Shown here: positions 1 through 30,806 of the stretch, one piece after another | Numbering within the stretch: the first letter of the stretch is position 1 | Layout of the letters: every line of letters begins with the position of its first letter | Source of the DNA: a virus | Lineage: Duplodnaviria > Heunggongvirae > Uroviricota > Caudoviricetes | Reading direction: 5' to 3' (one strand) | Virus record (IMG/VR): IMGVR_UViG_3300030438_000300 | DNA length: 30,806 nucleotides | The notes under the pieces: generated by a model | The model's input: the letters and a program-made list of their open reading frames with translations, nothing else | Database searches by the model: none | Told to the model about the DNA's origin: nothing | Translations under genes and position numbers: made by a program

Positions 1-10
1 TACTCCTCCT

Positions 11-715
11 TTATCCGATATCGCTTCGGGAAGTTGATAACAACTTCAATTCTGACTCAAGTTCATCAACTCTTTCAGTCAGTTTCTGGATATGGTGAAT
101 CAGTGGAACAACCAGACGTTCGTACATTACACCTTCGGCAACAAGGCCATTGCTGGAAATAGCTTCCCGTGCATCATCTTCGTTAGCTGATCGCCAGTGT
201 ACAAACTGAGGGGCAATTTCTCCTACTTCCTCGGCAATCAATCCGTAGAATCCCCAGTCACGCCTGTCATTTTCGCATTGTGACCTGTACCATACAGGGC
301 GCATCCTGAAAATGAGATCGGCGTGCTCTGAATCTATCGTCTCTACTGAATGTTTATAGCGGATAGACGATGTTGACCGCAGTACAGACGAAATTGCAGG
401 GTCAGGATTAAGATAAAGGTTTGCCGCCGCTGTAGTCGTGGCCAAATTCCATAAATAAAACGCTTCACGACCTGTCAGTGGATAAAAATCTCCGCCATAA
501 CGACCACTTTCCAGATCGTTCACTTCCACTTTGTTTTTCAGCTTATTATCAACTTCAGTTTTTGTGTATCTGGAGCTGATATCCTGCTTTGCACTGGTCA
601 TATCAGTCTGAAGCGTTGATACTTTACCGTTAATTGAGGAAATATCTTCCTTCGCTTTACTGACATCTCCCTTCAGCGTGGTGATGTCTCCCGGAATTAC
701 TGTCGATGTAGCCAT
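11..715 (-). CDS. Standalone protein with tail-fibre/tailspike C-terminal intramolecular chaperone-like domain (peptidase S74-like)
   Basis: 234-aa ORF with a GAGGGAG RBS about 6 nt upstream of the ATG. The N-terminal part is coiled-coil-like. The C-terminal part contains DWGFYGLIAEEVGEIAPQFV, which resembles the conserved G(F/L)IAQEV..P..V motif of endosialidase/tail-fibre chaperone domains. An in-frame TGA lies about 30 nt upstream, so this is not the open 3' end of a longer tail-fibre gene in this frame. Confidence 0.55.
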   Translation of the reverse strand: MATSTVIPGDITTLKGDVSKAKEDISSINGKVSTLQTDMTSAKQDISSRYTKTEVDNKLKNKVEVNDLESGRYGGDFYPLTGREAFYLWNLATTTAAANLYLNPDPAISSVLRSTSSIRYKHSVETIDSEHADLIFRMRPVWYRSQCENDRRDWGFYGLIAEEVGEIAPQFVHWRSANEDDAREAISSNGLVAEGVMYERLVVPLIHHIQKLTERVDELESELKLLSTSRSDIG

Positions 716-869
716 TTGTCTCCCTCACATCCAGCCACGAAGTTGATGTTCAACAACAACCGCGTATTCATCGAATATTGACGATTTTTTTGCATCATTA
801 ATGATGCGCACGTTGGTGATGCTGCCAACTTACTGATTTAGTGTATGATGGTGTTTTTGAGGTGCTCCA

Positions 870-1145
870 GTGGCTTCTGTTTCTATCAGCTGTCCCTCCT
901 GTTCAGCTACTGACGGGGTGGTGCGTAACGGCAAAAGCACCGCCGGACATCAGCGCTATCTCTGCTCTCACTGCCGTAAAACATGGCAACTGCAGTTCAC
1001 TTACACCGCTTCTCAACCCGGTACGCACCAGAAAATCATTGATATGGCCATGAATGGCGTTGGATGCCGGGCAACTGCACGCATTATGGGCGTTGGCCTC
1101 AACACGATTTTACGTCACTTAAAAAACTCAGGCCGCAGTCGGTAA
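870..1145 (+). CDS. insA: IS1 InsA (transposition inhibitor / N-terminal part of InsAB' transposase)
   Basis: 91-aa product [43 protein letters not shown]... matches IS1 InsA as recalled. Confidence 0.95.
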
Positions 1146-1567
1146 CCTCGCGCATACAGCCGGGCAGTGACGTCATCGTCTGCGCGGAAATGGACGAACA
1201 GTGGGGCTATGTCGGGGCTAAATCGCGCCAGCGCTGGCTGTTTTACGCGTATGACAGTCTCCGGAAGACGGTTGTTGCGCACGTATTCGGTGAACGCACG
1301 ATGGCGACGCTGGGGCGTCTTATGAGCCTGCTGTCACCCTTTGACGTGGTGATATGGATGACGGATGGCTGGCCGCTGTATGAATCCCGCCTGAAGGGAA
1401 AGCTGCACGTAATCAGCAAGCGATATACGCAGCGAATTGAGCGGCATAACCTGAATCTGAGGCAGCACCTGGCACGGCTGGGACGGAAGTCGCTGTCGTT
1501 CTCAAAATCGGTGGAGCTGCATGACAAAGTCATCGGGCATTATCTGAACATAAAACACTATCAATAA
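1064..1567 (+). CDS. insB: IS1 InsB reading frame (expressed as InsAB' transposase by -1 frameshift)
   Basis: 167-aa frame ...[28 protein letters not shown]... matches IS1 InsB. Slippery motif TTAAAAAACTC lies at about 1119-1129 (A6C at 1121-1127) within the insA/insB overlap. Confidence 0.9.
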
Positions 1568-1672
1568 GTTGGAGTCATTACCCGAGCGACATTGCTCCGT
1601 GTATTCACTCGTTGGAATGAATACACAGTGCAGTGTTTATTCTGTTATTTATGCCAAAAATAAAGGCCACTA

Positions 1673-1873
1673 TCAGGCAGCTTTGTTGTTCTGTTTACCA
1701 AGTTCTCTGGCAATCATTGCCGTCGTTCGTATTGCCCATTTATCGACATATTTCCCATCTTCCATTACAGGAAACATTTCTTCAGGCTTAACCATGCATT
1801 CCGATTGCAGCTTGCATCCATTGCATCGCTTGAATTGTCCACACCATTGATTTTTATCAATAGTCGTAGTCAT
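1673..1873 (-). CDS. Small Cys-rich hypothetical protein at the kil-equivalent position of the leftward early operon
   Basis: 66-aa ORF with an AGGA RBS about 9 nt upstream. Contains CGQFKRCNGCKLQSEC (C-x5-C-x2-C-x5-C). Position is equivalent to kilR, which precedes sieB in Rac. No sequence-level family assignment is possible from memory. Confidence 0.4.
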   Translation of the reverse strand: MTTTIDKNQWCGQFKRCNGCKLQSECMVKPEEMFPVMEDGKYVDKWAIRTTAMIARELGKQNNKAA

Positions 1874-2029
1874 ACGGATAGTCCTGGTATTGTTCCATCA
1901 CATCCTGAGGATGCTCTTCGAACTCTTCAAATTCTTCTTCCGTGTATCACCTTAAATAGTGGATTGCGGTAGTAAAGATTGTGCCTGTCTTTTAACCACA
2001 TCAGGCTCGGTGGTTCTCGTATACCCCTA

Positions 2030-2080
2030 CAGCGAGAAATCGGATAAACTCTATTCACCCCTACAGAGAGCAAAAGAGAA
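2030..2080 (+). promoter_or_regulatory. Direct repeats ACCCCTACAG(C/A)GAG upstream of sieB (candidate promoter or regulator sites)
   Basis: Two 13-14-nt near-identical copies at about 2033-2046 and 2067-2080, 34 bp centre to centre, immediately upstream of the sieB start at 2087. Confidence 0.3.
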
Positions 2081-2086
2081 ACGCCG

Positions 2087-2668
2087 ATGAACAACTCATG
2101 GTGGCAGGAACTAATGCATTTTTTCCTGCAAGGAATGACACTTAAACAGTTGATTCATATGCTAATCATCCTGATCATATTGATTATTGTTATGCCGGTA
2201 AGCGTAAAAGAATGGATAAACCTGCATAATCCAGAAATCCTTCCTCATTATTGGATGTATTACATCCTGTTGTTCTGCGTTAGCTATGTGCTTAACGGTG
2301 TTGTTAATTCCGCTTATCACGCTGTGACTGAAAGAATTGAGGTATCCGCTGCTCAGAAGCGCAAATCTAAAGAAGAAAAATATGTGCAAGATTTGTTTGA
2401 TTCGTTAACTCTTGGAGAAAGAGCGTATTTGGCATTCGCTGTAGCCGCGAATAACCAGCTAAAGACAGAAAAGGGAAGCCCTGAAGCAATCTCATTGCTC
2501 GAAAAAGGGCTTCTTATTCGGATACCTTCTGCTACTGGATATCCTGAAATCGACCGTTTTGTTATCCCGGAACGCTATAGAAATGAGTGCTACATTAGGT
2601 TTGCTGGGAAGAAAGACAGTCTTATGGATGAACTTATCGCTCAGGATAAGCATGGCAAAAACAAGTAA
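2087..2668 (+). CDS. sieB: Superinfection exclusion protein B
   Basis: 193-aa protein with hydrophobic N-terminal segments (LIHMLIILIILIIVMPV, YWMYYILLFCVSYVL) resembling lambda/Rac SieB as recalled. Orientation is opposite to the pL genes, as in Rac. The true start could be the internal Met at 2114. Confidence 0.8.
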   Translation: MNNSWWQELMHFFLQGMTLKQLIHMLIILIILIIVMPVSVKEWINLHNPEILPHYWMYYILLFCVSYVLNGVVNSAYHAVTERIEVSAAQKRKSKEEKYVQDLFDSLTLGERAYLAFAVAANNQLKTEKGSPEAISLLEKGLLIRIPSATGYPEIDRFVIPERYRNECYIRFAGKKDSLMDELIAQDKHGKNK

Positions 2669-2683
2669 TTAGCAAATGATTTA

Positions 2684-2956
2684 TCATCTCGCCGTCAGTT
2701 GTTTTGATTTCCTGTAGCCTGCCGCGTAAATGGCTACGTTCGGAAGACAAGTTGAACCTTCATATTTTCTGGTCAACGTTGTCAGAGTTATCACTTCTGC
2801 TCTCATTGCTGGTTTGCGCTTGCATTGCAAGACCACTCGTGAAGGGGTTGGCCTGTGTAGCTTGTCGGAGCTGATCGCCTCCTGACTTTGCAGATTTGCG
2901 CGACGAGCTCTACGGCGAGAAGCTGCGGTGCCTTTAAATTCTGTTTTTCTGGACAT
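2684..2956 (-). CDS. N: N-type transcription antitermination protein (P22 gp24-like)
   Basis: 90-aa product starting MSRKTEFKGTAASRRRARRANLQ (arginine-rich motif) and ending NVAIYAAGYRKSKQLTAR, matching the recalled C-terminus of P22 N. GGGAGGA RBS 5 nt upstream. The ORF-track extension to 3028 lacks an RBS and runs into nutL. Confidence 0.8.
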   Translation of the reverse strand: MSRKTEFKGTAASRRRARRANLQSQEAISSDKLHRPTPSRVVLQCKRKPAMRAEVITLTTLTRKYEGSTCLPNVAIYAAGYRKSKQLTAR

Positions 2957-3055
2957 GGATTCCTCCCGAATAAACTTTGGCGATGCAATCTCGAAGCTCC
3001 TCCTGAGACGGTTGCTTCGGCATTGCATCCCACAGCTTATGTGGTTGGGTGATCT

Positions 3056-3100
3056 GGCTTTTCAGCCACGTAGTCGAGAGTCGACGTTGTTTAAAGAGCC
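3056..3100 (-). promoter_or_regulatory. nutL: Candidate nutL (boxA plus boxB-like hairpin)
   Basis: Minus strand reads GCTCTTTAAACAA (boxA-like, cf. consensus CGCTCTTTA), then a GTCGA-CTC-TCGAC hairpin, then GGCTGAAAAGCC (stem with purine-rich loop), located between the presumed pL and the N start. Confidence 0.5.
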
Positions 3101-3260
3101 TGCCAGTCTGTTCCATTTGGCTTCCAGCGTCCTGCTGACGATTAAATAGTACGATATGTACTTTACAAGATCAATACAATTTGTTGTAAGTTGGCGTGGT
3201 TTTTTATAACGCTTTGTATTTAATAGTGTTGTTTTTTAGCGTGGATGTATTGCCTCGGCG
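3101..3260 (-). promoter_or_regulatory. Candidate pL/OL operator-promoter region
   Basis: AT-rich non-coding region upstream of nutL/N. Contains motifs also present in the cI-cro intergenic region: TAACGCTTTGTATT (about 3207-3220) and, inverted, GTACTTTAC... (about 3152-3168). Confidence 0.4.
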
Positions 3261-3360
3261 ATGTAAGGAGAGATCAGAATTGCGTGGTTTAGTGGGTTGC
3301 ATCTATTTATTTTTCAATAAATACAATTGGTTATGTGTTTTTAGGTGGGGCGATCGTGAG

Positions 3361-3388
3361 GCAAAGAAAACCCGGCGCTGAGACCGGG
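3361..3388 (-). terminator. Intrinsic terminator immediately downstream of the RexB-like gene
   Basis: On the minus strand, stop TAA (3391-3389) is followed by hairpin CCCGGTCTCAGCGCCGGG (3388-3371) and TTTTCTTTG. Confidence 0.55.
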
Positions 3389-3880
3389 TTATTGTTGCTT
3401 GAGTTTTTCGTTATAAATCTGTTTCAGCTTTATTGGTATGAAAAAAGAGCATCCAAATGAAATTATGCTTAGCCAGCATATAATAAACTCAAGTGCCAGA
3501 CTCAGGTTGGTCACAGGCGGCTTGCTTGCTAAGATTTTACTGGTGTCTCCTGGTGGCAGCAGCATGTAGTAGAAGAATATTAAGCACAAGACTGTAAGAT
3601 AGAGGTAAAAAAGCATCATGTAACGAGAAAACCGAATTTCGAATTTCCTCTTAGTTGCATACTTTTCTGATCTTGATTTACCTTCTGTAAACGATGCTAC
3701 GTCTCCACTTGTGGTTATAACAAGTAACAGAAACCCTGTTAATATTGAAAATATATTTGCCACAAGTCCAAGCAACTCTTTGTTATATCTAACCTTATCA
3801 TGTAAATAATAAGTTAATACAAGAGAAAGGCAGATAAAAAAGATTATGGAAAAAATATAACTCCAATCTTTACCTCTCAT
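3389..3880 (-). CDS. RexB-position small integral membrane protein (4 predicted TM helices); candidate effector of a phage-exclusion system
   Basis: 163-aa ORF with four hydrophobic segments (YIFSIIFFICLSLVLTYYL, LLGLVANIFSILTGFLLLVITT, YMMLFYLYLTVLCLIFFYYMLL, LSLALEFIICWLSIISFGCSFFI). Strongly AT-rich. Same strand as cI and last gene of the cI-distal pair, as rexB is in lambda. No sequence similarity to lambda RexB recognised. Confidence 0.65.
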   Translation of the reverse strand: MRGKDWSYIFSIIFFICLSLVLTYYLHDKVRYNKELLGLVANIFSILTGFLLLVITTSGDVASFTEGKSRSEKYATKRKFEIRFSRYMMLFYLYLTVLCLIFFYYMLLPPGDTSKILASKPPVTNLSLALEFIICWLSIISFGCSFFIPIKLKQIYNEKLKQQ

Positions 3881-3917
3881 TCACACCTCCCCCTTTGGTT
3901 ATACGTACAACCCTCCA

Positions 3918-4769
3918 TTATAGTATGAAATCCTTGAAGTGCTCAAGAATTTCCTTAGCGTGTTCCGCTTTTATGGTGGTAGAGCCATACTTTCTTGTGT
4001 AATAATCTTTTTTTGTTTTGATTTCAGAGCTTTTGATCGCTTGGCCTTTTGATGTTGTGATGAAGAACTCTTCCGATAATTCATCAATGATCAGGCTTGG
4101 ATTTTTGTTCGCAATATTTAAGAGTTTTGGGTTATGTCTCTTGTCAAGAGTCAGAAGCCCATAGAAAGAGTTGTCATCATCTTGCTCTTTCTCAAATAAT
4201 CTTGACAAAGCTTCTTTAGCTTTTCCAGTGATACCTAATGATGTTGCTTTTGCCTCTTCTAGATCTTCTTTTGTTGTTTCAATACTTAGGCTGATGGAGC
4301 GTATTCCATCTTTTATTATCTTGCCAAGTGCATCTTTGTTGAGTTTCTCAGAAATATTCACATTGATATTCATGAGGCTAAATATTTTTTTTAACTTAGA
4401 TAAAGGATGAGTTCCTGATAGTTGAAAAATTGTTAGAATATTGCTTTCTGTTGCAAGTAAGAATATATGGCATTTATCATAATTATCTACATCCTGCAAA
4501 TCGTTATGGTCTCCATCTTTTGGAGTTACCGGGACCAAAGCTTTGGGCTCATAGAGTGTTATCCCAGCAAAGATTTGGTCATCGTTAACTATTAGACTTT
4601 TTATCCTTGCCCGAGTGTCGTTAGAGTACTCAAAGTCATAGTTTTGTTTGAAATTTTCGCATGTCTTCAAGACATCTACAAATGAGTATCCGTCATTACA
4701 ATCTACTTCAAATAGCGAAGTTTGTACTTTTTTGGGGAAATCTTTATTTTTTTCTTCCGAAAAATTCAT
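3918..4769 (-). CDS. RexA-position soluble protein; candidate sensor of a phage-exclusion system
   Basis: About 283-aa ORF from ATG 4769, with AAGGA RBS 6 nt upstream (the ORF track begins 2 codons earlier at TTG 4775). Lys/Asp/Glu-rich and AT-rich. No Walker, HNH or other catalytic motif recognised. Sits between cI and the 4-TM gene, as rexA does in lambda. Confidence 0.65.
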   Translation of the reverse strand: MNFSEEKNKDFPKKVQTSLFEVDCNDGYSFVDVLKTCENFKQNYDFEYSNDTRARIKSLIVNDDQIFAGITLYEPKALVPVTPKDGDHNDLQDVDNYDKCHIFLLATESNILTIFQLSGTHPLSKLKKIFSLMNINVNISEKLNKDALGKIIKDGIRSISLSIETTKEDLEEAKATSLGITGKAKEALSRLFEKEQDDDNSFYGLLTLDKRHNPKLLNIANKNPSLIIDELSEEFFITTSKGQAIKSSEIKTKKDYYTRKYGSTTIKAEHAKEILEHFKDFIL

Positions 4770-4868
4770 TGGCAATCCTTACTTTTTAATAAATGATTTT
4801 CAGTAAATTAATCAGTAAGTTGTTTAGCATAGGGTATGTGCGCTTTTGATAAATTACATGCAGTCACA

Positions 4869-5522
4869 TCACCCAAACGTCTCTTCAGGCCACTGACTAG
4901 CGATAACTTTCCCCACAACGGAACAACTCTCATTGCATGGGATCATTGGGTATTGTGGGTTTAGTGGCTGTAGAAACATCTGACCGCTATCCCTGATCAG
5001 TTTCTTGAAGGTAAACTCATCACCACCAAGTCTGGCTATACAGAAATCGCCTGGCTCAACAGCCTGCTCAGGGTCAACCAGAATTAACATCCCGTCAGGA
5101 AAGCTGGGCTTGGAACCTGTTGGTGCGGTCATTGAGTTACCTTCAACCTCAAGCCAGAATGCAGAGTCACTGGCTTTTTTGGTTGTGCTTACCAATCTCT
5201 CCGCATCGCCTTTGGTAAAGGTTCTGAGTTCTGGAGAGAACATCCCAGCCTGAACATGAGAAAAAACAGGGTACTCATATTGTTTTTTAACTGGGGCCGA
5301 TGAGTATTCGCCAACAGGTGAAAATGTCCCGTCGTGGTTGAATGATATGTTATCAATACCAAGGTATTTAAACACCACACCAATATCACTAAGAGATGGA
5401 TGACGAGATCCGCGCAACCAGTGTCCAATCCCACCCTGCGTCATACCTAGCTCTTCGGCTAACTTCTCTTGAGTTATGCCGAGCTCTTTCATTCTGGATC
5501 TAGCCAGTTCATACCATTTCAT
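4869..5522 (-). CDS. cI: CI-type prophage repressor (XRE HTH N-domain plus LexA/S24-like C-domain)
   Basis: The C-terminal ~130 aa ([27 protein letters not shown]...[15 protein letters not shown]) are near-identical to the lambda cI C-terminal domain as recalled. The N-terminal HTH ([38 protein letters not shown]) is different. Start chosen at the second Met (AGGA at 7-nt spacing); Met 5528 or the ORF-track start 5570 are alternatives. Confidence 0.9.
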
Positions 5523-5528
5523 TTTCAT

Positions 5529-5638
5529 GTCCTTATTATTACGCTTTGTACTGGAACCATCCATGCACAATGTGTATTTTTACTTGTATTCGTAAAGTAC
5601 ATATTGTATTTTTTATTCGTGTTTACTATGGAGGGCAT
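5529..5638. promoter_or_regulatory. Candidate OR operator region with divergent pRM/pR
   Basis: 110-bp AT-rich intergenic between divergent cI and cro. Contains TTACGCTTTGTACT (5539-5552) and GTAAAGTACATAT (5592-5604), both recurring upstream of N. Confidence 0.55.
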
Positions 5639-5854
5639 ATGAGCAACCTACGAAAATATCGAGAGTCACTGAATATCTCTCAAACAACACTTGCTAAGGC
5701 AGTTGGATGCACACAGGGAGCTATCGGACATTGGGAATCTGGTCGTCGCTTCCCAGACCTTAAAACATGCCGTGCTCTTGTTGCGTGCCTAAACAAGTTA
5801 GGCGCAAAAGTCAGTCTTGATGACGTGTTCCCGCCGGAACACAAAGCCGCTTAA
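5639..5854 (+). CDS. cro: Cro-like repressor (HTH XRE family)
   Basis: 71-aa product MSNLRKYRESLNISQTTLAKAVGCTQGAIGHWESGRRFP with GGAGGG RBS. Its recognition-helix region is paralogous to that of the adjacent cI (TQGGIGHW vs TQGAIGHW). Confidence 0.85.
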   Translation: MSNLRKYRESLNISQTTLAKAVGCTQGAIGHWESGRRFPDLKTCRALVACLNKLGAKVSLDDVFPPEHKAA

Positions 5855-5864
5855 TAAGCGGATC

Positions 5865-5909
5865 CGCTCTTTGTAACAACGGACATTCGTCCTACGTCGC
5901 TGAAAAGCG
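5865..5909 (+). promoter_or_regulatory. nutR: Candidate nutR (boxA plus boxB-like hairpin)
   Basis: CGCTCTTTGTAACAA (boxA-like) 11 nt after the cro stop, then a GGAC-ATTC-GTCC hairpin, then CGCTGAAAAGCG. Same architecture as the nutL candidate. Confidence 0.5.
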
Positions 5910-5995
5910 AGTTCCAAGATATCTGACCAACTAAGGCCATATGCGTTTCCACGCATACCTTTCAACTAACTATTCACTATTGGAAATCTTAAGAA

Positions 5996-6292
5996 ATGGA
6001 AAGAACAAGTTACAGCAAACTATCACAGCGTGACGTTGATCGCGCAGAAACAGATTTACTTATCAATCTGTCAGCTATTACCCAGCGCGGTCTGGCAAAG
6101 ATGATTGGCTGTCATGAATCGAAGATAAGCAGAACGGATTGGAGATTTATTGCTTCGGTCTTGTGTGCTTTCGGAATGGCATCAGACATCAGTCCGATTA
6201 GCAGGGCTTTTAAGTATGCGCTTGATGGACTCACCAATAAAAAACGCCCGGCGGCAACCGAGCGTTCTGAACAAATCCAGATGGAGTTCTGA
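5996..6292 (+). CDS. cII: CII-type transcriptional activator (hybrid)
   Basis: 98 aa. C-terminal LTNKKRPAATERSEQIQMEF matches the lambda CII C-terminus as recalled; the N-terminal ~75 aa differ. Weak RBS. Confidence 0.8.
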   Translation: MERTSYSKLSQRDVDRAETDLLINLSAITQRGLAKMIGCHESKISRTDWRFIASVLCAFGMASDISPISRAFKYALDGLTNKKRPAATERSEQIQMEF

Positions 6293-6324
6293 GGTCATTA
6301 CTGGATCTATCAACAGGAGTCATT

Positions 6325-7224
6325 ATGACAAATACAGCAAAAATACTCAACTTCGGCAGAGGTAACTTTGCCGGACAGGAGCGTAATGTGGCAGATCTCG
6401 ATGATGGTTACGCCAGACTATCAAATATGCTGCTTGAGGCTTATTCGGGCGCAGATCTGACCAAGCGACAGTTTAAAGTGCTGCTTGCCATTCTGCGTAA
6501 AACCTATGGGTGGAATAAACCAATGGACAGAATCACCGATTCTCAACTTAGCGAGATTACAAAGTTACCTGTCAAACGGTGCAATGAAGCCAAGTTAGAA
6601 CTCGTCAGAATGAATATTATCAAGCAGCAAGGCGGCATGTTTGGACCAAATAAAAACATCTCAGAATGGTGCATCCCTCAAAACGAGGGAAAATCCCCTA
6701 AAACGAGGGATAAAACATCCCTCAAATTGGGGGATTGCTATCCCTCAAAACAGGGGGACACAAAAGACACTATTACAAAAGAAAAAAGAAAAGATTATTC
6801 GTCAGAGAATTCTGGCGAATCCTCTGACCAGCCAGAAAACGACCTTTCTGTGGTGAAACCGGATGCTGCAATTCAGAGCGGCAGCAAGTGGGGGACAGCA
6901 GAAGACCTGACCGCCGCAGAGTGGATGTTTGACATGGTGAAGACTATCGCACCATCAGCCAGAAAACCGAATTTTGCTGGGTGGGCTAACGATATCCGCC
7001 TGATGCGTGAACGTGACGGACGTAACCACCGCGACATGTGCGTGCTGTTCCGCTGGGCATGCCAGGACAACTTCTGGTCCGGTAACGTGCTGAGCCCGGC
7101 CAAACTCCGCGATAAGTGGACCCAACTCGAAATCAACCGTAACAAGCAACAGGCAGGCGTGACAGCCAGCAAACCAAAACTCGACCTGACAAACACAGAC
7201 TGGATTTACGGGGTGGATCTATGA
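6325..7224 (+). CDS. O: Replication initiator O (lambda-type)
   Basis: 299-aa product MTNTAKILNFGRGNFAGQERNVADLDDGYARLSNMLLEAY... is essentially lambda O as recalled and contains the ori iterons. Confidence 0.95.
   Translation: MTNTAKILNFGRGNFAGQERNVADLDDGYARLSNMLLEAYSGADLTKRQFKVLLAILRKTYGWNKPMDRITDSQLSEITKLPVKRCNEAKLELVRMNIIKQQGGMFGPNKNISEWCIPQNEGKSPKTRDKTSLKLGDCYPSKQGDTKDTITKEKRKDYSSENSGESSDQPENDLSVVKPDAAIQSGSKWGTAEDLTAAEWMFDMVKTIAPSARKPNFAGWANDIRLMRERDGRNHRDMCVLFRWACQDNFWSGNVLSPAKLRDKWTQLEINRNKQQAGVTASKPKLDLTNTDWIYGVDL
6673..6758 (+). repeat. ori: ori-lambda iterons (four ~19-bp O-binding repeats) followed by an A/T-rich unwinding region
   Basis: ATCCCTCAAAACGAGGGAA, ATCCCCTAAAACGAGGGAT, ATCCCTCAAATTGGGGGAT and ATCCCTCAAAACAGGGGGA, followed by ACAAAAGACACTATTACAAAAGAAAAAAGAAAAG (about 6760-6800). 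Confidence 0.9.
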
Positions 7225-7922
7225 AAAACATCGCCGCACAGATGGTTAACTTTGACCGTGAGCAGATGCGTCGGATCGCCAACAACATGCCGGAACAGTA
7301 CGATGAAAAGCCGCAGGTACAGCAGGTAGCGCAGATCATCAACGGTGTGTTCAGCCAGTTACTGGCAACTTTCCCGGCGAGCCTGGCTAACCGTGACCAG
7401 AACGAAGTGAACGAAATCCGTCGCCAGTGGGTTCTGGCTTTTCGGGAAAACGGGATCACCACGATGGAACAGGTTAACGCAGGAATGCGCGTAGCCCGTC
7501 GGCAGAATCGACCATTTCTGCCATCACCCGGGCAGTTTGTTGCATGGTGCCGGGAAGAAGCATCCGTTATCGCCGGACTGCCAAACGTCAGCGAGCTGGT
7601 TGATATGGTTTACGAGTATTGCCGGAAGCGAGGCCTGTATCCGGATGCGGAGTCTTATCCGTGGAAATCAAACGCGCACTACTGGCTGGTTACCAACCTG
7701 TATCAGAACATGCGGGCCAATGCGCTTACTGATGCGGAATTACGCCGTAAGGCCGCAGATGAGCTTGTCCATATGACTGCGAGAATTAACCGTGGTGAGG
7801 CGATCCCTGAACCAGTAAAACAACTTCCTGTCATGGGCGGTAGACCTCTAAATCGTGCACAGGCTCTGGCGAAGATCGCAGAAATCAAAGCTAAGTTCGG
7901 ACTAAAAGGAGCAAGTGTATGA
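7221..7922 (+). CDS. P: Replication protein P (DnaB helicase loader, lambda-type)
   Basis: 233-aa product MKNIAAQMVNFDREQMRRIANNMPEQYDEKPQVQQVAQIINGVF... matches lambda P as recalled. ATGA overlap with the O stop. Confidence 0.95.
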   Translation: MKNIAAQMVNFDREQMRRIANNMPEQYDEKPQVQQVAQIINGVFSQLLATFPASLANRDQNEVNEIRRQWVLAFRENGITTMEQVNAGMRVARRQNRPFLPSPGQFVAWCREEASVIAGLPNVSELVDMVYEYCRKRGLYPDAESYPWKSNAHYWLVTNLYQNMRANALTDAELRRKAADELVHMTARINRGEAIPEPVKQLPVMGGRPLNRAQALAKIAEIKAKFGLKGASV

Positions 7923-8209
7923 CGGGCAAAGAGGCAATTATTCATTACCTGGGGACGCATAATAGCTTCTGTGCGCCGGACGTTGCCGCGCTAACAGGCG
8001 CAACAGTAACCAGCATAAATCAGGCCGCGGCTAAAATGGCACGGGCAGGTCTTCTGGTTATCGAAGGTAAGGTCTGGCGAACGGTGTATTACCGGTTTGC
8101 TACTAGGGAAGAACGGGAAGGAAAGATGAGCACGAACCTGATTTTTAAGGAGTGTCGCCAGAGTGCCGCGATGAAACGGGTATTGGCGGTATATGGAGTT
8201 AAAAGATGA
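7919..8209 (+). CDS. ren: Ren (Rex exclusion escape protein, lambda-type)
   Basis: 96-aa product MTGKEAIIHYLGTHNSFCAPDVAALTGATVTSINQAAAKMARAGLLVIEGKVWRT matches lambda Ren as recalled. ATGA overlap with P. Confidence 0.9.
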   Translation: MTGKEAIIHYLGTHNSFCAPDVAALTGATVTSINQAAAKMARAGLLVIEGKVWRTVYYRFATREEREGKMSTNLIFKECRQSAAMKRVLAVYGVKR

Positions 8210-8234
8210 CCATCTACATTACTGAGCTAATAAC

Positions 8235-8266
8235 AGGCCTGCTGGTAATCGCAGGCCTTTTTATTT
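8235..8266 (+). terminator. tR2: tR2-like intrinsic terminator
   Basis: Hairpin AGGCCTGC-tggtaatc-GCAGGCCT followed by TTTTATTT, between ren and ninB, as at lambda tR2. Confidence 0.7.
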
Positions 8267-8282
8267 GGGGGAGAGGGAAGTC

Positions 8283-8723
8283 ATGAAAAAACTAACCTTT
8301 GAAATTCGATCTCCAGCACATCAGCAAAACGCTATTCACGCAGTACAGCAAATCCTTCCAGACCCAACCAAACCAATCGTAGTAACCATTCAGGAACGCA
8401 ACCGCAGCTTAGACCAAAACAGGAAGCTATGGGCCTGCTTAGGTGACGTCTCTCGTCAGGTTGAATGGCATGGTCGCTGGCTGGATGCAGAAAGCTGGAA
8501 GTGTGTGTTTACCGCAGCATTAAAGCAGCAGGATGTTGTTCCTAACCTTGCCGGGAATGGCTTTGTGGTAATAGGCCAGTCAACCAGCAGGATGCGTGTA
8601 GGCGAATTTGCGGAGCTATTAGAGCTTATACAGGCATTCGGTACAGAGCGTGGCGTTAAGTGGTCAGACGAAGCGAGACTGGCTCTGGAGTGGAAAGCGA
8701 GATGGGGAGATCGGGCTGCATGA
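8283..8723 (+). CDS. ninB: NinB (recombination mediator, Orf family)
   Basis: 146-aa product MKKLTFEIRSPAHQQNAIHAVQQILPDPTKPIVVTIQERNRSLDQNRKLWACLGDVSRQVEWHG... matches lambda NinB as recalled. GGAG-rich RBS. The ORF track has a 6-codon upstream extension. Confidence 0.9.
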   Translation: MKKLTFEIRSPAHQQNAIHAVQQILPDPTKPIVVTIQERNRSLDQNRKLWACLGDVSRQVEWHGRWLDAESWKCVFTAALKQQDVVPNLAGNGFVVIGQSTSRMRVGEFAELLELIQAFGTERGVKWSDEARLALEWKARWGDRAA

Positions 8724-9247
8724 CAATCAAATCAAATACGCCAGCACACGACAAGGACTGCTGGCAAACGCCGCTTTGGCTTTTTGATGCACTGGATATT
8801 GAGTTTGGATTCTGGCTGGATTCGGCAGCGAGCGACAAAAATGCTCTGTGTGCTCACTGGCTAACTGAGGCCGACGACGCGCTCAATTCTGAGTGGGTAA
8901 GCCACGGTGCAATCTGGAATAACCCACCGTACAGCAATATCAGGCCGTGGGTGGAAAAAGCCGCTGAGCAGTGCATACAACAGCGACAGACGGTAGTTAT
9001 GCTTGTGCCAGAGGATATGTCAGTCGGATGGTTCAGCAAGGCTCTGGAGAGTGTCGACGAAGTTCGCATTATCACTGATGGACGGATTAATTTTATCGAA
9101 CCATCGACAGGGTTGGAGAAGAAGGGAAACAGCAAAGGCTCCATGCTGCTGATTTGGCGACCGTTCATCAGTCCTCGACGGATGTTTACTACCGTATCCA
9201 AAGCGGCATTGATGGCGATCGGGCAGGGCGTCAGGAGGGCGGCATGA
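8720..9247 (+). CDS. Phage DNA N6-adenine methyltransferase (Dam-like, orphan)
   Basis: 175-aa product from [26 protein letters not shown]... with catalytic-type motif [12 protein letters not shown] overlap with the ninB stop. No cognate restriction gene is seen. Confidence 0.8.
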
Positions 9248-9420
9248 GGCGACAGCGACGAAGTTTCACCGACATCATCTGCGAAAACTGCAAATACCTT
9301 CCAACGAAACGCTCCAGAAATAAACGCAAGCCAATCCCAAAAGAATCTGACGTAAAAACCTTCAATTACACAGCTCACCTGTGGGATATCCGGTGGCTAA
9401 GATATCGTGCGAGGAAATGA
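9244..9420 (+). CDS. ninE: NinE
   Basis: 58-aa product [58 protein letters not shown] resembles lambda NinE as recalled. ATGA overlap with the methyltransferase stop. Confidence 0.8.
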
Positions 9421-9764
9421 CAATGGATTATTCACAGTTAAGTGATTTTGAAATTAACAGAATGGTAGGAGACATAATTTTTAAAGGCCTTTGGGCAAGT
9501 AAACCGGAAACATCAGGGAATAACACCAACAAATGGTATTACGGAAATGCTGATACAACTTTTGAGCCATTAAATCATTTGCCTGACTACTGCAATGATC
9601 CGAGCGCTTCATGGCCGATTATTGAGAAATACAGGATTTCTATCTTAGACCAGTTAACTGAATGGTGTGTGGATGCAAAAGGCGTAAGCCCAATATTTGA
9701 TACCAGACCTCTCCGCGCCGCCATGATTGTCTTTCTCCTGATGCAGGAGGCCAATAATGCTTAG
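9417..9764 (+). CDS. Hypothetical nin-region protein
   Basis: 115-aa ORF from [22 protein letters not shown]..., translationally coupled to ninE by an ATGA overlap. No family recognised. Confidence 0.6.
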
Positions 9765-9974
9765 CCCATCTCAATCCCTTCAATACCAGAAAGGAAGCAT
9801 AGAGCGGGCTTCAATGAGCACAGAGTGGATTCTATCTAGGTTTAGCGCATACAGAAGATTGCCGGTAAAGGGCATGCCAAGCAAGTCGATGCTGCATATG
9901 CAAAAGAATGCGCGCTGGAAGGTATGGCGAAAACACAGGTTATGTGGCTGAAAGAGGGGATTATTAAGGCGTGA
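9757..9974 (+). pseudogene. Mosaic-junction remnant: ninF-like 5' end joined to the 3' end of a ybcO-like (DUF1364) gene
   Basis: Frame-1 ORF starts [18 protein letters not shown], like the lambda NinF N-terminus as recalled, then diverges. Frame 0 from about 9846 to stop 9972-9974 reads ...[32 protein letters not shown], like the C-terminus of DLP12 YbcO as recalled, with no upstream start and a TAG at 9843-9845. Confidence 0.45.
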
Positions 9975-10333
9975 ATACCTACAGCATCACATTACCCTGG
10001 CCTCCGAGCAATAATCGCTATTACCGCCATAATCGCGGGCGCACGCACGTCAGCGCAGAGGGGCAGGCATACCGCGATAACGTCGCCAGAATCATTAAAA
10101 ACGCAATGCTGGATATCGGCCTGGCTATCCCTGTGAAAATCCGCATTGAGTGCCACATGCCGGATCGCCGTCGCCGTGACCTGGATAATCTGCAAAAAGT
10201 CGCTTTTGACGCACTCACTAAAGCAGGTTTCTGGCTGGATGATGCTCAGGTCGTTGATTACCGCGTTGTGAAGATGCCTGTTACCAAAGGTGGGAGGCTG
10301 GAACTGACCATCACCGAAATGGGGAATGAATGA
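9971..10333 (+). CDS. rusA: Holliday junction resolvase RusA
   Basis: 120-aa product (GTG start) [52 protein letters not shown]...[12 protein letters not shown] is essentially E. coli DLP12 RusA as recalled. Confidence 0.92.
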
Positions 10334-10470
10334 TGTTTGAGTTTAATATGGCAGAACTTCTTCGCCACCGCTGGATGCGCCTGCGCTTATATCGTTTCCC
10401 CAGTTCTGTTTTGACCGATTACCGAATACTGAAGAATTACGCCAAAACCCTGACAGGAGCAGGAGTATGA
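10333..10470 (+). CDS. ylcG: Small protein YlcG-like
   Basis: 45-aa [48 protein letters not shown], overlapping the rusA stop (TGATG). Resembles DLP12 YlcG as recalled. Below the ORF-track size cut-off. Confidence 0.6.
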   Translation: MFEFNMAELLRHRWMRLRLYRFPSSVLTDYRILKNYAKTLTGAGV

Positions 10471-10555
10471 AGTCAGAGATAACAATCAACTAATACTGTT
10501 TTGTTGATTTTTGCTTGTAATTGGCGTTCTGGTCTGATTTTTGTGGAGTAAGTTG

Positions 10556-10939
10556 ATGCGTGATATTCAGATGGTTCTTGAACGTTGGGGAGCGTGGGCG
10601 GCTAATAATCATGAAGATGTGACCTGGTCGTCCATTGCCGCCGGTTTTAAGGGATTAATTCCTTCAAAAGTAAAATCTCGCCCGCAATGTTGTGACGATG
10701 ACGCGATGATCATTTGCGGGTGCATGGCCCGTCTGAAAAAGAACAACAGCGATTTGCACGATTTATTAGTAGATTATTATGTAGTCGGTATGACATTCAT
10801 GTCACTGGCAGGTAAGCATTGCTGCTCTGATGGTTATATCGGGAAAAGGTTACAGAAGGCTGAGGGTATAATTGAAGGGATGTTAATGGCATTAGATATC
10901 CGGTTAGAGATGGATATCGTTGTTAATAACTCTAATTAA
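10556..10939 (+). CDS. quuD: Late-gene antiterminator Q (phage 82/DLP12 QuuD type)
   Basis: 127-aa product [33 protein letters not shown]...[18 protein letters not shown]... matches QuuD as recalled. GGAG RBS 8 nt upstream of ATG 10556. The ORF track begins at the upstream TTG 10541. Confidence 0.9.
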
Positions 10940-11128
10940 TATGCCAGTTGTTTACTAAAAGTTATTAAAAATGGGGCGTTGCAACGCCCCCAAAAATAAA
11001 GGGTAATATATAACAGAAGGTTTATATAGTTAGAAGCAAGGTTGTGCTCCTAAAGGAAGTGGCTTGAGGGAGCCACTTATATGTTGGGGAGGCAAAGCCT
11101 CCCGCAACATATCTTTTTCGTAATCAGA

Positions 11129-12211
11129 TTAGAACTGATACACCAGACCTACAGCGACGATGTCGTCGGTATCAATACCAGCTGTTTTGGTAAACTTACT
11201 ATCGTCAATTAAGTTGATTTTGTAATCAACAAAAGTGGACATGTTTTTATTAAAGTAGTAAGTAGCACCGACATCGACATACTTGACTAAGTCTCGGTCA
11301 CCATGAACACCAAGGTCTTTACCTTTTGACTGAAGGTAAGCAACAGATGGTCGCAGACCGAAGTCAAACTGATATTGTGCTACTGCTTCAAAGTTTTGTG
11401 CTTTGTTTGCAATATGGTTATTACCAAAAACGGTCATATTCTGAGTTTCAGAATATGTGGTAGCCAGATAGATATTGTTCGCATCATATTTCAGGCCTGC
11501 AGCCCATACTTCCGCATTTTTGCCGGAGGCATTGAATTTGCTCTTACCATAGGCGACCTGACCGTCAGTGCGATCTGATTTAGCATAGGTTGCACCCACG
11601 CCGAATCCTTCATACTCATAAGTAGTGGAGAAACCGAAACCATCACCATTGGCTTCAGTTACGTCAGTGCGGTCATTTTTACCCTGATACTGAGCAGCAA
11701 AGTTCAGGCCATCGACCAGACCAAAGAAGTCGTTGTTACGATAGGTTGCAACACCAGTGGTGCGACCAGTCATGAACACATCTGTTTGGGTCCAGGTATC
11801 GCCACCGAATTCTGGCAGAACGTCAGTCCACGCACCGATGTCGTATGCTACACCGTAGTTACGGCCGTAATCGATTGAGCCGTAGTCACCGAATTTCAGG
11901 CCTGCAAATGCAAGACGGGTTTTGTCTTTGGAGGAACCTTGAGATTCAGCGCGGTTGCCTTTGAATTCATATTCCCACTGACCGAAACCAGTCAGTTGAT
12001 CGTTGATTTGGGTTTCACCTTTGAAGCCAAGACGGGCATAAGTAGTATCACCATCATCTGCATCATTAGAGGAGAAGTAGTGCTTAGCATTAACTTTCCC
12101 GTACAGATCCAGCTTGTTACTGTCTTTATTATAAATTTCAGCTGCCTGAGCAGACATCGCCATCAGTACTGATGCAGCTACAGCAGAAATTGCCACTGTT
12201 AATTTTTTCAT
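11129..12211 (-). CDS. nmpC: Outer membrane general porin (OmpC/NmpC family), apparently intact
   Basis: 360-aa product with signal peptide [30 protein letters not shown]..., beta-barrel porin-like sequence and C-terminal ...VGLVYQF. Lies between Q and the lysis genes on the opposite strand, as nmpC does in DLP12. Confidence 0.9.
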
Positions 12212-12640
12212 CGTGAGCCCTTTTTTTTGAACTATTATTAAAAAATGATGTCACTGCGCGATAAATATTCATCTAATCAATGTGATTATTTCAAGATGTA
12301 AGTTTTGGTTTCTCGTTTGATTTGTGAAGTAGATCTCTATTTTTATCTGAACTTTTTTCTATCGAATCCTATTCATGGCTCTTGGCTGAATAAAAATAAA
12401 TCTATTAGCCAATTTATATTAACGGCTATTATTTATAAGTGCTCTATAATTTGAAGGTTCAATTTAAACCAGCTAAAAATAACACTGGAAATTATTTGTT
12501 GGTTATTTGTTGAGATTTGCTTATGTATTTGTAGCGGTGTTTTCAATACTCGGTAGCATTCTCGCAAATATCATTTAGTGGTTTACGTACGTAAAAAATT
12601 GGTTATGCTGTTAAGAGTGGTTACTTCGTCACACAGCTTA

Positions 12641-12672
12641 AACCCGCCGTCGAGCGGGTTTTTCCATTTTTT
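12641..12672 (+). terminator. Strong plus-strand intrinsic terminator upstream of the lysis cassette (candidate tR')
   Basis: AACCCGCCGTCGAGCGGGTTTTTCCATTTTTT: GC-rich hairpin followed by a T-run. The reverse complement has no U-tract, so it acts on plus-strand transcripts only. Confidence 0.55.
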
Positions 12673-12800
12673 GAGTCTCGATATTAGCTGATAACCCAAT
12701 ACCTGAGTTATTCACTGACTCCGAGTCTGTTACGTTTCTGCTTTTTTGCGATACGTTGTATTCCCTCAATTTACACCCGCTTTGTCTGCGAGGTGGGGTT

Positions 12801-13016
12801 ATGAAATCCATGGATAAGTTAACAACGGGTGTCGCCTATGGCACCTCAGCAGGTAGTGCCGGGTACTGGTTTTTACAGCTGCTAGATAAAGTCACGCCCT
12901 CACAGTGGGCGGCAATTGGAGTGCTGGGTAGCCTGGTATTTGGCCTGCTGACGTACCTGACAAACCTTTATTTCAAGATTAAAGAAGACAAGCGTAAGGC
13001 TGCACGGGGAGAGTAA
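12801..13016 (+). CDS. essD: Holin (EssD-like, dual-start motif)
   Basis: 71-aa product [81 protein letters not shown]1-K-S-M4 dual-start arrangement. Confidence 0.85.
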
Positions 13017-13020
13017 TTCA

Positions 13021-13371
13021 ATGACTCAAAACTATGAACTGATTGTGAAAGGGATCCGCAATTTTGAGAATAAAGTTACGGTAACTTTAGCGTTACGGGA
13101 CAAAAAACGCTTTGACGGTGAAATTTTTGACCTGGACATCTCGCTGGACCGTGTTGAAGGTGCCGCGCTGGAGTTTTATGAGGCAGCAGCCAGAATGAGC
13201 ATCAGACAGGTCTTCCTGGATGTTGCTGCCGGGTTATGTGAAGGGGATGAGCAGTCGCCGGAAAAGCGCCCCGTAATTTTAGAGGCGCAGAATGTATGGA
13301 TAACCTACAAAGGAAAGCTACCGGGAAGAATTACTGGTTCTCTGAAGACTCCTCCGGAATCACAACCTTAA
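13021..13371 (+). CDS. Hypothetical protein embedded in the lysis cassette (between holin and endolysin)
   Basis: 116-aa ORF starting 4 nt after the holin stop; no motif recognised. By position it is analogous to ydfR (DUF1327) in Qin (recalled; unverified). Confidence 0.6.
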   Translation: MTQNYELIVKGIRNFENKVTVTLALRDKKRFDGEIFDLDISLDRVEGAALEFYEAAARMSIRQVFLDVAAGLCEGDEQSPEKRPVILEAQNVWITYKGKLPGRITGSLKTPPESQP

Positions 13372-13434
13372 GTCACTGACCGGAACAGATAAACCTGTCC
13401 GTGGGCAGAAACCGATAAATCCTGATAAATATCC

Positions 13435-13974
13435 ATGAACGCAAAAATCAGATACGGCCTGTCGGCTGCCGTTCTGGCACTGATTGCCGTCGGTGCGCCC
13501 GCGCCTGATATTCTCGACCAGTTTCTGGATGAAAAAGAAGGTAACCACACAACGACATACCGCGATGGGTCCGGCATCTGGACCATCTGTCGGGGTGCCA
13601 CGATAGTGGATGGAAAACCCGTTTTTCCCGGTATGAAACTGTCGAAGGAAAAATGCGACCAGGTCAACGCCATTGAGCGTGATAAGGCGCTGGCATGGGT
13701 GGAGCGCAATATTAAAGTACTACTGACCGAACCACAAAAAGCGGGTATAGCGTCATTCTGTCCCTATAACATTGGNNNNNNNNNNNNNNNNNNNNNNNNN
13801 NNNNNNNNNNNNNNNNNNNNNNNNNNNGGTGATCGTAAGGGCGCATGCGAGGCGATTCGCTGGTGGATAAAAGATGGTGGGCGCGATTGCCGCATACGTT
13901 CAAATAACTGCTATGGACAGGTTATTCGTCGTGACCAGGAAAGCGCATTAGCCTGTTGGGGGATAGAGCAGTGA
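13435..13974 (+). CDS. rrrD: SAR endolysin (lysozyme, GH24 family; RrrD-like), interrupted by an ambiguous-base run
   Basis: [56 protein letters not shown]... with N-terminal signal-anchor, matching DLP12 RrrD as recalled. Contains the 52-nt N run at 13776-13827; the frame is retained across it. Confidence 0.85.
13776..13827. other. Run of 52 ambiguous bases (N): sequencing/assembly gap or masking
   Basis: Literal n characters in the sequence, inside the endolysin ORF. Confidence 1.
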
Positions 13975-14432
13975 GCAGAGTCGCCGCGATTATTTATGCT
14001 TTGGTTATCTGCATCATCGTCTGCCTGTCGTGGGCGGTCAATCATTACCGTGATAACGCCATCGCCTACAAAGAACAGCGTGATAAAAAAGTCAGTGAGC
14101 TGAAGCAGTCGATCGCCACCATCGCTGACATGCAGCAGCGTCAGCGTGATGTTGCTGCACTCGATGCAAAGTACTCGAGAGAATTAGCCAATGCGAAAGC
14201 TGAAAATGAAACTCTGCGCGCTGATGTTGCCGCTGGTCGTCGTCGGTTGCACATCAAAGCAGTCTGTCAGTCAGTGCGTGAAGCCACCACCGCCTCCGGC
14301 GTGGATAATGCAACCAGCCTCCGACTGGCAGACACCGCTGAACGGGATTATTTCACCCTCAGAGAGAGGCTGATCACTATGCAAAAACAACTGGAAGGAA
14401 CCCAGAAGTATATTAATGAGCAGTGCAGATAG
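13971..14432 (+). CDS. rzpD: i-spanin Rz (RzpD-like)
   Basis: GTG start overlapping the endolysin stop (GTGA). Product [36 protein letters not shown]...QKYINEQCR with N-terminal TM and coiled-coil region. The ORF track begins at TTG 13956. Confidence 0.8.
14191..14373 (+). CDS. rzoD: o-spanin Rz1 (RzoD-like lipoprotein) embedded in the +1 frame of Rz
   Basis: 60-aa product [42 protein letters not shown]... with lipobox VVGC and a proline-rich segment, entirely inside Rz. Confidence 0.8.
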
Positions 14433-14463
14433 AGCTGCCCATATCGATGGGCAACTCATGCAA

Positions 14464-14760
14464 TTATTGTGAGCAATACACACGCGCTTCCAGTGGAGTA
14501 TAAATGCCTAAAGTAATAAAACCGAGAAATCCATTTACGAATGTTTGCTGGGTTTCTGTTTTAACAACATTTTCTGCGCCGCCACAAATTTTGGCTGCAT
14601 CAACAGTTTTCTCCTGTCCAATTCCCGAAACGAAGAAATGATGGGTGATGGTTTCCTTTGGTGTTACTGCTGTCGGTTTGTTTCCAACAGTAAACGTCTG
14701 TTGAGCACATCCTGTAATAAGCATTGCCAGAGCGGCAGAAAACAACATTTTTTTCATCTT
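14464..14760 (-). CDS. bor: Bor lipoprotein (serum-resistance lysogenic conversion factor)
   Basis: 98-aa product MKKMLFSAALAMLITGCAQQTF...GIYTPLEARVYCSQ with lipobox LITGC, matching lambda/DLP12 Bor as recalled. The ORF-track upstream extension was not used. Confidence 0.85.
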   Translation of the reverse strand, partial: KMKKMLFSAALAMLITGCAQQTFTVGNKPTAVTPKETITHHFFVSGIGQEKTVDAAKICGGAENVVKTETQQTFVNGFLGFITLGIYTPLEARVYCSQ

Positions 14761-15140
14761 ATTATCCTGCATTGTTAAAAACGGCAGAATCCTATGTGAC
14801 AACAATTAAACGATAGTTAAATGGATTGATGAAAATTAAAACTATATAGGTGGATGCTCAGCCTATCGGAGGTAGTCAGGATTTGAATGTCAGTCTGTTG
14901 TCGGCATTCTGGCAATGCAATTTGGATAAAGCGGGGATTAAAAAGATAGAGGCGAGCCGGTCAGGTAGAAATGAATCAGGCTCAAAGTGAAGCGGAAAAG
15001 GTCTGTGGCACAAGCTGATGCAGCCATAATTACAGCCTGATGATTTGTGGAATGAAACATGTTGAACCTCCTTAATTGATGTTATTCGAGTGATGAAGGC
15101 ATTCTGTCCTTCTATAGTGTCCAGTAAATCAAACAGGAAA

Positions 15141-15162
15141 CTTGTCCAACGTGTTGGACAAG
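15141..15162. repeat. Perfect 10-bp inverted repeat CTTGTCCAAC-gt-GTTGGACAAG
   Basis: Read directly from the sequence, about 120 bp upstream of the HNH gene. No adjacent T-run on either strand. Confidence 0.6.
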
Positions 15163-15282
15163 CCTCTCCATTAGTGAGTTGTATTGATCACAACTCTACA
15201 AAGAATTCATTACTGGGTAGATGAAAATAGTTTCACTATGAATGGAGGAGGCTATGTCGGTGGCTTCTTCATTGGAGTACAT

Positions 15283-15633
15283 ATGCCCCCACGAATCCCA
15301 CGCGCCTGCCGTAAGCGTGGATGTGCAGGTACAACCACAGACAGTTCTGGTTACTGCGATAAACATCGTGGCGAAGGATGGGTACAGCATCAACGCGGAC
15401 TGAGCCGCCACCAGCGTGGCTATGGCTCGAAATGGGATGCCATACGTGCGCGCATACTGAAGCGTGATAATCATCTGTGTCAGAACTGCCTGCGCAATGG
15501 GAGAGCCGTTGAAGCCAGAACTGTGGACCACATCATTCCGAAAGCTCATGGTGGCACGGATGCAGACAGTAACCTGCAGAGTCTGTGCTGGCCCTGTCAT
15601 AAAGCAAAAACAGCGCGCGAACGCATCAATTGA
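15283..15633 (+). CDS. HNH endonuclease (terminase-associated, HK97 gp74-like)
   Basis: 116-aa product from MPPRIPRACRKRGCAGTTTDSSGYCDKHR... with HNH-type motifs DHIIPKAHGG and CWPCH. GGAG RBS. Immediately upstream of the terminase genes. Confidence 0.8.
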   Translation: MPPRIPRACRKRGCAGTTTDSSGYCDKHRGEGWVQHQRGLSRHQRGYGSKWDAIRARILKRDNHLCQNCLRNGRAVEARTVDHIIPKAHGGTDADSNLQSLCWPCHKAKTARERIN

Positions 15634-15780
15634 TAACAGTTCCCATCTGTAGGGGAGGGGCAGGTCAAATCTCTGCAACCCTGGCTGCTCAGTACCGCCG
15701 CCTGACCTTTCCTCGCATCGCCGCAGGTTCGAAAACTTTTTTTTGGAATGTGATTAAATGATTGATAGGTAAAACCGATT

Positions 15781-16263
15781 ATGTCAGGACCCCTGAAAAC
15801 CCCGCCACGCCTGCATTTGATACGAGGCAACCCCTCAAAGCGCCCCGTTAAAGACCCAAAAAAAACCGCTAAAAAGGATGAAAAATGTCTCCCTAAAATT
15901 CCGCAACATTTAGGGTCGCAGGGGAAGTACTGGTTCAGGCGAATGGCGGAAGAACTGAATGCGGAAGGGATCATTTCTCAGCTTGATGCGCGTGCACTCG
16001 AGTTACTGGTGGAAGCCTACACCGAATACCGGCATCACTGCGAAACACTCGATGTTGAGGGGTATACCTACCGCACGGAAACGCAGAACGGTGATGTGCT
16101 GATTAAGGCACACCCGGCTGCTGCGATGAAAGCGGATGCCTGGAAGCGGATCCGGGCGATGCTTGCAGAATTTGGTATGTCACCGGCAAGCCGGGCGAAA
16201 GTAAATACCGCCGGACCGGATGATGTTGATCCGCTGGCGGAGCTTTTAAAAGCGAGAGACTGA
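15781..16263 (+). CDS. terS: Terminase small subunit (P27 family-like)
   Basis: 160-aa ORF; its stop overlaps the large terminase start. Sequence pattern (KTPPRLHLIRGNPSKRP... ALELLVEAYTEY...) is consistent with P27-type small terminases. Confidence 0.75.
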   Translation: MSGPLKTPPRLHLIRGNPSKRPVKDPKKTAKKDEKCLPKIPQHLGSQGKYWFRRMAEELNAEGIISQLDARALELLVEAYTEYRHHCETLDVEGYTYRTETQNGDVLIKAHPAAAMKADAWKRIRAMLAEFGMSPASRAKVNTAGPDDVDPLAELLKARD

Positions 16264-18020
16264 TGGCAAAAGTGGCTGACGGGATCCGCTACGCCGAACG
16301 TGTTGTTGCAGGAGAAATTGTCGCTGGCGAATTTGTCCGTCTGGCCTGCCAGCGTTTTCTTGATGATCTGAAGTACGGCGAAGAGCGGGGGATTTATTTT
16401 AGTGAACCCCGTGCGCAGCACATCCTTAATTTCTACAAATTTGTGCCCCATGTGAAAGGGGCGCTGGCAGGCCAGCCCATTGAACTGATGGACTGGCATG
16501 TATTTATCCTCATTAATATTTTTGGTTTTGTCATTCCGCTGGTGAATGAAGAGACCGGGGAAGTTGTCATGCGCAGCGATGGCAGTGGACGCCCGGTGAT
16601 GGTGCGCCGGTTCCGGACGGCGTACAACGAAGTCGCCCGTAAAAACGCAAAATCAACCCTGTCATCGGGTATCGGTCTGTATATGACGGGGGCAGATGGT
16701 GAAGGTGGTGCTGAGGTGTATTCAGCCGCAACCACGCGTGATCAGGCCAGAATCGTGTTTGAAGACGCCAAAAATATGGTCAGAAAAGCCCGGTCGACAC
16801 TCGGGCGGTTGTTTGACTTCAACAAGCTGGCGATTTACCAGGAGCAGAGCGCATCAAAATTTGAACCGCTTTCCTCGGATGCAAACAACCTGGACGGTCT
16901 GAACATCCACTGCGCCATTATTGATGAGCTGCATGCTCATAAAACCCGTGACGTGTGGGACGTTCTGGAAACGGCAACCGGTGCCCGTCTGCAGTCTCTG
17001 TTATTTGGCATCACCACGGCTGGCTTTAACAAGGAAGGGATTTGCTACGAGCAGCGCGATTACGCCATTAAGGTATTGCGAGGCTATAACAGCGACGTGG
17101 AGGGCGCGGTAAAAGACGACTCCTACTTTGCGATCATTTACACGCTCGATGAGGGAGATGATCCGTTTGATGAAACGGTCTGGCAGAAAGCGAATCCTGG
17201 CCTGGGCATCTGTAAACGCTGGGATGATCTGCGTCGTCTGGCGAAAAAAGCGAAGGAGCAGGTCTCTGCGCGGGTGAATTTTTTTACCAAACACATGAAT
17301 GTGTGGGTCACTGCCGAATCTGCCTGGATGGATATGATTAAGTGGGAGAAGTGCGAATACATTGCTCCACAACATGAGCTGAAAACATATCCCATGTGGG
17401 TCGGCGTAGACCTTGCTCATAAGATTGATATCTGTGCGGCGGCAAAACTCTGGCGAACCGATAACGGACATGTTCATGCTGATTTTAAATTCTGGCTTCC
17501 GGAAGGACGGCTGGAGCGATGCTCGCGGCAGCAGGCAGAACTTTACCGGAAGTGGGCGGAGATGGATAAGCTCATCCTGACGGATGGTGATGTTATCGAT
17601 CATGCTCAGATAAAAAGTGACTTACTGGAATGGATTGGCGGTGAAAACCTCAGGGAACTGGGATTTGACCCGTGGAGCGCAATGCAGTTCAGCCTGGCAC
17701 TGGCTGAAGAAGGGATACCGCTGGTGGAGGTTCCGCAGACGGTCCGCAATCTGTCAGAGGCCATGAAGGAAACGGAATCACTGGTTTATGCCGGGCGTTT
17801 CCATCACAGCAATCATCCGGTCATGAACTGGATGATGTCTAACGTTACGGTAAAACCGGACAAAAACGACAACATCTTCCCGAATAAATCCACGCCTGAA
17901 GCCAAAATCGACGGCCCTGTTGCACTTTTTACGGCCATGAGCCGCTTTCTGGTAAATGGCGGGGGCGTGAATGACTTTCTGTCCACGCTTGATCCTGATG
18001 AGGACCTGTTAATTCTGTGA
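16263..18020 (+). CDS. terL: Terminase large subunit
   Basis: 585-aa ORF with ATPase and nuclease-region features, in the conserved terS-terL-portal order. Walker B-like IHCAIIDELHAHKT. Confidence 0.9.
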   Translation: MAKVADGIRYAERVVAGEIVAGEFVRLACQRFLDDLKYGEERGIYFSEPRAQHILNFYKFVPHVKGALAGQPIELMDWHVFILINIFGFVIPLVNEETGEVVMRSDGSGRPVMVRRFRTAYNEVARKNAKSTLSSGIGLYMTGADGEGGAEVYSAATTRDQARIVFEDAKNMVRKARSTLGRLFDFNKLAIYQEQSASKFEPLSSDANNLDGLNIHCAIIDELHAHKTRDVWDVLETATGARLQSLLFGITTAGFNKEGICYEQRDYAIKVLRGYNSDVEGAVKDDSYFAIIYTLDEGDDPFDETVWQKANPGLGICKRWDDLRRLAKKAKEQVSARVNFFTKHMNVWVTAESAWMDMIKWEKCEYIAPQHELKTYPMWVGVDLAHKIDICAAAKLWRTDNGHVHADFKFWLPEGRLERCSRQQAELYRKWAEMDKLILTDGDVIDHAQIKSDLLEWIGGENLRELGFDPWSAMQFSLALAEEGIPLVEVPQTVRNLSEAMKETESLVYAGRFHHSNHPVMNWMMSNVTVKPDKNDNIFPNKSTPEAKIDGPVALFTAMSRFLVNGGGVNDFLSTLDPDEDLLIL

Positions 18021-18167
18021 AACAGCTTATTACTGATATGACCGGGCTGATCGGTTTCGGTTTGCTCACTGCTGGCGTTTATCTGTATGCAGGTCTGCCA
18101 GCGTCTCTGATGCTGTCGGGCTGTTTGTTGCTGCTTTATGCACTGGTGGTGTCCATGAGGAGAAAAC

Positions 18168-19394
18168 ATGCTTCTTGATGCTCTGTTTCGCAGTGAGCCT
18201 CTGGAAAATCCCTCGGTTCCGGTAACCGGAGAGGCCGCTGAGACGGATAATATTTTTGCCCGGGATGTGTATGTCAGTCCGGAAACATCCATGAAGCTGG
18301 CTGCTGTCTATGCCTGTATTTATGTTATTTCATCCAGTGTGGCTCAGATGCCCCTGCATGTGATGCGAAAAACGAATGAGCATGTTCAGCCTGCACGCGA
18401 TCATCCGTTGTTCTGGCTCGTTCATGATGAACCGAATGCCTGGCAGACCAGCTATAAGTGGCGGGAACTGAAGCAGCGTCATGTGCTGGGGTGGGGCAAT
18501 GGTTATACGTGGGTAAAACGTAATCGTCGTGGAGAGGTTACCAGCCTTGAATGCTGTATGCCATGGGAAACTACGTTACTTAACACCGGTGGGCGTCATA
18601 CTTACGGGGTGTATAACGAAGAGGGTGCATTTGCGGTAAGTCCGGACGACATGATCCATATCAGGGCGCTGGGAAACAATCAGAAAATGGGACTGAGCCC
18701 GATCATGCAGCATGCTGAAACCATTGGTATGGGAATGAGTGGCCAGCAGTATACCAGCGCCTTTTTTAACGGTAATGCCCGTCCTGCCGGTATTATTTCT
18801 GTGAAAAATGAACTGAACGAACAAAGCTGGGGCAGGCTTAAAAATATGTGGCAGCGGGCGGTGACAGCGCTTCGCAGCCAGGAAAATAAAACCATGTTGC
18901 TGCCTGCGCAACTGGATTACCGCGCTCTGACAGTTTCTCCGGTGGATGCTCAGATCATTGATATGACCAAGCTGAACCGGTCGATGATTGCCGGGATTTT
19001 TAATGTCCCGGCGCACATGATTAATGACCTGGAAAAAGCCACATTTTCGAATATTACGCAGCAGGCGATTCAGTTTGTTCGCTACACGATGATGCCCTGG
19101 GTTGCGAACTGGGAGCAGGAGCTTAACCGTCGCCTGTTTACCCGTACAGAACGGGCTGCCGGGTATTACGTTCGTTTCAACCTCACGGGGTTGCTCCGTG
19201 GGACCCCACAGGAGCGTGCGCAGTTCTATCACTTTGCCATTACAGATGGCTGGATGAGTCGGAATGAAGCCAGGGCATTTGAGGATATGAACCCGGTTGA
19301 CGGTCTGGATGAAATGCTGGTCAGCGTAAATGCAGCAAATCCGTTGAATAACTTTAAAGATACGAAAGGCAAAGAGGAAAAGAACGATGAATGA
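18168..19394 (+). CDS. Portal protein (HK97 family)
   Basis: 408-aa ORF with GAGGAG RBS, directly following terL and preceding the prohead protease. Confidence 0.9.
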   Translation: MLLDALFRSEPLENPSVPVTGEAAETDNIFARDVYVSPETSMKLAAVYACIYVISSSVAQMPLHVMRKTNEHVQPARDHPLFWLVHDEPNAWQTSYKWRELKQRHVLGWGNGYTWVKRNRRGEVTSLECCMPWETTLLNTGGRHTYGVYNEEGAFAVSPDDMIHIRALGNNQKMGLSPIMQHAETIGMGMSGQQYTSAFFNGNARPAGIISVKNELNEQSWGRLKNMWQRAVTALRSQENKTMLLPAQLDYRALTVSPVDAQIIDMTKLNRSMIAGIFNVPAHMINDLEKATFSNITQQAIQFVRYTMMPWVANWEQELNRRLFTRTERAAGYYVRFNLTGLLRGTPQERAQFYHFAITDGWMSRNEARAFEDMNPVDGLDEMLVSVNAANPLNNFKDTKGKEEKNDE

Positions 19395-19986
19395 CCGTGA
19401 AACGCGCTGTTACAGCGGGGAGGTGCGGGCGGAACAATATGATAATGCCCCGACCCACATTCTGGGGTATGGCTCGGTATTTAACAGTCGTTCAGAACCT
19501 CTGTGGGGATTTCGTGAAATCATCAAGCCGGGGGCTTTTGATGATGTACTGAATGATGATGTACGTGGCTTGTTTAATCATGATCCTAATTTCATTCTCG
19601 GACGAAGTTCTGCCGGCACGTTGTCATTGTCGGTGGATGAACGCGGTTTACGTTATGACATTGTTGCACCGGATACTCCGACTATTTGTGACCTGGTGCT
19701 GTCTCCAATGTTGCGTGGTGACATTAATCAGTCCTCGTTCGCGTTTCGTGTCGCCCGTGACGGAGAGAGCTGGTATGAAGACGACGAGGGGATTGTTATC
19801 CGGGAAATCACGCGCATTTCTCGTCTGTATGACGTCAGCCCGGTGACATATCCGGCCTATCAGGACGCAGACTCTGGTGTCCGCTCAATGAAAGCCTGGC
19901 AGGAAGCGCGGGCGAGTGGTGCGCTGAAGAAAGCTGTTAACGAACGAATGGCGCGTGAGCGTCTTTTGACCCTTCTTAATGCATAA
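19387..19986 (+). CDS. Prohead maturation protease (HK97 family, S78-like)
   Basis: 199-aa ORF overlapping the portal stop. Position and size are typical of an HK97-type protease. Confidence 0.85.
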   Translation: MNDRETRCYSGEVRAEQYDNAPTHILGYGSVFNSRSEPLWGFREIIKPGAFDDVLNDDVRGLFNHDPNFILGRSSAGTLSLSVDERGLRYDIVAPDTPTICDLVLSPMLRGDINQSSFAFRVARDGESWYEDDEGIVIREITRISRLYDVSPVTYPAYQDADSGVRSMKAWQEARASGALKKAVNERMARERLLTLLNA

Positions 19987-20000
19987 GGATACTACTGACG

Positions 20001-21218
20001 ATGAAACTTCATGAGATGAAGCAAAAACGAAACACCATTGCAAAGGATATGCGTGCACTGCATGAAAAAATTGGTGATAACGCATGGACTGATGAGCAAC
20101 GGGCAGAGTGGAACAGGGCGAAAGCTGAGCTGGATGCGCTGGATGAGCAAATCGCCCGTGAAGAAGAGTTGCGCCGTCAGGATCAGGCATATGTGGATGA
20201 GTCCGGGCCGGAAGAGCGCCAGAATAATGAGGCGGAGAACGGGAAAAAGGCGGTGGAAGAGAAGCGCGCTGCGGCATTTAACCGTTTTCTGCGTGCCGGA
20301 TTTGCAGAACTGAATGCTGAAGAGCGTAATCTGATGCGTGAACTGCGGGCTCAGAGTGTAACAACGGATTCTCAGGGCGGATATACGGTGCCCACGCAGA
20401 TGCGTAACAAAATCATTGACACCATGAAGGCTTATGGCGGGATTGCCAGTGTGGCGCAACTTCTGACCACATCAACCGGGCAGGATATCACCTGGTCAAC
20501 GTCTGATGGCACGACTGAAGAGGGCGAACTGCTGGCGGAGAATACAGCCGCAACGGAACAGGATGTGACGTTCGGGACCGCTATTCTGGGGGCTAAAAAG
20601 CTGTCATCAAAAATAATTCGTGTGTCCAATGAGCTGCTCCAGGACAGTGGGGTGGATATTGAATCTTATCTGGCAAACCGTATTGCCCAGCGTATTGGTC
20701 GTGGAGAGGCAAAATATCTGGTTCAGGGGACCGGAACGGGATCACCGTTACAGCCAAAAGGGCTGGCAGCGTCGGTGACGGGAACCATCCAGACTGCAGC
20801 CTCTGCCGCTTTCACCTGGAAAGAAATGAATGCCCTGAAACATGCTATTGATCCGGCATATCGTGGTGGGCCGAAATACCGCTGGGCATTCAATGATGCC
20901 ACATTGCAGACTATTGAAGAGATGGAGGATGGACAGAAACGCCCGTTATGGCTGCCGGATATTGCAGGCGGTACGCCGGCTACTGTGCTGGGGATCCCTT
21001 ATGTTATTGATCAGGCTATTGACGGGATTGGTACCGGAAAAAAATTCATTTTCCTGGGGGATTTCAACCGCTTTATTATTCGCCGCGTTACTTATATGGA
21101 ACTGAAACGTCTGGTTGAGCGTTATGCTGAGTTTGATCAGGTGGCATTTCTGGCTTTCCATCGTTTTGACTGTGTGCTGGAAGATGTGGCAGCCATCAAG
21201 GCGCTCACTGGCAAATAA
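20001..21218 (+). CDS. Major capsid protein (HK97 fold) with N-terminal coiled-coil delta/scaffold domain
   Basis: 405-aa ORF with AGGA RBS. N-terminal ~100 aa are highly charged and helical (EQRAEWNRAKAELDALDEQIAREEELRRQ), as for HK97-type delta domains. Confidence 0.9.
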   Translation: MKLHEMKQKRNTIAKDMRALHEKIGDNAWTDEQRAEWNRAKAELDALDEQIAREEELRRQDQAYVDESGPEERQNNEAENGKKAVEEKRAAAFNRFLRAGFAELNAEERNLMRELRAQSVTTDSQGGYTVPTQMRNKIIDTMKAYGGIASVAQLLTTSTGQDITWSTSDGTTEEGELLAENTAATEQDVTFGTAILGAKKLSSKIIRVSNELLQDSGVDIESYLANRIAQRIGRGEAKYLVQGTGTGSPLQPKGLAASVTGTIQTAASAAFTWKEMNALKHAIDPAYRGGPKYRWAFNDATLQTIEEMEDGQKRPLWLPDIAGGTPATVLGIPYVIDQAIDGIGTGKKFIFLGDFNRFIIRRVTYMELKRLVERYAEFDQVAFLAFHRFDCVLEDVAAIKALTGK

Positions 21219-21240
21219 CCACTCGTTGTTCAGTTACAGA

Positions 21241-21264
21241 CCGCGCCGACGCGGTTTTTTTATG
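21241..21264 (+). terminator. Intrinsic terminator/attenuator downstream of the major capsid gene
   Basis: ACCGCG-CCGA-CGCGGT hairpin followed by TTTTTTTA, 23 nt after the capsid stop. A second hairpin GCCCGCACAGTGTTGCGGGC follows. Confidence 0.7.
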
Positions 21265-21294
21265 CCCGCACAGTGTTGCGGGCAGGAGTTTCTG

Positions 21295-21612
21295 ATGGCA
21301 GCAATAGTGGAAAAACTCAGGGCGCAGTGCCGTATTGATACAGATGATGCAACTGATGATGAGTTACTGATGCTGTATTTCCGGGCTGCCTGCCGCAAGG
21401 CAGAAAATTTTATCAACCGTAAGCTTTATGAGGAGACGGTGCCGGAAGGTGATCCTGAAGGGGTGCTTATAGCTGATGATGTTTTGCTGGCGCTCATGTT
21501 GCTGGTCGGGCACTGGCACGAAAACCGGGAAAATTCCTCAGATGTCAGCAAGGCACCAGTCCCGTTTGGTTTTTCTTCTCTGCTGGAGCCTTATCGTTTT
21601 ATTCCTTTGTAG
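21295..21612 (+). CDS. Head-tail connector protein (gp6-like)
   Basis: 105-aa product MAAIVEKLRAQCRIDTDDATDDELLMLYFRAACRKAENFINRKL... with GGAG RBS 6 nt upstream. The ORF-track upstream extension overlaps the capsid gene and the terminator. Confidence 0.7.
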   Translation: MAAIVEKLRAQCRIDTDDATDDELLMLYFRAACRKAENFINRKLYEETVPEGDPEGVLIADDVLLALMLLVGHWHENRENSSDVSKAPVPFGFSSLLEPYRFIPL

Positions 21613-21620
21613 GAGGAGAC

Positions 21621-21959
21621 ATGCAGGCGGGCAGATTACGTGATCGCGTAATTATTCTGAATGTCACCACCGCCCGCTCTCCGTCAGGGCATCCGGTGGA
21701 GACGGTGACGGAGGGAGCTACCGTATGGGCAGAAGTTAAGGGTATCAGCGGGAGGGAGATAATCTCAGGCGGAGCAGAAACCGCTCAGGCTACGGTCAGA
21801 GTCTGGATGAGATTCCGGCGCGATGTGACAGCGACTTCACGTCTGAAAGTGCTGACCGGTGCATTTAAAGGGGCCATTCTGGGTATAGAAGGTCCACCAA
21901 TACCGGATGCACGCGCTACCCGGCTTGAAATACTCTGCAGCCTGAAGGGGAATGTGTGA
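21621..21959 (+). CDS. Head closure / head-tail adaptor protein
   Basis: 112-aa ORF in the conserved position after the connector gene, with GGAGG RBS. Confidence 0.7.
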   Translation: MQAGRLRDRVIILNVTTARSPSGHPVETVTEGATVWAEVKGISGREIISGGAETAQATVRVWMRFRRDVTATSRLKVLTGAFKGAILGIEGPPIPDARATRLEILCSLKGNV

Positions 21960-22405
21960 TGGATTTCAGTCTTGATTTTTCCGGCCTGGCGGATATTGCA
22001 CGGGATTTGGAGACGCTCAGCAGGGCAGAAAACAATAAGGTTCTGCGCGATGCCACCCGTGCCGGTGCTGAAGTTATGCGGGATGCAGTTGTTGAACGTG
22101 CGCCGGAGCGAACCGGGAAACTGAAGAAAAATGTGGTTGTTCTCACTCAGCGTTCAAAGCGTCGGGGGGAAATTATCTCGGGTGTCCACATTCGCGGACG
22201 GAACCTGCGAACCGGAAACAGTGATAACAGCATGAAAGCCAGCGATCCCCGAAATGCATTTTACTGGCGCTTTGTGGAGCTGGGAACGATAAACATGCCC
22301 GCGCATCCATTCATTCGCCCGGCTTTCGATACGACAGAGGAGCTGGCGGCGCAGGTTGCCATACAGCGAATGAATCAGGCTATTGATGAGGTCTTAAGTA
22401 AATGA
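21956..22405 (+). CDS. HK97 gp10-like head-tail joining protein
   Basis: 149-aa ORF; ATGA overlap with the preceding gene; conserved gene order. Confidence 0.65.
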   Translation: MMDFSLDFSGLADIARDLETLSRAENNKVLRDATRAGAEVMRDAVVERAPERTGKLKKNVVVLTQRSKRRGEIISGVHIRGRNLRTGNSDNSMKASDPRNAFYWRFVELGTINMPAHPFIRPAFDTTEELAAQVAIQRMNQAIDEVLSK

Positions 22406-22746
22406 GGGAGGCCACACTGTATTCCCTGTTGTCTCAGCTGGCCGGAGGACAGGTTTATCCTTATGTGGTCCCGCTGACGGAGGGAAAGCCTGCGGTATCT
22501 CCGCCGTGGCTGGTGTTTTCTGTGGTGTCTGACACGGCATCTGATGTGCTTGATGGGCAGGCTGAATCCAGAATTACCGTGCAGATCGATGTCTGGGCGA
22601 CAGTACCTGATGACGCAGATAATATTCGTGAGCAGGCGCTTGATGCGGTAAGGAAACTGGCACCCTCCGTTATTTCTAAAACGCAGGGTTATGATCCTGA
22701 TTCCCGTCTGAGCAGAGCCACGCTTGAATTTCAGGTAATAGCCTGA
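22402..22746 (+). CDS. Tail completion/terminator protein (gpU-like position)
   Basis: 114-aa ORF overlapping the previous stop, immediately before the major tail gene. Confidence 0.6.
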   Translation: MREATLYSLLSQLAGGQVYPYVVPLTEGKPAVSPPWLVFSVVSDTASDVLDGQAESRITVQIDVWATVPDDADNIREQALDAVRKLAPSVISKTQGYDPDSRLSRATLEFQVIA

Positions 22747-22767
22747 GGTCGTTAATGATTTTACCCA

Positions 22768-22790
22768 CCCGCCGCTGGCGGGTTTTTTAT
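22768..22790 (+). terminator. Intrinsic terminator/attenuator upstream of the major tail gene
   Basis: CCCGCC-GCTG-GCGGG hairpin followed by TTTTTTATTTT. Confidence 0.65.
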
Positions 22791-22805
22791 TTTCAGGAGA
22801 CGAGT

Positions 22806-23510
22806 ATGTCCTCTAATTTTGAGCGTTCGCAACTGACGAAAATTATGATTTCGTCTGCACCGGTAACAGCAGAAACCCTGGATTCTGCCAGCTATCTTGG
22901 CCTGAGCTGTACAATCAAAGAAGTGCAGTTTACCGCTGGACAAAAGCAGGATATTGATGTCACCACGCTGTGTTCTGTTGAGCAGGAAAATATTAACGGT
23001 CTTGGTGCCGCGTCAGAGATTTCCATGTCAGGCAACTTTTACCTCAATGCTGCCCAGAACGCGTTGCGCAGTGCCTATGACAATGACACCACGTATGGCT
23101 TTAAAGTTATTTTTCCGTCAGGCAACGGATTTACCTTTATGGCAGAAGTGCGTCAGCATACCTGGTCTGCAGGAACCAATGGTGTTGTGGCTGCAACGTT
23201 TTCCCTGCGTCTGAAAGGCAAACCTGTGCTGACGACAGCTTCGCTGAAAGTGAAGGTTGATTTAAAAAGCACGCTGCGGGTTGCTTCCGGAGCGAAACTT
23301 GAAATGGCGGTTGAGGCTGCGGGTGGTGTGCCGCCTTATTCTTATGTCTGGAAGAAAGGTGGTTCTCCTGTTTCCGGACAGACGGCGGCAACGTTCAGTA
23401 AGGCATCAGCATCATCCGGTGATGCGGGTGCGTATACCTGCGAGATTTCTGATTCAGCGAGCCCGGTTAACAAAGTGACCTCCACTTCCTGCACTGTAAC
23501 CGTCAGTTAA
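22806..23510 (+). CDS. Major tail protein with C-terminal Ig-like (Big_2-type) domain
   Basis: 234-aa product from MSSNFERSQLTKIM... with AGGAG RBS. The C-terminal ~90 aa (LKVKVDLKSTLRVASGAKLEMAVEAAGGVPPYSYVWKKGGSPVSGQTAATFS...YTCEISD) fit an Ig-like domain pattern. Confidence 0.8.
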   Translation: MSSNFERSQLTKIMISSAPVTAETLDSASYLGLSCTIKEVQFTAGQKQDIDVTTLCSVEQENINGLGAASEISMSGNFYLNAAQNALRSAYDNDTTYGFKVIFPSGNGFTFMAEVRQHTWSAGTNGVVAATFSLRLKGKPVLTTASLKVKVDLKSTLRVASGAKLEMAVEAAGGVPPYSYVWKKGGSPVSGQTAATFSKASASSGDAGAYTCEISDSASPVNKVTSTSCTVTVS

Positions 23511-23896
23511 TGAGGATGGATGTGATGACTAAAAATATCCGTAATCTGGCACTGGCAACGATGTCGGGGTTTCGCCATAAAACCGTTGATGTGCCTGAAT
23601 GGGAGGGAGCAACGGTTGTGTTACGGGAACCTTCTGCAGAAGCCTGGTTGCGCTGGCAGGAGATCGTTAAAGCAAAAGATGATGAGACACCGTTATCCGT
23701 TGCGGAGCGCGCCCGCCGAAATCTGGAGGCAGATGTTGAACTGTTCATTGATGTTCTGTGTGATACCGGACTGCAACCCGTATTTTCAGAGGATGATCGT
23801 GAACAGGTGATTGCCGTGTATGGCCCGGTGCATGCGCGGCTTCTTCGGCAGTCTCTGGAACTGATCAGTGATGCCGGCGAGGTTAAAAAAAAGTAG
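23510..23896 (+). CDS. Tail assembly chaperone (gpG-like)
   Basis: 128-aa ORF ending ...GEVKKK-stop, with the slippery run immediately before the stop. Confidence 0.75.
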   Translation: MRMDVMTKNIRNLALATMSGFRHKTVDVPEWEGATVVLREPSAEAWLRWQEIVKAKDDETPLSVAERARRNLEADVELFIDVLCDTGLQPVFSEDDREQVIAVYGPVHARLLRQSLELISDAGEVKKK

Positions 23897-24198
23897 CGCT
23901 TCCGGGGATGCGTTTTCTGATGATGCTGGCGCTCAGGATGGGGCGCACATTGTCAGAGTTACGCCGGGAAATGTCCGCATCAGAAATCATGATGTGGGCA
24001 GAATTTGACAGGTTCAGCCCGCTGGGGGACGAACGGGCTGATTTCCGGGCTGCCCAGATTGTTTCAGCTGTTTACGGTGCGCAGGGGGTCAAAGTGTCAC
24101 TGAATGATGCGCTTCTTCAGTGGGAGAAGGAGCAGACAGAAGGCGCTTCAGATCCATTTGCCGGACTGGAAAACGCGCTTTTAATAGTGTCTCAGTGA
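23893..24198 (+). CDS. T segment of tail assembly chaperone GT, reached by programmed -1 frameshift from G
   Basis: Heptamer A-AAA-AAG at 23887-23893 sits in the last codons of G. The -1 frame is open from 23887 to 24198 and encodes ...VALPGMRFLMMLALRMGRTLSELRREMSASEIMMWAEF.... Confidence 0.65.
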   Translation, partial: VALPGMRFLMMLALRMGRTLSELRREMSASEIMMWAEFDRFSPLGDERADFRAAQIVSAVYGAQGVKVSLNDALLQWEKEQTEGASDPFAGLENALLIVSQ

Positions 24199-24206
24199 GT
24201 CAACAT

Positions 24207-24228
24207 AACCGCTTCGGCGGTTTTTTTT
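24207..24228 (+). terminator. Intrinsic terminator/attenuator between the GT chaperone and tape measure genes
   Basis: AACCGC-TTCG-GCGGTT hairpin followed by T8. Confidence 0.65.
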
Positions 24229-24238
24229 CGTCCGGAGA

Positions 24239-27200
24239 ATGAGTGTGGCGACATTACGTGAACTGATTATTAAAATCTCGGCAAATTCCCGGTCATTCCA
24301 GTCAGAGATCTCCCGGGCTTCGCGTATGGGGCAGGATTACTACCGTACCATGCAGAACGGAGGCCGGCAGTCCGCTGCTGCATCCCGTGAAATGCGGCGT
24401 GCACTGGCAGAAGTGACGGATCAGATAAATACAGCTAAATCTTCGGCACTGAATATGGCGGGGGCATTTGCCGGGGCTTTTGCTACCGGTCATCTTATTT
24501 CTCTCGCCGATGAGTGGAATTCAGTAAATGCCCGTCTGAAGCAGGCCTCACAGTCCAGTGATGATTTTCAGGTATCACAACGTGAATTAATGGCGATCAG
24601 CCAGAGAACGGGGACGGCGTTTTCTGATAACGCCAGCCTTTTTGCCCGTTCTGCAGCTTCCATGCGGGAGTATGGTTACAGTTCTGAGGAGGTACTGAAA
24701 GTCACCGAGGCGATCTCCACGGGCCTGAAATTATCCGGTGCCAGTACAGCAGAAGCCAGTTCGGTGATCACGCAGTTCAGTCAGGCACTGGCGCAGGGAG
24801 TGCTGCGCGGTGAAGAGTTTAACTCGGTGAATGAGAGCGGTGATCGTGTTATTCGTGCGCTGGCTGCGGGAATGGGCGTTGCCCGTAAGGATCTGAAGGC
24901 CATGGCGGATAACGGAAAACTAACCGCCGATAAGGTTGTTCCTGCACTGATTAGTCAGCTTGGGGCGTTGCGTGATGAATATGCAGCAATGCCTGATACG
25001 GTTTCATCCTCTGCAACCAAAGTTGAAAACGCCTTTATGGCCTGGGTTGGTGGTGCGAACGAGGCAAGCGGAGTGACGAAGACGCTCTCCGGGGTGCTGA
25101 ATGGTCTTGCAGGCAATATTGACACCGTGGCAACCGCTGCCGGTGCTCTGGTTGCCGTCGGGGTAGCCCGATATTTTGGCAATATGGCGTCTTCTGCTGG
25201 ATCTGCAACTGCCGGATTAATTACTGCAGCCAGAAACGAAGTGGCTCTTGCTGAAGCGCAACTTCGGGGGACACAGATAGCAACCGCCAGGGCGCGTGCG
25301 GCGGTTTATCGTGCGCAACAGGCGGTTGTTGCTGCTCGCGGTACCGAAAGGCAGGCCGCAGCAGAAGCGAAGCTGACAGCTGCTCAGGCGTCACTTACCC
25401 GTAATATTGCGGCCAGAACAGCGGCACAGACAACGCTGAATACTGTCACGTCAGTGGGGAGTCGTCTGTTAAGTGGTGCGCTGGGGTTGGTTGGTGGTGT
25501 GCCGGGACTCGTCATGCTGGGGGCGACGGCCTGGTACACGATGTATCAGAATCAGGAGCAGGCCAGAGAATCTGCACGCCAGTATGCCGCAACAATCGAC
25601 GAAATTCGCCAGAAAACGTCGGCAATGTCGCTTCCTGAAGCGTCAGATAATGAGGAAAAGACGCGGCAGGCACTTGATGAGCAAAACAGGTTAATTGACG
25701 AGCAGAAAAGTAAGATTAAATCCTTACAGGAAAAAATTGCTGGCTATCAGTATGTGCTGGCAAACCCGGGCTGGACAACCGATAACGGTTTTATGATTAA
25801 CCACATGACGTCGGTAAAAACTGTCACAGAAGGGCTTGCAGAAGCAACAAATCAACTGGCAGTTGAACAGTCCCGTCTCACACAAATGCAGGGCAAAGCG
25901 CAATCCATTCAGGATGTGCTTGCCGGGCTGGAGGAGCGACGGGTGGCGTTGATCCGTCAACAGGCCGCGGAACAAAACAAAGCGTATCAGTCCCTGTTGA
26001 TCATGAATGGGCAGCATACCGAGTTTAATCGCCTTCTCGGGCTCGGTAATGAATTACTTCATCAGCGACAGGGGCTGGTGAATGTACCGTTACGGCTACC
26101 ACAGGCAACCCTGGATGATAAACAGCAGACTGCACTGAATAACAGCGAGCGCGAACTGGCTCTGTCCCGCCTGAAGGGGGAAGCCCGTGAGCGTGCCCGC
26201 CTGGGTTATGCTGCGGATGATCTCGGCTTTGTGGGAGAGGCGTATCAGACAGCCAGACAGAATTATATCAATAACTCACTGGATGCCTGGCGAAATAACC
26301 AGGCAAATAAACCCAAAGCGCATAAAAAGACCGAAGCGGAAAAAACAGAAGATATTTATAAACGGCTGATTAAACAGCAAAAAGAACAAATAGCACTGGC
26401 AGGGCAGAATACTGAACTGGCTAAGATGAAATATCAGGTCAGTCAGGGCGAATTATCAACCCTGTCAGAAGCGCAGAAAAAAACGCTTTTGCAGAATGCA
26501 GCACTCATCGACCAGAAAAAGATTCGTGAGCAGCTTGCTGCGTATGAAAGCAGCCTGGCGGACAGTAATGCCAGTGCCCGGGCATCTGACGACGCGCAGT
26601 TACTGGGATATGGTGAAGGCTCACGGATGCGTGAACGACTCCAGGAAATGTGGAGTATCCGGCATGAGTTTGAGCAGAAAAATAACGAGCTGCTGAGACA
26701 GTATCAGGCCGGAGAAATTGAAGAAGCCCTGTGGAAACAGGAGAAAGAACTGAATAAAAAATATCTGGAAGAGCGTCTCAGCGATCAGCAGGATTATTAT
26801 GCAAAGGCCGATGCTTTACGTAATAACTGGAATGCAGGACTCCAGGAGGGGCTGACCAACTGGGCAGACAGTGCCACCGATTATGCTTCGCAGGCGGCAG
26901 ATGCTGTCGTTTCCACTATGGACGGACTGGTATCAAATATTTCCGATGCACTGGCCGGAAATGTTGTGGACTGGAGAAACTGGGGGAGTTCAGTTCTCCG
27001 GGAAGTTTCAAAAATTCTGATGAATGCGGCCATTGTTAACGGACTGAAGTCACTCTCCGGTGCCGGAGGGTGGCTTGGTACGGTCGGCGGATGGATTTCG
27101 GGGGCGGTGGCAAACGCAAAAGGTGGTGTTTACACATCGGCAAATCTGAGTGCTTACAGTAACACTATTGTGGATACACCGACGTATTTTGCTTTTGCGA

Positions 27201-27472
27201 AAGGTGCCGGGCTGATGGGCGAGGCCGGGCCTGAAGCTATCATGCCACTGACACGGGCAGCGGACGGCTCTCTTGGGGTCAGAGCCATTGGCAATGTGAA
27301 TAGTGGCGGGGGGGGTGTTTATTCTCCCGTGTATCACATCAGCATTCAGAATCAAGGGAGCAATGGCGAGATAGATGCGCGCTCAGCCAGGGGACTGGTG
27401 GATCTGATCGACAGCAGGGTTGTGTCAATTATGCAGTCATCGCGTCGGGATGGAGGATTGTACAGTGCCTGA
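24239..27472 (+). CDS. Tail tape measure protein
   Basis: 1077-aa ORF, Ala/Gln-rich and helical with Gly-rich hydrophobic segments, in the conserved position after G/GT. The start could instead be GTG 24245, which has better spacing to GGAG. Confidence 0.9.
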   Translation: MSVATLRELIIKISANSRSFQSEISRASRMGQDYYRTMQNGGRQSAAASREMRRALAEVTDQINTAKSSALNMAGAFAGAFATGHLISLADEWNSVNARLKQASQSSDDFQVSQRELMAISQRTGTAFSDNASLFARSAASMREYGYSSEEVLKVTEAISTGLKLSGASTAEASSVITQFSQALAQGVLRGEEFNSVNESGDRVIRALAAGMGVARKDLKAMADNGKLTADKVVPALISQLGALRDEYAAMPDTVSSSATKVENAFMAWVGGANEASGVTKTLSGVLNGLAGNIDTVATAAGALVAVGVARYFGNMASSAGSATAGLITAARNEVALAEAQLRGTQIATARARAAVYRAQQAVVAARGTERQAAAEAKLTAAQASLTRNIAARTAAQTTLNTVTSVGSRLLSGALGLVGGVPGLVMLGATAWYTMYQNQEQARESARQYAATIDEIRQKTSAMSLPEASDNEEKTRQALDEQNRLIDEQKSKIKSLQEKIAGYQYVLANPGWTTDNGFMINHMTSVKTVTEGLAEATNQLAVEQSRLTQMQGKAQSIQDVLAGLEERRVALIRQQAAEQNKAYQSLLIMNGQHTEFNRLLGLGNELLHQRQGLVNVPLRLPQATLDDKQQTALNNSERELALSRLKGEARERARLGYAADDLGFVGEAYQTARQNYINNSLDAWRNNQANKPKAHKKTEAEKTEDIYKRLIKQQKEQIALAGQNTELAKMKYQVSQGELSTLSEAQKKTLLQNAALIDQKKIREQLAAYESSLADSNASARASDDAQLLGYGEGSRMRERLQEMWSIRHEFEQKNNELLRQYQAGEIEEALWKQEKELNKKYLEERLSDQQDYYAKADALRNNWNAGLQEGLTNWADSATDYASQAADAVVSTMDGLVSNISDALAGNVVDWRNWGSSVLREVSKILMNAAIVNGLKSLSGAGGWLGTVGGWISGAVANAKGGVYTSANLSAYSNTIVDTPTYFAFAKGAGLMGEAGPEAIMPLTRAADGSLGVRAIGNVNSGGGGVYSPVYHISIQNQGSNGEIDARSARGLVDLIDSRVVSIMQSSRRDGGLYSA

Positions 27473-27806
27473 GCCTGAAGTTTTTAACTGGATCCCCCGT
27501 GAGGGGATGGAGACGACACGAAAGCCATCAGTTATTACGGTAAAGTTTGGTGACGGATATGAACAGCGACGGGCTGGTGGTCTGAATGCGGATCTGAAAA
27601 CGTTTAAACCGGTATTTCGTGTCACAGATGAATATTCCCGTGCCGCGCTGGACAGTTTTTTATCCCGTCATGCCGGGATTCGTGCTTTTTTGTGGCGTCC
27701 GCCAAAACACAACAGGACTGTCCGGGTTGTCTGCAGGGAGTGGAGCATTTCGGATAATGCCATGTATACCGATTTTAACTGTACCTTTGAAGAGGTCACT
27801 CACTGA
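27465..27806 (+). CDS. M: Minor tail protein M-like
   Basis: Product contains VKFGDGYEQRRAGGLNADLKTF and FLWRPP, resembling lambda gpM (VRFGDGYSQRAPAGLNANLKTY, FLWTPP) as recalled. GTG start with GGAGG 8 nt upstream, overlapping the tape measure stop; ATG 27450 is an alternative start. Confidence 0.75.
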   Translation: MPEPEVFNWIPREGMETTRKPSVITVKFGDGYEQRRAGGLNADLKTFKPVFRVTDEYSRAALDSFLSRHAGIRAFLWRPPKHNRTVRVVCREWSISDNAMYTDFNCTFEEVTH

Positions 27807-28504
27807 TGCAGGATATACAGCAGGAAACACTCAATGAGTGCACTAAAACGGAGCAATCCGCGCTGATCGTGCTCTGGGAAGTCGATCTGACAGAGGTCGG
27901 CGGAGAACGTTATTTTTTCTGTAATGAGCAGAACGAAAAAGGTGAGTCGGTCACCTGGCAGGGGCGACAGTATCAGGCGTACCCTATTCAGGGAAGCGGC
28001 TTTGAGATGAACGGCAAAGGAGCCAGTGCAAGACCAACGCTGAAAGTCTCTAACCTGCACGGCATGGTCACCGGGATGGCGGAAGACCTGCAGAGTCTGG
28101 TCGGCGGAACGGTGGTCAGGCGTAAGGTTTACGCCCGTTTTCTGGATGCGGTGAACTTCGTCAACGGAAACAGTGACGCCGATCCGGAGCAGGAGGTGAT
28201 CAGCCGCTGGCGCATCGAGCAGTGCAGCGAACTGAGCGCGGTCAGTGCCTCCTTTGTGTTGTCCACACCGACGGAAACGGATGGTGCCGTTTTTCCGGGG
28301 CGCATCATGCTGGCCAACACCTGCACCTGGATCTACCGCGGCGATGAGTGCGGTTATGATGGCCCGGCTGTCGCGGATGAATATGACCAGCCAACGTCCG
28401 ATATCACGAAGGATAAGTGCAGCAAATGCCTGAGTGGTTGCAAGTTCCGCAATAACGTCGGCAATTTTGGCGGCTACCTTTCCATTAACAAACTTTCGCA
28501 GTAA
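27806..28504 (+). CDS. L: Minor tail protein L-like
   Basis: 232-aa ORF, the same length as lambda gpL, with a C-terminal Cys cluster (CSKCLSGCKF) and conserved position. Confidence 0.85.
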   Translation: MQDIQQETLNECTKTEQSALIVLWEVDLTEVGGERYFFCNEQNEKGESVTWQGRQYQAYPIQGSGFEMNGKGASARPTLKVSNLHGMVTGMAEDLQSLVGGTVVRRKVYARFLDAVNFVNGNSDADPEQEVISRWRIEQCSELSAVSASFVLSTPTETDGAVFPGRIMLANTCTWIYRGDECGYDGPAVADEYDQPTSDITKDKCSKCLSGCKFRNNVGNFGGYLSINKLSQ

Positions 28505-28509
28505 ATCCC

Positions 28510-29253
28510 ATGACAGAGACAGAATCAGCGATTCTGGCGCACGCCCGGCGATGTGCGCCAGCGGAGTCGTGCGGCTTCGTGGTGAGAACGCCGGAAGGGG
28601 AAAGATATTTTCCCAGCGTGAATATCTCCGGTGAGCCGGAGGAGTATTTCCGGATGTCGCCGGAGGACTGGCTGCGGGCAGAGATGCAGGGTGAGATTGT
28701 GGCGCTGGTCCACAGCCACCCCGGTGGTCTGCCCTGGCTGAGTGAGGCCGACCGGCGGCTGCAGGTGCATAGTGATTTGCCGTGGTGGCTGGTCTGCCGG
28801 GGTGAGATTCATAAATTCCGCTGTGTGCCGCATCTCACCGGGCGGCGCTTTGAGCACGGGGTGACGGACTGTTACACGCTGTTCCGGGATGCTTACCATC
28901 TGGCGGGGATTGAGATGCCGGATTTTCATCGTGAGGATGACTGGTGGCGTCACGGTCAGAATCTCTATCTGGATAATCTGGAGGCAACGGGGCTGTATCA
29001 GGTGCCGTTGTCAGCGGCGCAGCCGGGCGATGTGCTGCTGTGCTGTTTTGGTTCATCGGTGCCGAATCATGCCGCCATTTACTGTGGTGACGGCGAGCTG
29101 CTGCACCATATTCCTGAACAACTGAGCAAACGAGAGAGGTATACCGACAAATGGCAGCGACGCACACACTCCCTCTGGCGTCACCGGGCATGGCACGCAT
29201 CTGCCTTTACGGGGATTTACAACGATTTGGCCGCCGCATCGACCTTCGTGTGA
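28510..29253 (+). CDS. K: Tail tip assembly protein K-like (JAB/MPN plus NlpC/P60 domains)
   Basis: Contains a JAMM-like motif HSHPGGLPWLSEAD and an NlpC/P60-like Cys/His arrangement (GVTDCYTLF, PNHAAIY). The 3' 103 nt overlap gene I in another frame. Confidence 0.8.
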   Translation: MTETESAILAHARRCAPAESCGFVVRTPEGERYFPSVNISGEPEEYFRMSPEDWLRAEMQGEIVALVHSHPGGLPWLSEADRRLQVHSDLPWWLVCRGEIHKFRCVPHLTGRRFEHGVTDCYTLFRDAYHLAGIEMPDFHREDDWWRHGQNLYLDNLEATGLYQVPLSAAQPGDVLLCCFGSSVPNHAAIYCGDGELLHHIPEQLSKRERYTDKWQRRTHSLWRHRAWHASAFTGIYNDLAAASTFV

Positions 29254-29822
29254 AAACGGGGGCTGAAGCCATCCGGGCGCTGGCCACACAGCTCCCTTCG
29301 TTTCGTCAGAAACTGAGCGACGGCTGGTATCAGGTACGTATTGCCGGGCAGGATGTCAGCACGTCCGGATTAACGGCGCAGTTACATGAGGCTCTGCCTG
29401 ACGGCGCTGTGATTCATATCGTTCCCAGAGTCGCCGGGGCCAAGTCAGGTGGCGTATTCCAGATTGTCCTGGGGGCAGCCGCCATTGCCGGATCATTCTT
29501 TACCGCCGGAGTCACCCTTGCAGCATGGGGGACAGCCATTGGGGCCGGTGGTATGACCGGCATTCTGTTTTCTCTCGGTGCCAGTATGGTGCTCGGCGGT
29601 GTGGCTCAGATGCTGGCACCGAAAGCCAGGACGCCCACGGCAGCCAGTACAGATAACGGCAAACAGAACACGTATTTCTCGTCACTGGATAACATGGTTG
29701 CCCAGGGCAATGTTCTGCCTGTTCTGTACGGTGAAATGCGTGTGGGGTCTCGTGTGGTTTCTCAGGAGATCAGCACGGCAGATGAAGGGGACGGTGGTCA
29801 GGTTGTGGTGATTGGCCGCTGA
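29151..29822 (+). CDS. I: Tail tip assembly protein I-like
   Basis: 223-aa ORF MAATHTLPLASPGMARICLYGDLQRFGRRIDLRVKTGAEAIRA... (ubiquitin-like N-domain pattern), followed by hydrophobic Gly/Ala-rich segments. Conserved position before J. Confidence 0.8.
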   Translation: MAATHTLPLASPGMARICLYGDLQRFGRRIDLRVKTGAEAIRALATQLPSFRQKLSDGWYQVRIAGQDVSTSGLTAQLHEALPDGAVIHIVPRVAGAKSGGVFQIVLGAAAIAGSFFTAGVTLAAWGTAIGAGGMTGILFSLGASMVLGGVAQMLAPKARTPTAASTDNGKQNTYFSSLDNMVAQGNVLPVLYGEMRVGSRVVSQEISTADEGDGGQVVVIGR

Positions 29823-29840
29823 TGCAAAATGTTTTATGTG

Positions 29841-29870
29841 AAACCGCCTGCGGGCGGTTTTGTCGTTTAT
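29841..29870 (+). terminator. Hairpin with T-rich tail between I and J (candidate attenuator)
   Basis: AAACCGCC-TGCG-GGCGGTTT followed by TGTCGTTTAT. Confidence 0.45.
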
Positions 29871-29882
29871 GGAGCGTGACGA

Positions 29883-30806
29883 ATGGGTAAAGGCAGCAGT
29901 AAGGGGCATACCCCGCGCGAAGCGAAGGACAACCTGAAGTCCACGCAGCTGCTGAGTGTGATCGATGCCATCAGCGAAGGGCCGGTTGAAGGTCCGGTGG
30001 ATGGATTAAAAAGCGTGCTGCTGAACAGTACGCCGGTGCTGGACAGTGAGGGGAATACCAATATATCCGGCGTCACGGTGGTGTTCCTGGCCGGTGAGCA
30101 GGAGCAGACACCGCCGGAGGGATTTGAATCCTCCGGCTCCGAGACGGTGCTCGGTACAGAAGTGAAATATGACACGCCGATCACCCGGACCATCACGTCG
30201 GCAAACATTGACCGTCTGCGTTTTACTTTCGGCGTGCAGGCACTGGTGGAAACCACCTCAAAGGGGGACAGGAATCCATCGGAAGTCCGCCTGCTGGTTC
30301 AGATACAACGTAACGGTGGCTGGGTGACGGAAAAAGACATCACCATTAAGGGCAAAACCACCTCACAGTATCTGGCCTCGGTTGTGGTGGATAACCTGCC
30401 GCCGCGCCCGTTTAATATCCGGATGCGCAGGATGACGCCGGACAGCACCACAGACCAGCTGCAGAACAAAACGCTCTGGTCGTCATACACCGAAATTATC
30501 GATGTGAAACAGTGCTACCCGAACACGGCACTGGTCGGCGTACAGGTGGATTCGGAGCAGTTCGGCAGCCAGCAGGTGAGCCGTAATTATCATCTTCGCG
30601 GGCGTATTCTGCAGGTGCCGTCGAACTATAACCCGCAGACGCGGCAATACAGCGGTATCTGGGACGGAACGTTTAAGCCAGCATACAGCAATAACATGGC
30701 CTGGTGTCTGTGGGATATGCTGACCCATCCACGCTACGGCATGGGGAAACGTCTTGGTGCGGCGGATGTGGACAAATGGGCGCTGTATGTCATCGGCCAG
30801 TACTGC
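29883..30806 (+). CDS. J: Tail tip host-specificity protein J (5' part; continues beyond the window)
   Basis: Open frame from ATG 29883 to the window end, starting MGKGSSKGHTPREAKDNLKSTQLLSVIDAISEGPVEGPVDGLKSVLLNSTPVLD..., lambda J-like as recalled. Absent from the ORF track because no stop is reached. Confidence 0.9.
   Translation, partial: MGKGSSKGHTPREAKDNLKSTQLLSVIDAISEGPVEGPVDGLKSVLLNSTPVLDSEGNTNISGVTVVFLAGEQEQTPPEGFESSGSETVLGTEVKYDTPITRTITSANIDRLRFTFGVQALVETTSKGDRNPSEVRLLVQIQRNGGWVTEKDITIKGKTTSQYLASVVVDNLPPRPFNIRMRRMTPDSTTDQLQNKTLWSSYTEIIDVKQCYPNTALVGVQVDSEQFGSQQVSRNYHLRGRILQVPSNYNPQTRQYSGIWDGTFKPAYSNNMAWCLWDMLTHPRYGMGKRLGAADVDKWALYVIGQYC

What the first reader, a model, noticed from the sequence alone, without database searches (positions are those of the whole stretch)
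11129..12211. Intact prophage-encoded OmpC/NmpC-family porin lying antisense in the late operon
A full-length porin gene (signal peptide through C-terminal YQF) sits between Q and the lysis genes on the opposite strand, with its own AT-rich upstream region at 12212-12760. In E. coli K-12 DLP12 the equivalent nmpC is inactivated by an insertion; here it appears intact. This is a lysogenic-conversion candidate that could alter outer-membrane permeability or phage receptor availability. Q-dependent late transcription must read antisense through it.
Basis: partly seen in the sequence, partly recalled or inferred. Interest (0 to 1): 0.5.

Follow-up and report, generated by a model that had tools for sequence, protein, structure and literature searches.

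The report
Ordinary prophage NmpC/Lc-type porin gene
This is an intact copy of the well-known NmpC/Lc porin gene that many lambda-like E. coli prophages carry as a self-contained accessory gene; it is real and probably expressed, but ordinary, and it most likely lies just outside the phage late operon rather than antisense inside it.

Summary
Window 11129..12211 (-) is an uninterrupted 360-aa general porin. It has a full-length Pfam Porin_1 match (E 1.9e-151), a signal peptide, the PEFGG constriction loop and a C-terminal YQF. It lies between Q (10556-10939) and holin S (12801-13016) on the opposite strand.

It is already known. The protein is 100% identical to the porin of phage Perceval (E. 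coli LF82), which is reported as expressed in the lysogen. The exact sequence occurs on at least 1000 public contigs. It is 92% identical to NmpC, 81% to Salmonella OmpD and 66% to OmpC. Its promoter region is about 99% identical to the mapped K-12 PnmpC. Its 3' UTR is about 97% identical to the K-12 nmpC 3' UTR, where the literature places the ipeX RNA that lowers OmpC.

One claim is not supported. The only homologue of the late promoter pR' (12582-12609, matching the annotated 933W/VT1-Sakai pR') plus a terminator hairpin (12640-12661) lies between the porin and S. The 1.6-kb porin cassette therefore sits between Q and pR'. Q-dependent late transcription should start beyond the porin and run away from it. 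This rests on homology; no start site was mapped for this phage.

Novelty: already known. Interest: low.

The parts
10556..10939 (+). Late antiterminator Q (QuuD / Q933 type, distantly Q21 family), 127 aa
   Evidence: 79% identical over 126 aa to 933W Q. PDB match to Q21, E 7.6e-8. Annotated quuD in near-identical genomes. Homology to 933W Q DNA stops at about 10888 and the protein diverges after about residue 120.
10963..10990 (-). Intrinsic terminator of the porin transcript: stem GGGGCGTTGCAACGCCCC (10973-10990), then ATTTTTAATA on the minus strand
   Evidence: Terminator scan. It is the last hairpin of the folded 3' UTR. It has no T-run on the + strand, so it should act only on minus-strand transcription (sequence).
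10966..11128 (-). Porin 3' UTR of about 163 nt, homologue of the K-12 nmpC 3' UTR where ipeX is placed
   Evidence: 97% mean column identity in a three-way alignment with the K-12 and Perceval regions, 5 substitutions relative to K-12.
11129..12211 (-). Porin ORF: 360-aa precursor, about 337-aa mature protein, NmpC/Lc/OmpD clade
12143..12211 (-). Signal peptide coding region (residues 1-23, [23 protein letters not shown], cleaved before AEIYNK)
   Evidence: Solved mature OmpC chains align from query residue 24. AQA is an AXA signal-peptidase I motif (read from the sequence).
12212..12410 (-). PnmpC promoter and regulatory region (-199 to -1 from the start codon) with the 5' UTR
   Evidence: 98-100% identical to the K-12 nmpC upstream region in 100-nt windows. 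In K-12 deleting -199..-1 removes the promoter. 5' RACE maps a sigma-70 start at a G. The paper's annotated sequence figure marks Crp activation and OmpR, IHF and MprA repression (PMC11677980). My candidate elements are inference only: -35 TTGAAA 12294-12289, -10 GAATAT 12270-12265, Crp-like sites at 12281-12296 and 12323-12338 (no more than chance window-wide).
12212..12580 (.). AT-rich divergent control region between the porin start codon and pR'
   Evidence: 27.5-29% GC.
12582..12609 (+). Late promoter pR' homologue: -35 TTTACG, 16-nt spacer, -10 TATGCT; inferred start near 12616
   Evidence: Aligns with the annotated pR' of 933W (L004 1502-1529) and VT1-Sakai. Single copy in the window within 3 mismatches. 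99-100% identical in K-12 DLP12 and Perceval although the flanks diverge. dRNA-seq in Sakai puts the pR' start 258 nt upstream of tR', which fits the annotated promoter (PMC7547250).
12640..12670 (+). Hairpin AAACCCGCCGTCGAGCGGGTTT followed by TTCCATTTTT: candidate tR'
   Evidence: Terminator scan. Homologous to the first annotated terminator after pR' in 933W and VT1-Sakai. No second terminator was found before S.
12801..13016 (+). Holin S (essD type), first gene of the late/lysis operon

Best explanation
The locus is a self-contained accessory-gene ('moron') cassette of about 1.6 kb (roughly 10900-12580), inserted between the Q gene and the late promoter pR' of a lambdoid prophage and read leftward. 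It encodes an NmpC/Lc/OmpD-clade general diffusion porin.

Shown or supported by close homology: the gene has its own promoter, essentially identical to K-12 PnmpC, a sigma-70 promoter described as Crp-activated and OmpR/IHF/MprA-repressed. It has its own intrinsic terminator. The precursor carries a Sec signal peptide. The mature protein keeps every constriction-zone residue of OmpF/OmpC and the C-terminal Phe.

Inferred: it is exported, inserted by the BAM machinery, and forms a trimeric 16-strand barrel that adds to or replaces host porins in the lysogen. [quoted passage not shown] Expression would therefore swap host OmpC (and, from my memory of the primary paper, OmpF) for the phage porin, changing permeability and the receptors offered to other phages and colicins.

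Also inferred: Q acts in trans at pR' (12582-12609). Late transcription starts near 12616, passes the hairpin at 12640-12661 and enters S, running away from the porin. Only early pR-derived read-through past Q could run antisense into the porin.
For: Porin identity: Pfam Porin_1 full length, E 1.9e-151. NCBIfam OmpC subfamily 521 bits against a cut-off of 484. Solved OmpC/OmpK/OmpF/PhoE structures at E 1e-137 to 1e-111. K39, R60, R99, D130, E134 and R150 (OmpF K16, R42, R82, D113, E117, R132) and PEFGG are invariant in the alignment.

Clade: 92% identical to NmpC, 83% to a 370-aa E. coli type, 81% to Salmonella OmpD, 66% to OmpC, 62% to OmpF.

Known and common: 100% identical to the phage Perceval porin. 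The exact protein is on at least 1000 contigs in a cluster of 2741 members. The Q-porin-S region is present in 36 phage records and about 2389 of 5426 complete E. coli genomes at 80% coverage or more.

Expression: the Perceval gene LF82_1505 is 10-fold above local background in the LF82 lysogen (PMC9928086). Prophage nmpC copies in CFT073 are higher at 37 C at both RNA and protein level (PMC12890032). The K-12 PnmpC start was mapped by 5' RACE (PMC11677980), and the window's upstream region is about 99% identical.

3' UTR.

pR' position. phiP27 and SfII also carry other genes directly upstream of the pR' homologue; in phiP27 these lie between it and Q. This suggests the Q-pR' gap is a recurrent insertion point.
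Against: No transcript data exist for this particular prophage. The pR' assignment rests on homology (64 of 83 nt to 933W) plus a published start-site distance in Sakai, not on direct mapping in a DLP12-type phage. In Sakai the dominant 3' end of the pR' leader is at a second terminator 258 nt downstream, not at the hairpin that is conserved here, so calling 12640-12661 tR' is an inference. The primary ipeX paper and the PA-2 lc paper could not be read, so the ipeX boundaries and its effect on OmpF come from a review and from memory. The structure prediction failed (mean pLDDT 35), so the fold rests on sequence homology to solved porins. The AT-rich promoter could be silenced in some hosts or conditions.
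Confidence: 0.85

Rival explanations
1. One reading: pR' abuts Q as in lambda, 82, 21 and 933W. The porin therefore lies inside the late operon, and Q-modified RNA polymerase must transcribe it antisense for about 1.7 kb before reaching S.
For: In 933W and VT1-Sakai pR' overlaps the 3' end of Q, and that is the textbook arrangement. No start site has been mapped for this phage.
Against: The stretch after Q (10940-11128) holds no pR'-like sequence; the only copy within 3 mismatches is at 12582. The promoter scan found no + strand promoter between 10940 and 12580. Homology with 933W jumps from Q (ending at 10888) straight to 12581-12663. The pR' block is 99-100% conserved next to S in K-12 and Perceval while its flanks diverge.
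Confidence: 0.08
2. The gene is intact but quiescent in the lysogen, silenced through its AT-rich promoter. It would then be cargo without a phenotype under ordinary conditions.
For: Upstream region is 27-29% GC. K-12 PnmpC is annotated with several repressor sites (OmpR, IHF, MprA). nmpC has been called a quiescent porin gene in E. coli B, known to me only from the title of a reference cited.
Against: The identical gene is 10-fold above local background in LF82. Prophage nmpC copies are detected as RNA and protein in CFT073 at 37 C. K-12 PnmpC gave the brighter of the two 5' RACE products, the nmpC/IS5 fusion transcript.
Confidence: 0.1
3. The main selected product is the 3' UTR RNA (host porin down-regulation and receptor removal), with the porin serving chiefly to replace the lost permeability. 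This differs in emphasis from the best explanation, not in anatomy.
For: The 3' UTR is as conserved as the coding flanks (96-99% to K-12) and strongly structured. ipeX is reported to lower OmpC as part of the porin transcript.
Against: The ORF shows strong purifying selection: 93 codons with only synonymous change against 29 with amino-acid change relative to the K-12 allele. The protein is therefore itself under selection.
Confidence: 0.2

Closest known systems
Porin of Escherichia phage Perceval (prophage of AIEC LF82; LF82_1505, annotated 'Outer membrane porin, nmpC homolog')
   Same: Protein 100% identical. Same Q-porin-S layout. DNA 100% identical across most of the ORF. Reported as a moron expressed in the lysogen.
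   Different: The promoter-distal part of the upstream region (12375-12574) is only 80-87% identical. In the window that stretch is K-12-like instead.
NmpC of the E. coli K-12 cryptic prophage DLP12 (qsr')
   Same: Same position and orientation between quuD and essD. Promoter region, 5' UTR, first 148 residues, 3' UTR and Q are 96-100% identical. Overall 92% protein identity to the 365-aa NmpC type.
   Different: The K-12 gene is split by IS5B at a CTAA target. The window reads ACC AAA at that position, so the CTAA target is absent. The 3' two-thirds of the ORF is only 64-80% identical in DNA. Five residues are deleted and 29 changed, clustered where OmpF has loops L4-L8 (loop boundaries are from memory of the OmpF structure).
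Lc (protein 2) of lambdoid phage PA-2, the classical lysogenic-conversion porin
   Same: Same kind of gene in the same kind of phage. Public sources label this protein and its close relatives 'outer membrane porin protein LC'. From memory of the literature: Lc expression lowers OmpC, the PA-2 receptor, and the lc 3' region matches ipeX.
   Different: No direct alignment was possible, because the PA-2 lc sequence and paper were not available in the tools. Which allele (the 360-aa or the 365-aa type) equals Lc was not determined.
OmpD of Salmonella enterica and Citrobacter (chromosomal)
   Same: 81% identity over the full length, with the same constriction residues. Same clade, distinct from OmpC (66%) and OmpF (62%).
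   Different: I take OmpD to be chromosomal rather than prophage-borne (from general knowledge; its locus was not examined). Its signal peptide and loop sequences differ.
Stx-phage late region (933W, VT1-Sakai): Q - pR' - tR' - cargo - S
   Same: Homologous Q (79%) and homologous pR' plus first hairpin. Accessory genes sit in the Q-to-S interval.
   Different: In Stx phages the cargo (tRNAs, stx) lies downstream of pR' in the sense direction, so it is Q-dependent. Here the cargo lies upstream of pR', is read in the opposite direction, and has its own promoter.

Membership tests
General bacterial porin family (Pfam PF00267 Porin_1; enterobacterial OmpC/OmpF/PhoE type) | Full-length profile match above the curated threshold | tested here: met
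   504.7 bits against a cut-off of 23.7; profile positions 1-337 of 337.
General bacterial porin family (Pfam PF00267 Porin_1; enterobacterial OmpC/OmpF/PhoE type) | Cleavable Sec signal peptide; mature protein starts AE(I/V)YNK | tested here: met
   Residues 1-23 end in AQA. Mature solved OmpC chains align from residue 24.
General bacterial porin family (Pfam PF00267 Porin_1; enterobacterial OmpC/OmpF/PhoE type) | Constriction zone: L3 PEFGG motif with D113/E117, facing basic K16, R42, R82, R132 (OmpF numbering) | tested here: met
   K39, R60, R99, D130, E134, R150 and PEFGG are invariant in the alignment with OmpC, OmpF, OmpD and NmpC. The mapping to OmpF numbering was done by hand.
General bacterial porin family (Pfam PF00267 Porin_1; enterobacterial OmpC/OmpF/PhoE type) | C-terminal aromatic residue (terminal Phe) for outer-membrane assembly | tested here: met
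   The protein ends ...VGLVYQF.
General bacterial porin family (Pfam PF00267 Porin_1; enterobacterial OmpC/OmpF/PhoE type) | 16-strand beta-barrel, trimeric | tested here: inconclusive
   The AlphaFold2 model from a shallow 25-sequence alignment failed (mean pLDDT 35.3). The fold is inferred from 62-66% identity to solved OmpF/OmpC over the whole length.
General bacterial porin family (Pfam PF00267 Porin_1; enterobacterial OmpC/OmpF/PhoE type) | Channel activity in membranes | not testable with these tools
   Needs bilayer or liposome-swelling assays.
NCBIfam equivalogs OmpF (NF007446) and PhoE (NF007544); subfamily OmpC (NF007841) | Score above the curated cut-off | tested here: not met
   OmpF 481.5 against 583 and PhoE 503.7 against 599: not met. 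The broader OmpC subfamily model is met (521.2 against 484), which explains the RefSeq name 'porin OmpC'. The protein is not the orthologue of chromosomal OmpC (66% identity).
Prophage NmpC/Lc porin cassette of lambdoid phages | High identity to NmpC, higher than to chromosomal OmpC, OmpF or PhoE | tested here: met
   92% to NmpC, 66% to OmpC, 62% to OmpF.
Prophage NmpC/Lc porin cassette of lambdoid phages | Located between Q and S of a lambdoid (pro)phage, on the opposite strand | tested here: met
Prophage NmpC/Lc porin cassette of lambdoid phages | PnmpC-type promoter region upstream | tested here: met
   About 99% identity to the K-12 upstream 420 bp. Promoter function is shown in K-12 only.
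Prophage NmpC/Lc porin cassette of lambdoid phages | ipeX-type 3' UTR ending in an intrinsic terminator | tested here: met
   97% mean identity to the K-12 and Perceval nmpC 3' UTRs; terminator; structured fold. Regulatory activity was not tested.
Prophage NmpC/Lc porin cassette of lambdoid phages | Direct sequence match to PA-2 Lc | not tested
   The PA-2 lc sequence is not in the collections I could query. Only source-given names 'porin protein LC' were seen.
Gene of the Q-dependent late operon | Lies downstream of pR' within the antiterminated transcription unit, sense or antisense | tested here: not met
   The sole pR' homologue is at 12582-12609 and points away from the porin.
Phage 'moron' (autonomous accessory gene) | Own promoter and terminator; expressed from the repressed prophage | tested here: met
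   Promoter by homology, terminator, and expression of the identical gene in the LF82 lysogen. Not measured for this prophage itself.

The most novel reading that the evidence does not exclude
Prophage porin alleles may be exchanged as half-gene cassettes. The window is K-12-like (96-100%) in Q, the 3' UTR, the promoter and the first third of the ORF. It carries a Perceval-type 3' two-thirds, only 64-80% identical in DNA to K-12, that encodes surface loops L4-L8. Recombination within the conserved 5' third would let lambdoid prophages re-assort the exposed loops under pressure from phages, colicins or antibody, while keeping the regulatory flanks. A second, less likely idea is that the shared AT-rich region between the divergent PnmpC and pR' promoters couples host Crp/OmpR input to the constitutive pR' leader RNA.
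Probability: 0.3. Interest if true: 0.3.

Novelty: already known. Interest (0 to 1): 0.1.

Why it matters
It matters little as a discovery. NmpC/Lc porins of lambdoid prophages have been known since the 1980s, and this exact allele is annotated, widespread and reported as expressed. The useful outcome is a corrected map of the locus: Q, then the porin cassette read leftward (terminator, ipeX-type 3' UTR, ORF, PnmpC), then pR' with its hairpin, then S. If that map is right, porin expression in the lysogen and late transcription after induction do not collide head-on. It also separates this arrangement from cargo such as stx, which sits downstream of pR' and depends on Q. For anyone studying this strain, the prophage probably alters outer-membrane porin composition, with possible effects on antibiotic permeability, heat tolerance and sensitivity to porin-dependent phages.

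Tried and rejected
1. Rfam search of 10000-14000 at a permissive threshold gave only a chance Trp-leader hit on the pR' hairpin (20.8 bits against a gathering score of 41). It returned no ipeX or other match, so the 3' UTR was identified by alignment to K-12 instead.

2. Structure prediction from a 25-sequence alignment failed (pLDDT 35). No fold search was run. Loop assignments rest on alignment to OmpF and remembered loop boundaries.

3. The Crp-site scan gave 116 window-wide matches against 121 expected. The two candidates upstream of the porin carry no statistical weight, and I could not fix the PnmpC start to a base.

4. The primary papers on ipeX (Castillo-Keller 2006), qsr'/nmpC (Highton 1985) and the quiescent porins of E. 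coli B (Prilipov 1998) are not held.

5. Sakai genome coordinates from the StxS paper did not line up with the current RefSeq version, where the published coordinates fall inside Q. I therefore used the 258-nt distance between the start site and tR' as the consistency check.

6. The svsR sRNA paper and the R-loop paper proved unrelated to this locus.

7. The figure of 2389 genomes cannot be read as a count of intact genes, because the search joins pieces up to 1.8 kb apart and so includes IS5-interrupted copies. The exact-protein look-up is the better measure of how common the intact allele is.

Full report
**1. The observation**

It matches Pfam Porin_1 over the whole profile (E 1.9e-151). 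It also matches solved OmpC, OmpK36/37, PhoE and OmpF structures at E 1e-137 to 1e-111, with alignments that begin at residue 24, the mature N-terminus AEIYNK.
- Residues 1-23 end in AQA, and the protein ends in YQF.
- Q (10556-10939, +) lies to its left and holin S (12801-13016, +) to its right.
- GC falls to 27.5-29% over 12200-12600 but recovers to 38-47% by 12500-12800.
- K-12 nmpC is indeed split by IS5B. Removing the element and its 4-bp duplication restores a 365-aa ORF.

**2. What the protein is**

An alignment with reference porins gives these identities:

| Reference | Identity |
|---|---|
| 365-aa NmpC type | 92% |
| 370-aa E. coli prophage-type allele | 83% |
| Salmonella OmpD | 81% |
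| K-12 OmpC | 66% |
| K-12 OmpF | 62% |

- The protein therefore belongs to the NmpC/Lc/OmpD clade and is not the orthologue of OmpC. RefSeq names it 'porin OmpC' because only the broad OmpC subfamily model passes its cut-off; the OmpF and PhoE equivalogs do not.
- All six constriction-zone residues of OmpF (K16, R42, R82, D113, E117, R132) and the PEFGG motif are invariant (the mapping to OmpF numbering is mine).
- A structure prediction from a shallow alignment failed (pLDDT 35) and is not used.

**3. How well known it is**

- The protein is 100% identical to the porin of phage Perceval, a prophage of E. coli LF82, where it is annotated as an nmpC homologue.
- The exact sequence is on at least 1000 public contigs, in a 90%-identity cluster of 2741 members. 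Sources name it 'porin OmpC' or 'outer membrane porin protein LC'.
- The Q-porin-S segment is found at 80% coverage or more in 36 phage records and about 2389 of 5426 complete E. coli genomes. The second count may include IS-interrupted copies, because the search joins nearby pieces.
- The Perceval gene is listed among prophage genes expressed in the LF82 lysogen, 10-fold above local background (PMC9928086).
- Prophage nmpC copies in CFT073 are more highly expressed at 37 C at both RNA and protein level, and NmpC has been linked to heat resistance (PMC12890032).

**4. Control elements of the porin gene**

- The 420 bp upstream are about 99% identical to K-12. In K-12 the -199..-1 segment carries PnmpC, a sigma-70 promoter whose start (a G) was mapped by 5' RACE. 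The paper's annotated sequence figure marks Crp activation and OmpR, IHF and MprA repression (PMC11677980).
- E. coli nmpC mRNA is also reported to be a RybB target (PMC3333887), and the window's 5' region is essentially K-12-like.
- I could not fix the start site or the Crp sites to the base. My candidates are inference only, and the Crp scan was no better than chance window-wide.
- Downstream of the stop codon, about 163 nt lead to a strong minus-strand intrinsic terminator at 10973-10990. This 3' UTR has 97% mean identity to the K-12 and Perceval nmpC 3' UTRs and is highly structured (z = -7.8).
[quoted passage not shown] From memory of the primary paper, it also lowers OmpF, and the PA-2 lc 3' region is identical to it. 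I could not read that paper.
- In K-12 the IS5 separates the promoter and ORF from this region. In the window they are contiguous.

**5. Where the late promoter is**

This is the main correction.
- A distant search with 12480-12800 hit the annotated 'promoter | terminator' directly after Q in 933W and VT1-Sakai.
- In those records pR' is at locus positions 1502-1529, a putative qut at 1543-1550 and a first terminator at 1562-1584. These align with window 12582-12609 (TTTACG, 16 nt, TATGCT) and the hairpin at 12640-12661.
- The window's Q is 79% identical to 933W Q. It is distantly related to the structurally solved Q21.
- Homology with 933W is colinear: Q 1078-1412 matches window 10554-10888, and 1501-1582 matches window 12581-12663. 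The gap between the blocks is 88 bp in 933W and 1692 bp in the window.
- No second pR'-like sequence exists in the window within 3 mismatches. No + strand promoter-like site was found between Q and 12580.
- The pR' block is 99-100% identical in K-12 DLP12 and Perceval, although sequences on both sides diverge to about 80-94% from one or both of them.
- Published dRNA-seq and Term-seq in Sakai place the pR' start 258 nt upstream of tR'. This fits the annotated promoter and the second annotated terminator (PMC7547250).
- phiP27 and SfII also have unrelated genes directly upstream of the pR' homologue. In phiP27 a 1.2-kb gene lies between it and Q.
- The porin cassette therefore lies between Q and pR'. 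Q-dependent transcription should start near 12616 and run rightward into S, not antisense through the porin.

Two caveats apply. No start site has been mapped in a DLP12-type phage in anything I could read. In Sakai the main 3' end is at the second terminator, so the role of the conserved first hairpin as tR' is inferred. Early pR-derived transcription that passes Q could still enter the porin antisense, because the 10973-10990 hairpin has no T-run on the + strand.

**6. Mosaic structure**

- Sliding identity shows the window to be 96-100% K-12-like in Q, the 3' UTR, the first 300 nt or so of the ORF and the promoter.
- Over the 3' two-thirds of the ORF it is only 64-80% K-12-like, and there it is 100% Perceval-like.
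- Over 12375-12574 it is K-12-like and only 80-87% Perceval-like.
- Against the K-12 allele there are 93 codons with synonymous change only, 29 with amino-acid change and 5 deleted residues. The amino-acid changes fall in short patches at 182-187, 217-227, 263-267, 303-306 and 335-347, plus residues 149 and 151 either side of R150.
- These patches align with OmpF loops L4-L8 (loop limits are from memory). This is ordinary lambdoid mosaicism combined with loop variation. It is a lead, not a finding.

**7. Verdict**

The gene is real and intact, and it is probably expressed. It is also an already known and very common lysogenic-conversion gene.

Noticed in passing
window 12582-12670 (+): Homologue of the 933W/Sakai late promoter pR' and its first downstream hairpin. 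In a lysogen it should make a short constitutive leader RNA of about 50 nt. In Stx phages the longer pR' leader is processed into the regulatory sRNA StxS (PMC7547250). Whether the DLP12-type leader has any function is unknown.
   Followed up: partly
window 10966-11128 (-): The porin 3' UTR is the homologue of the K-12 nmpC 3' UTR where ipeX is placed: 5 substitutions relative to K-12, four stacked hairpins plus the terminator, z = -7.8. Rfam returned no match for it.
   Followed up: partly
window about 11130-11140 and about 11780-11920: Mosaic breakpoints at or within the porin ORF. The 3' two-thirds is a Perceval-type allele (100% identical), while the flanks are K-12 DLP12-type (96-100%). 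Amino-acid differences cluster at predicted loops L4-L8.
   Followed up: partly
window about 10888-10939: Q diverges from 933W Q after about residue 120 and ends about 17 residues earlier. The left junction of the porin cassette therefore lies inside the 3' end of Q.
   Followed up: partly
window 11170-11180 (-): The CTAA target at which IS5 sits in K-12 nmpC (ACT AAA) reads ACC AAA in this allele, so that insertion site is absent here.
   Followed up: yes
window 13776-13827: A run of 52 N (masked bases) inside the endolysin ORF 13435-13974. It shows as a block of X in the translation.
   Followed up: no
window 14464-14757 (-): A Bor-type lipoprotein gene on the opposite strand just after Rz/Rz1. 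It is a second accessory gene in the lysis region, matching the annotated Bor of Perceval at the corresponding position.
   Followed up: partly
window 13021-13371 (+) and 13368-13709 (-): A YdfR-family ORF lies between S and the endolysin, followed by a 113-aa antisense ORF. The near-identical genome S1-CAM-01-C annotates a YdfR family protein and a small opposite-strand hypothetical protein in this stretch.
   Followed up: no
window 14240-27800: The early region through S is 99.9% identical to a prophage of strain S1-CAM-01-C integrated next to ybhC. The head and tail genes have no match to that prophage's lambda-like structural module, so the window is a mosaic with a different structural module.
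   Followed up: no
L010 (phiP27) 239-1468 and L009 (SfII) 421-1443: Other lambdoid phages carry unrelated genes directly upstream of the pR' homologue; in phiP27 the gene lies between it and Q. This suggests the gap is a recurrent insertion point for accessory genes.
   Followed up: partly

What the first reader, a model, noticed from the sequence alone, without database searches (positions are those of the whole stretch)
12641..12672. Strong plus-strand terminator just upstream of the holin: where are pR' and tR'?
A GC-rich hairpin with a long T-run lies 130 bp upstream of the holin start on the late-gene strand. Downstream of Q (10940-11128) I find only imperfect hairpins (GGGGCGTTGCAACGCCCC and GGGAGGCAAAGCCTCCC) and no clear promoter or terminator pair. 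Either this terminator is the Q-antiterminated tR' of a transcript starting near Q and crossing the porin antisense, or a second late promoter exists in the 12212-12640 AT-rich region.
Basis: seen in the sequence. Interest (0 to 1): 0.45.

Follow-up and report, generated by a model that had tools for sequence, protein, structure and literature searches.

The report
Late-gene terminator beside displaced Q promoter
The hairpin is real and is the ordinary "stop sign" that a lambda-like prophage puts just after its late promoter. That promoter lies 24 bases upstream of the hairpin, not next to the Q gene, because a porin gene cassette has been inserted between Q and its target.

Summary
The hairpin (stem-loop 12640-12661, T-rich tail to 12672) is confirmed, but it is moderate rather than strong: 5 G-C and 3 A-U pairs, about -11.5 kcal/mol, and an interrupted T-run. 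The window is a DLP12 / phage 434 / PA-2-type late region, identical here to E. coli K-12.

Window 12581-12663 is homologous to the stretch immediately 3' of Q in Shiga-toxin phages. Their PR' start site is mapped by dRNA-seq and aligns with window A12616. A K-12 Cappable-seq start site falls on exactly that base. So pR' is here: -35 TTTACG 12582-87, -10 TATGCT 12604-09, +1 12616. The hairpin lies at +25 to +46, giving a leader of about 50 nt, as in phage 21.

Q (10556-10939, Q21/Q933W family, 79% identical to the VT2-Sakai (933W-type) Q) is separated from pR' by a 1.67-kb reverse-oriented porin cassette. Of 108 related loci with a Q gene upstream, 79 have some insert at this junction.

"A promoter in the AT-rich region" is supported, and a second, stronger start site lies at 12245.

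Caveats: the homologous hairpin in Stx phages is partly read through, and the PA-2 allele weakens the stem.

This is known biology and of low interest. The side observation worth noting is a palindrome at -34 to -21 that co-varies with Q subtype, a candidate Q-binding element.

The parts
10556..10939 (+). Q antiterminator gene (quuD-type, 127 aa)
   Evidence: PF06530, E = 1e-53. Related to the solved Q21 structures 6P18 and 6JNX. 79% identical to the Q of VT2-Sakai (933W-type), 52% to the phage 1720a-02 Q, 30% to Q21.
10973..10990 (-). Minus-strand terminator-like hairpin downstream of the porin gene
   Evidence: Perfect 7-bp stem. The T-run follows only on the minus strand.
11079..11120 (+). 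Bulged 15-bp hairpin followed by CTTTTTCG: terminator-like on the + strand between Q and the 3' end of the porin gene
   Evidence: Fold of 11040-11125 gives -36.5 kcal/mol, z = -4.3. Function is inferred.
11129..12211 (-). Porin gene (lc / nmpC type): reverse-oriented cargo between Q and pR'
   Evidence: PF00267, E = 2e-151. Annotated lc in PA-2 and nmpC in K-12 and phage 434.
12233..12245 (+). Upstream + strand promoter: -10 TATTAT 12233-12238, start site A12245
   Evidence: K-12 Cappable-seq start site at 576081 (U00096.2), read score 90.2, mapped through alignment A4. It overlaps the sigma-E-like GAACTA-16-TCACT at 12229-12255, near the published essDp +1 of about 12260 deduced from primer positions.
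12582..12595 (.). 14-bp perfect palindrome TTTACGTACGTAAA at -34 to -21: candidate Q-binding element, overlapping the -35 hexamer TTTACG (12582-12587)
   Evidence: Unique in the window. The palindrome sequence co-varies with the Q protein cluster across 102 loci. Binding by Q is inferred, not shown.
12604..12609 (+). pR' -10 hexamer TATGCT
   Evidence: Aligned with TATCAT of the 933W-type promoter, which is annotated 'Promoter' in phi345 and flagged by the scan in VT2-Sakai. A at position 2 and T at position 6 are kept in all four variants read in alignment A1.
12616..12616 (+). pR' transcription start site (A)
   Evidence: Aligns with the Sakai PR' start site: L005 A736, fixed by the 258-nt length to the T-tract end and by the GU|AUU cut at +173. 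Equals the K-12 Cappable-seq start site 576452 (U00096.2) = 577229 (NC_000913.3).
12612..12632 (+). Most conserved block TAAGAGTGGTTACTTCGTCAC spanning the start site. It holds the candidate sigma-dependent pause elements (AAGAGT at -3 to +3, or TACTTC at +7 to +12) and a small 5' hairpin (+2 to +17).
   Evidence: TAAGAGTGGTTAC is invariant in alignment A1 across phages whose flanks have diverged; the rest of the block varies at a few positions. The small hairpin appears. Its role is not resolved.
12640..12672 (+). The finding: promoter-proximal intrinsic terminator (tR' equivalent). Stem-loop at +25 to +46, T-rich tail to +57.
   Evidence: The homologous hairpin is annotated 'Terminator' in phi345. 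Phage 21 has its terminator at +3 to +50.
12801..13016 (+). S21-type holin/antiholin (essD): first late gene downstream
   Evidence: PF04971, E = 2e-35. Annotated essD in E. coli genomes.

Best explanation
The hairpin is the promoter-proximal intrinsic terminator (tR' equivalent) of a Q-dependent late transcription unit of the Q933W/DLP12 branch of the Q21 family.

RNA polymerase with sigma-70 starts at pR' (-35 TTTACG 12582-87, -10 TATGCT 12604-09, +1 A12616). Without Q, most of it stops at the hairpin (+25 to +46, U-rich tail), releasing a leader of about 50 nt. The holin, endolysin, spanin and structural genes therefore stay largely silent.

Q is encoded 1.67 kb upstream (10556-10939). When it is made, it acts in trans. 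It binds next to the promoter (the candidate site is the palindrome TTTACGTACGTAAA at -34 to -21), loads onto polymerase paused early in the leader, and makes it read through the hairpin.

The porin gene, with its own terminators and AT-rich control region (about 10920-12580), is a reverse-oriented cargo cassette inserted between Q and pR'.

**Shown:** the homology, the position of the start site, and the presence and conservation of the hairpin.

**Inferred:** Q binding at the palindrome, the pause element, the efficiency of termination, and Q-dependent read-through at this site.
For: 1. **Homology to Stx-phage PR'.** Window 12581-12663 matches the stretch immediately 3' of Q in 282 Stx-phage records. 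In alignment A1 the -10, the block TAAGAGTGGTTAC and the hairpin stem are conserved, while the loop varies. The phi345 record labels the same two elements Promoter and Terminator.
2. **Start site from Sakai data.** Sy et al. 2020 mapped the Sakai PR' start by dRNA-seq, a 258-nt transcript end by Term-seq, and an RNase E cut GU|AUU at +173. On the VT2-Sakai sequence both anchors fit only A736, which aligns with window A12616.
3. **Start site from K-12 data.** The window is identical to K-12 across this stretch. K-12 Cappable-seq lists a + strand start at 576452 (U00096.2), which is 577229 in NC_000913.3 and window 12616 exactly.
4. **Same layout in phage 21.** The phage 21 record annotates pR', the Q-binding element, the start site, the pause element and a terminator at +3 to +50. 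It folds at -20 kcal/mol.
5. **Q family.** Q is PF06530, 79% identical to the Q of VT2-Sakai (933W-type).
6. **Q and pR' are often separated.** Of 108 related loci with a Q upstream, 29 have Q within 80 bp of the core and 79 have a 0.6-2.9 kb insert, 36 of them the porin. Phage 434 carries the porin arrangement, even with an IS5 inside it.
7. **Palindrome tracks Q subtype.** Each Q cluster has its own palindrome at the same position, whether Q is adjacent or split from pR'.
8. **The hairpin is conserved.** All 55 leader variants keep a hairpin plus T-rich tail, and divergent members use different stems (CCTCGC/GCGGGG, CCCTGCC/GGCGGGG). Only 0-2 of 100 shuffles match them (6 of 100 for the weakest).
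9. **No other candidates.** There is no second copy of the core or the palindrome in the window. No other plausible terminator lies between 12672 and the holin.
Against: - **Read-through in Stx phages.** In the Sakai phages a 258-nt RNA from the same start site exists. The homologous first hairpin, which has an even better U7 tail, is therefore read through by part of the polymerase. There, a second terminator that this window lacks is the one called tR'.
- **Weakened allele.** The PA-2-type allele (16 of the loci sampled) has a G-to-T mismatch in the stem, giving dG -5.3.
- **Weak promoter signal.** The K-12 Cappable-seq signal at pR' is low (read score 1.7), against 90 for the upstream start at 12245.
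- **Different published promoter.** Published work on DLP12 places the RpoE- and Q-responsive promoter essDp near 12260, not at 12616.
- **No clear pause element.** No -10-like pause element can be assigned with confidence.
- **No 3'-end data.** No 3'-end mapping for this site was found.
- **Linkage.** Co-variation of Q and the palindrome could partly reflect linkage rather than function.
Confidence: 0.8

Rival explanations
1. The late promoter on which Q acts is the upstream one: the published RpoE-dependent essDp near 12260, and/or the strong sigma-70-type start at 12245. The hairpin is then an attenuator about 400 nt into a long 5' UTR. The 12616 start would be a minor, irrelevant start.
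For: Pasqua et al. 2021 cite Q-type antiterminator and RpoE control of the DLP12 lysis operon. Their promoter fragment is numbered -121 to +650. The primers map to window 12139 and about 12924, putting +1 near 12260, next to a sigma-E-like GAACTA-16-TCACT. K-12 Cappable-seq shows a strong + strand start at 12245, read score 90, against 1.7 at 12616.
Against: - This region belongs to the porin cassette. It is absent from Stx phages, whose Q is 79% identical and whose PR' start site is the homologue of 12616.
- No copy of the palindrome or of the conserved core lies near 12229-12260.
- Short terminated RNAs of about 50 nt may be under-counted by Cappable-seq, so the low score is weak evidence.
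- The two promoters are not mutually exclusive. Transcripts from 12245 would simply meet the same terminator.
Confidence: 0.12
2. A Q-modified transcript starts close to the Q gene, runs antisense through the porin gene, and the hairpin is its distant tR'.
For: In Stx phages and phage 21, pR' does lie directly after Q. K-12 Cappable-seq lists a + strand start inside the 3' part of Q, at about window 10783, read score 9.3. The promoter scan also flags 10753-10780.
Against: - There is no pR' core or palindrome near Q.
- No + strand start is listed between the Q stop and the porin.
- A + strand hairpin followed by a U-run at 11079-11120 stands in the way.
- Homology to the 933W-type Q region stops after codon about 121 and resumes only at 12581.
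Confidence: 0.04
3. The hairpin is conserved for a reason other than termination. It could be a pause, Q-loading or RNA-stability element of the leader, and it may terminate little in vivo.
For: The homologous hairpin in the Sakai phages lies inside the 258-nt StxS precursor. The PA-2 allele carries a stem mismatch. The T-run here is interrupted.
Against: - Divergent family members replace the stem by other G+C-rich stems and always keep a T-rich tail, which is the signature of intrinsic terminators rather than of a sequence-specific site.
- Phage 21 has an experimentally based terminator at the same place.
- There is no other terminator before the holin. Unrestrained transcription of a lysis cassette from a constitutive promoter would be harmful.
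Confidence: 0.08

Closest known systems
Phage 21 late regulatory cassette (Q21, pR'21, Q-binding element, pause element, tR'21)
   Same: - Q belongs to the same Pfam family, PF06530.
- A sigma-70 promoter is followed within about 50 nt by an intrinsic terminator, then by an S21-type pinholin and a SAR endolysin.
- The leader RNA is about 50 nt.
   Different: - Q is only 30% identical.
- The Q21 binding element is a direct repeat (ATTGAGCA/AATGAGCA at -27 to -12). Here the candidate is a 14-bp palindrome at -34 to -21.
- In phage 21 Q abuts pR'. Here 1.67 kb of porin cassette intervenes.
- The phage 21 hairpin starts at +3, this one at +25.
Stx-phage (933W / Sakai Sp5, Sp15) PR' and the StxS precursor RNA
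   Same: - This is the true homologue: Q is 79% identical.
- The promoter, start site, conserved initial transcribed block and first hairpin all align.
- The start site is mapped by dRNA-seq.
   Different: - In Stx phages Q overlaps the promoter. A further 200 nt and a second terminator follow, and the functional 74-nt StxS sRNA comes from that extra part.
- The window has no homologue of that part. Its leader corresponds only to about the first 50 nt of StxS-L.
Lambda pR' - 6S RNA - tR'
   Same: The logic is the same: a constitutive late promoter, an early sigma-dependent pause, a terminator, and Q-mediated read-through (established knowledge).
   Different: - Lambda Q is a different, non-homologous family (PF03589).
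- The lambda leader is 194 nt.
- Q is adjacent to pR'.
DLP12 essDp as published (RpoE-dependent, Q-responsive)
   Same: It is the same locus. The window is identical to K-12 over 12564-12737 and differs only by a 16-bp indel further on.
   Different: The published +1 deduced from primer positions is near 12260, 355 nt upstream of the pR' homologue. The original papers could not be read.

Membership tests
Q-dependent late-gene antitermination cassette, Q21/Q933W family | An antiterminator gene of Pfam PF06530 upstream on the same strand | tested here: met
   E = 1e-53; match to the Q21 structures; 79% identical to the Q of VT2-Sakai, 933W-type.
Q-dependent late-gene antitermination cassette, Q21/Q933W family | A sigma-70 late promoter (pR') with a mapped start site | tested here: met
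   Hexamers TTTACG-16-TATGCT. The start site aligns with the Sakai dRNA-seq start and equals the K-12 Cappable-seq start 576452.
Q-dependent late-gene antitermination cassette, Q21/Q933W family | A Q-binding element between or overlapping the -35 and -10 | tested here: inconclusive
   The palindrome at -34 to -21 co-varies with the Q cluster. Binding is untested, and linkage is not excluded.
Q-dependent late-gene antitermination cassette, Q21/Q933W family | A sigma-dependent pause element (-10-like) in the initial transcribed region | tested here: inconclusive
   Candidates are AAGAGT (-3 to +3) and TACTTC (+7 to +12; TACATT in 933W), read. Neither is compelling.
Q-dependent late-gene antitermination cassette, Q21/Q933W family | An intrinsic terminator between pR' and the late genes | tested here: met
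Q-dependent late-gene antitermination cassette, Q21/Q933W family | Q-dependent read-through of that terminator | not testable with these tools
   This needs in vitro transcription or reporter assays. Only secondary citations of Q control of the DLP12 lysis genes are available.
Intrinsic (Rho-independent) terminator | A G+C-rich stem-loop immediately followed by a U-rich tract | tested here: met
   An 8-bp stem with 5 G-C pairs, a 6-nt loop, and the tail UUUUUCCAUUUUUU. dG is -11.5 kcal/mol. The quality is moderate.
Intrinsic (Rho-independent) terminator | RNA 3' ends at the U-tract in vivo or in vitro | not tested
   No entry in the Term-seq supplement searched. The homologue in the Sakai phages is at least partly read through.
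StxS small RNA | The 74-nt 3' fragment with the RpoS-activating seed, ending at the distal tR' | tested here: not met
   The window has no homologue of +52 to +258 of StxS-L. The best match is 18 nt, E = 0.21.

The most novel reading that the evidence does not exclude
Antiterminators of the Q933W/DLP12 branch may recognise a short perfect palindrome that overlaps the -35 hexamer (here TTTACGTACGTAAA). Q21, by contrast, binds a direct repeat. At least six Q specificity classes each have their own palindrome, yet all share one invariant initial transcribed block.

Because Q finds this site in trans, the Q-pR' junction has become a hot spot for reverse-oriented cargo, including porins, a KAP NTPase and Kiwa-like genes.

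On this reading the published sigma-E essDp would not be the Q-loading site, and the promoter-proximal hairpin would be a leaky single gate that explains basal expression of the DLP12 lysis genes.
Probability: 0.4. Interest if true: 0.45.

Novelty: already known. Interest (0 to 1): 0.2.

Why it matters
They form one compact module of about 90 bp directly upstream of the holin, and the porin is cargo inserted between Q and its target.

This is textbook Q antitermination, and the sequence is identical to E. coli K-12 DLP12 and phage 434, so it changes nothing fundamental.

Its practical value is for annotation. The phage 434, PA-2 and DLP12 records reached here carry no pR'/tR' features. The promoter used in DLP12 studies (near 12260) is not the homologue of the start-site-mapped Stx-phage PR'.

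The palindrome that co-varies with Q subtype gives a testable candidate for the unknown Q-binding element of the medically relevant Q933W type.

Tried and rejected
- **Rfam.** A scan of 10500-13100 at E <= 1 gave only a sub-threshold Trp_leader match (20.8 bits against a gathering score of 41; E = 0.5) over 12545-12667. This is a chance match driven by the terminator hairpin.
- **RNAalifold.** On a MAFFT alignment of 20 leader variants it did not recover the terminator, because hairpins at shifted positions were mis-registered. It returned only the small +2 to +17 hairpin, whose sequence was fixed by my own search pattern and so carries no independent weight. I relied instead on per-sequence hairpin scans with shuffle controls.
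- **3'-end and start-site tables.** The Term-seq supplement of Adams 2021 has no essD entry and no 57727x/57728x coordinates. The SMRT-Cappable-seq supplement has none either.
- **Papers not held.** Toba 2013, Rueggeberg 2015, Plunkett 1999 and Thomason 2015 could not be read. The published essDp position is therefore deduced only from primers in Pasqua 2021.
- **PA-2 'CRP binding site'.** The 1986 PA-2 record annotates a CRP site at the position of window 12616-12636. The TCACA half-site is not kept in 933W (CCACG), and the block is the conserved start of the pR' leader. I regard the CRP label as unlikely, but did not test it.
- **Minus-strand readings.** The minus-strand ORF 12638-12811 (57 aa) overlapping the hairpin has no support. 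On the minus strand the hairpin is followed by only TTTAAGC, so it is not a minus-strand terminator.
- **tRNA genes.** Phage 21 and 933W carry tRNA genes after tR'. The window has none.

Full report
**What is there.** The + strand at 12640-12661 reads AAACCCGC-CGTCGA-GCGGGTTT, followed by TTCCATTTTTT up to 12672. It ends 129 nt before the ATG (12801) of an S21-type holin (PF04971). The hairpin has 5 G-C and 3 A-U pairs and a dG of about -11.5 kcal/mol. The T-run is interrupted: T5, then CCA, then T6.

Judged by pattern alone, the site is not above chance. There are 4 terminator-like sites in 4 kb against 3.6 +/- 2.0 in shuffles, and the fold z-score is -2.0. If a stable hairpin with a T-rich tail is required, 0 of 100 dinucleotide shuffles of the 75-nt leader match it. 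The decisive support comes from conservation, described below.

**Context.** The window is a lambdoid prophage late region of the DLP12 / phage 434 / PA-2 type.
- rusA lies at 9971-10333.
- Q lies at 10556-10939 (PF06530, the Q21/Q933W family).
- A porin gene lies on the minus strand at 11129-12211 (PF00267).
- These are followed by the holin, a DUF1327 ORF, a SAR endolysin and the spanins.
- The 599 bp between the porin and the holin are found in 2665 of 5426 complete E. coli genomes, always in front of essD. They are also found in phages PA-2 and 434 and many others.
- Over 12564-12737 the window is identical to K-12 DLP12 and to phage 434.

**Where pR' is.** A sensitive search with 12540-12800 found about 280 Stx-phage records. 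They match only window 12581-12663, and always at the very end of or just after their Q gene. One such record (phi345) annotates a Promoter (TTTACG-16-TATCAT) and a Terminator exactly on the aligned elements. The consensus scan flags the same pair in VT2-Sakai.

In alignment A1 three features are conserved:
- the -10 hexamer, with A at position 2 and T at position 6;
- an invariant block TAAGAGTGGTTAC;
- the hairpin stem.

The hairpin loop and the flanks vary.

Sy et al. 2020 mapped three features of the Sakai phages: the PR' start by dRNA-seq, the end of a 258-nt RNA by Term-seq, and an RNase E cut GU|AUU at +173. On the VT2-Sakai sequence both anchors (T-tract end at 993, GTATT at 907-911) fit only a start at A736. 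That base aligns with window A12616.

Independently, the K-12 Cappable-seq start-site list (Ettwiller 2016) contains a + strand start at 576452 in U00096.2 coordinates. With the 777-bp offset to NC_000913.3, this is 577229, which is window 12616 to the base. The offset comes from my own knowledge of the two versions. It agrees with essD at 577398 against the 576621 that I remember for the older version.

pR' is therefore:
- -35 TTTACG at 12582-87;
- a 16-nt spacer;
- -10 TATGCT at 12604-09;
- +1 at A12616.

The hairpin lies at +25 to +46, with U-rich sequence to +57.

**Comparison with phage 21.** The curated phage 21 record annotates the following:
- the -35 element;
- a Q-binding element (ATTGAGCA/AATGAGCA);
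- the -10 element;
- the start site;
- a pause element at +2 to +8;
- a terminator at +3 to +50, citing Guo et al. 1991.

That leader folds into a -20 kcal/mol hairpin followed by U7. A leader of about 50 nt ending in a promoter-proximal terminator is thus the characterised design in this Q family. The window has the same design with a different sequence. Its Q is 30% identical to Q21 and 79% identical to the Q of VT2-Sakai (933W-type).

**The porin is cargo between Q and pR'.** Protein similarity to the 933W-type Q ends after the motif RLEMD, about codon 121. DNA homology resumes at 12581.

I scanned viral contigs for the conserved core and obtained 120 loci. Together with the loci already fetched and the window, 130 sequences were analysed, and 108 of them have a recognisable Q upstream.
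- In 29 of them Q ends within 80 bp of the core.
- In 79 there is an insert of 0.6-2.9 kb.
- In 36 of those the insert is the porin.
- The others carry mostly minus-strand genes, such as a KAP NTPase, a KwaB-like protein with a membrane partner, NA37-like pairs and a hydrolase.
- SfII has two unrelated minus-strand genes there.

Phage 434, a plaque-forming phage, carries the porin arrangement with an extra IS5. So Q evidently works from 1.7-2.9 kb away. That is expected for a protein that finds a DNA site in trans.

**Candidate Q-binding element.** The -35 hexamer is part of a perfect 14-bp palindrome, TTTACGTACGTAAA (12582-12595, -34 to -21). It is unique in the window. Across 102 loci, each cluster of Q proteins has its own palindrome at this position, whether Q is adjacent or split from pR':

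| Q type | Palindrome |
|---|---|
| Window / 933W | TTTACG(T/A)(A/T)CGTAAA |
| 1720a-02 | GCGGTCCGC |
| SfII | GCGTACGC |
| Fourth cluster | TGTTATAACA |
| Fifth cluster | TGGAATTCCA |
| Sixth cluster | ATTCGTTACGAAT |

Both halves change together. This is what a recognition site would do, and it supports the view that this promoter is the Q target. Binding is not shown, however, and linkage could contribute. The pause element is unresolved: AAGAGT at -3 to +3 or TACTTC at +7 to +12 are the only -10-like candidates.

**The hairpin across the family.** All 55 distinct leader variants have a hairpin with a T-rich tail, most beginning at +25 to +37 (the scan's spans, which sometimes add flanking pairing, run +11 to +66), with dG from -4.7 to -17.6. 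Divergent members use other stems at shifted positions: CCTCGC/GCGGGG, CCCTGCC/GGCGGGG and GGCCTCG/CGGGGCT. For these, 0-2 of 100 shuffles do as well, or 6 of 100 for the weakest. Keeping the structure and the T-tail while the sequence changes is the signature of an intrinsic terminator.

**Caveats.**
1. In the Sakai phages the 258-nt StxS precursor starts at the same PR' and contains the homologous hairpin with U7. That hairpin therefore does not stop all polymerases. A second terminator, absent from this window, is what those authors call tR'. In the window no other plausible terminator precedes the holin. The hairpin is a single and probably leaky gate, which would fit the reported basal role of the DLP12 lysis genes.
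2. The PA-2 allele has a mismatch in the stem, giving dG -5.3.
3. The Cappable-seq signal at 12616 is weak (read score 1.7). A 50-nt product may be under-sampled.
4. I found no 3'-end data for this site.

**Other promoters and the published essDp.** The same K-12 list shows a strong + strand start at 576081 (read score 90). This is window A12245, preceded by TATTAT at 12233-38.

Pasqua et al. 2021 cite RpoE and Q control of the operon. They number their promoter fragment -121 to +650 after Rueggeberg 2015. Their primers map to 12139 and about 12924, which puts that +1 near 12260, beside a sigma-E-like GAACTA-16-TCACT.

So the AT-rich region, which is the control region of the porin cassette (GC 0.28), does contain further + strand promoters. 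Their transcripts must also pass the hairpin. It holds no palindrome or core, and it is absent from the Stx phages that have the closely related Q. I therefore do not think Q loads there. I could not read the original papers.

**Near Q.** GGGGCGTTGCAACGCCCC (10973-10990) has a T-run only on the minus strand, so it is a porin terminator. 11079-11112 is a 15-bp bulged hairpin followed by CTTTTTCG on the + strand. K-12 has a + strand start inside Q, at about 10783, but none between the Q stop and the porin. Nothing supports a Q-modified transcript starting near Q.

**Verdict.** This is an ordinary, already understood kind of element: the promoter-proximal terminator of a Q-dependent late operon. 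Its promoter sits immediately upstream, and a porin cassette separates the module from Q.

Noticed in passing
window 12582-12595 (and the same position in L003-L130): A perfect 14-bp palindrome, TTTACGTACGTAAA, overlaps the -35 hexamer. In 102 related loci, each of about six Q protein clusters has its own palindrome at this position. Q21, by contrast, uses a direct repeat. This is a candidate Q-binding element for the Q933W/DLP12 type.
   Followed up: partly
window 12233-12245: K-12 Cappable-seq shows a strong + strand start (read score 90) at the base equivalent to A12245, preceded by TATTAT. It lies in the porin control region and points toward the holin. It overlaps a sigma-E-like GAACTA-16-TCACT close to the published essDp +1 of about 12260.
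   Followed up: partly
window 10920-12580; L010-L130: The junction between Q and pR' is an insertion hot spot. 79 of 108 loci carry 0.6-2.9 kb there, mostly minus-strand cargo: the porin, a KAP NTPase, a KwaB-like protein with a membrane partner, NA37-like pairs and an alpha/beta hydrolase.
   Followed up: partly
window 11079-11120: A 15-bp bulged hairpin followed by CTTTTTCG on the + strand lies between the Q stop and the 3' end of the porin gene. It is probably a terminator shielding the porin from antisense transcription coming out of Q.
   Followed up: partly
window ~10783: K-12 Cappable-seq lists a + strand start (read score 9.3) inside the 3' part of the Q gene, near the promoter-like site at 10753-10780.
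   Followed up: no
L002 (PA-2) and 15 other loci, position equivalent to window 12656: The PA-2-type allele has a G-to-T change in the 3' arm of the hairpin (GCTGG). This cuts dG from -11.5 to -5.3 kcal/mol, yet PA-2 is a viable phage.
   Followed up: partly
L005 (VT2-Sakai) 759-786 versus 964-993: In the Stx phages the homologous first hairpin (U7 tail) lies at +24 to +51 of the 258-nt StxS precursor. The paper discusses only the distal terminator as tR'. The first one must be partly read through.
   Followed up: partly
window 12738-12753: A 16-bp indel, CTGCTTTTTTGCGATA, is present in the window and in PA-2 but absent from K-12 DLP12 and phage 434. It lies in the leader between the terminator and the holin.
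   Followed up: no
window 13021-13371 and 13776-13827: A DUF1327 ORF (116 aa) sits between the holin and the endolysin, where K-12, phage 434 and phage 21 have none. A run of 52 N interrupts the SAR endolysin gene.
   Followed up: no
L002 1730-1750 = window 12616-12636: The 1986 PA-2 GenBank record labels the conserved start of the pR' leader as a CRP binding site. The TCACA half-site is not conserved in 933W.
   Followed up: no

What the first reader, a model, noticed from the sequence alone, without database searches (positions are those of the whole stretch)
13021..13371. Unknown 116-aa gene inserted between holin and endolysin
The ORF starts 4 nt after the holin stop and is followed by the SAR endolysin, so it is co-transcribed inside the lysis cassette. 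It has no signal peptide, TM segment or motif I recognise. Genes at this position could modulate lysis timing or be unrelated cargo.
Basis: partly seen in the sequence, partly recalled or inferred. Interest (0 to 1): 0.45.

Follow-up and report, generated by a model that had tools for sequence, protein, structure and literature searches.

The report
YdfR-family gene in phage lysis cassette
The 116-codon gene between the holin and the endolysin is real, but it is the very common YdfR (DUF1327) accessory gene of E. coli lambdoid prophages, which many phages lyse without and whose K-12 copy was recently reported to bind RNase E.

Summary
A 116-aa ORF (13021-13371, +) starts 4 nt after the stop of a phage-21-type holin and ends 63 nt before an RrrQ-type endolysin, with no promoter or terminator in between.

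It is not an unknown gene. It matches Pfam DUF1327 (YdfR) at E=5e-42. Identical DNA is annotated 'YdfR family protein' in many E. coli chromosomes; 4314 of 5426 complete genomes carry a match.

Anatomy:
- An acidic N-domain (aa 1-75) with three beta strands and one helix (AF2 pLDDT 89.6).
- A conserved but poorly modelled module (aa 76-112).
- A 3' breakpoint after codon 112, where other alleles carry extra cargo.

It is dispensable for lysis. Only 101 of 438 phage records with this holin type have it. Phages cdtI and ev243 have an identical holin and lack it. A 933W-type Stx phage with the same holin and endolysin types lacks it too. Distant homologues consisting of the N-domain alone sit among tail genes in other Enterobacterales.

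The best functional lead is indirect. The Qin copy is 80% identical over aa 1-74. Its residues 1-72 gave two-hybrid signals with RNase E, and the full-length protein co-purifies with the RNase E catalytic half and with RNA (PMC13232886).

Verdict: a known family of late-operon cargo, probably an RNase E/RNA-decay modulator. Identity is near certain; the mechanism is only about 0.35 likely.

The parts
12801..13016 (+). Class II (phage 21 S-type) holin, 71 aa, with a dual-start-like MKSM N-terminus. Its last codons carry the ribosome-binding site used by the next gene.
   Evidence: Pfam Phage_holin_2_1, E=2e-35. PHROG holin families. Sequence read.
13006..13013 (+). Shine-Dalgarno-like GGGGAGAG inside the holin 3' end, 7 nt upstream of the ydfR ATG.
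   Evidence: Sequence. The same motif plus a 4-nt spacer precedes ydfR in the 8 divergent loci whose junctions were printed, and the 4-nt gap holds in all 90 ydfR loci with a holin match. It precedes the endolysin ATG in a cassette that lacks ydfR.
13021..13371 (+). ydfR-family (DUF1327) CDS, 116 aa plus stop.
   Evidence: The protein is 100% identical in induced E. coli phages such as vB_EcoS-640R1.
13021..13245 (+). N-domain (aa 1-75), acidic (pI 4.8). Fold: beta 5-14, beta 18-27, beta 34-43, helix 50-73. Invariant Y53-E54. This is the autonomous unit of the family and corresponds to the Qin YdfR fragment (aa 1-72) that gave two-hybrid signals with RNase E.
   Evidence: AF2 pLDDT 89.6, pTM 0.75. 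Alignments. 80% identity to Qin YdfR over aa 1-74. Stand-alone 72-76 aa homologues. PMC13232886. Charge.
13246..13356 (+). Module B (aa 76-112, DEQSPEKRPVILEAQNVWITYKGKLPGRITGSLKTPP). It is conserved among Escherichia alleles, absent from Qin YdfR, slightly basic and modelled with low confidence.
   Evidence: Alignment A1. pLDDT about 36. Pooled pN/pS 0.35. It also occurs without the N-domain in P0154.
13357..13434 (+). Short tail (ESQP, stop) plus a 63-nt spacer. This is a variable cargo junction. Relative to the 183-aa alleles, about 510 nt are missing here, between codon 112 and about 47 nt upstream of the endolysin ATG. There is no obvious SD before the endolysin ATG and no stable RNA structure.
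   Evidence: blastn against L006, L087 and L005. Tail variants. The 63-nt spacer occurs in 71 loci. RNA fold z=+0.66. Sequence.
13435..13974 (+). RrrQ/933W-type endolysin, interrupted by a run of N at 13767-13827.
   Evidence: Pfam Phage_lysozyme. 90% identity to Qin RrrQ and 85% to the phage 75/02 lysozyme over the first 110 aa.
13956..14432 (+). Rz spanin with embedded Rz1 (14191-14373). This is the end of the lysis cassette.
   Evidence: Pfam Phage_lysis, E=7e-48. Pfam Rz1, E=3e-20.

Best explanation
The ORF is a YdfR-family (DUF1327) gene, an optional accessory ('moron-like') gene of Escherichia/Shigella lambdoid phages that sits at the holin-endolysin joint.

Shown here:
- It uses the ribosome-binding site embedded in the holin's last codons and lies in the Q-dependent late operon. 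It should therefore be made late in the lytic cycle together with the lysis proteins.
- It is a soluble protein with no TM segment or signal peptide (presumably cytoplasmic) and a compact, acidic N-domain of three strands and one helix, followed by an exchangeable tail.
- Lysis cassettes work without it.

Inferred by homology to the Qin copy (80% identical N-domain):
- The N-domain docks on the catalytic N-terminal half of RNase E, and more weakly on RNase G.
- The protein, through its basic tail or indirectly, associates with RNA.

My proposed mechanism, not shown: late in infection it modulates RNase E-dependent RNA decay. This could mean protecting the long late transcript or redirecting cleavage. 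The variable C-terminal modules would change specificity or partners. It does not take part in membrane or cell-wall disruption.
For: Identity:
- Pfam DUF1327 at 142 bits, PHROG 2091/406, RefSeq annotation 'YdfR family protein'.

Expression context:
- A 4-nt gap and an SD inside the holin gene; the gap is invariant in all 90 ydfR loci with a holin match, although holin alleles vary from 76 to 100% identity.
- No internal promoter or terminator.
- Q antiterminator upstream.

Soluble and acidic:
-.

Fold:
-.

Autonomy of the N-domain:
- Stand-alone 72-76 aa homologues.
- Phage Evi carries a 72-aa version at the same joint.

Dispensable for lysis:
- 101 versus 438 phage records.
- cdtI, ev243 and phage 75/02 lack it.

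Not tied to lysis:
- Distant homologues lie between tail genes L/K/I or upstream of a different holin type.

RNase E link, from PMC13232886:
- Qin YdfR aa 1-72 was isolated three times in a two-hybrid screen.
- Strep-YdfR co-purifies Rne1-598-FLAG.
- The eluate contains DNase-resistant nucleic acid.
- The window protein is 80% identical and 95% similar to Qin YdfR over aa 1-74.

Precedent:
- T7 gp0.7, T4 Srd and phiKZ Dip are phage proteins that target RNase E (PMC4980113).
Against: - The RNase E data concern the Qin paralogue, not this allele, and the tails differ completely after residue 74.
- In that paper full-length YdfR gave two-hybrid signals only with Rne1-597. Overexpression changed few transcripts and did not affect growth. 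The authors could not exclude that a contaminant retained the RNA. Because RNA was present, co-purification of RNase E could be RNA-bridged.
- The acidic N-domain is not what one expects of a direct RNA binder.
- In Escherichia the gene always follows an S21-type holin, even where the downstream lysis genes differ. That could mean a holin-related role.
Confidence: 0.4

Rival explanations
1. It is a cytoplasmic lysis-timing regulator. It would bind the charged cytoplasmic C-terminal tail of the S21-type pinholin and delay or sharpen triggering, as T4 RIII does for holin T (RIII role from my own knowledge).
For: - Every ydfR copy in the fetched Escherichia loci with a readable upstream flank (90 loci) starts 4 nt after an S21-type holin.
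- The pair stays together even where the downstream lysis genes are a different set, two other holins plus an M15 peptidase in phiSTEC1575-Stx2k.
- It is made from the same message in roughly holin-like amounts (inference).
- The Keio ydfR mutant is listed among envelope-leaky (CPRG+) hits.
- T4 RIII shows that one small cytoplasmic protein can touch both lysis inhibition and RNA metabolism (PMC9409239, abstract).
Against: - 337 of 438 phage records with this holin type lack it, including phages with an identical holin.
- S21-type holins already encode their own antiholin through dual starts (established knowledge; the MKSM start is seen).
- Distant homologues sit in tail modules, far from any holin.
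- The Keio phenotype may be a polar effect of the kan cassette on the downstream endolysin gene rrrQ (my inference).
- The only direct experimental partner reported is RNase E.
Confidence: 0.15
2. It is generic late-operon cargo whose selected function is unrelated to both lysis and RNase E. Examples would be an inhibitor of a host defence or another host enzyme, or a function that benefits the lysogen. On this reading the RNase E contact is incidental or an overexpression artefact.
For: - The C-terminal modules are extremely mosaic and the insertion hot spot often carries extra opposite-strand ORFs.
- The distribution is narrow and patchy: 89 clusters among 1.84 billion representatives, and only Escherichia/Shigella among 185,579 species genomes for the close family.
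- Overexpression of Qin YdfR barely changes the transcriptome.
Against: - There is no PADLOC match. PADLOC models defence systems, not anti-defence proteins, so this is weak evidence.
- No own promoter is detected, so expression from the repressed prophage is not expected.
- The RNase E interaction was found independently by a library screen and by co-purification.
Confidence: 0.25
3. It is a decaying or functionless remnant that is merely carried along between two selected genes.
For: - The 116-aa form looks like a deletion derivative of longer alleles.
- Many frameshifted or truncated variants exist in databases.
- The gene is dispensable.
Against: - dN/dS is 0.2-0.45 in the N-domain and pN/pS is 0.35 in module B.
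- The start, SD and frame are conserved in the 90 fetched ydfR loci with a holin match.
- The fold is predicted with confidence.
- The identical protein occurs in inducible phages.
Confidence: 0.05

Closest known systems
YdfR of the E. coli K-12 cryptic prophage Qin (b1555, P76160; Pfam PF07041 DUF1327)
   Same: Same family and same position: 4 nt after the S21-type holin essQ and upstream of the RrrQ-type endolysin. The N-domain is 80% identical over aa 1-74. That region contains the fragment (aa 1-72) that gave two-hybrid signals with RNase E.
   Different: The tails are unrelated after residue 74: Qin has a 29-aa His/Lys-rich tail, the window has module B plus ESQP. Qin ydfR overlaps rrrQ by 4 nt (ATGA coupling), whereas here a 63-nt spacer without a clear SD precedes the endolysin.
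Long YdfR alleles of Stx and other lambdoid phages (176/183 aa; 263-268 aa in Stx1_499 and Stx2 phage 86; the unannotated ORF between S and R of H-19B)
   Same: The same N-domain and module B at the same joint.
   Different: They carry extra C-terminal modules, and often an opposite-strand ORF before the endolysin. The window allele lacks about 510 nt of this cargo. No Pfam domain is recognisable in the extensions.
Phage-encoded RNase E effectors: T4 Srd, T7 gp0.7, phiKZ Dip
   Same: They are phage proteins that act on the host RNase E/degradosome. Srd, like YdfR, contacts the catalytic N-terminal half (PMC4980113; PMC13232886).
T4 RIII (cytoplasmic antiholin)
   Same: A small soluble cytoplasmic phage protein associated with lysis control. 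RIII has also been linked to RNA metabolism through ribosomal protein S1 and RegB (PMC9409239).
   Different: No sequence or fold relationship was tested or seen. RIII acts on a different holin class. No holin binding is known for YdfR.

Membership tests
DUF1327 / YdfR family (Pfam PF07041) | Matches the family HMM above the curated gathering score | tested here: met
   142.4 bits against a cut-off of 25, E=5.3e-42, profile positions 1-92 of 93.
DUF1327 / YdfR family (Pfam PF07041) | Conserved N-domain of about 72 aa (beta-beta-beta-alpha) with invariant Y-E at the start of the helix | tested here: met
   Y53 and E54 are invariant across 29-30 sequences down to 24% identity. AF2 pLDDT 89.6.
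DUF1327 / YdfR family (Pfam PF07041) | Escherichia-type position: start 4 nt after the stop of an S21-type holin | tested here: met
   The window and 89 other loci all have a gap of exactly 4 nt; Qin has the same arrangement in its annotation.
DUF1327 / YdfR family (Pfam PF07041) | Binding to the RNase E N-terminal catalytic half (reported for Qin YdfR only) | not testable with these tools
   Experimental property from PMC13232886. No multimer prediction or wet-lab assay is available here.
Holin/antiholin or membrane lysis regulators | Transmembrane segment or signal/SAR sequence | tested here: not met
   Maximum Kyte-Doolittle 19-residue mean is 1.03; the protein is acidic and soluble. There are no holin-family Pfam or PHROG hits for this ORF.
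Holin/antiholin or membrane lysis regulators | Constant component of the cassette it regulates | tested here: not met
   Present in 101 of 438 phage records with this holin type. Absent from cdtI and ev243 (identical holin) and from phage 75/02.
Holin/antiholin or membrane lysis regulators | Physical interaction with the holin, or an effect on lysis time | not testable with these tools
   This needs a deletion with a lysis curve, or binding assays.
Double-stranded RNA-binding domain (dsRBD) | alpha-beta-beta-beta-alpha fold with a basic RNA-binding face | tested here: not met
Known phage RNase E effectors (phiKZ Dip) | Structural homology to Dip | tested here: not met
Known anti-phage defence proteins (PADLOC) | Match to a defence-system HMM | tested here: not met
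   No hit at E<=1 for the window protein or for three relatives.

The most novel reading that the evidence does not exclude
The DUF1327 N-domain is a docking module of temperate phages for the catalytic half of RNase E (and RNase G). It would be expressed with the lysis genes, and its exchangeable C-terminal modules (module B, the coiled-coil-like C modules, the Qin tail) would act as adaptors. These adaptors would bring particular RNAs or proteins to RNase E or shield them from it, as RapZ does, so tuning late-transcript stability and hence burst size or lysis timing. If so, a fourth, unrelated kind of phage RNase E effector would be present in about 80% of E. coli genomes.
Probability: 0.25. 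Interest if true: 0.6.

Novelty: already known. Interest (0 to 1): 0.3.

Why it matters
The gene itself is ordinary. It is one of the commonest prophage ORFs in E. coli and already has a family name. It matters modestly because its function is unsolved and because a 2026 screen links the K-12 copy to RNase E.

This analysis adds context that the screen paper did not discuss:
- The RNase E-interacting fragment corresponds to a separately predicted, separately occurring domain.
- That domain is expressed from the lysis or late operon of active phages, including Stx phages.
- It is dispensable for lysis.
- It is fused to shuffling C-terminal modules.

This makes 'do temperate lambdoid phages manipulate RNase E late in infection?' a testable question with simple deletions.

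Tried and rejected
- NCBIfam: no model matches.
- PDB sequence search with the family profile: only chance hits, E about 0.8.
- Whole-protein AF2 model: residues 71-116 have pLDDT below 50, so module B has no usable structure.
- PADLOC: no hit.
- Pfam on the long-allele extensions: nothing informative.
- Rfam on 12200-14900: nothing above noise.
- RNA structure in the 63-nt spacer: none, z=+0.66.
- Literature: 'DUF1327' is found in one genomics paper only. The 'essQ/rrrQ' search returned almost only unrelated hits and was not followed up. A sigma-S run-off array lists a CFT073 ydfR probe, without follow-up.
- I considered the Keio ydfR envelope phenotype as support for a lysis role. I discounted it because a polar effect on the downstream endolysin is as likely; this is my inference.

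Full report

Yes. The ORF listing gives an ATG-initiated ORF at 13021..13371 (+) of 116 aa. The upstream ORF, read from its ATG at 12801, is a 71-aa class II holin (Pfam Phage_holin_2_1, 'Bacteriophage P21 holin S', E=2e-35). It ends at 13016, so 4 nt (ttca) separate its stop from the ATG at 13021.

The last holin codons spell GGGGAGAG (13006-13013), a strong Shine-Dalgarno-like motif 7 nt before the ATG. Downstream lie a 63-nt spacer and then a Phage_lysozyme gene (13435..13974), Rz (13956..14432) with embedded Rz1, and Bor on the opposite strand. RusA, a Q antiterminator and an opposite-strand porin lie upstream.

The consensus scan finds no promoter-like or terminator-like site on the + strand between the holin and the end of Rz. 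The only + strand terminator-like hairpin is upstream of the holin, at 12640-12661. Co-transcription with the lysis genes in the Q-dependent late operon is therefore the natural reading. This is an inference from sequence.

The product has no hydrophobic stretch of TM grade: the maximum Kyte-Doolittle 19-residue mean is 1.03.

**2. What is it?**

It is not an unknown gene. It matches Pfam PF07041 (DUF1327) at 142 bits (cut-off 25, E=5e-42) and PHROGs 2091, 406 and 1085, all of unknown function. NCBIfam has no model.

The 351-nt DNA is 100% identical to genes annotated 'YdfR family protein' in many E. coli chromosomes. Of 5426 complete E. coli genomes, 4314 have a match and 1903 have a match covering at least 80% of the query. 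The identical protein is encoded by induced E. coli phages such as vB_EcoS-640R1, -716R1 and -813R8.

It evolves as a coding sequence. N-domain dN/dS is 0.2-0.45 between divergent alleles, and pooled pN/pS of residues 76-112 is 0.35.

**3. Anatomy**

Alignment of 32 family members and inspection of 120 show three parts.

- **N-domain, aa 1-75.**
  - It is present in every member.
  - With distant homologues in the alignment, AlphaFold2 gives pLDDT 89.6 and pTM 0.75. The fold is beta 5-14, beta 18-27, beta 34-43 and helix 50-73.
  - Y53-E54 are invariant down to 24% identity, and Y5 is nearly invariant.
  - The domain is acidic, pI 4.8.
- **Module B, aa 76-112** (…SPEKRPVILEAQNVWITYKGKLPGRITGSLKTPP).
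  - It is nearly invariant among Escherichia alleles but absent from Qin YdfR.
  - It is modelled with pLDDT of about 36.
  - In one protein (P0154) it occurs without the N-domain, so it is a separable module.
- **Breakpoint after 'KTPP'.**
  - Alleles end here in ESQP*, KW*, EF* or LA*, or continue into 60-150 further residues (176, 183 and 263-268 aa forms).
  - blastn shows the window form equals the 183-aa form minus about 510 nt, lost between codon 112 and about 47 nt upstream of the endolysin ATG.
  - The extensions contain no recognisable Pfam domain.
  - The spacer has no significant RNA structure, and no Rfam family matches the region.

**4. Distribution and context**

The family is very narrow. 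A profile search of 1.84 billion representative proteins finds 89 clusters. A scan of one genome for each of 185,579 species finds the close family only in Escherichia coli, E. ruysiae, E. albertii and Shigella. Two further MAG contigs, labelled Veillonella and Bacillota, carry the Qin-type arrangement and are probably contamination; that is my reading.

In the window and 89 other loci with a readable holin match, ydfR starts exactly 4 nt after the stop of an S21-type holin, although the holin alleles range from 76 to 100% identity. The motif …GG(G)GAGAGTA(A/G)nnnnATG is conserved in the eight divergent junctions printed.

The gene is nevertheless optional.

- tblastn finds the holin type in 438 phage records and YdfR in 101.
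- Phages cdtI and ev243 have a holin 100% identical to the window's. It abuts an R21-type endolysin with no intervening gene.
- Shigella phage 75/02 Stx (933W-like) has the same holin type (82% identity) and the same endolysin type (85% identity over 110 aa). Its endolysin ATG sits at the very position, stop plus 4 nt behind the same SD, that ydfR occupies here.

So ydfR is an insertion at the S/R joint that takes over the SD embedded in S. In the window the endolysin is left behind a 63-nt spacer with no evident SD. In Qin the two genes overlap by 4 nt instead.

The joint is a cargo hot spot. It holds a 72-aa N-domain-only gene in phage Evi, 169-268-aa fusions elsewhere, and frequent opposite-strand ORFs. 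In phiSTEC1575-Stx2k the S21 holin-ydfR pair is followed by a different lysis set, two holins and an M15 peptidase.

The distant relatives are 72-76-aa proteins consisting of the N-domain alone. Sources name them from Yersinia mollaretii, Pantoea and Enterobacter cloacae. They are not in lysis cassettes. They sit between lambda-like tail genes: after L and before K in L096 and L097, before L in L101 and L102, and after an I-like gene in L094. One tandem-duplicated 176-aa form lies between Q and an HP1-type holin. The common denominator is the late operon of lambdoid phages, not lysis.

**5. Function**

One experimental study bears on it. Göpel et al., RNA Biol 2026 (PMC13232886) report the following.

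- They recovered the first 72 codons of Qin ydfR three times in a bacterial two-hybrid screen with RNase G as bait.
- The fragment gives signals with RNase G, full-length RNase E and Rne1-597, strongest with RNase E.
- Full-length YdfR signals only with Rne1-597.
- Strep-YdfR co-purifies chromosomally encoded Rne1-598-FLAG.
[quoted passage not shown] The authors note that a contaminant could be responsible.
- Overexpression did not affect growth and changed few transcripts.

The window protein is 80% identical and 95% similar to Qin YdfR over residues 1-74 and unrelated afterwards. The interacting fragment therefore coincides with the domain defined here by structure prediction and by stand-alone homologues.

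I infer that the window protein has the same docking activity. That step is homology-based and not shown.

*Most likely mechanism (probability about 0.35-0.4).* A soluble protein made late from the lysis message docks its acidic N-domain on the catalytic half of RNase E and modulates RNA decay. This could stabilise the long late transcript or redirect cleavage. The exchangeable tails would provide RNA or partner specificity. Phage interference with RNase E has precedent in T7 gp0.7, T4 Srd (which also binds the N-terminal half) and phiKZ Dip (PMC4980113).

- *Shown:* identity, position, expression signals, solubility, domain structure (predicted), dispensability, non-lysis contexts of relatives.
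- *Inferred:* RNase E binding by this allele.
- *Speculative:* the direction and targets of the effect.

*Rivals.*

- **(a) Cytoplasmic lysis-timing regulator** acting on the holin tail, like T4 RIII (about 0.15). The absolute S21-ydfR linkage in Escherichia favours it, and so does the listing of the Keio ydfR mutant among envelope-leaky strains. Against it stand the gene's optional nature, the holin's own dual-start antiholin, the tail-cluster homologues, and a probable polar explanation for the Keio phenotype.
- **(b) Cargo with another target**, such as an inhibitor of a different host protein (about 0.25).
- **(c) Functionless remnant** (about 0.05), contradicted by purifying selection and the conserved translation signals.

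**6. Comparison and novelty**

The gene is a member of the YdfR/DUF1327 family by every testable criterion. It is not a member of the holin/antiholin, dsRBD, Dip or known defence families.

The finding is 'already known' as an entity. What is still open is the function.

The modest new points here are as follows.

- The interacting fragment is an autonomous domain.
- The S/R joint is an insertion hot spot, at which ydfR uses the SD that lies in the holin's last codons and that serves the endolysin gene in cassettes lacking ydfR.
- The gene is dispensable for lysis.
- Its distant relatives are tail-cluster morons.

Interest is 0.3.

Noticed in passing
window 13767-13827: A run of 61 N interrupts the endolysin gene. 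The translation shows X residues there. It looks like masked or unresolved sequence rather than biology.
   Followed up: no
window 11129-12211 (- strand): A 360-aa OmpC/NmpC-type porin gene (Pfam Porin_1, E=2e-151) lies on the opposite strand between the Q antiterminator (10541-10939) and the holin. This is a classic lambdoid moron; phage ev243 has the same arrangement.
   Followed up: partly
window 12640-12661 (+ strand): A terminator-like hairpin (AAACCCGC…GCGGGTTT followed by a T run) lies about 140 nt upstream of the holin start. It could be the late-operon terminator that Q overrides, or the end of an upstream moron.
   Followed up: no
window 13357-13434, compared with L006, L087 and L005: The stretch between YdfR codon 112 and about 47-75 nt before the endolysin ATG is a variable cargo site. 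Other alleles carry 300-800 extra nt here, encoding C-terminal extensions and often an opposite-strand ORF, such as DUF1823 in PhiR12 and hypothetical proteins in phage 86 and Evi.
   Followed up: partly
P0154 (112 aa): Module B (EKRPIILEAQRVWITYKGKLPGRITGSLKTPPKW) occurs at the C-terminus of a protein whose N-terminus resembles the coiled-coil 'C module' and which lacks the DUF1327 N-domain. The modules therefore shuffle independently.
   Followed up: no
L106 (phage phiSTEC1575-Stx2k) 2281-4299: An S21-type holin plus ydfR is followed by two further holin genes and an M15 metallopeptidase instead of a lysozyme. The phage thus carries two holin systems, and the first may be a relic.
   Followed up: no
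L099 5001-5531 (P0187) and P0191: These proteins of 170-176 aa contain two tandem, divergent DUF1327 N-domains. P0187 is encoded between Q and an HP1-type holin, next to ParE/HicAB toxin-antitoxin genes.
   Followed up: no
L009 and L011 (genome contigs): Contigs labelled as Veillonella parvula and Bacillota MAGs carry the Qin-type holin-ydfR arrangement, with 94% holin identity to the window's holin. This most likely reflects E. coli contamination of the bins.
   Followed up: no
window 15184-15633 (+): An HNH endonuclease gene (Pfam HNH, E=3e-16) lies just upstream of the terminase genes, as is typical of HK97-like packaging modules.
   Followed up: no
L004 (phage H-19B, AF034975.3) 2501-2845: The classic H-19B record leaves the 114-aa YdfR homologue between S and R unannotated.
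   Followed up: partly

What the first reader, a model, noticed from the sequence alone, without database searches (positions are those of the whole stretch)
15634..15780. Candidate cos region between the HNH endonuclease and the small terminase
The gene order HNH endonuclease, terS, terL, HK97-type portal, protease and capsid is the HK97-like cos-packaging arrangement, in which the cohesive-end site lies between the HNH gene and terS. The 147-bp intergenic region contains GC-rich segments GGGGAGGGGCAGGTCA and ACCGCCGCCTGACCT with partial inverted symmetry (CAGGTCA vs TGACCT), followed by a T-run.
Basis: inference. Interest (0 to 1): 0.4.

Follow-up and report, generated by a model that had tools for sequence, protein, structure and literature searches.

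The report
HK97-type cos site of a prophage
The 147-bp gap between the HNH nuclease gene and the small terminase gene is the DNA-packaging cut site (cos) of a common E. coli lambdoid prophage; it aligns base for base with cut sites mapped in related phages, so it is an ordinary member of a known kind.

Summary
Window 15634-15780 lies between an HNH endonuclease gene (true start probably 15283) and terS. These are followed by an HK97-type terL, portal, S78 protease and capsid gene.

The region aligns without gaps to the cos regions of HK97, SfIV/SfV/SfI, phiP27, Proteus phage Pm34, Edwardsiella phage EPP-1 and, by eye, Pseudomonas phage D3. Four independent anchors fall in the same register:
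- the HK97 genome ends, a 10-nt 3' overhang CGCCGCCAAA;
- the SfI virion-end sequencing, TGCCCGCCCC;
- the cos feature annotated in the phiP27 record;
- the ends of the linear Pm34 and EPP-1 records.

They predict the cohesive end at 15696-15705 (CGCCGCCTGA). The top strand would be nicked at 15705|15706 and the bottom strand at 15695|15696.

The anatomy has four parts: a conserved G-box (15652-15672), a spacer of free sequence but fixed length (15673-15692), the nick core, and a near-invariant block with the T-run (15716-15744). This last block swaps together with the TerS type and is the probable TerS site.

The module occurs in about 19% of complete E. coli genomes. The only open point is what the G-box does.

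The parts
15283..15633 (+). HNH endonuclease gene (gp74-type packaging accessory nuclease), 116 aa from the ATG at 15283
   Evidence: Pfam HNH 3e-16. It is 90% identical to phiP27 L34, 76% to SfV orf53 and 37% to HK97 gp74, and all homologues align from residue 34 of the mechanical ORF.
15652..15672 (+). G-box, GGGGAGGGGCAGGTCAAATCT: conserved upstream cos element of unknown role; left boundary of cos
   Evidence: Conserved in HK97, SfIV, SfV, phiP27, mEp235, Pm34, EPP-1, D3 and Klebsiella and Morganella phages. Mean major-allele frequency is 0.83 over 77 haplotypes. Expected 0.01 times by chance. Homology with PhiR49_2 resumes exactly at 15652 after an ~820-bp insertion.
15673..15692 (.). Spacer with free sequence but fixed length between the G-box and the nick core
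   Evidence: Major-allele frequency is 0.61, like the flanking non-functional DNA, yet only 1 of 76 haplotypes has an indel here. In the 15 bp upstream of the G-box, 58 of 76 do. There are no gaps in the ten-phage alignment.
15696..15705 (+). Predicted 10-nt cohesive end CGCCGCCTGA (cosN equivalent). Top strand nicked 15705|15706, bottom strand 15695|15696, leaving a 3' overhang
   Evidence: In register with the HK97 right end CGCCGCCAAA, the SfI mapped gap TGCCCGCCCC, the phiP27 cos-site feature CGCCCGCCCC, the EPP-1 record end TGCCCGCCTC| and the Pm34 record start |CGCCCCCTTA. The core TACCGCCGCC (15693-15702) has major-allele frequency 0.95.
15706..15744 (+). Right half of cos. The probable TerS-binding (cosB-like) site is the core 15716-15744, CATCGCCGCAGGTTCGAAAACTTTTTTTT, which includes the T-run at 15737-15744
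   Evidence: It is the least variable non-coding stretch in 81 E. coli loci. It is shared only by phages with the same TerS type: mEp235, Pm34, Klebsiella and Morganella phages, and 26 genomes from Pantoea to Zobellella. SfV/phiP27 and HK97 carry a different sequence here. It sits where HK97 TerS binds: the minimal HK97 site is +15..+29, a G:C step followed by an A-tract (PMC11331095).
15781..16263 (+). terS, small terminase of the P27 / Terminase_4 family
   Evidence: Pfam PF05119 1.7e-25. 72% identical to mEp235 TerS and about 20-24% to SfV and phiP27 TerS. No detectable similarity to HK97 gp1.
16263..18020 (+). terL, large terminase of HK97 type
   Evidence: Pfam TerL_ATPase plus TerL_nuclease. 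36% identical to SfV TerL and 28% to HK97 TerL. The only PDB sequence hit is HK97 TerL 6Z6D, 1.3e-35.
18168..21218 (+). HK97-type portal, S78 prohead protease and major capsid genes
   Evidence: Pfam Phage_portal 3e-100, Peptidase_S78 2e-40, Phage_capsid 2e-70.

Best explanation
The region is the cohesive-end (cos) packaging site of an HK97-like, 3'-overhang cos phage that sits as a lambdoid prophage in E. coli.

Proposed mechanism
- TerS binds the conserved block just right of the cut, about +11 to +39 (15716-15744), which includes the A/T tracts.
- TerS recruits or halts TerL. TerL, helped by the adjacent HNH nuclease, makes staggered nicks at 15705|15706 (top strand) and 15695|15696 (bottom strand).
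- This leaves the 10-nt 3' extension CGCCGCCTGA. Packaging then runs rightwards into terS, terL and the head genes and ends at the next cos.
- The G-box, 31 bp upstream across a fixed-length spacer, is a second conserved part of the site. It probably positions the nuclease complex or acts in termination.

Status of each step
- Shown here: homology and register with mapped sites, conservation, the fixed spacing, and the swapping of the right half together with the TerS type.
- Inferred: the nick positions in this particular phage, TerS binding to the right half, and the role of the G-box.
For: 1. Gene context: HNH, TerS, HK97-type TerL, portal, S78 protease and capsid, in that order.
2. A gap-free alignment from the G-box through the nick to HK97, SfIV, SfV, phiP27, mEp235 and others.
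3. Mapped or recorded ends all fall in the same register:
   - HK97 record ends ...GAC CGCCGCCAAA|GTTTGAA, with a 10-nt 3' overhang;
   - the SfI virion-end gap TGCCCGCCCC;
   - the phiP27 cos-site feature;
   - the EPP-1 linear record, which ends after TGCCCGCCTC;
   - the Pm34 linear record, which starts at CGCCCCCTTA.
4. TerL matches only HK97 TerL in the PDB.
5. Footprinting over 77 haplotypes shows the G-box, the nick core and the post-nick block conserved, and the spacer variable in sequence but constant in length.
6. The right half changes with the TerS family, while the left half is 80% identical to phiP27, whose TerS is only about 20% identical.
7. In 25 of 26 genomes of other species that carry the nick core plus the right-half motif, HNH lies upstream, TerS starts 77-90 nt downstream and TerL follows wherever the contig allows.
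8. The plaque-forming temperate phage Evi has a 98% identical TerS, so this module does package DNA.
9. The window's exact cos haplotype is the commonest among 81 close loci.
Against: - No virion DNA ends exist for this prophage or for a near-identical phage.
- The Pm34 and EPP-1 record ends may have been placed by analogy rather than measured. Their papers were not available.
- TerS here (Terminase_4) has no detectable similarity to HK97 gp1 (hhalign probability 0.07%). The HK97 TerS-DNA structure can therefore be transferred only by position, not by homology.
- The T-run is at +32..+39 here, against +24..+30 in HK97.
- Part of the right-half conservation is ascertained by the search pattern. 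The unascertained evidence is the E. coli population set and positions 15706-15718.
- Whether this prophage copy can be induced is unknown.
Confidence: 0.88

Rival explanations
1. The site is a genuine cos by descent, but this copy is inactive because the prophage is defective or the cos has decayed. The window carries minority bases at conserved positions: A15662 in the G-box, TGA rather than TAA at the end of the overhang, and C15730 in GGTTCGAAAAC.
For: Family consensus bases differ at these positions. Inducibility was not tested.
Against: The window haplotype is the most frequent among 81 close E. coli loci. terS, terL, portal, protease and capsid are intact full-length ORFs. The GGTTCGAAAAC variant is fixed in the whole E. 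coli subgroup, which includes records deposited as phages.
Confidence: 0.07
2. The GC-rich arms and the T-run form a hairpin or cruciform, or an intrinsic terminator, and this structure rather than protein-specific sequence is the functional feature.
For: AGGTCA/TGACCT inverted pair with 35 nt between the arms, and a T-run downstream.
Against: It is one of eight 6-nt inverted pairs in 201 bp. No terminator is called on the + strand. Fold z-scores are +0.79 (DNA) and +1.33 (RNA). There is no Rfam match. The pairing bases are not conserved: G replaces A15662 in most relatives, and the CGCCCGCCAA allele destroys TGACCT.
Confidence: 0.02
3. The phage packages by a headful (pac) mechanism, or has a lambda-type 5' cos elsewhere, and this gap is only an untranslated leader of terS.
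For: None specific. The intergenic position alone would allow it.
Against: TerL matches HK97 TerL only and no headful terminase. There is no lambda cosN beyond chance. The region is homologous to mapped 3' cos sites. Non-coding blocks here are conserved more strongly than synonymous sites of the flanking genes.
Confidence: 0.02

Closest known systems
Bacteriophage HK97 cos site (10-nt 3' overhang; gp1 TerS, gp2 TerL, gp74 HNH)
   Same: - Same layout: HNH gene, cos, terS, terL, portal, protease, capsid.
- G-box, 31-bp distance to the cut, and nick core ACCGCCGCC in identical register.
- TerL is homologous (28% identity; 6Z6D is the only PDB hit).
- An A/T tract lies downstream of the nick, where HK97 TerS binds (+15..+29).
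   Different: - TerS belongs to another family: Terminase_4, with no similarity to gp1.
- The right half of cos is unrelated in sequence, and the T-run lies 8 bp further from the nick.
- HNH is only 37% identical and sits 18 bp from the G-box (stop codon to first G) instead of about 320 bp from cos.
- The last three overhang bases are TGA, not AAA.
cos of the Shigella serotype-converting phages SfI/SfII/SfIV/SfV and of Stx2e phage phiP27
   Same: - Same TerS Pfam family (Terminase_4, called 'P27 family' by PGAP).
- HNH is 76-90% identical.
- The left half of cos is about 80% identical to phiP27.
- The 10-nt cohesive end was mapped in SfI by sequencing virion ends (TGCCCGCCCC) and falls in the same register.
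   Different: - TerS is only about 20-24% identical and TerL 36%.
- The right half of cos differs (…TTTTTATACCCGCGAAAAATGAAATTT).
- The overhang allele is CGCCGCCTGA, although the SfV-like allele CGCCCGCCAA also circulates in the E. coli population.
mEp235 / Proteus Pm34 / Providencia PSTRCR_117lys / Klebsiella prophage-type packaging modules (Hendrixvirinae)
   Same: - TerS is 55-72% identical.
- The right-half motif CGCCGCAGGTTAGAAAACTTTTTT is shared almost exactly.
- The Pm34 linear record begins exactly at the predicted bottom-strand nick.
   Different: - These relatives carry a GGGG(A/T)(T/C)CCCC palindrome after the T-run that the window lacks.
- No HNH gene is annotated next to cos in mEp235, IME1369_02 or Pm34, and I did not search these records for one. 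In PSTRCR_117lys an HNH homologue does lie just upstream (tblastn 73.9%).
Lambda cos (cosQ-cosN-cosB)
   Same: Three-part logic: a cut site flanked upstream by a termination-type element and downstream by the TerS-binding region next to terS. A GGCGGCG core is present, but on the opposite strand.
   Different: - Lambda has a 12-nt 5' overhang, a gpA-type TerL and no HNH.
- No lambda cosN is present in the window.
- The resemblance of the G-box to cosQ is positional only.

Membership tests
HK97-like 3'-cos packaging site | Lies immediately upstream of terS in a module with an HK97-type TerL, portal, S78 protease and HK97-fold capsid | tested here: met
   Pfam assignments. TerL hits only HK97 TerL 6Z6D in the PDB.
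HK97-like 3'-cos packaging site | A gp74-type HNH endonuclease is encoded next to the terminase genes | tested here: met
   Pfam HNH 3e-16. 37% identical to gp74 and 76-90% to the SfV and phiP27 HNH. 25 of 26 cos-bearing loci in other species have it upstream.
HK97-like 3'-cos packaging site | Sequence homology, in register, with experimentally mapped cohesive ends | tested here: met
   Gap-free alignment to HK97 and SfIV/SfV. The HK97 ends and the SfI 10-nt gap both map to 15696-15705.
HK97-like 3'-cos packaging site | Virion DNA carries a fixed 10-nt 3' single-stranded extension at this position | not testable with these tools
   Needs virion DNA. There is only indirect support, from the ends of the Pm34 and EPP-1 records and from the Evi assembly breaking across this site.
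HK97-like 3'-cos packaging site | TerS recognition site about 15-30 bp downstream of the nick, with a G:C step followed by an A-tract (PMC11331095) | tested here: inconclusive
   A near-invariant block with AAAA and T8 tracts lies at +11..+39 and swaps together with the TerS type. However, TerS is not homologous to HK97 gp1 and binding was not measured.
Lambda-type 5' cos | The cosN sequence GGGCGGCGACCT and a gpA-type TerL | tested here: not met
   Only chance-level 2-mismatch hits, inside tail genes. TerL carries TerL_ATPase and TerL_nuclease, not a GpA-type domain.
Headful (pac) packaging | TerL clusters with the P22, Sf6, SPP1, T4 or P1 type terminases | tested here: not met
   No such PDB chain is matched even at E <= 10. 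The closest characterised relatives are the cos phages HK97 and SfV. No full TerL phylogeny was made.
Intrinsic terminator or structured RNA | A stable GC-rich hairpin directly before the T-run, or a match to an RNA family | tested here: not met
   No + strand terminator, fold z-scores above zero, and no Rfam hit in 15634-15780.

The most novel reading that the evidence does not exclude
The G-box (15652-15672) may be a required, so far uncharacterised element of all HK97-type cos sites. It is kept one fixed distance from the cut: 31 bp from TCAAA to the first overhang base, about three helical turns. This holds from Pseudomonas D3 to E. coli and does not depend on which TerS family the phage uses. 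It could act like lambda cosQ or as a docking site for the TerL-HNH nuclease on the packaged side of the nick. The HK97 biochemistry read here mapped TerS to +15..+29 only and is silent on -54..-34. A related open point is the orphan copy of this cos in Pantoea sp. 1.19, which has no terminase genes nearby and may mark a satellite that exploits these phages.
Probability: 0.4. Interest if true: 0.45.

Novelty: new member of a known kind. Interest (0 to 1): 0.22.

Why it matters
- It fixes, to the base, where the genome ends of a very common E. coli prophage family should lie. The module is in 1015 of 5426 complete genomes.
- This is useful for annotating prophages, for interpreting virome assemblies, which tend to break or misjoin here as in phage Evi, and for building cos-plasmid or transduction tools.
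- The comparison also gives a clean natural experiment. The left half of cos (G-box and nick) is shared across TerS families, and the right half swaps with TerS. This supports the HK97 model in which TerS reads only the downstream side.
- It also singles out the G-box as the untested element.
- None of this changes current understanding of packaging.

Tried and rejected
- Hairpin, cruciform or terminator reading: rejected.
- Looking for physical ends in IMG/VR contigs that carry the right-half motif: none of the contigs starts at the predicted nick. Most are prophage-derived, so this is uninformative.
- The search for related loci with TerS gave only near-identical E. coli prophages. These served for population variation but not for depth.
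- Profile comparison of this TerS family with HK97 gp1 found nothing. TerS against the PDB found nothing meaningful.
- Papers on Pm34 and Kala et al. 2014 (PMC4000778) are not in the library. The basis of the Pm34 and EPP-1 record ends, and the original HNH data, therefore rest on secondary citation in PMC11331095.
- The antisense ORFs across the region (15196-15678 and 15597-15974, minus strand) have no Pfam match and are taken as spurious.
- No structure prediction was run, because it would not bear on the position of cos.

Full report
**1. The observation.**
The HNH ORF stops at 15631-15633 and terS starts at 15781, so the gap is 147 bp. The quoted strings are at 15652-15667 (GGGGAGGGGCAGGTCA), 15694-15708 (ACCGCCGCCTGACCT) and 15737-15744 (T8).

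Pfam confirms the gene order: HNH, Terminase_4 TerS, TerL_ATPase plus TerL_nuclease, portal, S78 protease and HK97-type capsid.

The HNH gene probably starts at the ATG at 15283 (116 aa), not at the mechanical TTG at 15184, because all homologues align from residue 34.

The claimed inverted symmetry is one 6-nt pair, AGGTCA/TGACCT, among eight such pairs in 201 bp. The region folds no better than shuffled sequence. It has no terminator call on the + strand and no Rfam match. The sequence elements are real; the symmetry is not meaningful.

**2. Homology to mapped cos sites.**
A megablast search of the region against phage records found phiP27, which carries a 10-bp 'cos-site' feature (CGCCCGCCCC). 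It also found SfIV and SfV, whose linear records end near this point.

Joining the right and left ends of the HK97 record gives ...GGGCAGGGGGGGGATCAAATCTTCAAAACCTTTGCCCCAAATGAC CGCCGCCAAA|GTTTGAATTTAACGCTAACCCGATTTTTTTAG.

A MAFFT alignment of ten phages has no gap anywhere from the G-box to the nick. The set is the window, HK97, SfIV, SfV, phiP27, mEp235, two Klebsiella phages, Morganella IME1369_02 and E. coli 716R3.

Evidence on the ends:
- HK97 ends carry a 10-nt 3' overhang (Fig. 1 legend of PMC9410871; PMC11331095; PhageTerm gives Left 2047 / Right 2036, COS(3'), PMC5557969).
- The position numbering of PMC11331095 (T16, the G:C pair at 21, A:T pairs at 24-29) fits the record numbering. 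The top-strand cut is therefore the junction of the record ends.
- For SfI, direct sequencing of virion ends showed a 10-nt gap, TGCCCGCCCC (PMC3636060). SfIV is reported to have the identical cos (PMC3851460).
- The linear record of Edwardsiella phage EPP-1 ends ...GTAC TGCCCGCCTC|.
- The linear record of Proteus phage Pm34, read in the terS direction, starts |CGCCCCCTTACCTCTTTTCAC and ends ...CTAGGAC|.

All of these fall in one register. In the window that register is 15696-15705, CGCCGCCTGA. The top-strand nick is at 15705|15706 and the bottom-strand nick at 15695|15696.

**3. The proteins.**

| Protein | Similarity found |
|---|---|
| TerL | 36% identical to SfV TerL, 28% to HK97 TerL |
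| TerL | only PDB sequence match is HK97 TerL 6Z6D, E = 1.3e-35, even with the cut-off at 10 |
| HNH | 90% identical to phiP27, 76% to SfV, 37% to HK97 gp74 |
| TerS | 72% identical to mEp235, 55-62% to Pm34, Providencia, Morganella and Klebsiella phages |
| TerS | about 20-24% identical to SfV and phiP27 (same Pfam family) |
| TerS | no detectable relation to HK97 gp1 (no Pfam family; hhalign probability 0.07%) |

It is not met.

**4. Anatomy from comparative footprinting.**
Two data sets were used.
- (a) 81 close E. coli loci from IMG/VR, with TerS at least 96% identical, giving 71 haplotypes over 15283-16263.
- (b) 77 distinct haplotypes that carry the right-half motif, plus 26 loci from other species in GTDB genomes.

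| Element | Window position | Result |
|---|---|---|
| Pre-box DNA | 15637-15651 | hypervariable; indels in 58 of 76 |
| G-box | 15652-15672 | conserved; major-allele frequency 0.83 |
| Spacer | 15673-15692 | as variable as junk (0.61), but an indel in only 1 of 76 |
| Nick core TACCGCCGCC | 15693-15702 | major-allele frequency 0.95 |
| Post-nick segment (not ascertained) | 15706-15718 | major-allele frequency 0.85 |
| Right-half core | 15716-15743 | almost invariant in the E. coli population; mean variability 0.007 for 15723-15742 |

The distance from TCAAA to the first overhang base is 31 nt in both the window and HK97 (my count). Pseudomonas phage D3 has GGGGTGGGGCGGGTCAAAACC, a spacer of similar length and a C-rich core upstream of terS.

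In PhiR49_2 an insertion of about 820 bp separates HNH from cos, and homology to the window resumes exactly at 15652. The G-box therefore belongs to cos, not to the HNH gene.

**5. Mosaicism at the cut.**
The left half of cos goes with the HNH side: it is 80% identical to phiP27 over window 15620-15699. The right half goes with the TerS type. There are three TerS classes and three unrelated right halves.

Within E. coli there are two overhang alleles, CGCCGCCTGA and CGCCCGCCAA. The second is linked to left-side variants, and the linkage breaks at about 15705-15710.

This is what one expects if TerS reads only the downstream side. In HK97 the minimal TerS site is +15..+29, a G:C step plus an A-tract (PMC11331095). 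TerS bound there acts as a roadblock that triggers cutting by TerL, and cutting is stimulated by the HNH protein gp74 (PMC9410871, PMC10359639, PMC11331095).

I therefore assign 15716-15744 as the probable TerS site. This rests on position and co-variation and is an inference. The T-run is 8 bp further from the cut than in HK97.

**6. Is the module functional?**
The temperate phage Evi has a TerS 98% identical to this one. Evi was isolated in a study that cultivated coliphages from E. coli strains and infant viromes, and that study describes its structural module as frequent in E. coli prophages (PMC6969025).

The Evi record lacks the equivalent of 15555-15736. In its place is an inverted copy of the 5' part of terS. 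I read this as an assembly artefact at the physical genome ends. That is weak, indirect support for ends lying here.

The HNH-cos-terS stretch is present in 1015 of 5426 complete E. coli genomes. The window's cos haplotype is the commonest of the 81 close loci.

**7. Context.**
The window is a complete-looking lambdoid prophage. It encodes:
- an S24/HTH repressor, 4869-5570 (-);
- the O and P replication proteins, and Q at 10541-10939;
- a porin moron, 11129-12211 (-);
- a P21-type holin, lysozyme, Rz and Bor;
- then HNH, cos, terS, terL and the head and tail genes, including an HK97-type tape measure.

It is not a capsid-forming satellite.

**8. Comparison and novelty.**
By every feature that can be tested in silico, this is a member of the HK97-like 3'-cos class. 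It combines an SfV/phiP27-like left half with an mEp235-like TerS and right half. Physical ends and TerS binding remain untested.

This kind of site is known, and phiP27 even has it annotated, so the finding is ordinary. The one point I could not find addressed in the HK97 papers read is the G-box with its fixed spacing. Older papers (Juhala 2000, Kropinski 2000, Allison 2002) could not be read and may already mention it.

**9. Verdict.**
- Observation: confirmed, except for the symmetry.
- Interpretation: supported and refined to base resolution.
- Confidence: about 0.88 that cos lies here; somewhat lower that the nicks are exactly at 15695|6 and 15705|6.

Noticed in passing
L223 about 3350-3470 (Pantoea sp. 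1.19, NZ_MRBS01000001.1): An orphan cos of this family: a G-box-like run, ACCGCCGCCTAG and CGCCGCAGGTTAGAAAACTTTTTTT. tblastn finds no HNH, TerS or TerL within 3.4-4.5 kb on either side, whereas the other 25 genome hits all have HNH and TerS around the site (and TerL wherever the contig allows). Neighbours are a 146-aa ORF with a weak DUF5681 match and a TerS-like GNPNGRP motif, a 582-aa ORF with no Pfam family, and a GmrSD nuclease. It may be a cos-bearing satellite or a remnant.
   Followed up: partly
L221 (Escherichia phage Evi, LR597642.1) against window 15555-15736: The Evi record lacks the 3' end of HNH and the whole cos core. In their place is an inverted copy of the 5' part of terS, joined at the T8/A8 runs. 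This is most likely a misassembly at the physical genome ends.
   Followed up: partly
L222 (Escherichia phage PhiR49_2, PV340570.1) against window 15563-15651: An insertion of about 820 bp, with a 171-aa ORF on the opposite strand, lies between a diverged HNH 3' end and the G-box. The G-box there is the HK97-like variant GGGGGGGGATCAAATC, although TerS is 95.6% identical to the window's.
   Followed up: partly
window 15696-15705 in 81 E. coli loci: Two cohesive-end alleles circulate with the same TerS: CGCCGCCTGA (HK97-like) and CGCCCGCCAA (SfV/phiP27-like). The linkage breaks right at the nick, which suggests a recombination joint at cos.
   Followed up: partly
window 15745-15760 against relatives: Most relatives have a GGGG(A/T)(T/C)CCCC palindrome directly after the T-run. 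The window and its E. coli subgroup have GGAATGTGAT instead. Its function is unknown.
   Followed up: no
window 11129-12211 (-): A phage-borne general porin gene (Porin_1, 1.9e-151) sits on the opposite strand between Q (10541-10939) and the holin. From memory, this is the position of the Lc/NmpC-type porin morons of lambdoid prophages.
   Followed up: no
window 14464-14805 (-) and 15137-15166 (-): A Bor lipoprotein homologue (Lambda_Bor, 6e-30) lies downstream of Rz on the opposite strand. A terminator-like inverted repeat with a 13-pair stem lies on the minus strand just upstream of the HNH gene. Several related phages lose homology upstream of 15283, so this is a mosaic boundary.
   Followed up: no
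window 15694-15702, minus strand: The nick core read on the minus strand (GGCGGCGGT) shares the GGCGGCG heptamer with lambda cosN (GGGCGGCGACCT), but in the opposite orientation relative to terS. This may be chance in GC-rich DNA. The full lambda cosN is absent.
   Followed up: no
literature (PMC9410871): The Fig. 1 legend gives 10-nt 3' overhangs for HK97. The Discussion says 12-nt 3' for HK97 and 10-nt 5' for lambda, so the two numbers appear swapped there. PhageTerm and PMC11331095 both give 10 nt for HK97.
   Followed up: yes

What the first reader, a model, noticed from the sequence alone, without database searches (positions are those of the whole stretch)
23887..23893. Canonical -1 slippery heptamer A-AAA-AAG at the end of the G-like chaperone gene
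The heptamer sits in the last codons of the 128-aa G-like ORF, and the -1 frame is open from that point for 102 codons up to the tape measure gene. This is the conserved G/GT programmed-frameshift arrangement of tailed phages and would produce a ~230-aa GT fusion.
Basis: partly seen in the sequence, partly recalled or inferred. Interest (0 to 1): 0.4.

Follow-up and report, generated by a model that had tools for sequence, protein, structure and literature searches.

The report
Phage tail chaperone G/GT frameshift site
This is the standard programmed -1 ribosomal frameshift site that lets an HK97-like E. coli prophage make a short tail-assembly chaperone and, occasionally, a longer fused version from the same mRNA; it is real but well known and ordinary.

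Summary
A_AAA_AAG lies at 23887-23893 in the X_XXY_YYZ phase of the chaperone gene, whose stop TAG follows at 23894-23896. The -1 frame has its own stop (TAA, 23884-23886) just before the heptamer. The two frames are therefore open together for only 10 nt: the heptamer plus the stop.

The upstream ORF is an HK97-type tail assembly chaperone (Pfam Phage_TAC_1, 2.7e-58; PDB 2OB9, 4.6e-49). The -1 ORF is a lambda-T-type domain (Phage_tail_T, 2.3e-19). They lie between the tail tube and tape measure genes.

Of 160 related loci, 157 have a G homolog one frame ahead of T. In 79 species-level loci, 56 carry an in-phase canonical heptamer, 46 of them A_AAA_AAG. Met 23908 aligns with a start codon in only 22 of 87 distinct homologs, while residues upstream of it are conserved in the -1 frame.

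Corrections: G probably starts at 23525 (123 aa), giving a 224-aa GT. No RNA stimulator was found.

Identical DNA occurs in many E. coli genomes. The same heptamer in HK97-like prophage chaperone genes is already published, with 6-7% frameshifting measured. Low interest.

The parts
22806..23510 (+). Major tail (tube) protein gene with an in-frame C-terminal Ig-like domain. It is the upstream neighbour that defines the G/GT position.
   Evidence: phrog_158 major tail protein 3.9e-110; Pfam Ig_2/Ig_3/I-set plus weak tail-tube hits. The RefSeq start corresponds to 22806. The ORF list gives 22755..23510.
23525..23896 (+). G-type tail assembly chaperone gene (0 frame), 123 aa. The alternative upstream ATG at 23510 would give 128 aa.
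   Evidence: Pfam PF06222 Phage_TAC_1 2.7e-58, matching from residue 6 of the 128-aa ORF. phrog_344. PDB 2OB9 'Tail assembly chaperone' 4.6e-49. RefSeq WP_000164661.1 has the same coordinates. SD GAGGA lies 9 nt upstream.
23884..23886 (+). TAA stop in the -1 frame, immediately 5' of the heptamer. It sets the upstream limit of the frameshift window.
   Evidence: Translation of the -1 frame and the script.
23887..23893 (+). Slippery heptamer A_AAA_AAG in X_XXY_YYZ phase, lying inside an A8 run at 23885-23892.
   Evidence: The same in-phase heptamer occurs in 46 of 79 species-level related loci.
23894..23896 (+). 0-frame stop codon TAG of G, directly 3' of the heptamer. It is a possible slow-decoding ('shifty stop') context.
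   Evidence: The stop directly follows the heptamer in 32 of the 46 A_AAA_AAG species-level loci, and follows AAG directly in 13 (within one codon in 2 more) of the loci that lack a full heptamer.
23887..24198 (+). -1 frame ORF encoding the T domain (103 codons plus TGA). Annotated in RefSeq as a separate CDS from ATG 23908.
   Evidence: Pfam PF06223 Phage_tail_T 2.3e-19. phrog_337, and phrog_14766 positions 126-220. RefSeq 'phage tail assembly protein T'.
23525..24198 (+). Predicted GT fusion of 224 aa: 23525-23893 read in frame 0, then 23893-24195 read in frame -1. The junction reads ...GEVKKK|VALPGMRFLM...
   Evidence: phrog_14766 (224 positions) is matched by G at 1-121 and by T at 126-220. 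HK97 NP_037707.1 and KS9 gp12 are annotated as joined -1 frameshift products.
24207..24230 (+). Terminator-like hairpin AACCGCTTCGGCGGTT followed by T8, in the gap between T and the tape measure gene.
   Evidence: HK97 and mEp234 records annotate putative terminators just upstream of the tape measure gene.
24239..27472 (+). Tail length tape measure protein gene (1077 aa), the downstream neighbour.
   Evidence: Pfam Phage_HK97_TLTM 7.7e-94, TMP_3, Tape_meas_lam_C. phrog_339. TIGR01541.

Best explanation
The site is the programmed -1 ribosomal frameshift site of an HK97-like tail assembly chaperone pair in an E. coli lambdoid prophage.

Most ribosomes translate G (23525-23893) and terminate at TAG 23894, giving the 123-aa chaperone. 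A small fraction slip back one base on A_AAA_AAG. The single E. coli tRNA-Lys pairs better with AAA than with AAG, so tRNAs on AAA-AAG re-pair on AAA-AAA. Those ribosomes then read GTA GCG CTT CCG GGG ATG... in the -1 frame and terminate at TGA 24196, giving a 224-aa GT fusion.

By analogy with lambda gpG/gpGT, the G parts coat the tape measure protein and the T domain recruits the tube protein. This starts tube polymerisation around the tape measure. Neither protein remains in the virion, and the G:GT ratio is fixed by the slip frequency.

Shown here: sequence anatomy, family membership, synteny and evolutionary conservation. Inferred: that the slip occurs, its frequency (probably below 10%), and the protein functions.
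For: Anatomy:
- The heptamer is in phase and exactly fills the 10-nt stretch open in both frames.
- It is the only in-phase A_AAA_AAG among the listed ORFs of the window.

Identity:
- G matches PF06222 (195.7 bits, cutoff 25) and the HK97 chaperone structure 2OB9.
- T matches PF06223 (70 bits, cutoff 25.9), the same family as lambda T.
- A 224-position PHROG profile spans G and T as one protein.

Synteny: tube - G - T - tape measure - M - L - K - I.

Conservation:
- tblastn of the GT fusion finds 226 phage records, and nearly all of the 60 records listed are matched as 2 pieces, i.e. with a frame change.
- 157 of 160 related loci have a G homolog in the +1-relative frame upstream of T.
- Among 79 species-level loci, 56 have an in-phase X_XXY_YYZ heptamer in the overlap: 46 A_AAA_AAG, 5 G_GGA_AAG, 4 A_AAA_AAC and 1 G_GGA_AAC. 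All but one of the remaining 23 keep an in-phase A_AAG or C_CCG tetramer at or 1 codon before the G stop.
- Flanking codons vary freely.
- A-run length varies (6, 7 or 8) but the phase is never lost.

Against an independent T start: the Met 23908 column is ATG or TTG in only 22 of 87 distinct homologs, while K-K/A-V-x-x-P upstream of it is conserved in the -1 frame.

Precedent:
- HK97 gp13/gp14 and KS9 gp11/gp12 are annotated as -1 frameshift pairs.
- Sharma et al. 2014 (PMC4066793, Table S4) list prophage cluster A_AAA_AAG_25, typified by ECs1801, as a true case. ECs_1801 is 68% identical to this G and ends AGA AAA AAG TAG.
- Antonov et al. 2013 (PMC3711429) measured 6% and 7% frameshifting for two genes of an HK97-like tail assembly chaperone cluster.
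- The lambda mechanism and the roughly 30:1 ratio are reviewed in PMC5009743.
Against: - No protein data exist for this locus.
- RefSeq and most phage records annotate G and T as separate genes.
- No stimulatory element was found. The 97 nt downstream fold no better than shuffles (z = -0.97). 16 diverse homologs give no conserved or covarying structure (-0.37 kcal/mol, 0 compensatory pairs). The upstream GAGG is only 3 nt from the heptamer, not the roughly 10 nt seen in dnaX.
- The bare heptamer gave only 0.29% frameshifting in a reporter without stimulators (PMC4066793 Table S3), so efficiency here may be low.
- ATG codons at 23908, 23920 and 23923, with a weak GGGG(A) upstream of the last two, mean some independent T translation cannot be excluded from sequence alone.
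Confidence: 0.9

Rival explanations
1. G and T are two separate proteins. T is translated independently from ATG 23908 (or from the conserved Met codons at 23920/23923) by termination-reinitiation after the G stop 11 nt upstream. The heptamer is an incidental Lys-Lys C-terminus.
For: RefSeq annotates T as its own CDS from ATG 23908. The G stop and ATG 23908 are 11 nt apart, a distance compatible with translational coupling. The Met of the FLM motif (23920) is conserved in nearly all homologs and has a weak GGGG(A) 12 nt upstream. In Klebsiella phage P7641 an ATG follows the G stop closely.
Against: The codon aligned with Met 23908 is Thr, Leu, Val (GTA/GTT) or Ile in 65 of 87 distinct homologs, including Ile in a close relative (L152). 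The -1-frame residues before it are nevertheless conserved. ATG 23908 has no usable SD, since the GGGG abuts the ATG. The in-phase heptamer and the -1 offset are conserved across orders of bacteria while flanks diverge, which independent initiation does not require. Lambda T shares PF06223 but has no Met at the FLM position. The reviews and papers read here describe lambda T only as part of the frameshift product gpGT (PMC5009743, PMC3296357).
Confidence: 0.05
2. The frame change is made at the RNA level. RNA polymerase slips on the A8 run (23885-23892) and inserts one extra A, so a subset of mRNAs encode G and T in one frame. The resulting GT would carry one additional Lys.
For: The site sits in a run of 8 A. 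Antonov et al. 2013 cite A runs with n > 7 as sites of programmed transcriptional realignment. Homopolymer length is visibly unstable in relatives (A7 in L116/L141, A9 in L027).
Against: Run length is not conserved. Species-level relatives have A6 (10), A7 (33) and A8 (7), mostly too short for efficient polymerase slippage. The X_XXY_YYZ phase, which does not matter for transcriptional slippage, is kept in every case. Other family members use G_GGA_AAG or G_GGA_AAC, which are not homopolymers. At most this is a minor additional contribution in the A8 variants.
Confidence: 0.04
3. The heptamer and the downstream ORF are a chance arrangement or a decayed prophage remnant, and no GT is made.
For: The window comes from a prophage, and some copies carry damaging indels in the A run (L116, L141) or IS insertions nearby.
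Against: Both ORFs score far above the Pfam cutoffs and are intact. Matching DNA is present in 902 of 5426 complete E. coli genomes, at 99% identity or more in 422, and in induced or isolated phages. The arrangement is conserved in 157 of 160 loci.
Confidence: 0.01

Closest known systems
Phage HK97 gp13 / gp14 (tail assembly chaperone and its -1 frameshift extension; PDB 2OB9)
   Same: Same Pfam families for both parts (PF06222 + PF06223), about 61% identity to the HK97-like mEp234/HK446 GT. Same position between the major tail and HK97-type tape measure genes, and the same -1 offset. The HK97 record annotates the joined frameshift product.
   Different: HK97-like phages have CGG GAA AAG ... 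CCC CCG GCG TAA, with no canonical heptamer in phase and a 40-52-nt overlap. This locus has A_AAA_AAG abutting the stop and a 10-nt overlap. HK97 also has a moron gene (gp15) between T and the tape measure gene, which is absent here.
E. coli O157 Sakai prophage Sp9 ECs_1801/ECs_1802 and Stx-phage homologs (cluster A_AAA_AAG_25 of Sharma et al. 2014)
   Same: Same heptamer A_AAA_AAG followed directly by TAG, and the same gene order. G is 68% identical and GT is about 63% identical in phage 2851. The cluster is listed as a true -1 PRF case.
   Different: A6 rather than A8 run. The overlap is 25 nt. The codon aligned with Met 23908 is Ile.
Phage lambda gpG / gpGT (Levin, Hendrix & Casjens 1993; Xu, Hendrix & Duda 2004, 2013, 2014)
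   Same: Same logic and position: a -1 shift near the end of G, the T domain in PF06223, a low-frequency fusion needed as an assembly chaperone, and the tRNA-Lys A_AAG half-site.
   Different: Lambda uses G_GGA_AAG, 6 codons before the G stop. Lambda G belongs to a different Pfam family (PF06894). BLASTP finds no pairwise similarity for either part.
E. coli dnaX tau/gamma frameshift
   Same: [quoted passage not shown]
   Different: dnaX has an upstream SD-like stimulator about 10 nt away and a downstream stem-loop, and shifts at about 50% to make a shorter product. Here no stimulator was found, the expected frequency is low, and the shift makes a longer product.

Membership tests
G/GT-type tail assembly chaperone frameshift (Xu, Hendrix & Duda 2004) | Two consecutive ORFs between the major tail (tube) gene and the tape measure gene | tested here: met
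   Tube 22806-23510, G 23525-23896, T 23887-24198, tape measure 24239-27472.
G/GT-type tail assembly chaperone frameshift (Xu, Hendrix & Duda 2004) | The second ORF is in the -1 frame relative to the first and overlaps its 3' end | tested here: met
   The -1 frame is open from 23887 and the G stop is at 23894-96, a 10-nt overlap.
G/GT-type tail assembly chaperone frameshift (Xu, Hendrix & Duda 2004) | Slippery sequence in the correct phase inside the overlap | tested here: met
   A_AAA_AAG at 23887-23893 in X_XXY_YYZ phase.
G/GT-type tail assembly chaperone frameshift (Xu, Hendrix & Duda 2004) | The arrangement is conserved among homologs although sequences diverge | tested here: met
   157 of 160 loci have G in the +1-relative frame. 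56 of 79 species-level loci have a canonical in-phase heptamer.
G/GT-type tail assembly chaperone frameshift (Xu, Hendrix & Duda 2004) | The downstream ORF lacks its own conserved translation start | tested here: met
   The Met 23908 column is a start codon in 22 of 87 distinct homologs and has no usable SD. A conserved Met 4 codons later cannot be excluded as a start.
G/GT-type tail assembly chaperone frameshift (Xu, Hendrix & Duda 2004) | A fusion protein is made at low frequency and is required for tail assembly | not testable with these tools
   Needs western blot or mass spectrometry plus genetics. The only related measurements are 6% and 7% for two genes of an HK97-like chaperone cluster (PMC3711429).
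Pfam PF06222 Phage_TAC_1 (HK97 gp13-type chaperone) | Score above the gathering threshold over the full profile | tested here: met
   195.7 bits against a cutoff of 25, profile positions 1-124 of 124. PDB 2OB9 4.6e-49.
Pfam PF06223 Phage_tail_T (lambda T-type domain) | Score above the gathering threshold | tested here: met
   70.0 bits against a cutoff of 25.9, profile positions 1-69 of 73. Lambda T scores 54.1 bits in the same family.
Pfam PF06894 Phage_TAC_2 (lambda gpG family) | Sequence similarity of the G part to lambda gpG | tested here: not met
   The window G hits only PF06222. Lambda G hits only PF06894. BLASTP gives no significant alignment. It works like lambda G but is not a member of that sequence family.
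dnaX / IS3-type stimulated -1 frameshift | Upstream SD-like element about 10 nt away and/or a downstream hairpin or pseudoknot 5-9 nt from the heptamer | tested here: not met
   GAGG lies 3 nt upstream. The downstream fold has z = -0.97. The consensus structure of 16 homologs is -0.37 kcal/mol with 0 compensatory pairs.
Programmed transcriptional realignment | A conserved long homopolymer (A run longer than 7, typically 9 or more), independent of reading phase | tested here: not met
   The run is A8 here, but A6 or A7 in 43 of 50 species-level relatives. The phase is always conserved.

The most novel reading that the evidence does not exclude
The family may use the 0-frame stop codon directly after A_AAG as its only stimulator (a 'shifty stop' P-site slip) rather than any RNA structure. 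The stop abuts the heptamer in 32 of 46 A_AAA_AAG species-level loci. It also abuts or nearly abuts A_AAG in the 15 lineages that have lost the first half of the heptamer (GCA AAG TAA, GAA AAG TAA). In this A8 variant, polymerase slippage and reinitiation at the nearby ATGs could add further products, so the locus would yield G, GT and some free T in a ratio set by three mechanisms.
Probability: 0.12. Interest if true: 0.3.

Novelty: already known. Interest (0 to 1): 0.1.

Why it matters
It matters mainly for annotation. RefSeq and most phage records split this locus into two genes ('phage tail assembly chaperone' and 'phage tail assembly protein T'), whereas the biologically relevant products are probably G and a 224-aa GT fusion. 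Correct modelling affects proteomics searches and prophage completeness calls. It also affects engineering of HK97-like tails, where the G:GT ratio encoded by the heptamer must be preserved. It adds nothing conceptually new to recoding or phage assembly.

Tried and rejected
- Downstream stimulatory RNA structure. The single-sequence fold of 23894-23990 is not better than shuffles. The alignment fold of 16 diverse homologs gives no consensus structure or covariation. A local GCGCUC...GGGCGC hairpin starts about 36 nt after the heptamer and lies in the conserved ALRMGR codons, so it is too far away and is explained by coding. Rejected.
- Upstream SD-like stimulator. GAGG at 23879-82 is only 3 nt from the heptamer, against about 10 nt in dnaX, and it varies in relatives. 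Rejected.
- Direct similarity to lambda G and T by BLASTP: none. The relationship holds only through Pfam PF06223 for T, and G is in another family.
- NCBIfam has no model for G or T.
- The search for related loci with the 9-sequence alignment that included lambda and Burkholderia phages failed because it had no stretch conserved enough to search with. It was repeated with 6 closer sequences.
- The large protein-database searches, structure prediction and fold search were not used. Family membership and a solved homolog (2OB9) were already unambiguous.
- Two paper look-ups failed on term syntax.

Full report
**Observation**

The window reads ...GGC GAG GTT AAA AAA AAG TAG CGC TTC CGG GGA TGC... 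around 23876-23910. In the frame of the ORF 23510..23896, the last three sense codons are AAA AAA AAG and the stop is TAG at 23894-96. The heptamer A_AAA_AAG therefore occupies 23887-23893 in the X_XXY_YYZ phase needed for tandem -1 slippage.

Translating the -1 frame shows a TAA at 23884-86. After it comes an open frame of 103 codons, KKVALPGMRFLMMLALRMGRTL...LIVSQ, ending at TGA 24196-98. The stretch open in both frames is only 10 nt, which is the heptamer plus the 0-frame stop. A -1 shift can join the two ORFs only at this heptamer.

AAAAAAG occurs 16 times on both strands of the window, against 7.75 expected. Among the copies lying in listed ORFs on the same strand, this is the only one in the frameshift phase.

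**What the genes are**

- The upstream ORF matches Pfam PF06222 Phage_TAC_1 at 2.7e-58 over the whole profile. It also matches phrog_344 'tail assembly chaperone' and the solved chain 2OB9_A 'Tail assembly chaperone' at 4.6e-49.
- The -1 ORF matches PF06223 Phage_tail_T at 2.3e-19.
- phrog_14766, a 224-position profile, is matched by G at positions 1-121 and by the -1 ORF at 126-220. Fused G-T proteins of exactly this size are therefore already in phage annotation.
- Upstream lies the tube protein, which carries a C-terminal Ig-like domain. Downstream lies a 1077-aa HK97-type tape measure protein, followed by homologs of lambda M, L, K and I.
- The head module is HK97-like: TerL, portal, S78 protease and HK97-fold capsid.
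- The window is an E. coli lambdoid prophage. The 901-bp region matches 902 of 5426 complete E. coli genomes, at 99% identity or more in 422, with the top-listed records 100% identical. It is 97-99.6% identical to several isolated or induced Escherichia phages.

RefSeq starts G at the ATG corresponding to 23525, giving 123 aa. The Pfam and 2OB9 alignments also begin there, and a GAGGA lies 9 nt upstream. ATG 23510 has no SD and merely overlaps the tube stop. G is thus probably 123 aa and GT 224 aa, not 128 and about 230.

The G domain belongs to the HK97 gp13 family, not to the lambda gpG family (PF06894). Only the T domain shares a Pfam family with lambda.

**Comparative evidence**

*Phage records.* tblastn of the conceptual GT against 50,697 phage records finds 226 records. 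Nearly all of the 60 records listed are matched as two pieces, meaning a frame change. In a hand-picked set:
- phage 2851 has A_AAA_AAG TAG;
- phi1026b has A_AAA_AAG;
- KS9 has A_AAA_AAA;
- mEp506 and lambda have G_GGA_AAG;
- HK97-like mEp234 has CGG GAA AAG;
- Klebsiella P7641 has GCA AAG TAA.

HK97 (NP_037707.1), mEp234 and KS9 records state explicitly that the product arises from a -1 frameshift.

*Broader loci.* A scan with a T-domain alignment returned 80 species-level genome loci and 80 IMG/VR loci.
- In 157 of 160, the frame one base ahead of T encodes a homolog of the window's G immediately upstream.
- Among the 79 species-level loci with a G homolog, 56 carry a canonical in-phase heptamer inside the overlap: 46 A_AAA_AAG, 5 G_GGA_AAG, 4 A_AAA_AAC and 1 G_GGA_AAC. 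All but one of the other 23 keep an in-phase A_AAG or C_CCG tetramer at or 1 codon before the G stop.
- These loci span Enterobacterales, Halomonadaceae, Pseudomonas, Burkholderia, Bordetella and Achromobacter.
- The codons flanking the heptamer vary freely.
- A-run length is 6, 7 or 8, but the phase is never lost.

In 87 distinct T-frame peptides, the aligned codon is ATG in 21, TTG in 1, and Thr, Leu, Val (GTA/GTT), Ile or Asn in the remaining 65. The -1-frame residues before it (K-K/A-V-x-x-P) are nevertheless conserved. A close relative, L152, has Ile there. This favours translation entering the -1 frame at the heptamer.

**Mechanism**

Established knowledge:
- E. coli has a single tRNA-Lys (mnm5s2UUU) that pairs better with AAA than with AAG. 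A_AAG is the most shift-prone tetramer, and A_AAA_AAG, G_GGA_AAG and C_CCA_AAG are the most efficient heptamers in E. coli (PMC4066793; PMC5009743).
- Without stimulators, A_AAA_AAG and lambda's G_GGA_AAG behave almost identically in a reporter: 0.29% and 0.28%. With IS911 stimulators they give 4.3% and 3.8% (PMC4066793 Table S3).
- The lambda site frameshifts in about 4% of translations. The resulting roughly 30:1 gpG:gpGT ratio is critical for tail assembly (PMC3296357; PMC5009743).
- Two genes of an HK97-like tail assembly chaperone cluster gave 6% and 7% (PMC3711429).

I infer a frequency somewhere between a few tenths of a percent and about 7% here.

I found no stimulatory RNA. The downstream fold has z = -0.97. 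There is no consensus structure or covariation in 16 homologs. The upstream GAGG is only 3 nt away.

The one conserved context feature is the 0-frame stop directly after AAG, present in 32 of the 46 A_AAA_AAG species-level loci and in most heptamer-less variants. It could act as a slow-decoding 'shifty stop' in the sense of Weiss et al. 1987. That is inference, not shown.

Protein function is taken from lambda. The G parts bind the tape measure protein, the T domain binds the tube protein and nucleates polymerisation, and neither is in the virion (PMC5009743).

**Rivals**

- Independent T initiation or reinitiation cannot be strictly excluded. ATGs exist at 23908, 23920 and 23923, and the FLM Met is conserved with a weak GGGG(A) upstream. 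The conservation pattern argues against it as the main route.
- Transcriptional slippage on the A8 run is conceivable, since A runs longer than 7 are cited as realignment sites. But run length is not conserved whereas phase is.
- A decayed remnant is excluded by the conservation data.

**Novelty**

This is the textbook G/GT arrangement in its HK97-type form. The same heptamer in an E. coli prophage chaperone 68% identical to this one (ECs_1801, Sakai Sp9) is listed as a true -1 PRF cluster by Sharma et al. 2014. HK97-like chaperone genes have been tested experimentally. The finding is correct, already known, and of low interest. Its practical value is in correcting annotation that splits GT into two genes.

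Noticed in passing
window 24207-24230: Terminator-like hairpin AACCGCTTCGGCGGTT (UUCG loop) followed by T8, in the 40-nt gap between the T stop and the tape measure start. HK97 and mEp234 records annotate putative terminators just upstream of the tape measure gene, there after a moron gene (gp15) that this prophage lacks. It could lower tape measure transcription relative to tube/G/GT.
   Followed up: partly
window 22767-22792: A second terminator-like hairpin (ACCCGCCGCTGGCGGGT plus a T-run) lies inside the 5' end of the 251-aa ORF 22755..23510. RefSeq starts the tube gene at 22806, so the hairpin is intergenic, as is the putative terminator upstream of the HK97 major tail gene. The long ORF call is probably wrong.
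   Followed up: partly
window 23260-23507: The tube protein carries an in-frame C-terminal Ig-like domain (Pfam Ig_2/Ig_3/I-set). It also matches Hoc-like decoration PHROGs. RefSeq names the whole protein only 'immunoglobulin domain-containing protein'.
   Followed up: no
L116 and L141 (about 1490-1510); L027 (about 1490-1512); L124/L125: Homopolymer length variants of the slip site. Two IMG/VR relatives have A7, which puts T out of the -1 frame. Ca. Symbiopectobacterium endolongispinus has A9, which fuses G and T in one frame. Two relatives have A_AAA_AAA TAG. These may be real mutations at a hypermutable run or homopolymer sequencing errors.
   Followed up: partly
L031, L032, L037, L050, L051, L053, L056, L058, L072, L078, L079, L026, L041 (junction at about 1495-1510); L006 996-1005: Klebsiella, Pantoea, Erwinia and Yersinia relatives lack the first half of the heptamer (GCA AAG TAA, GAA AAG TAA) but keep A_AAG directly before the 0-frame stop. 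This suggests a single-tRNA P-site slip helped by the stop codon.
   Followed up: partly
L013-L021, L157-L169, L005 (HK97-like junctions): HK97-like members have no canonical in-phase heptamer. The overlap contains CGG GAA AAG and, one codon before the stop, CCC CCG. I did not establish which is the actual shift site.
   Followed up: no
window 11132-12211 (- strand): A 360-aa Gram-negative porin gene (Pfam Porin_1, 1.9e-151) sits on the opposite strand inside the prophage, between the early/regulatory region and the packaging genes. It looks like moron-type cargo.
   Followed up: no
L001 1-1851 (NZ_CP025913.1): In one E. coli genome that is 100% identical over the queried 901-bp G/T region, an IS66-family element (tnpA/tnpB/tnpC) lies just upstream of the tail completion gene and truncates the neighbouring gene. 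That prophage copy is therefore disrupted.
   Followed up: no
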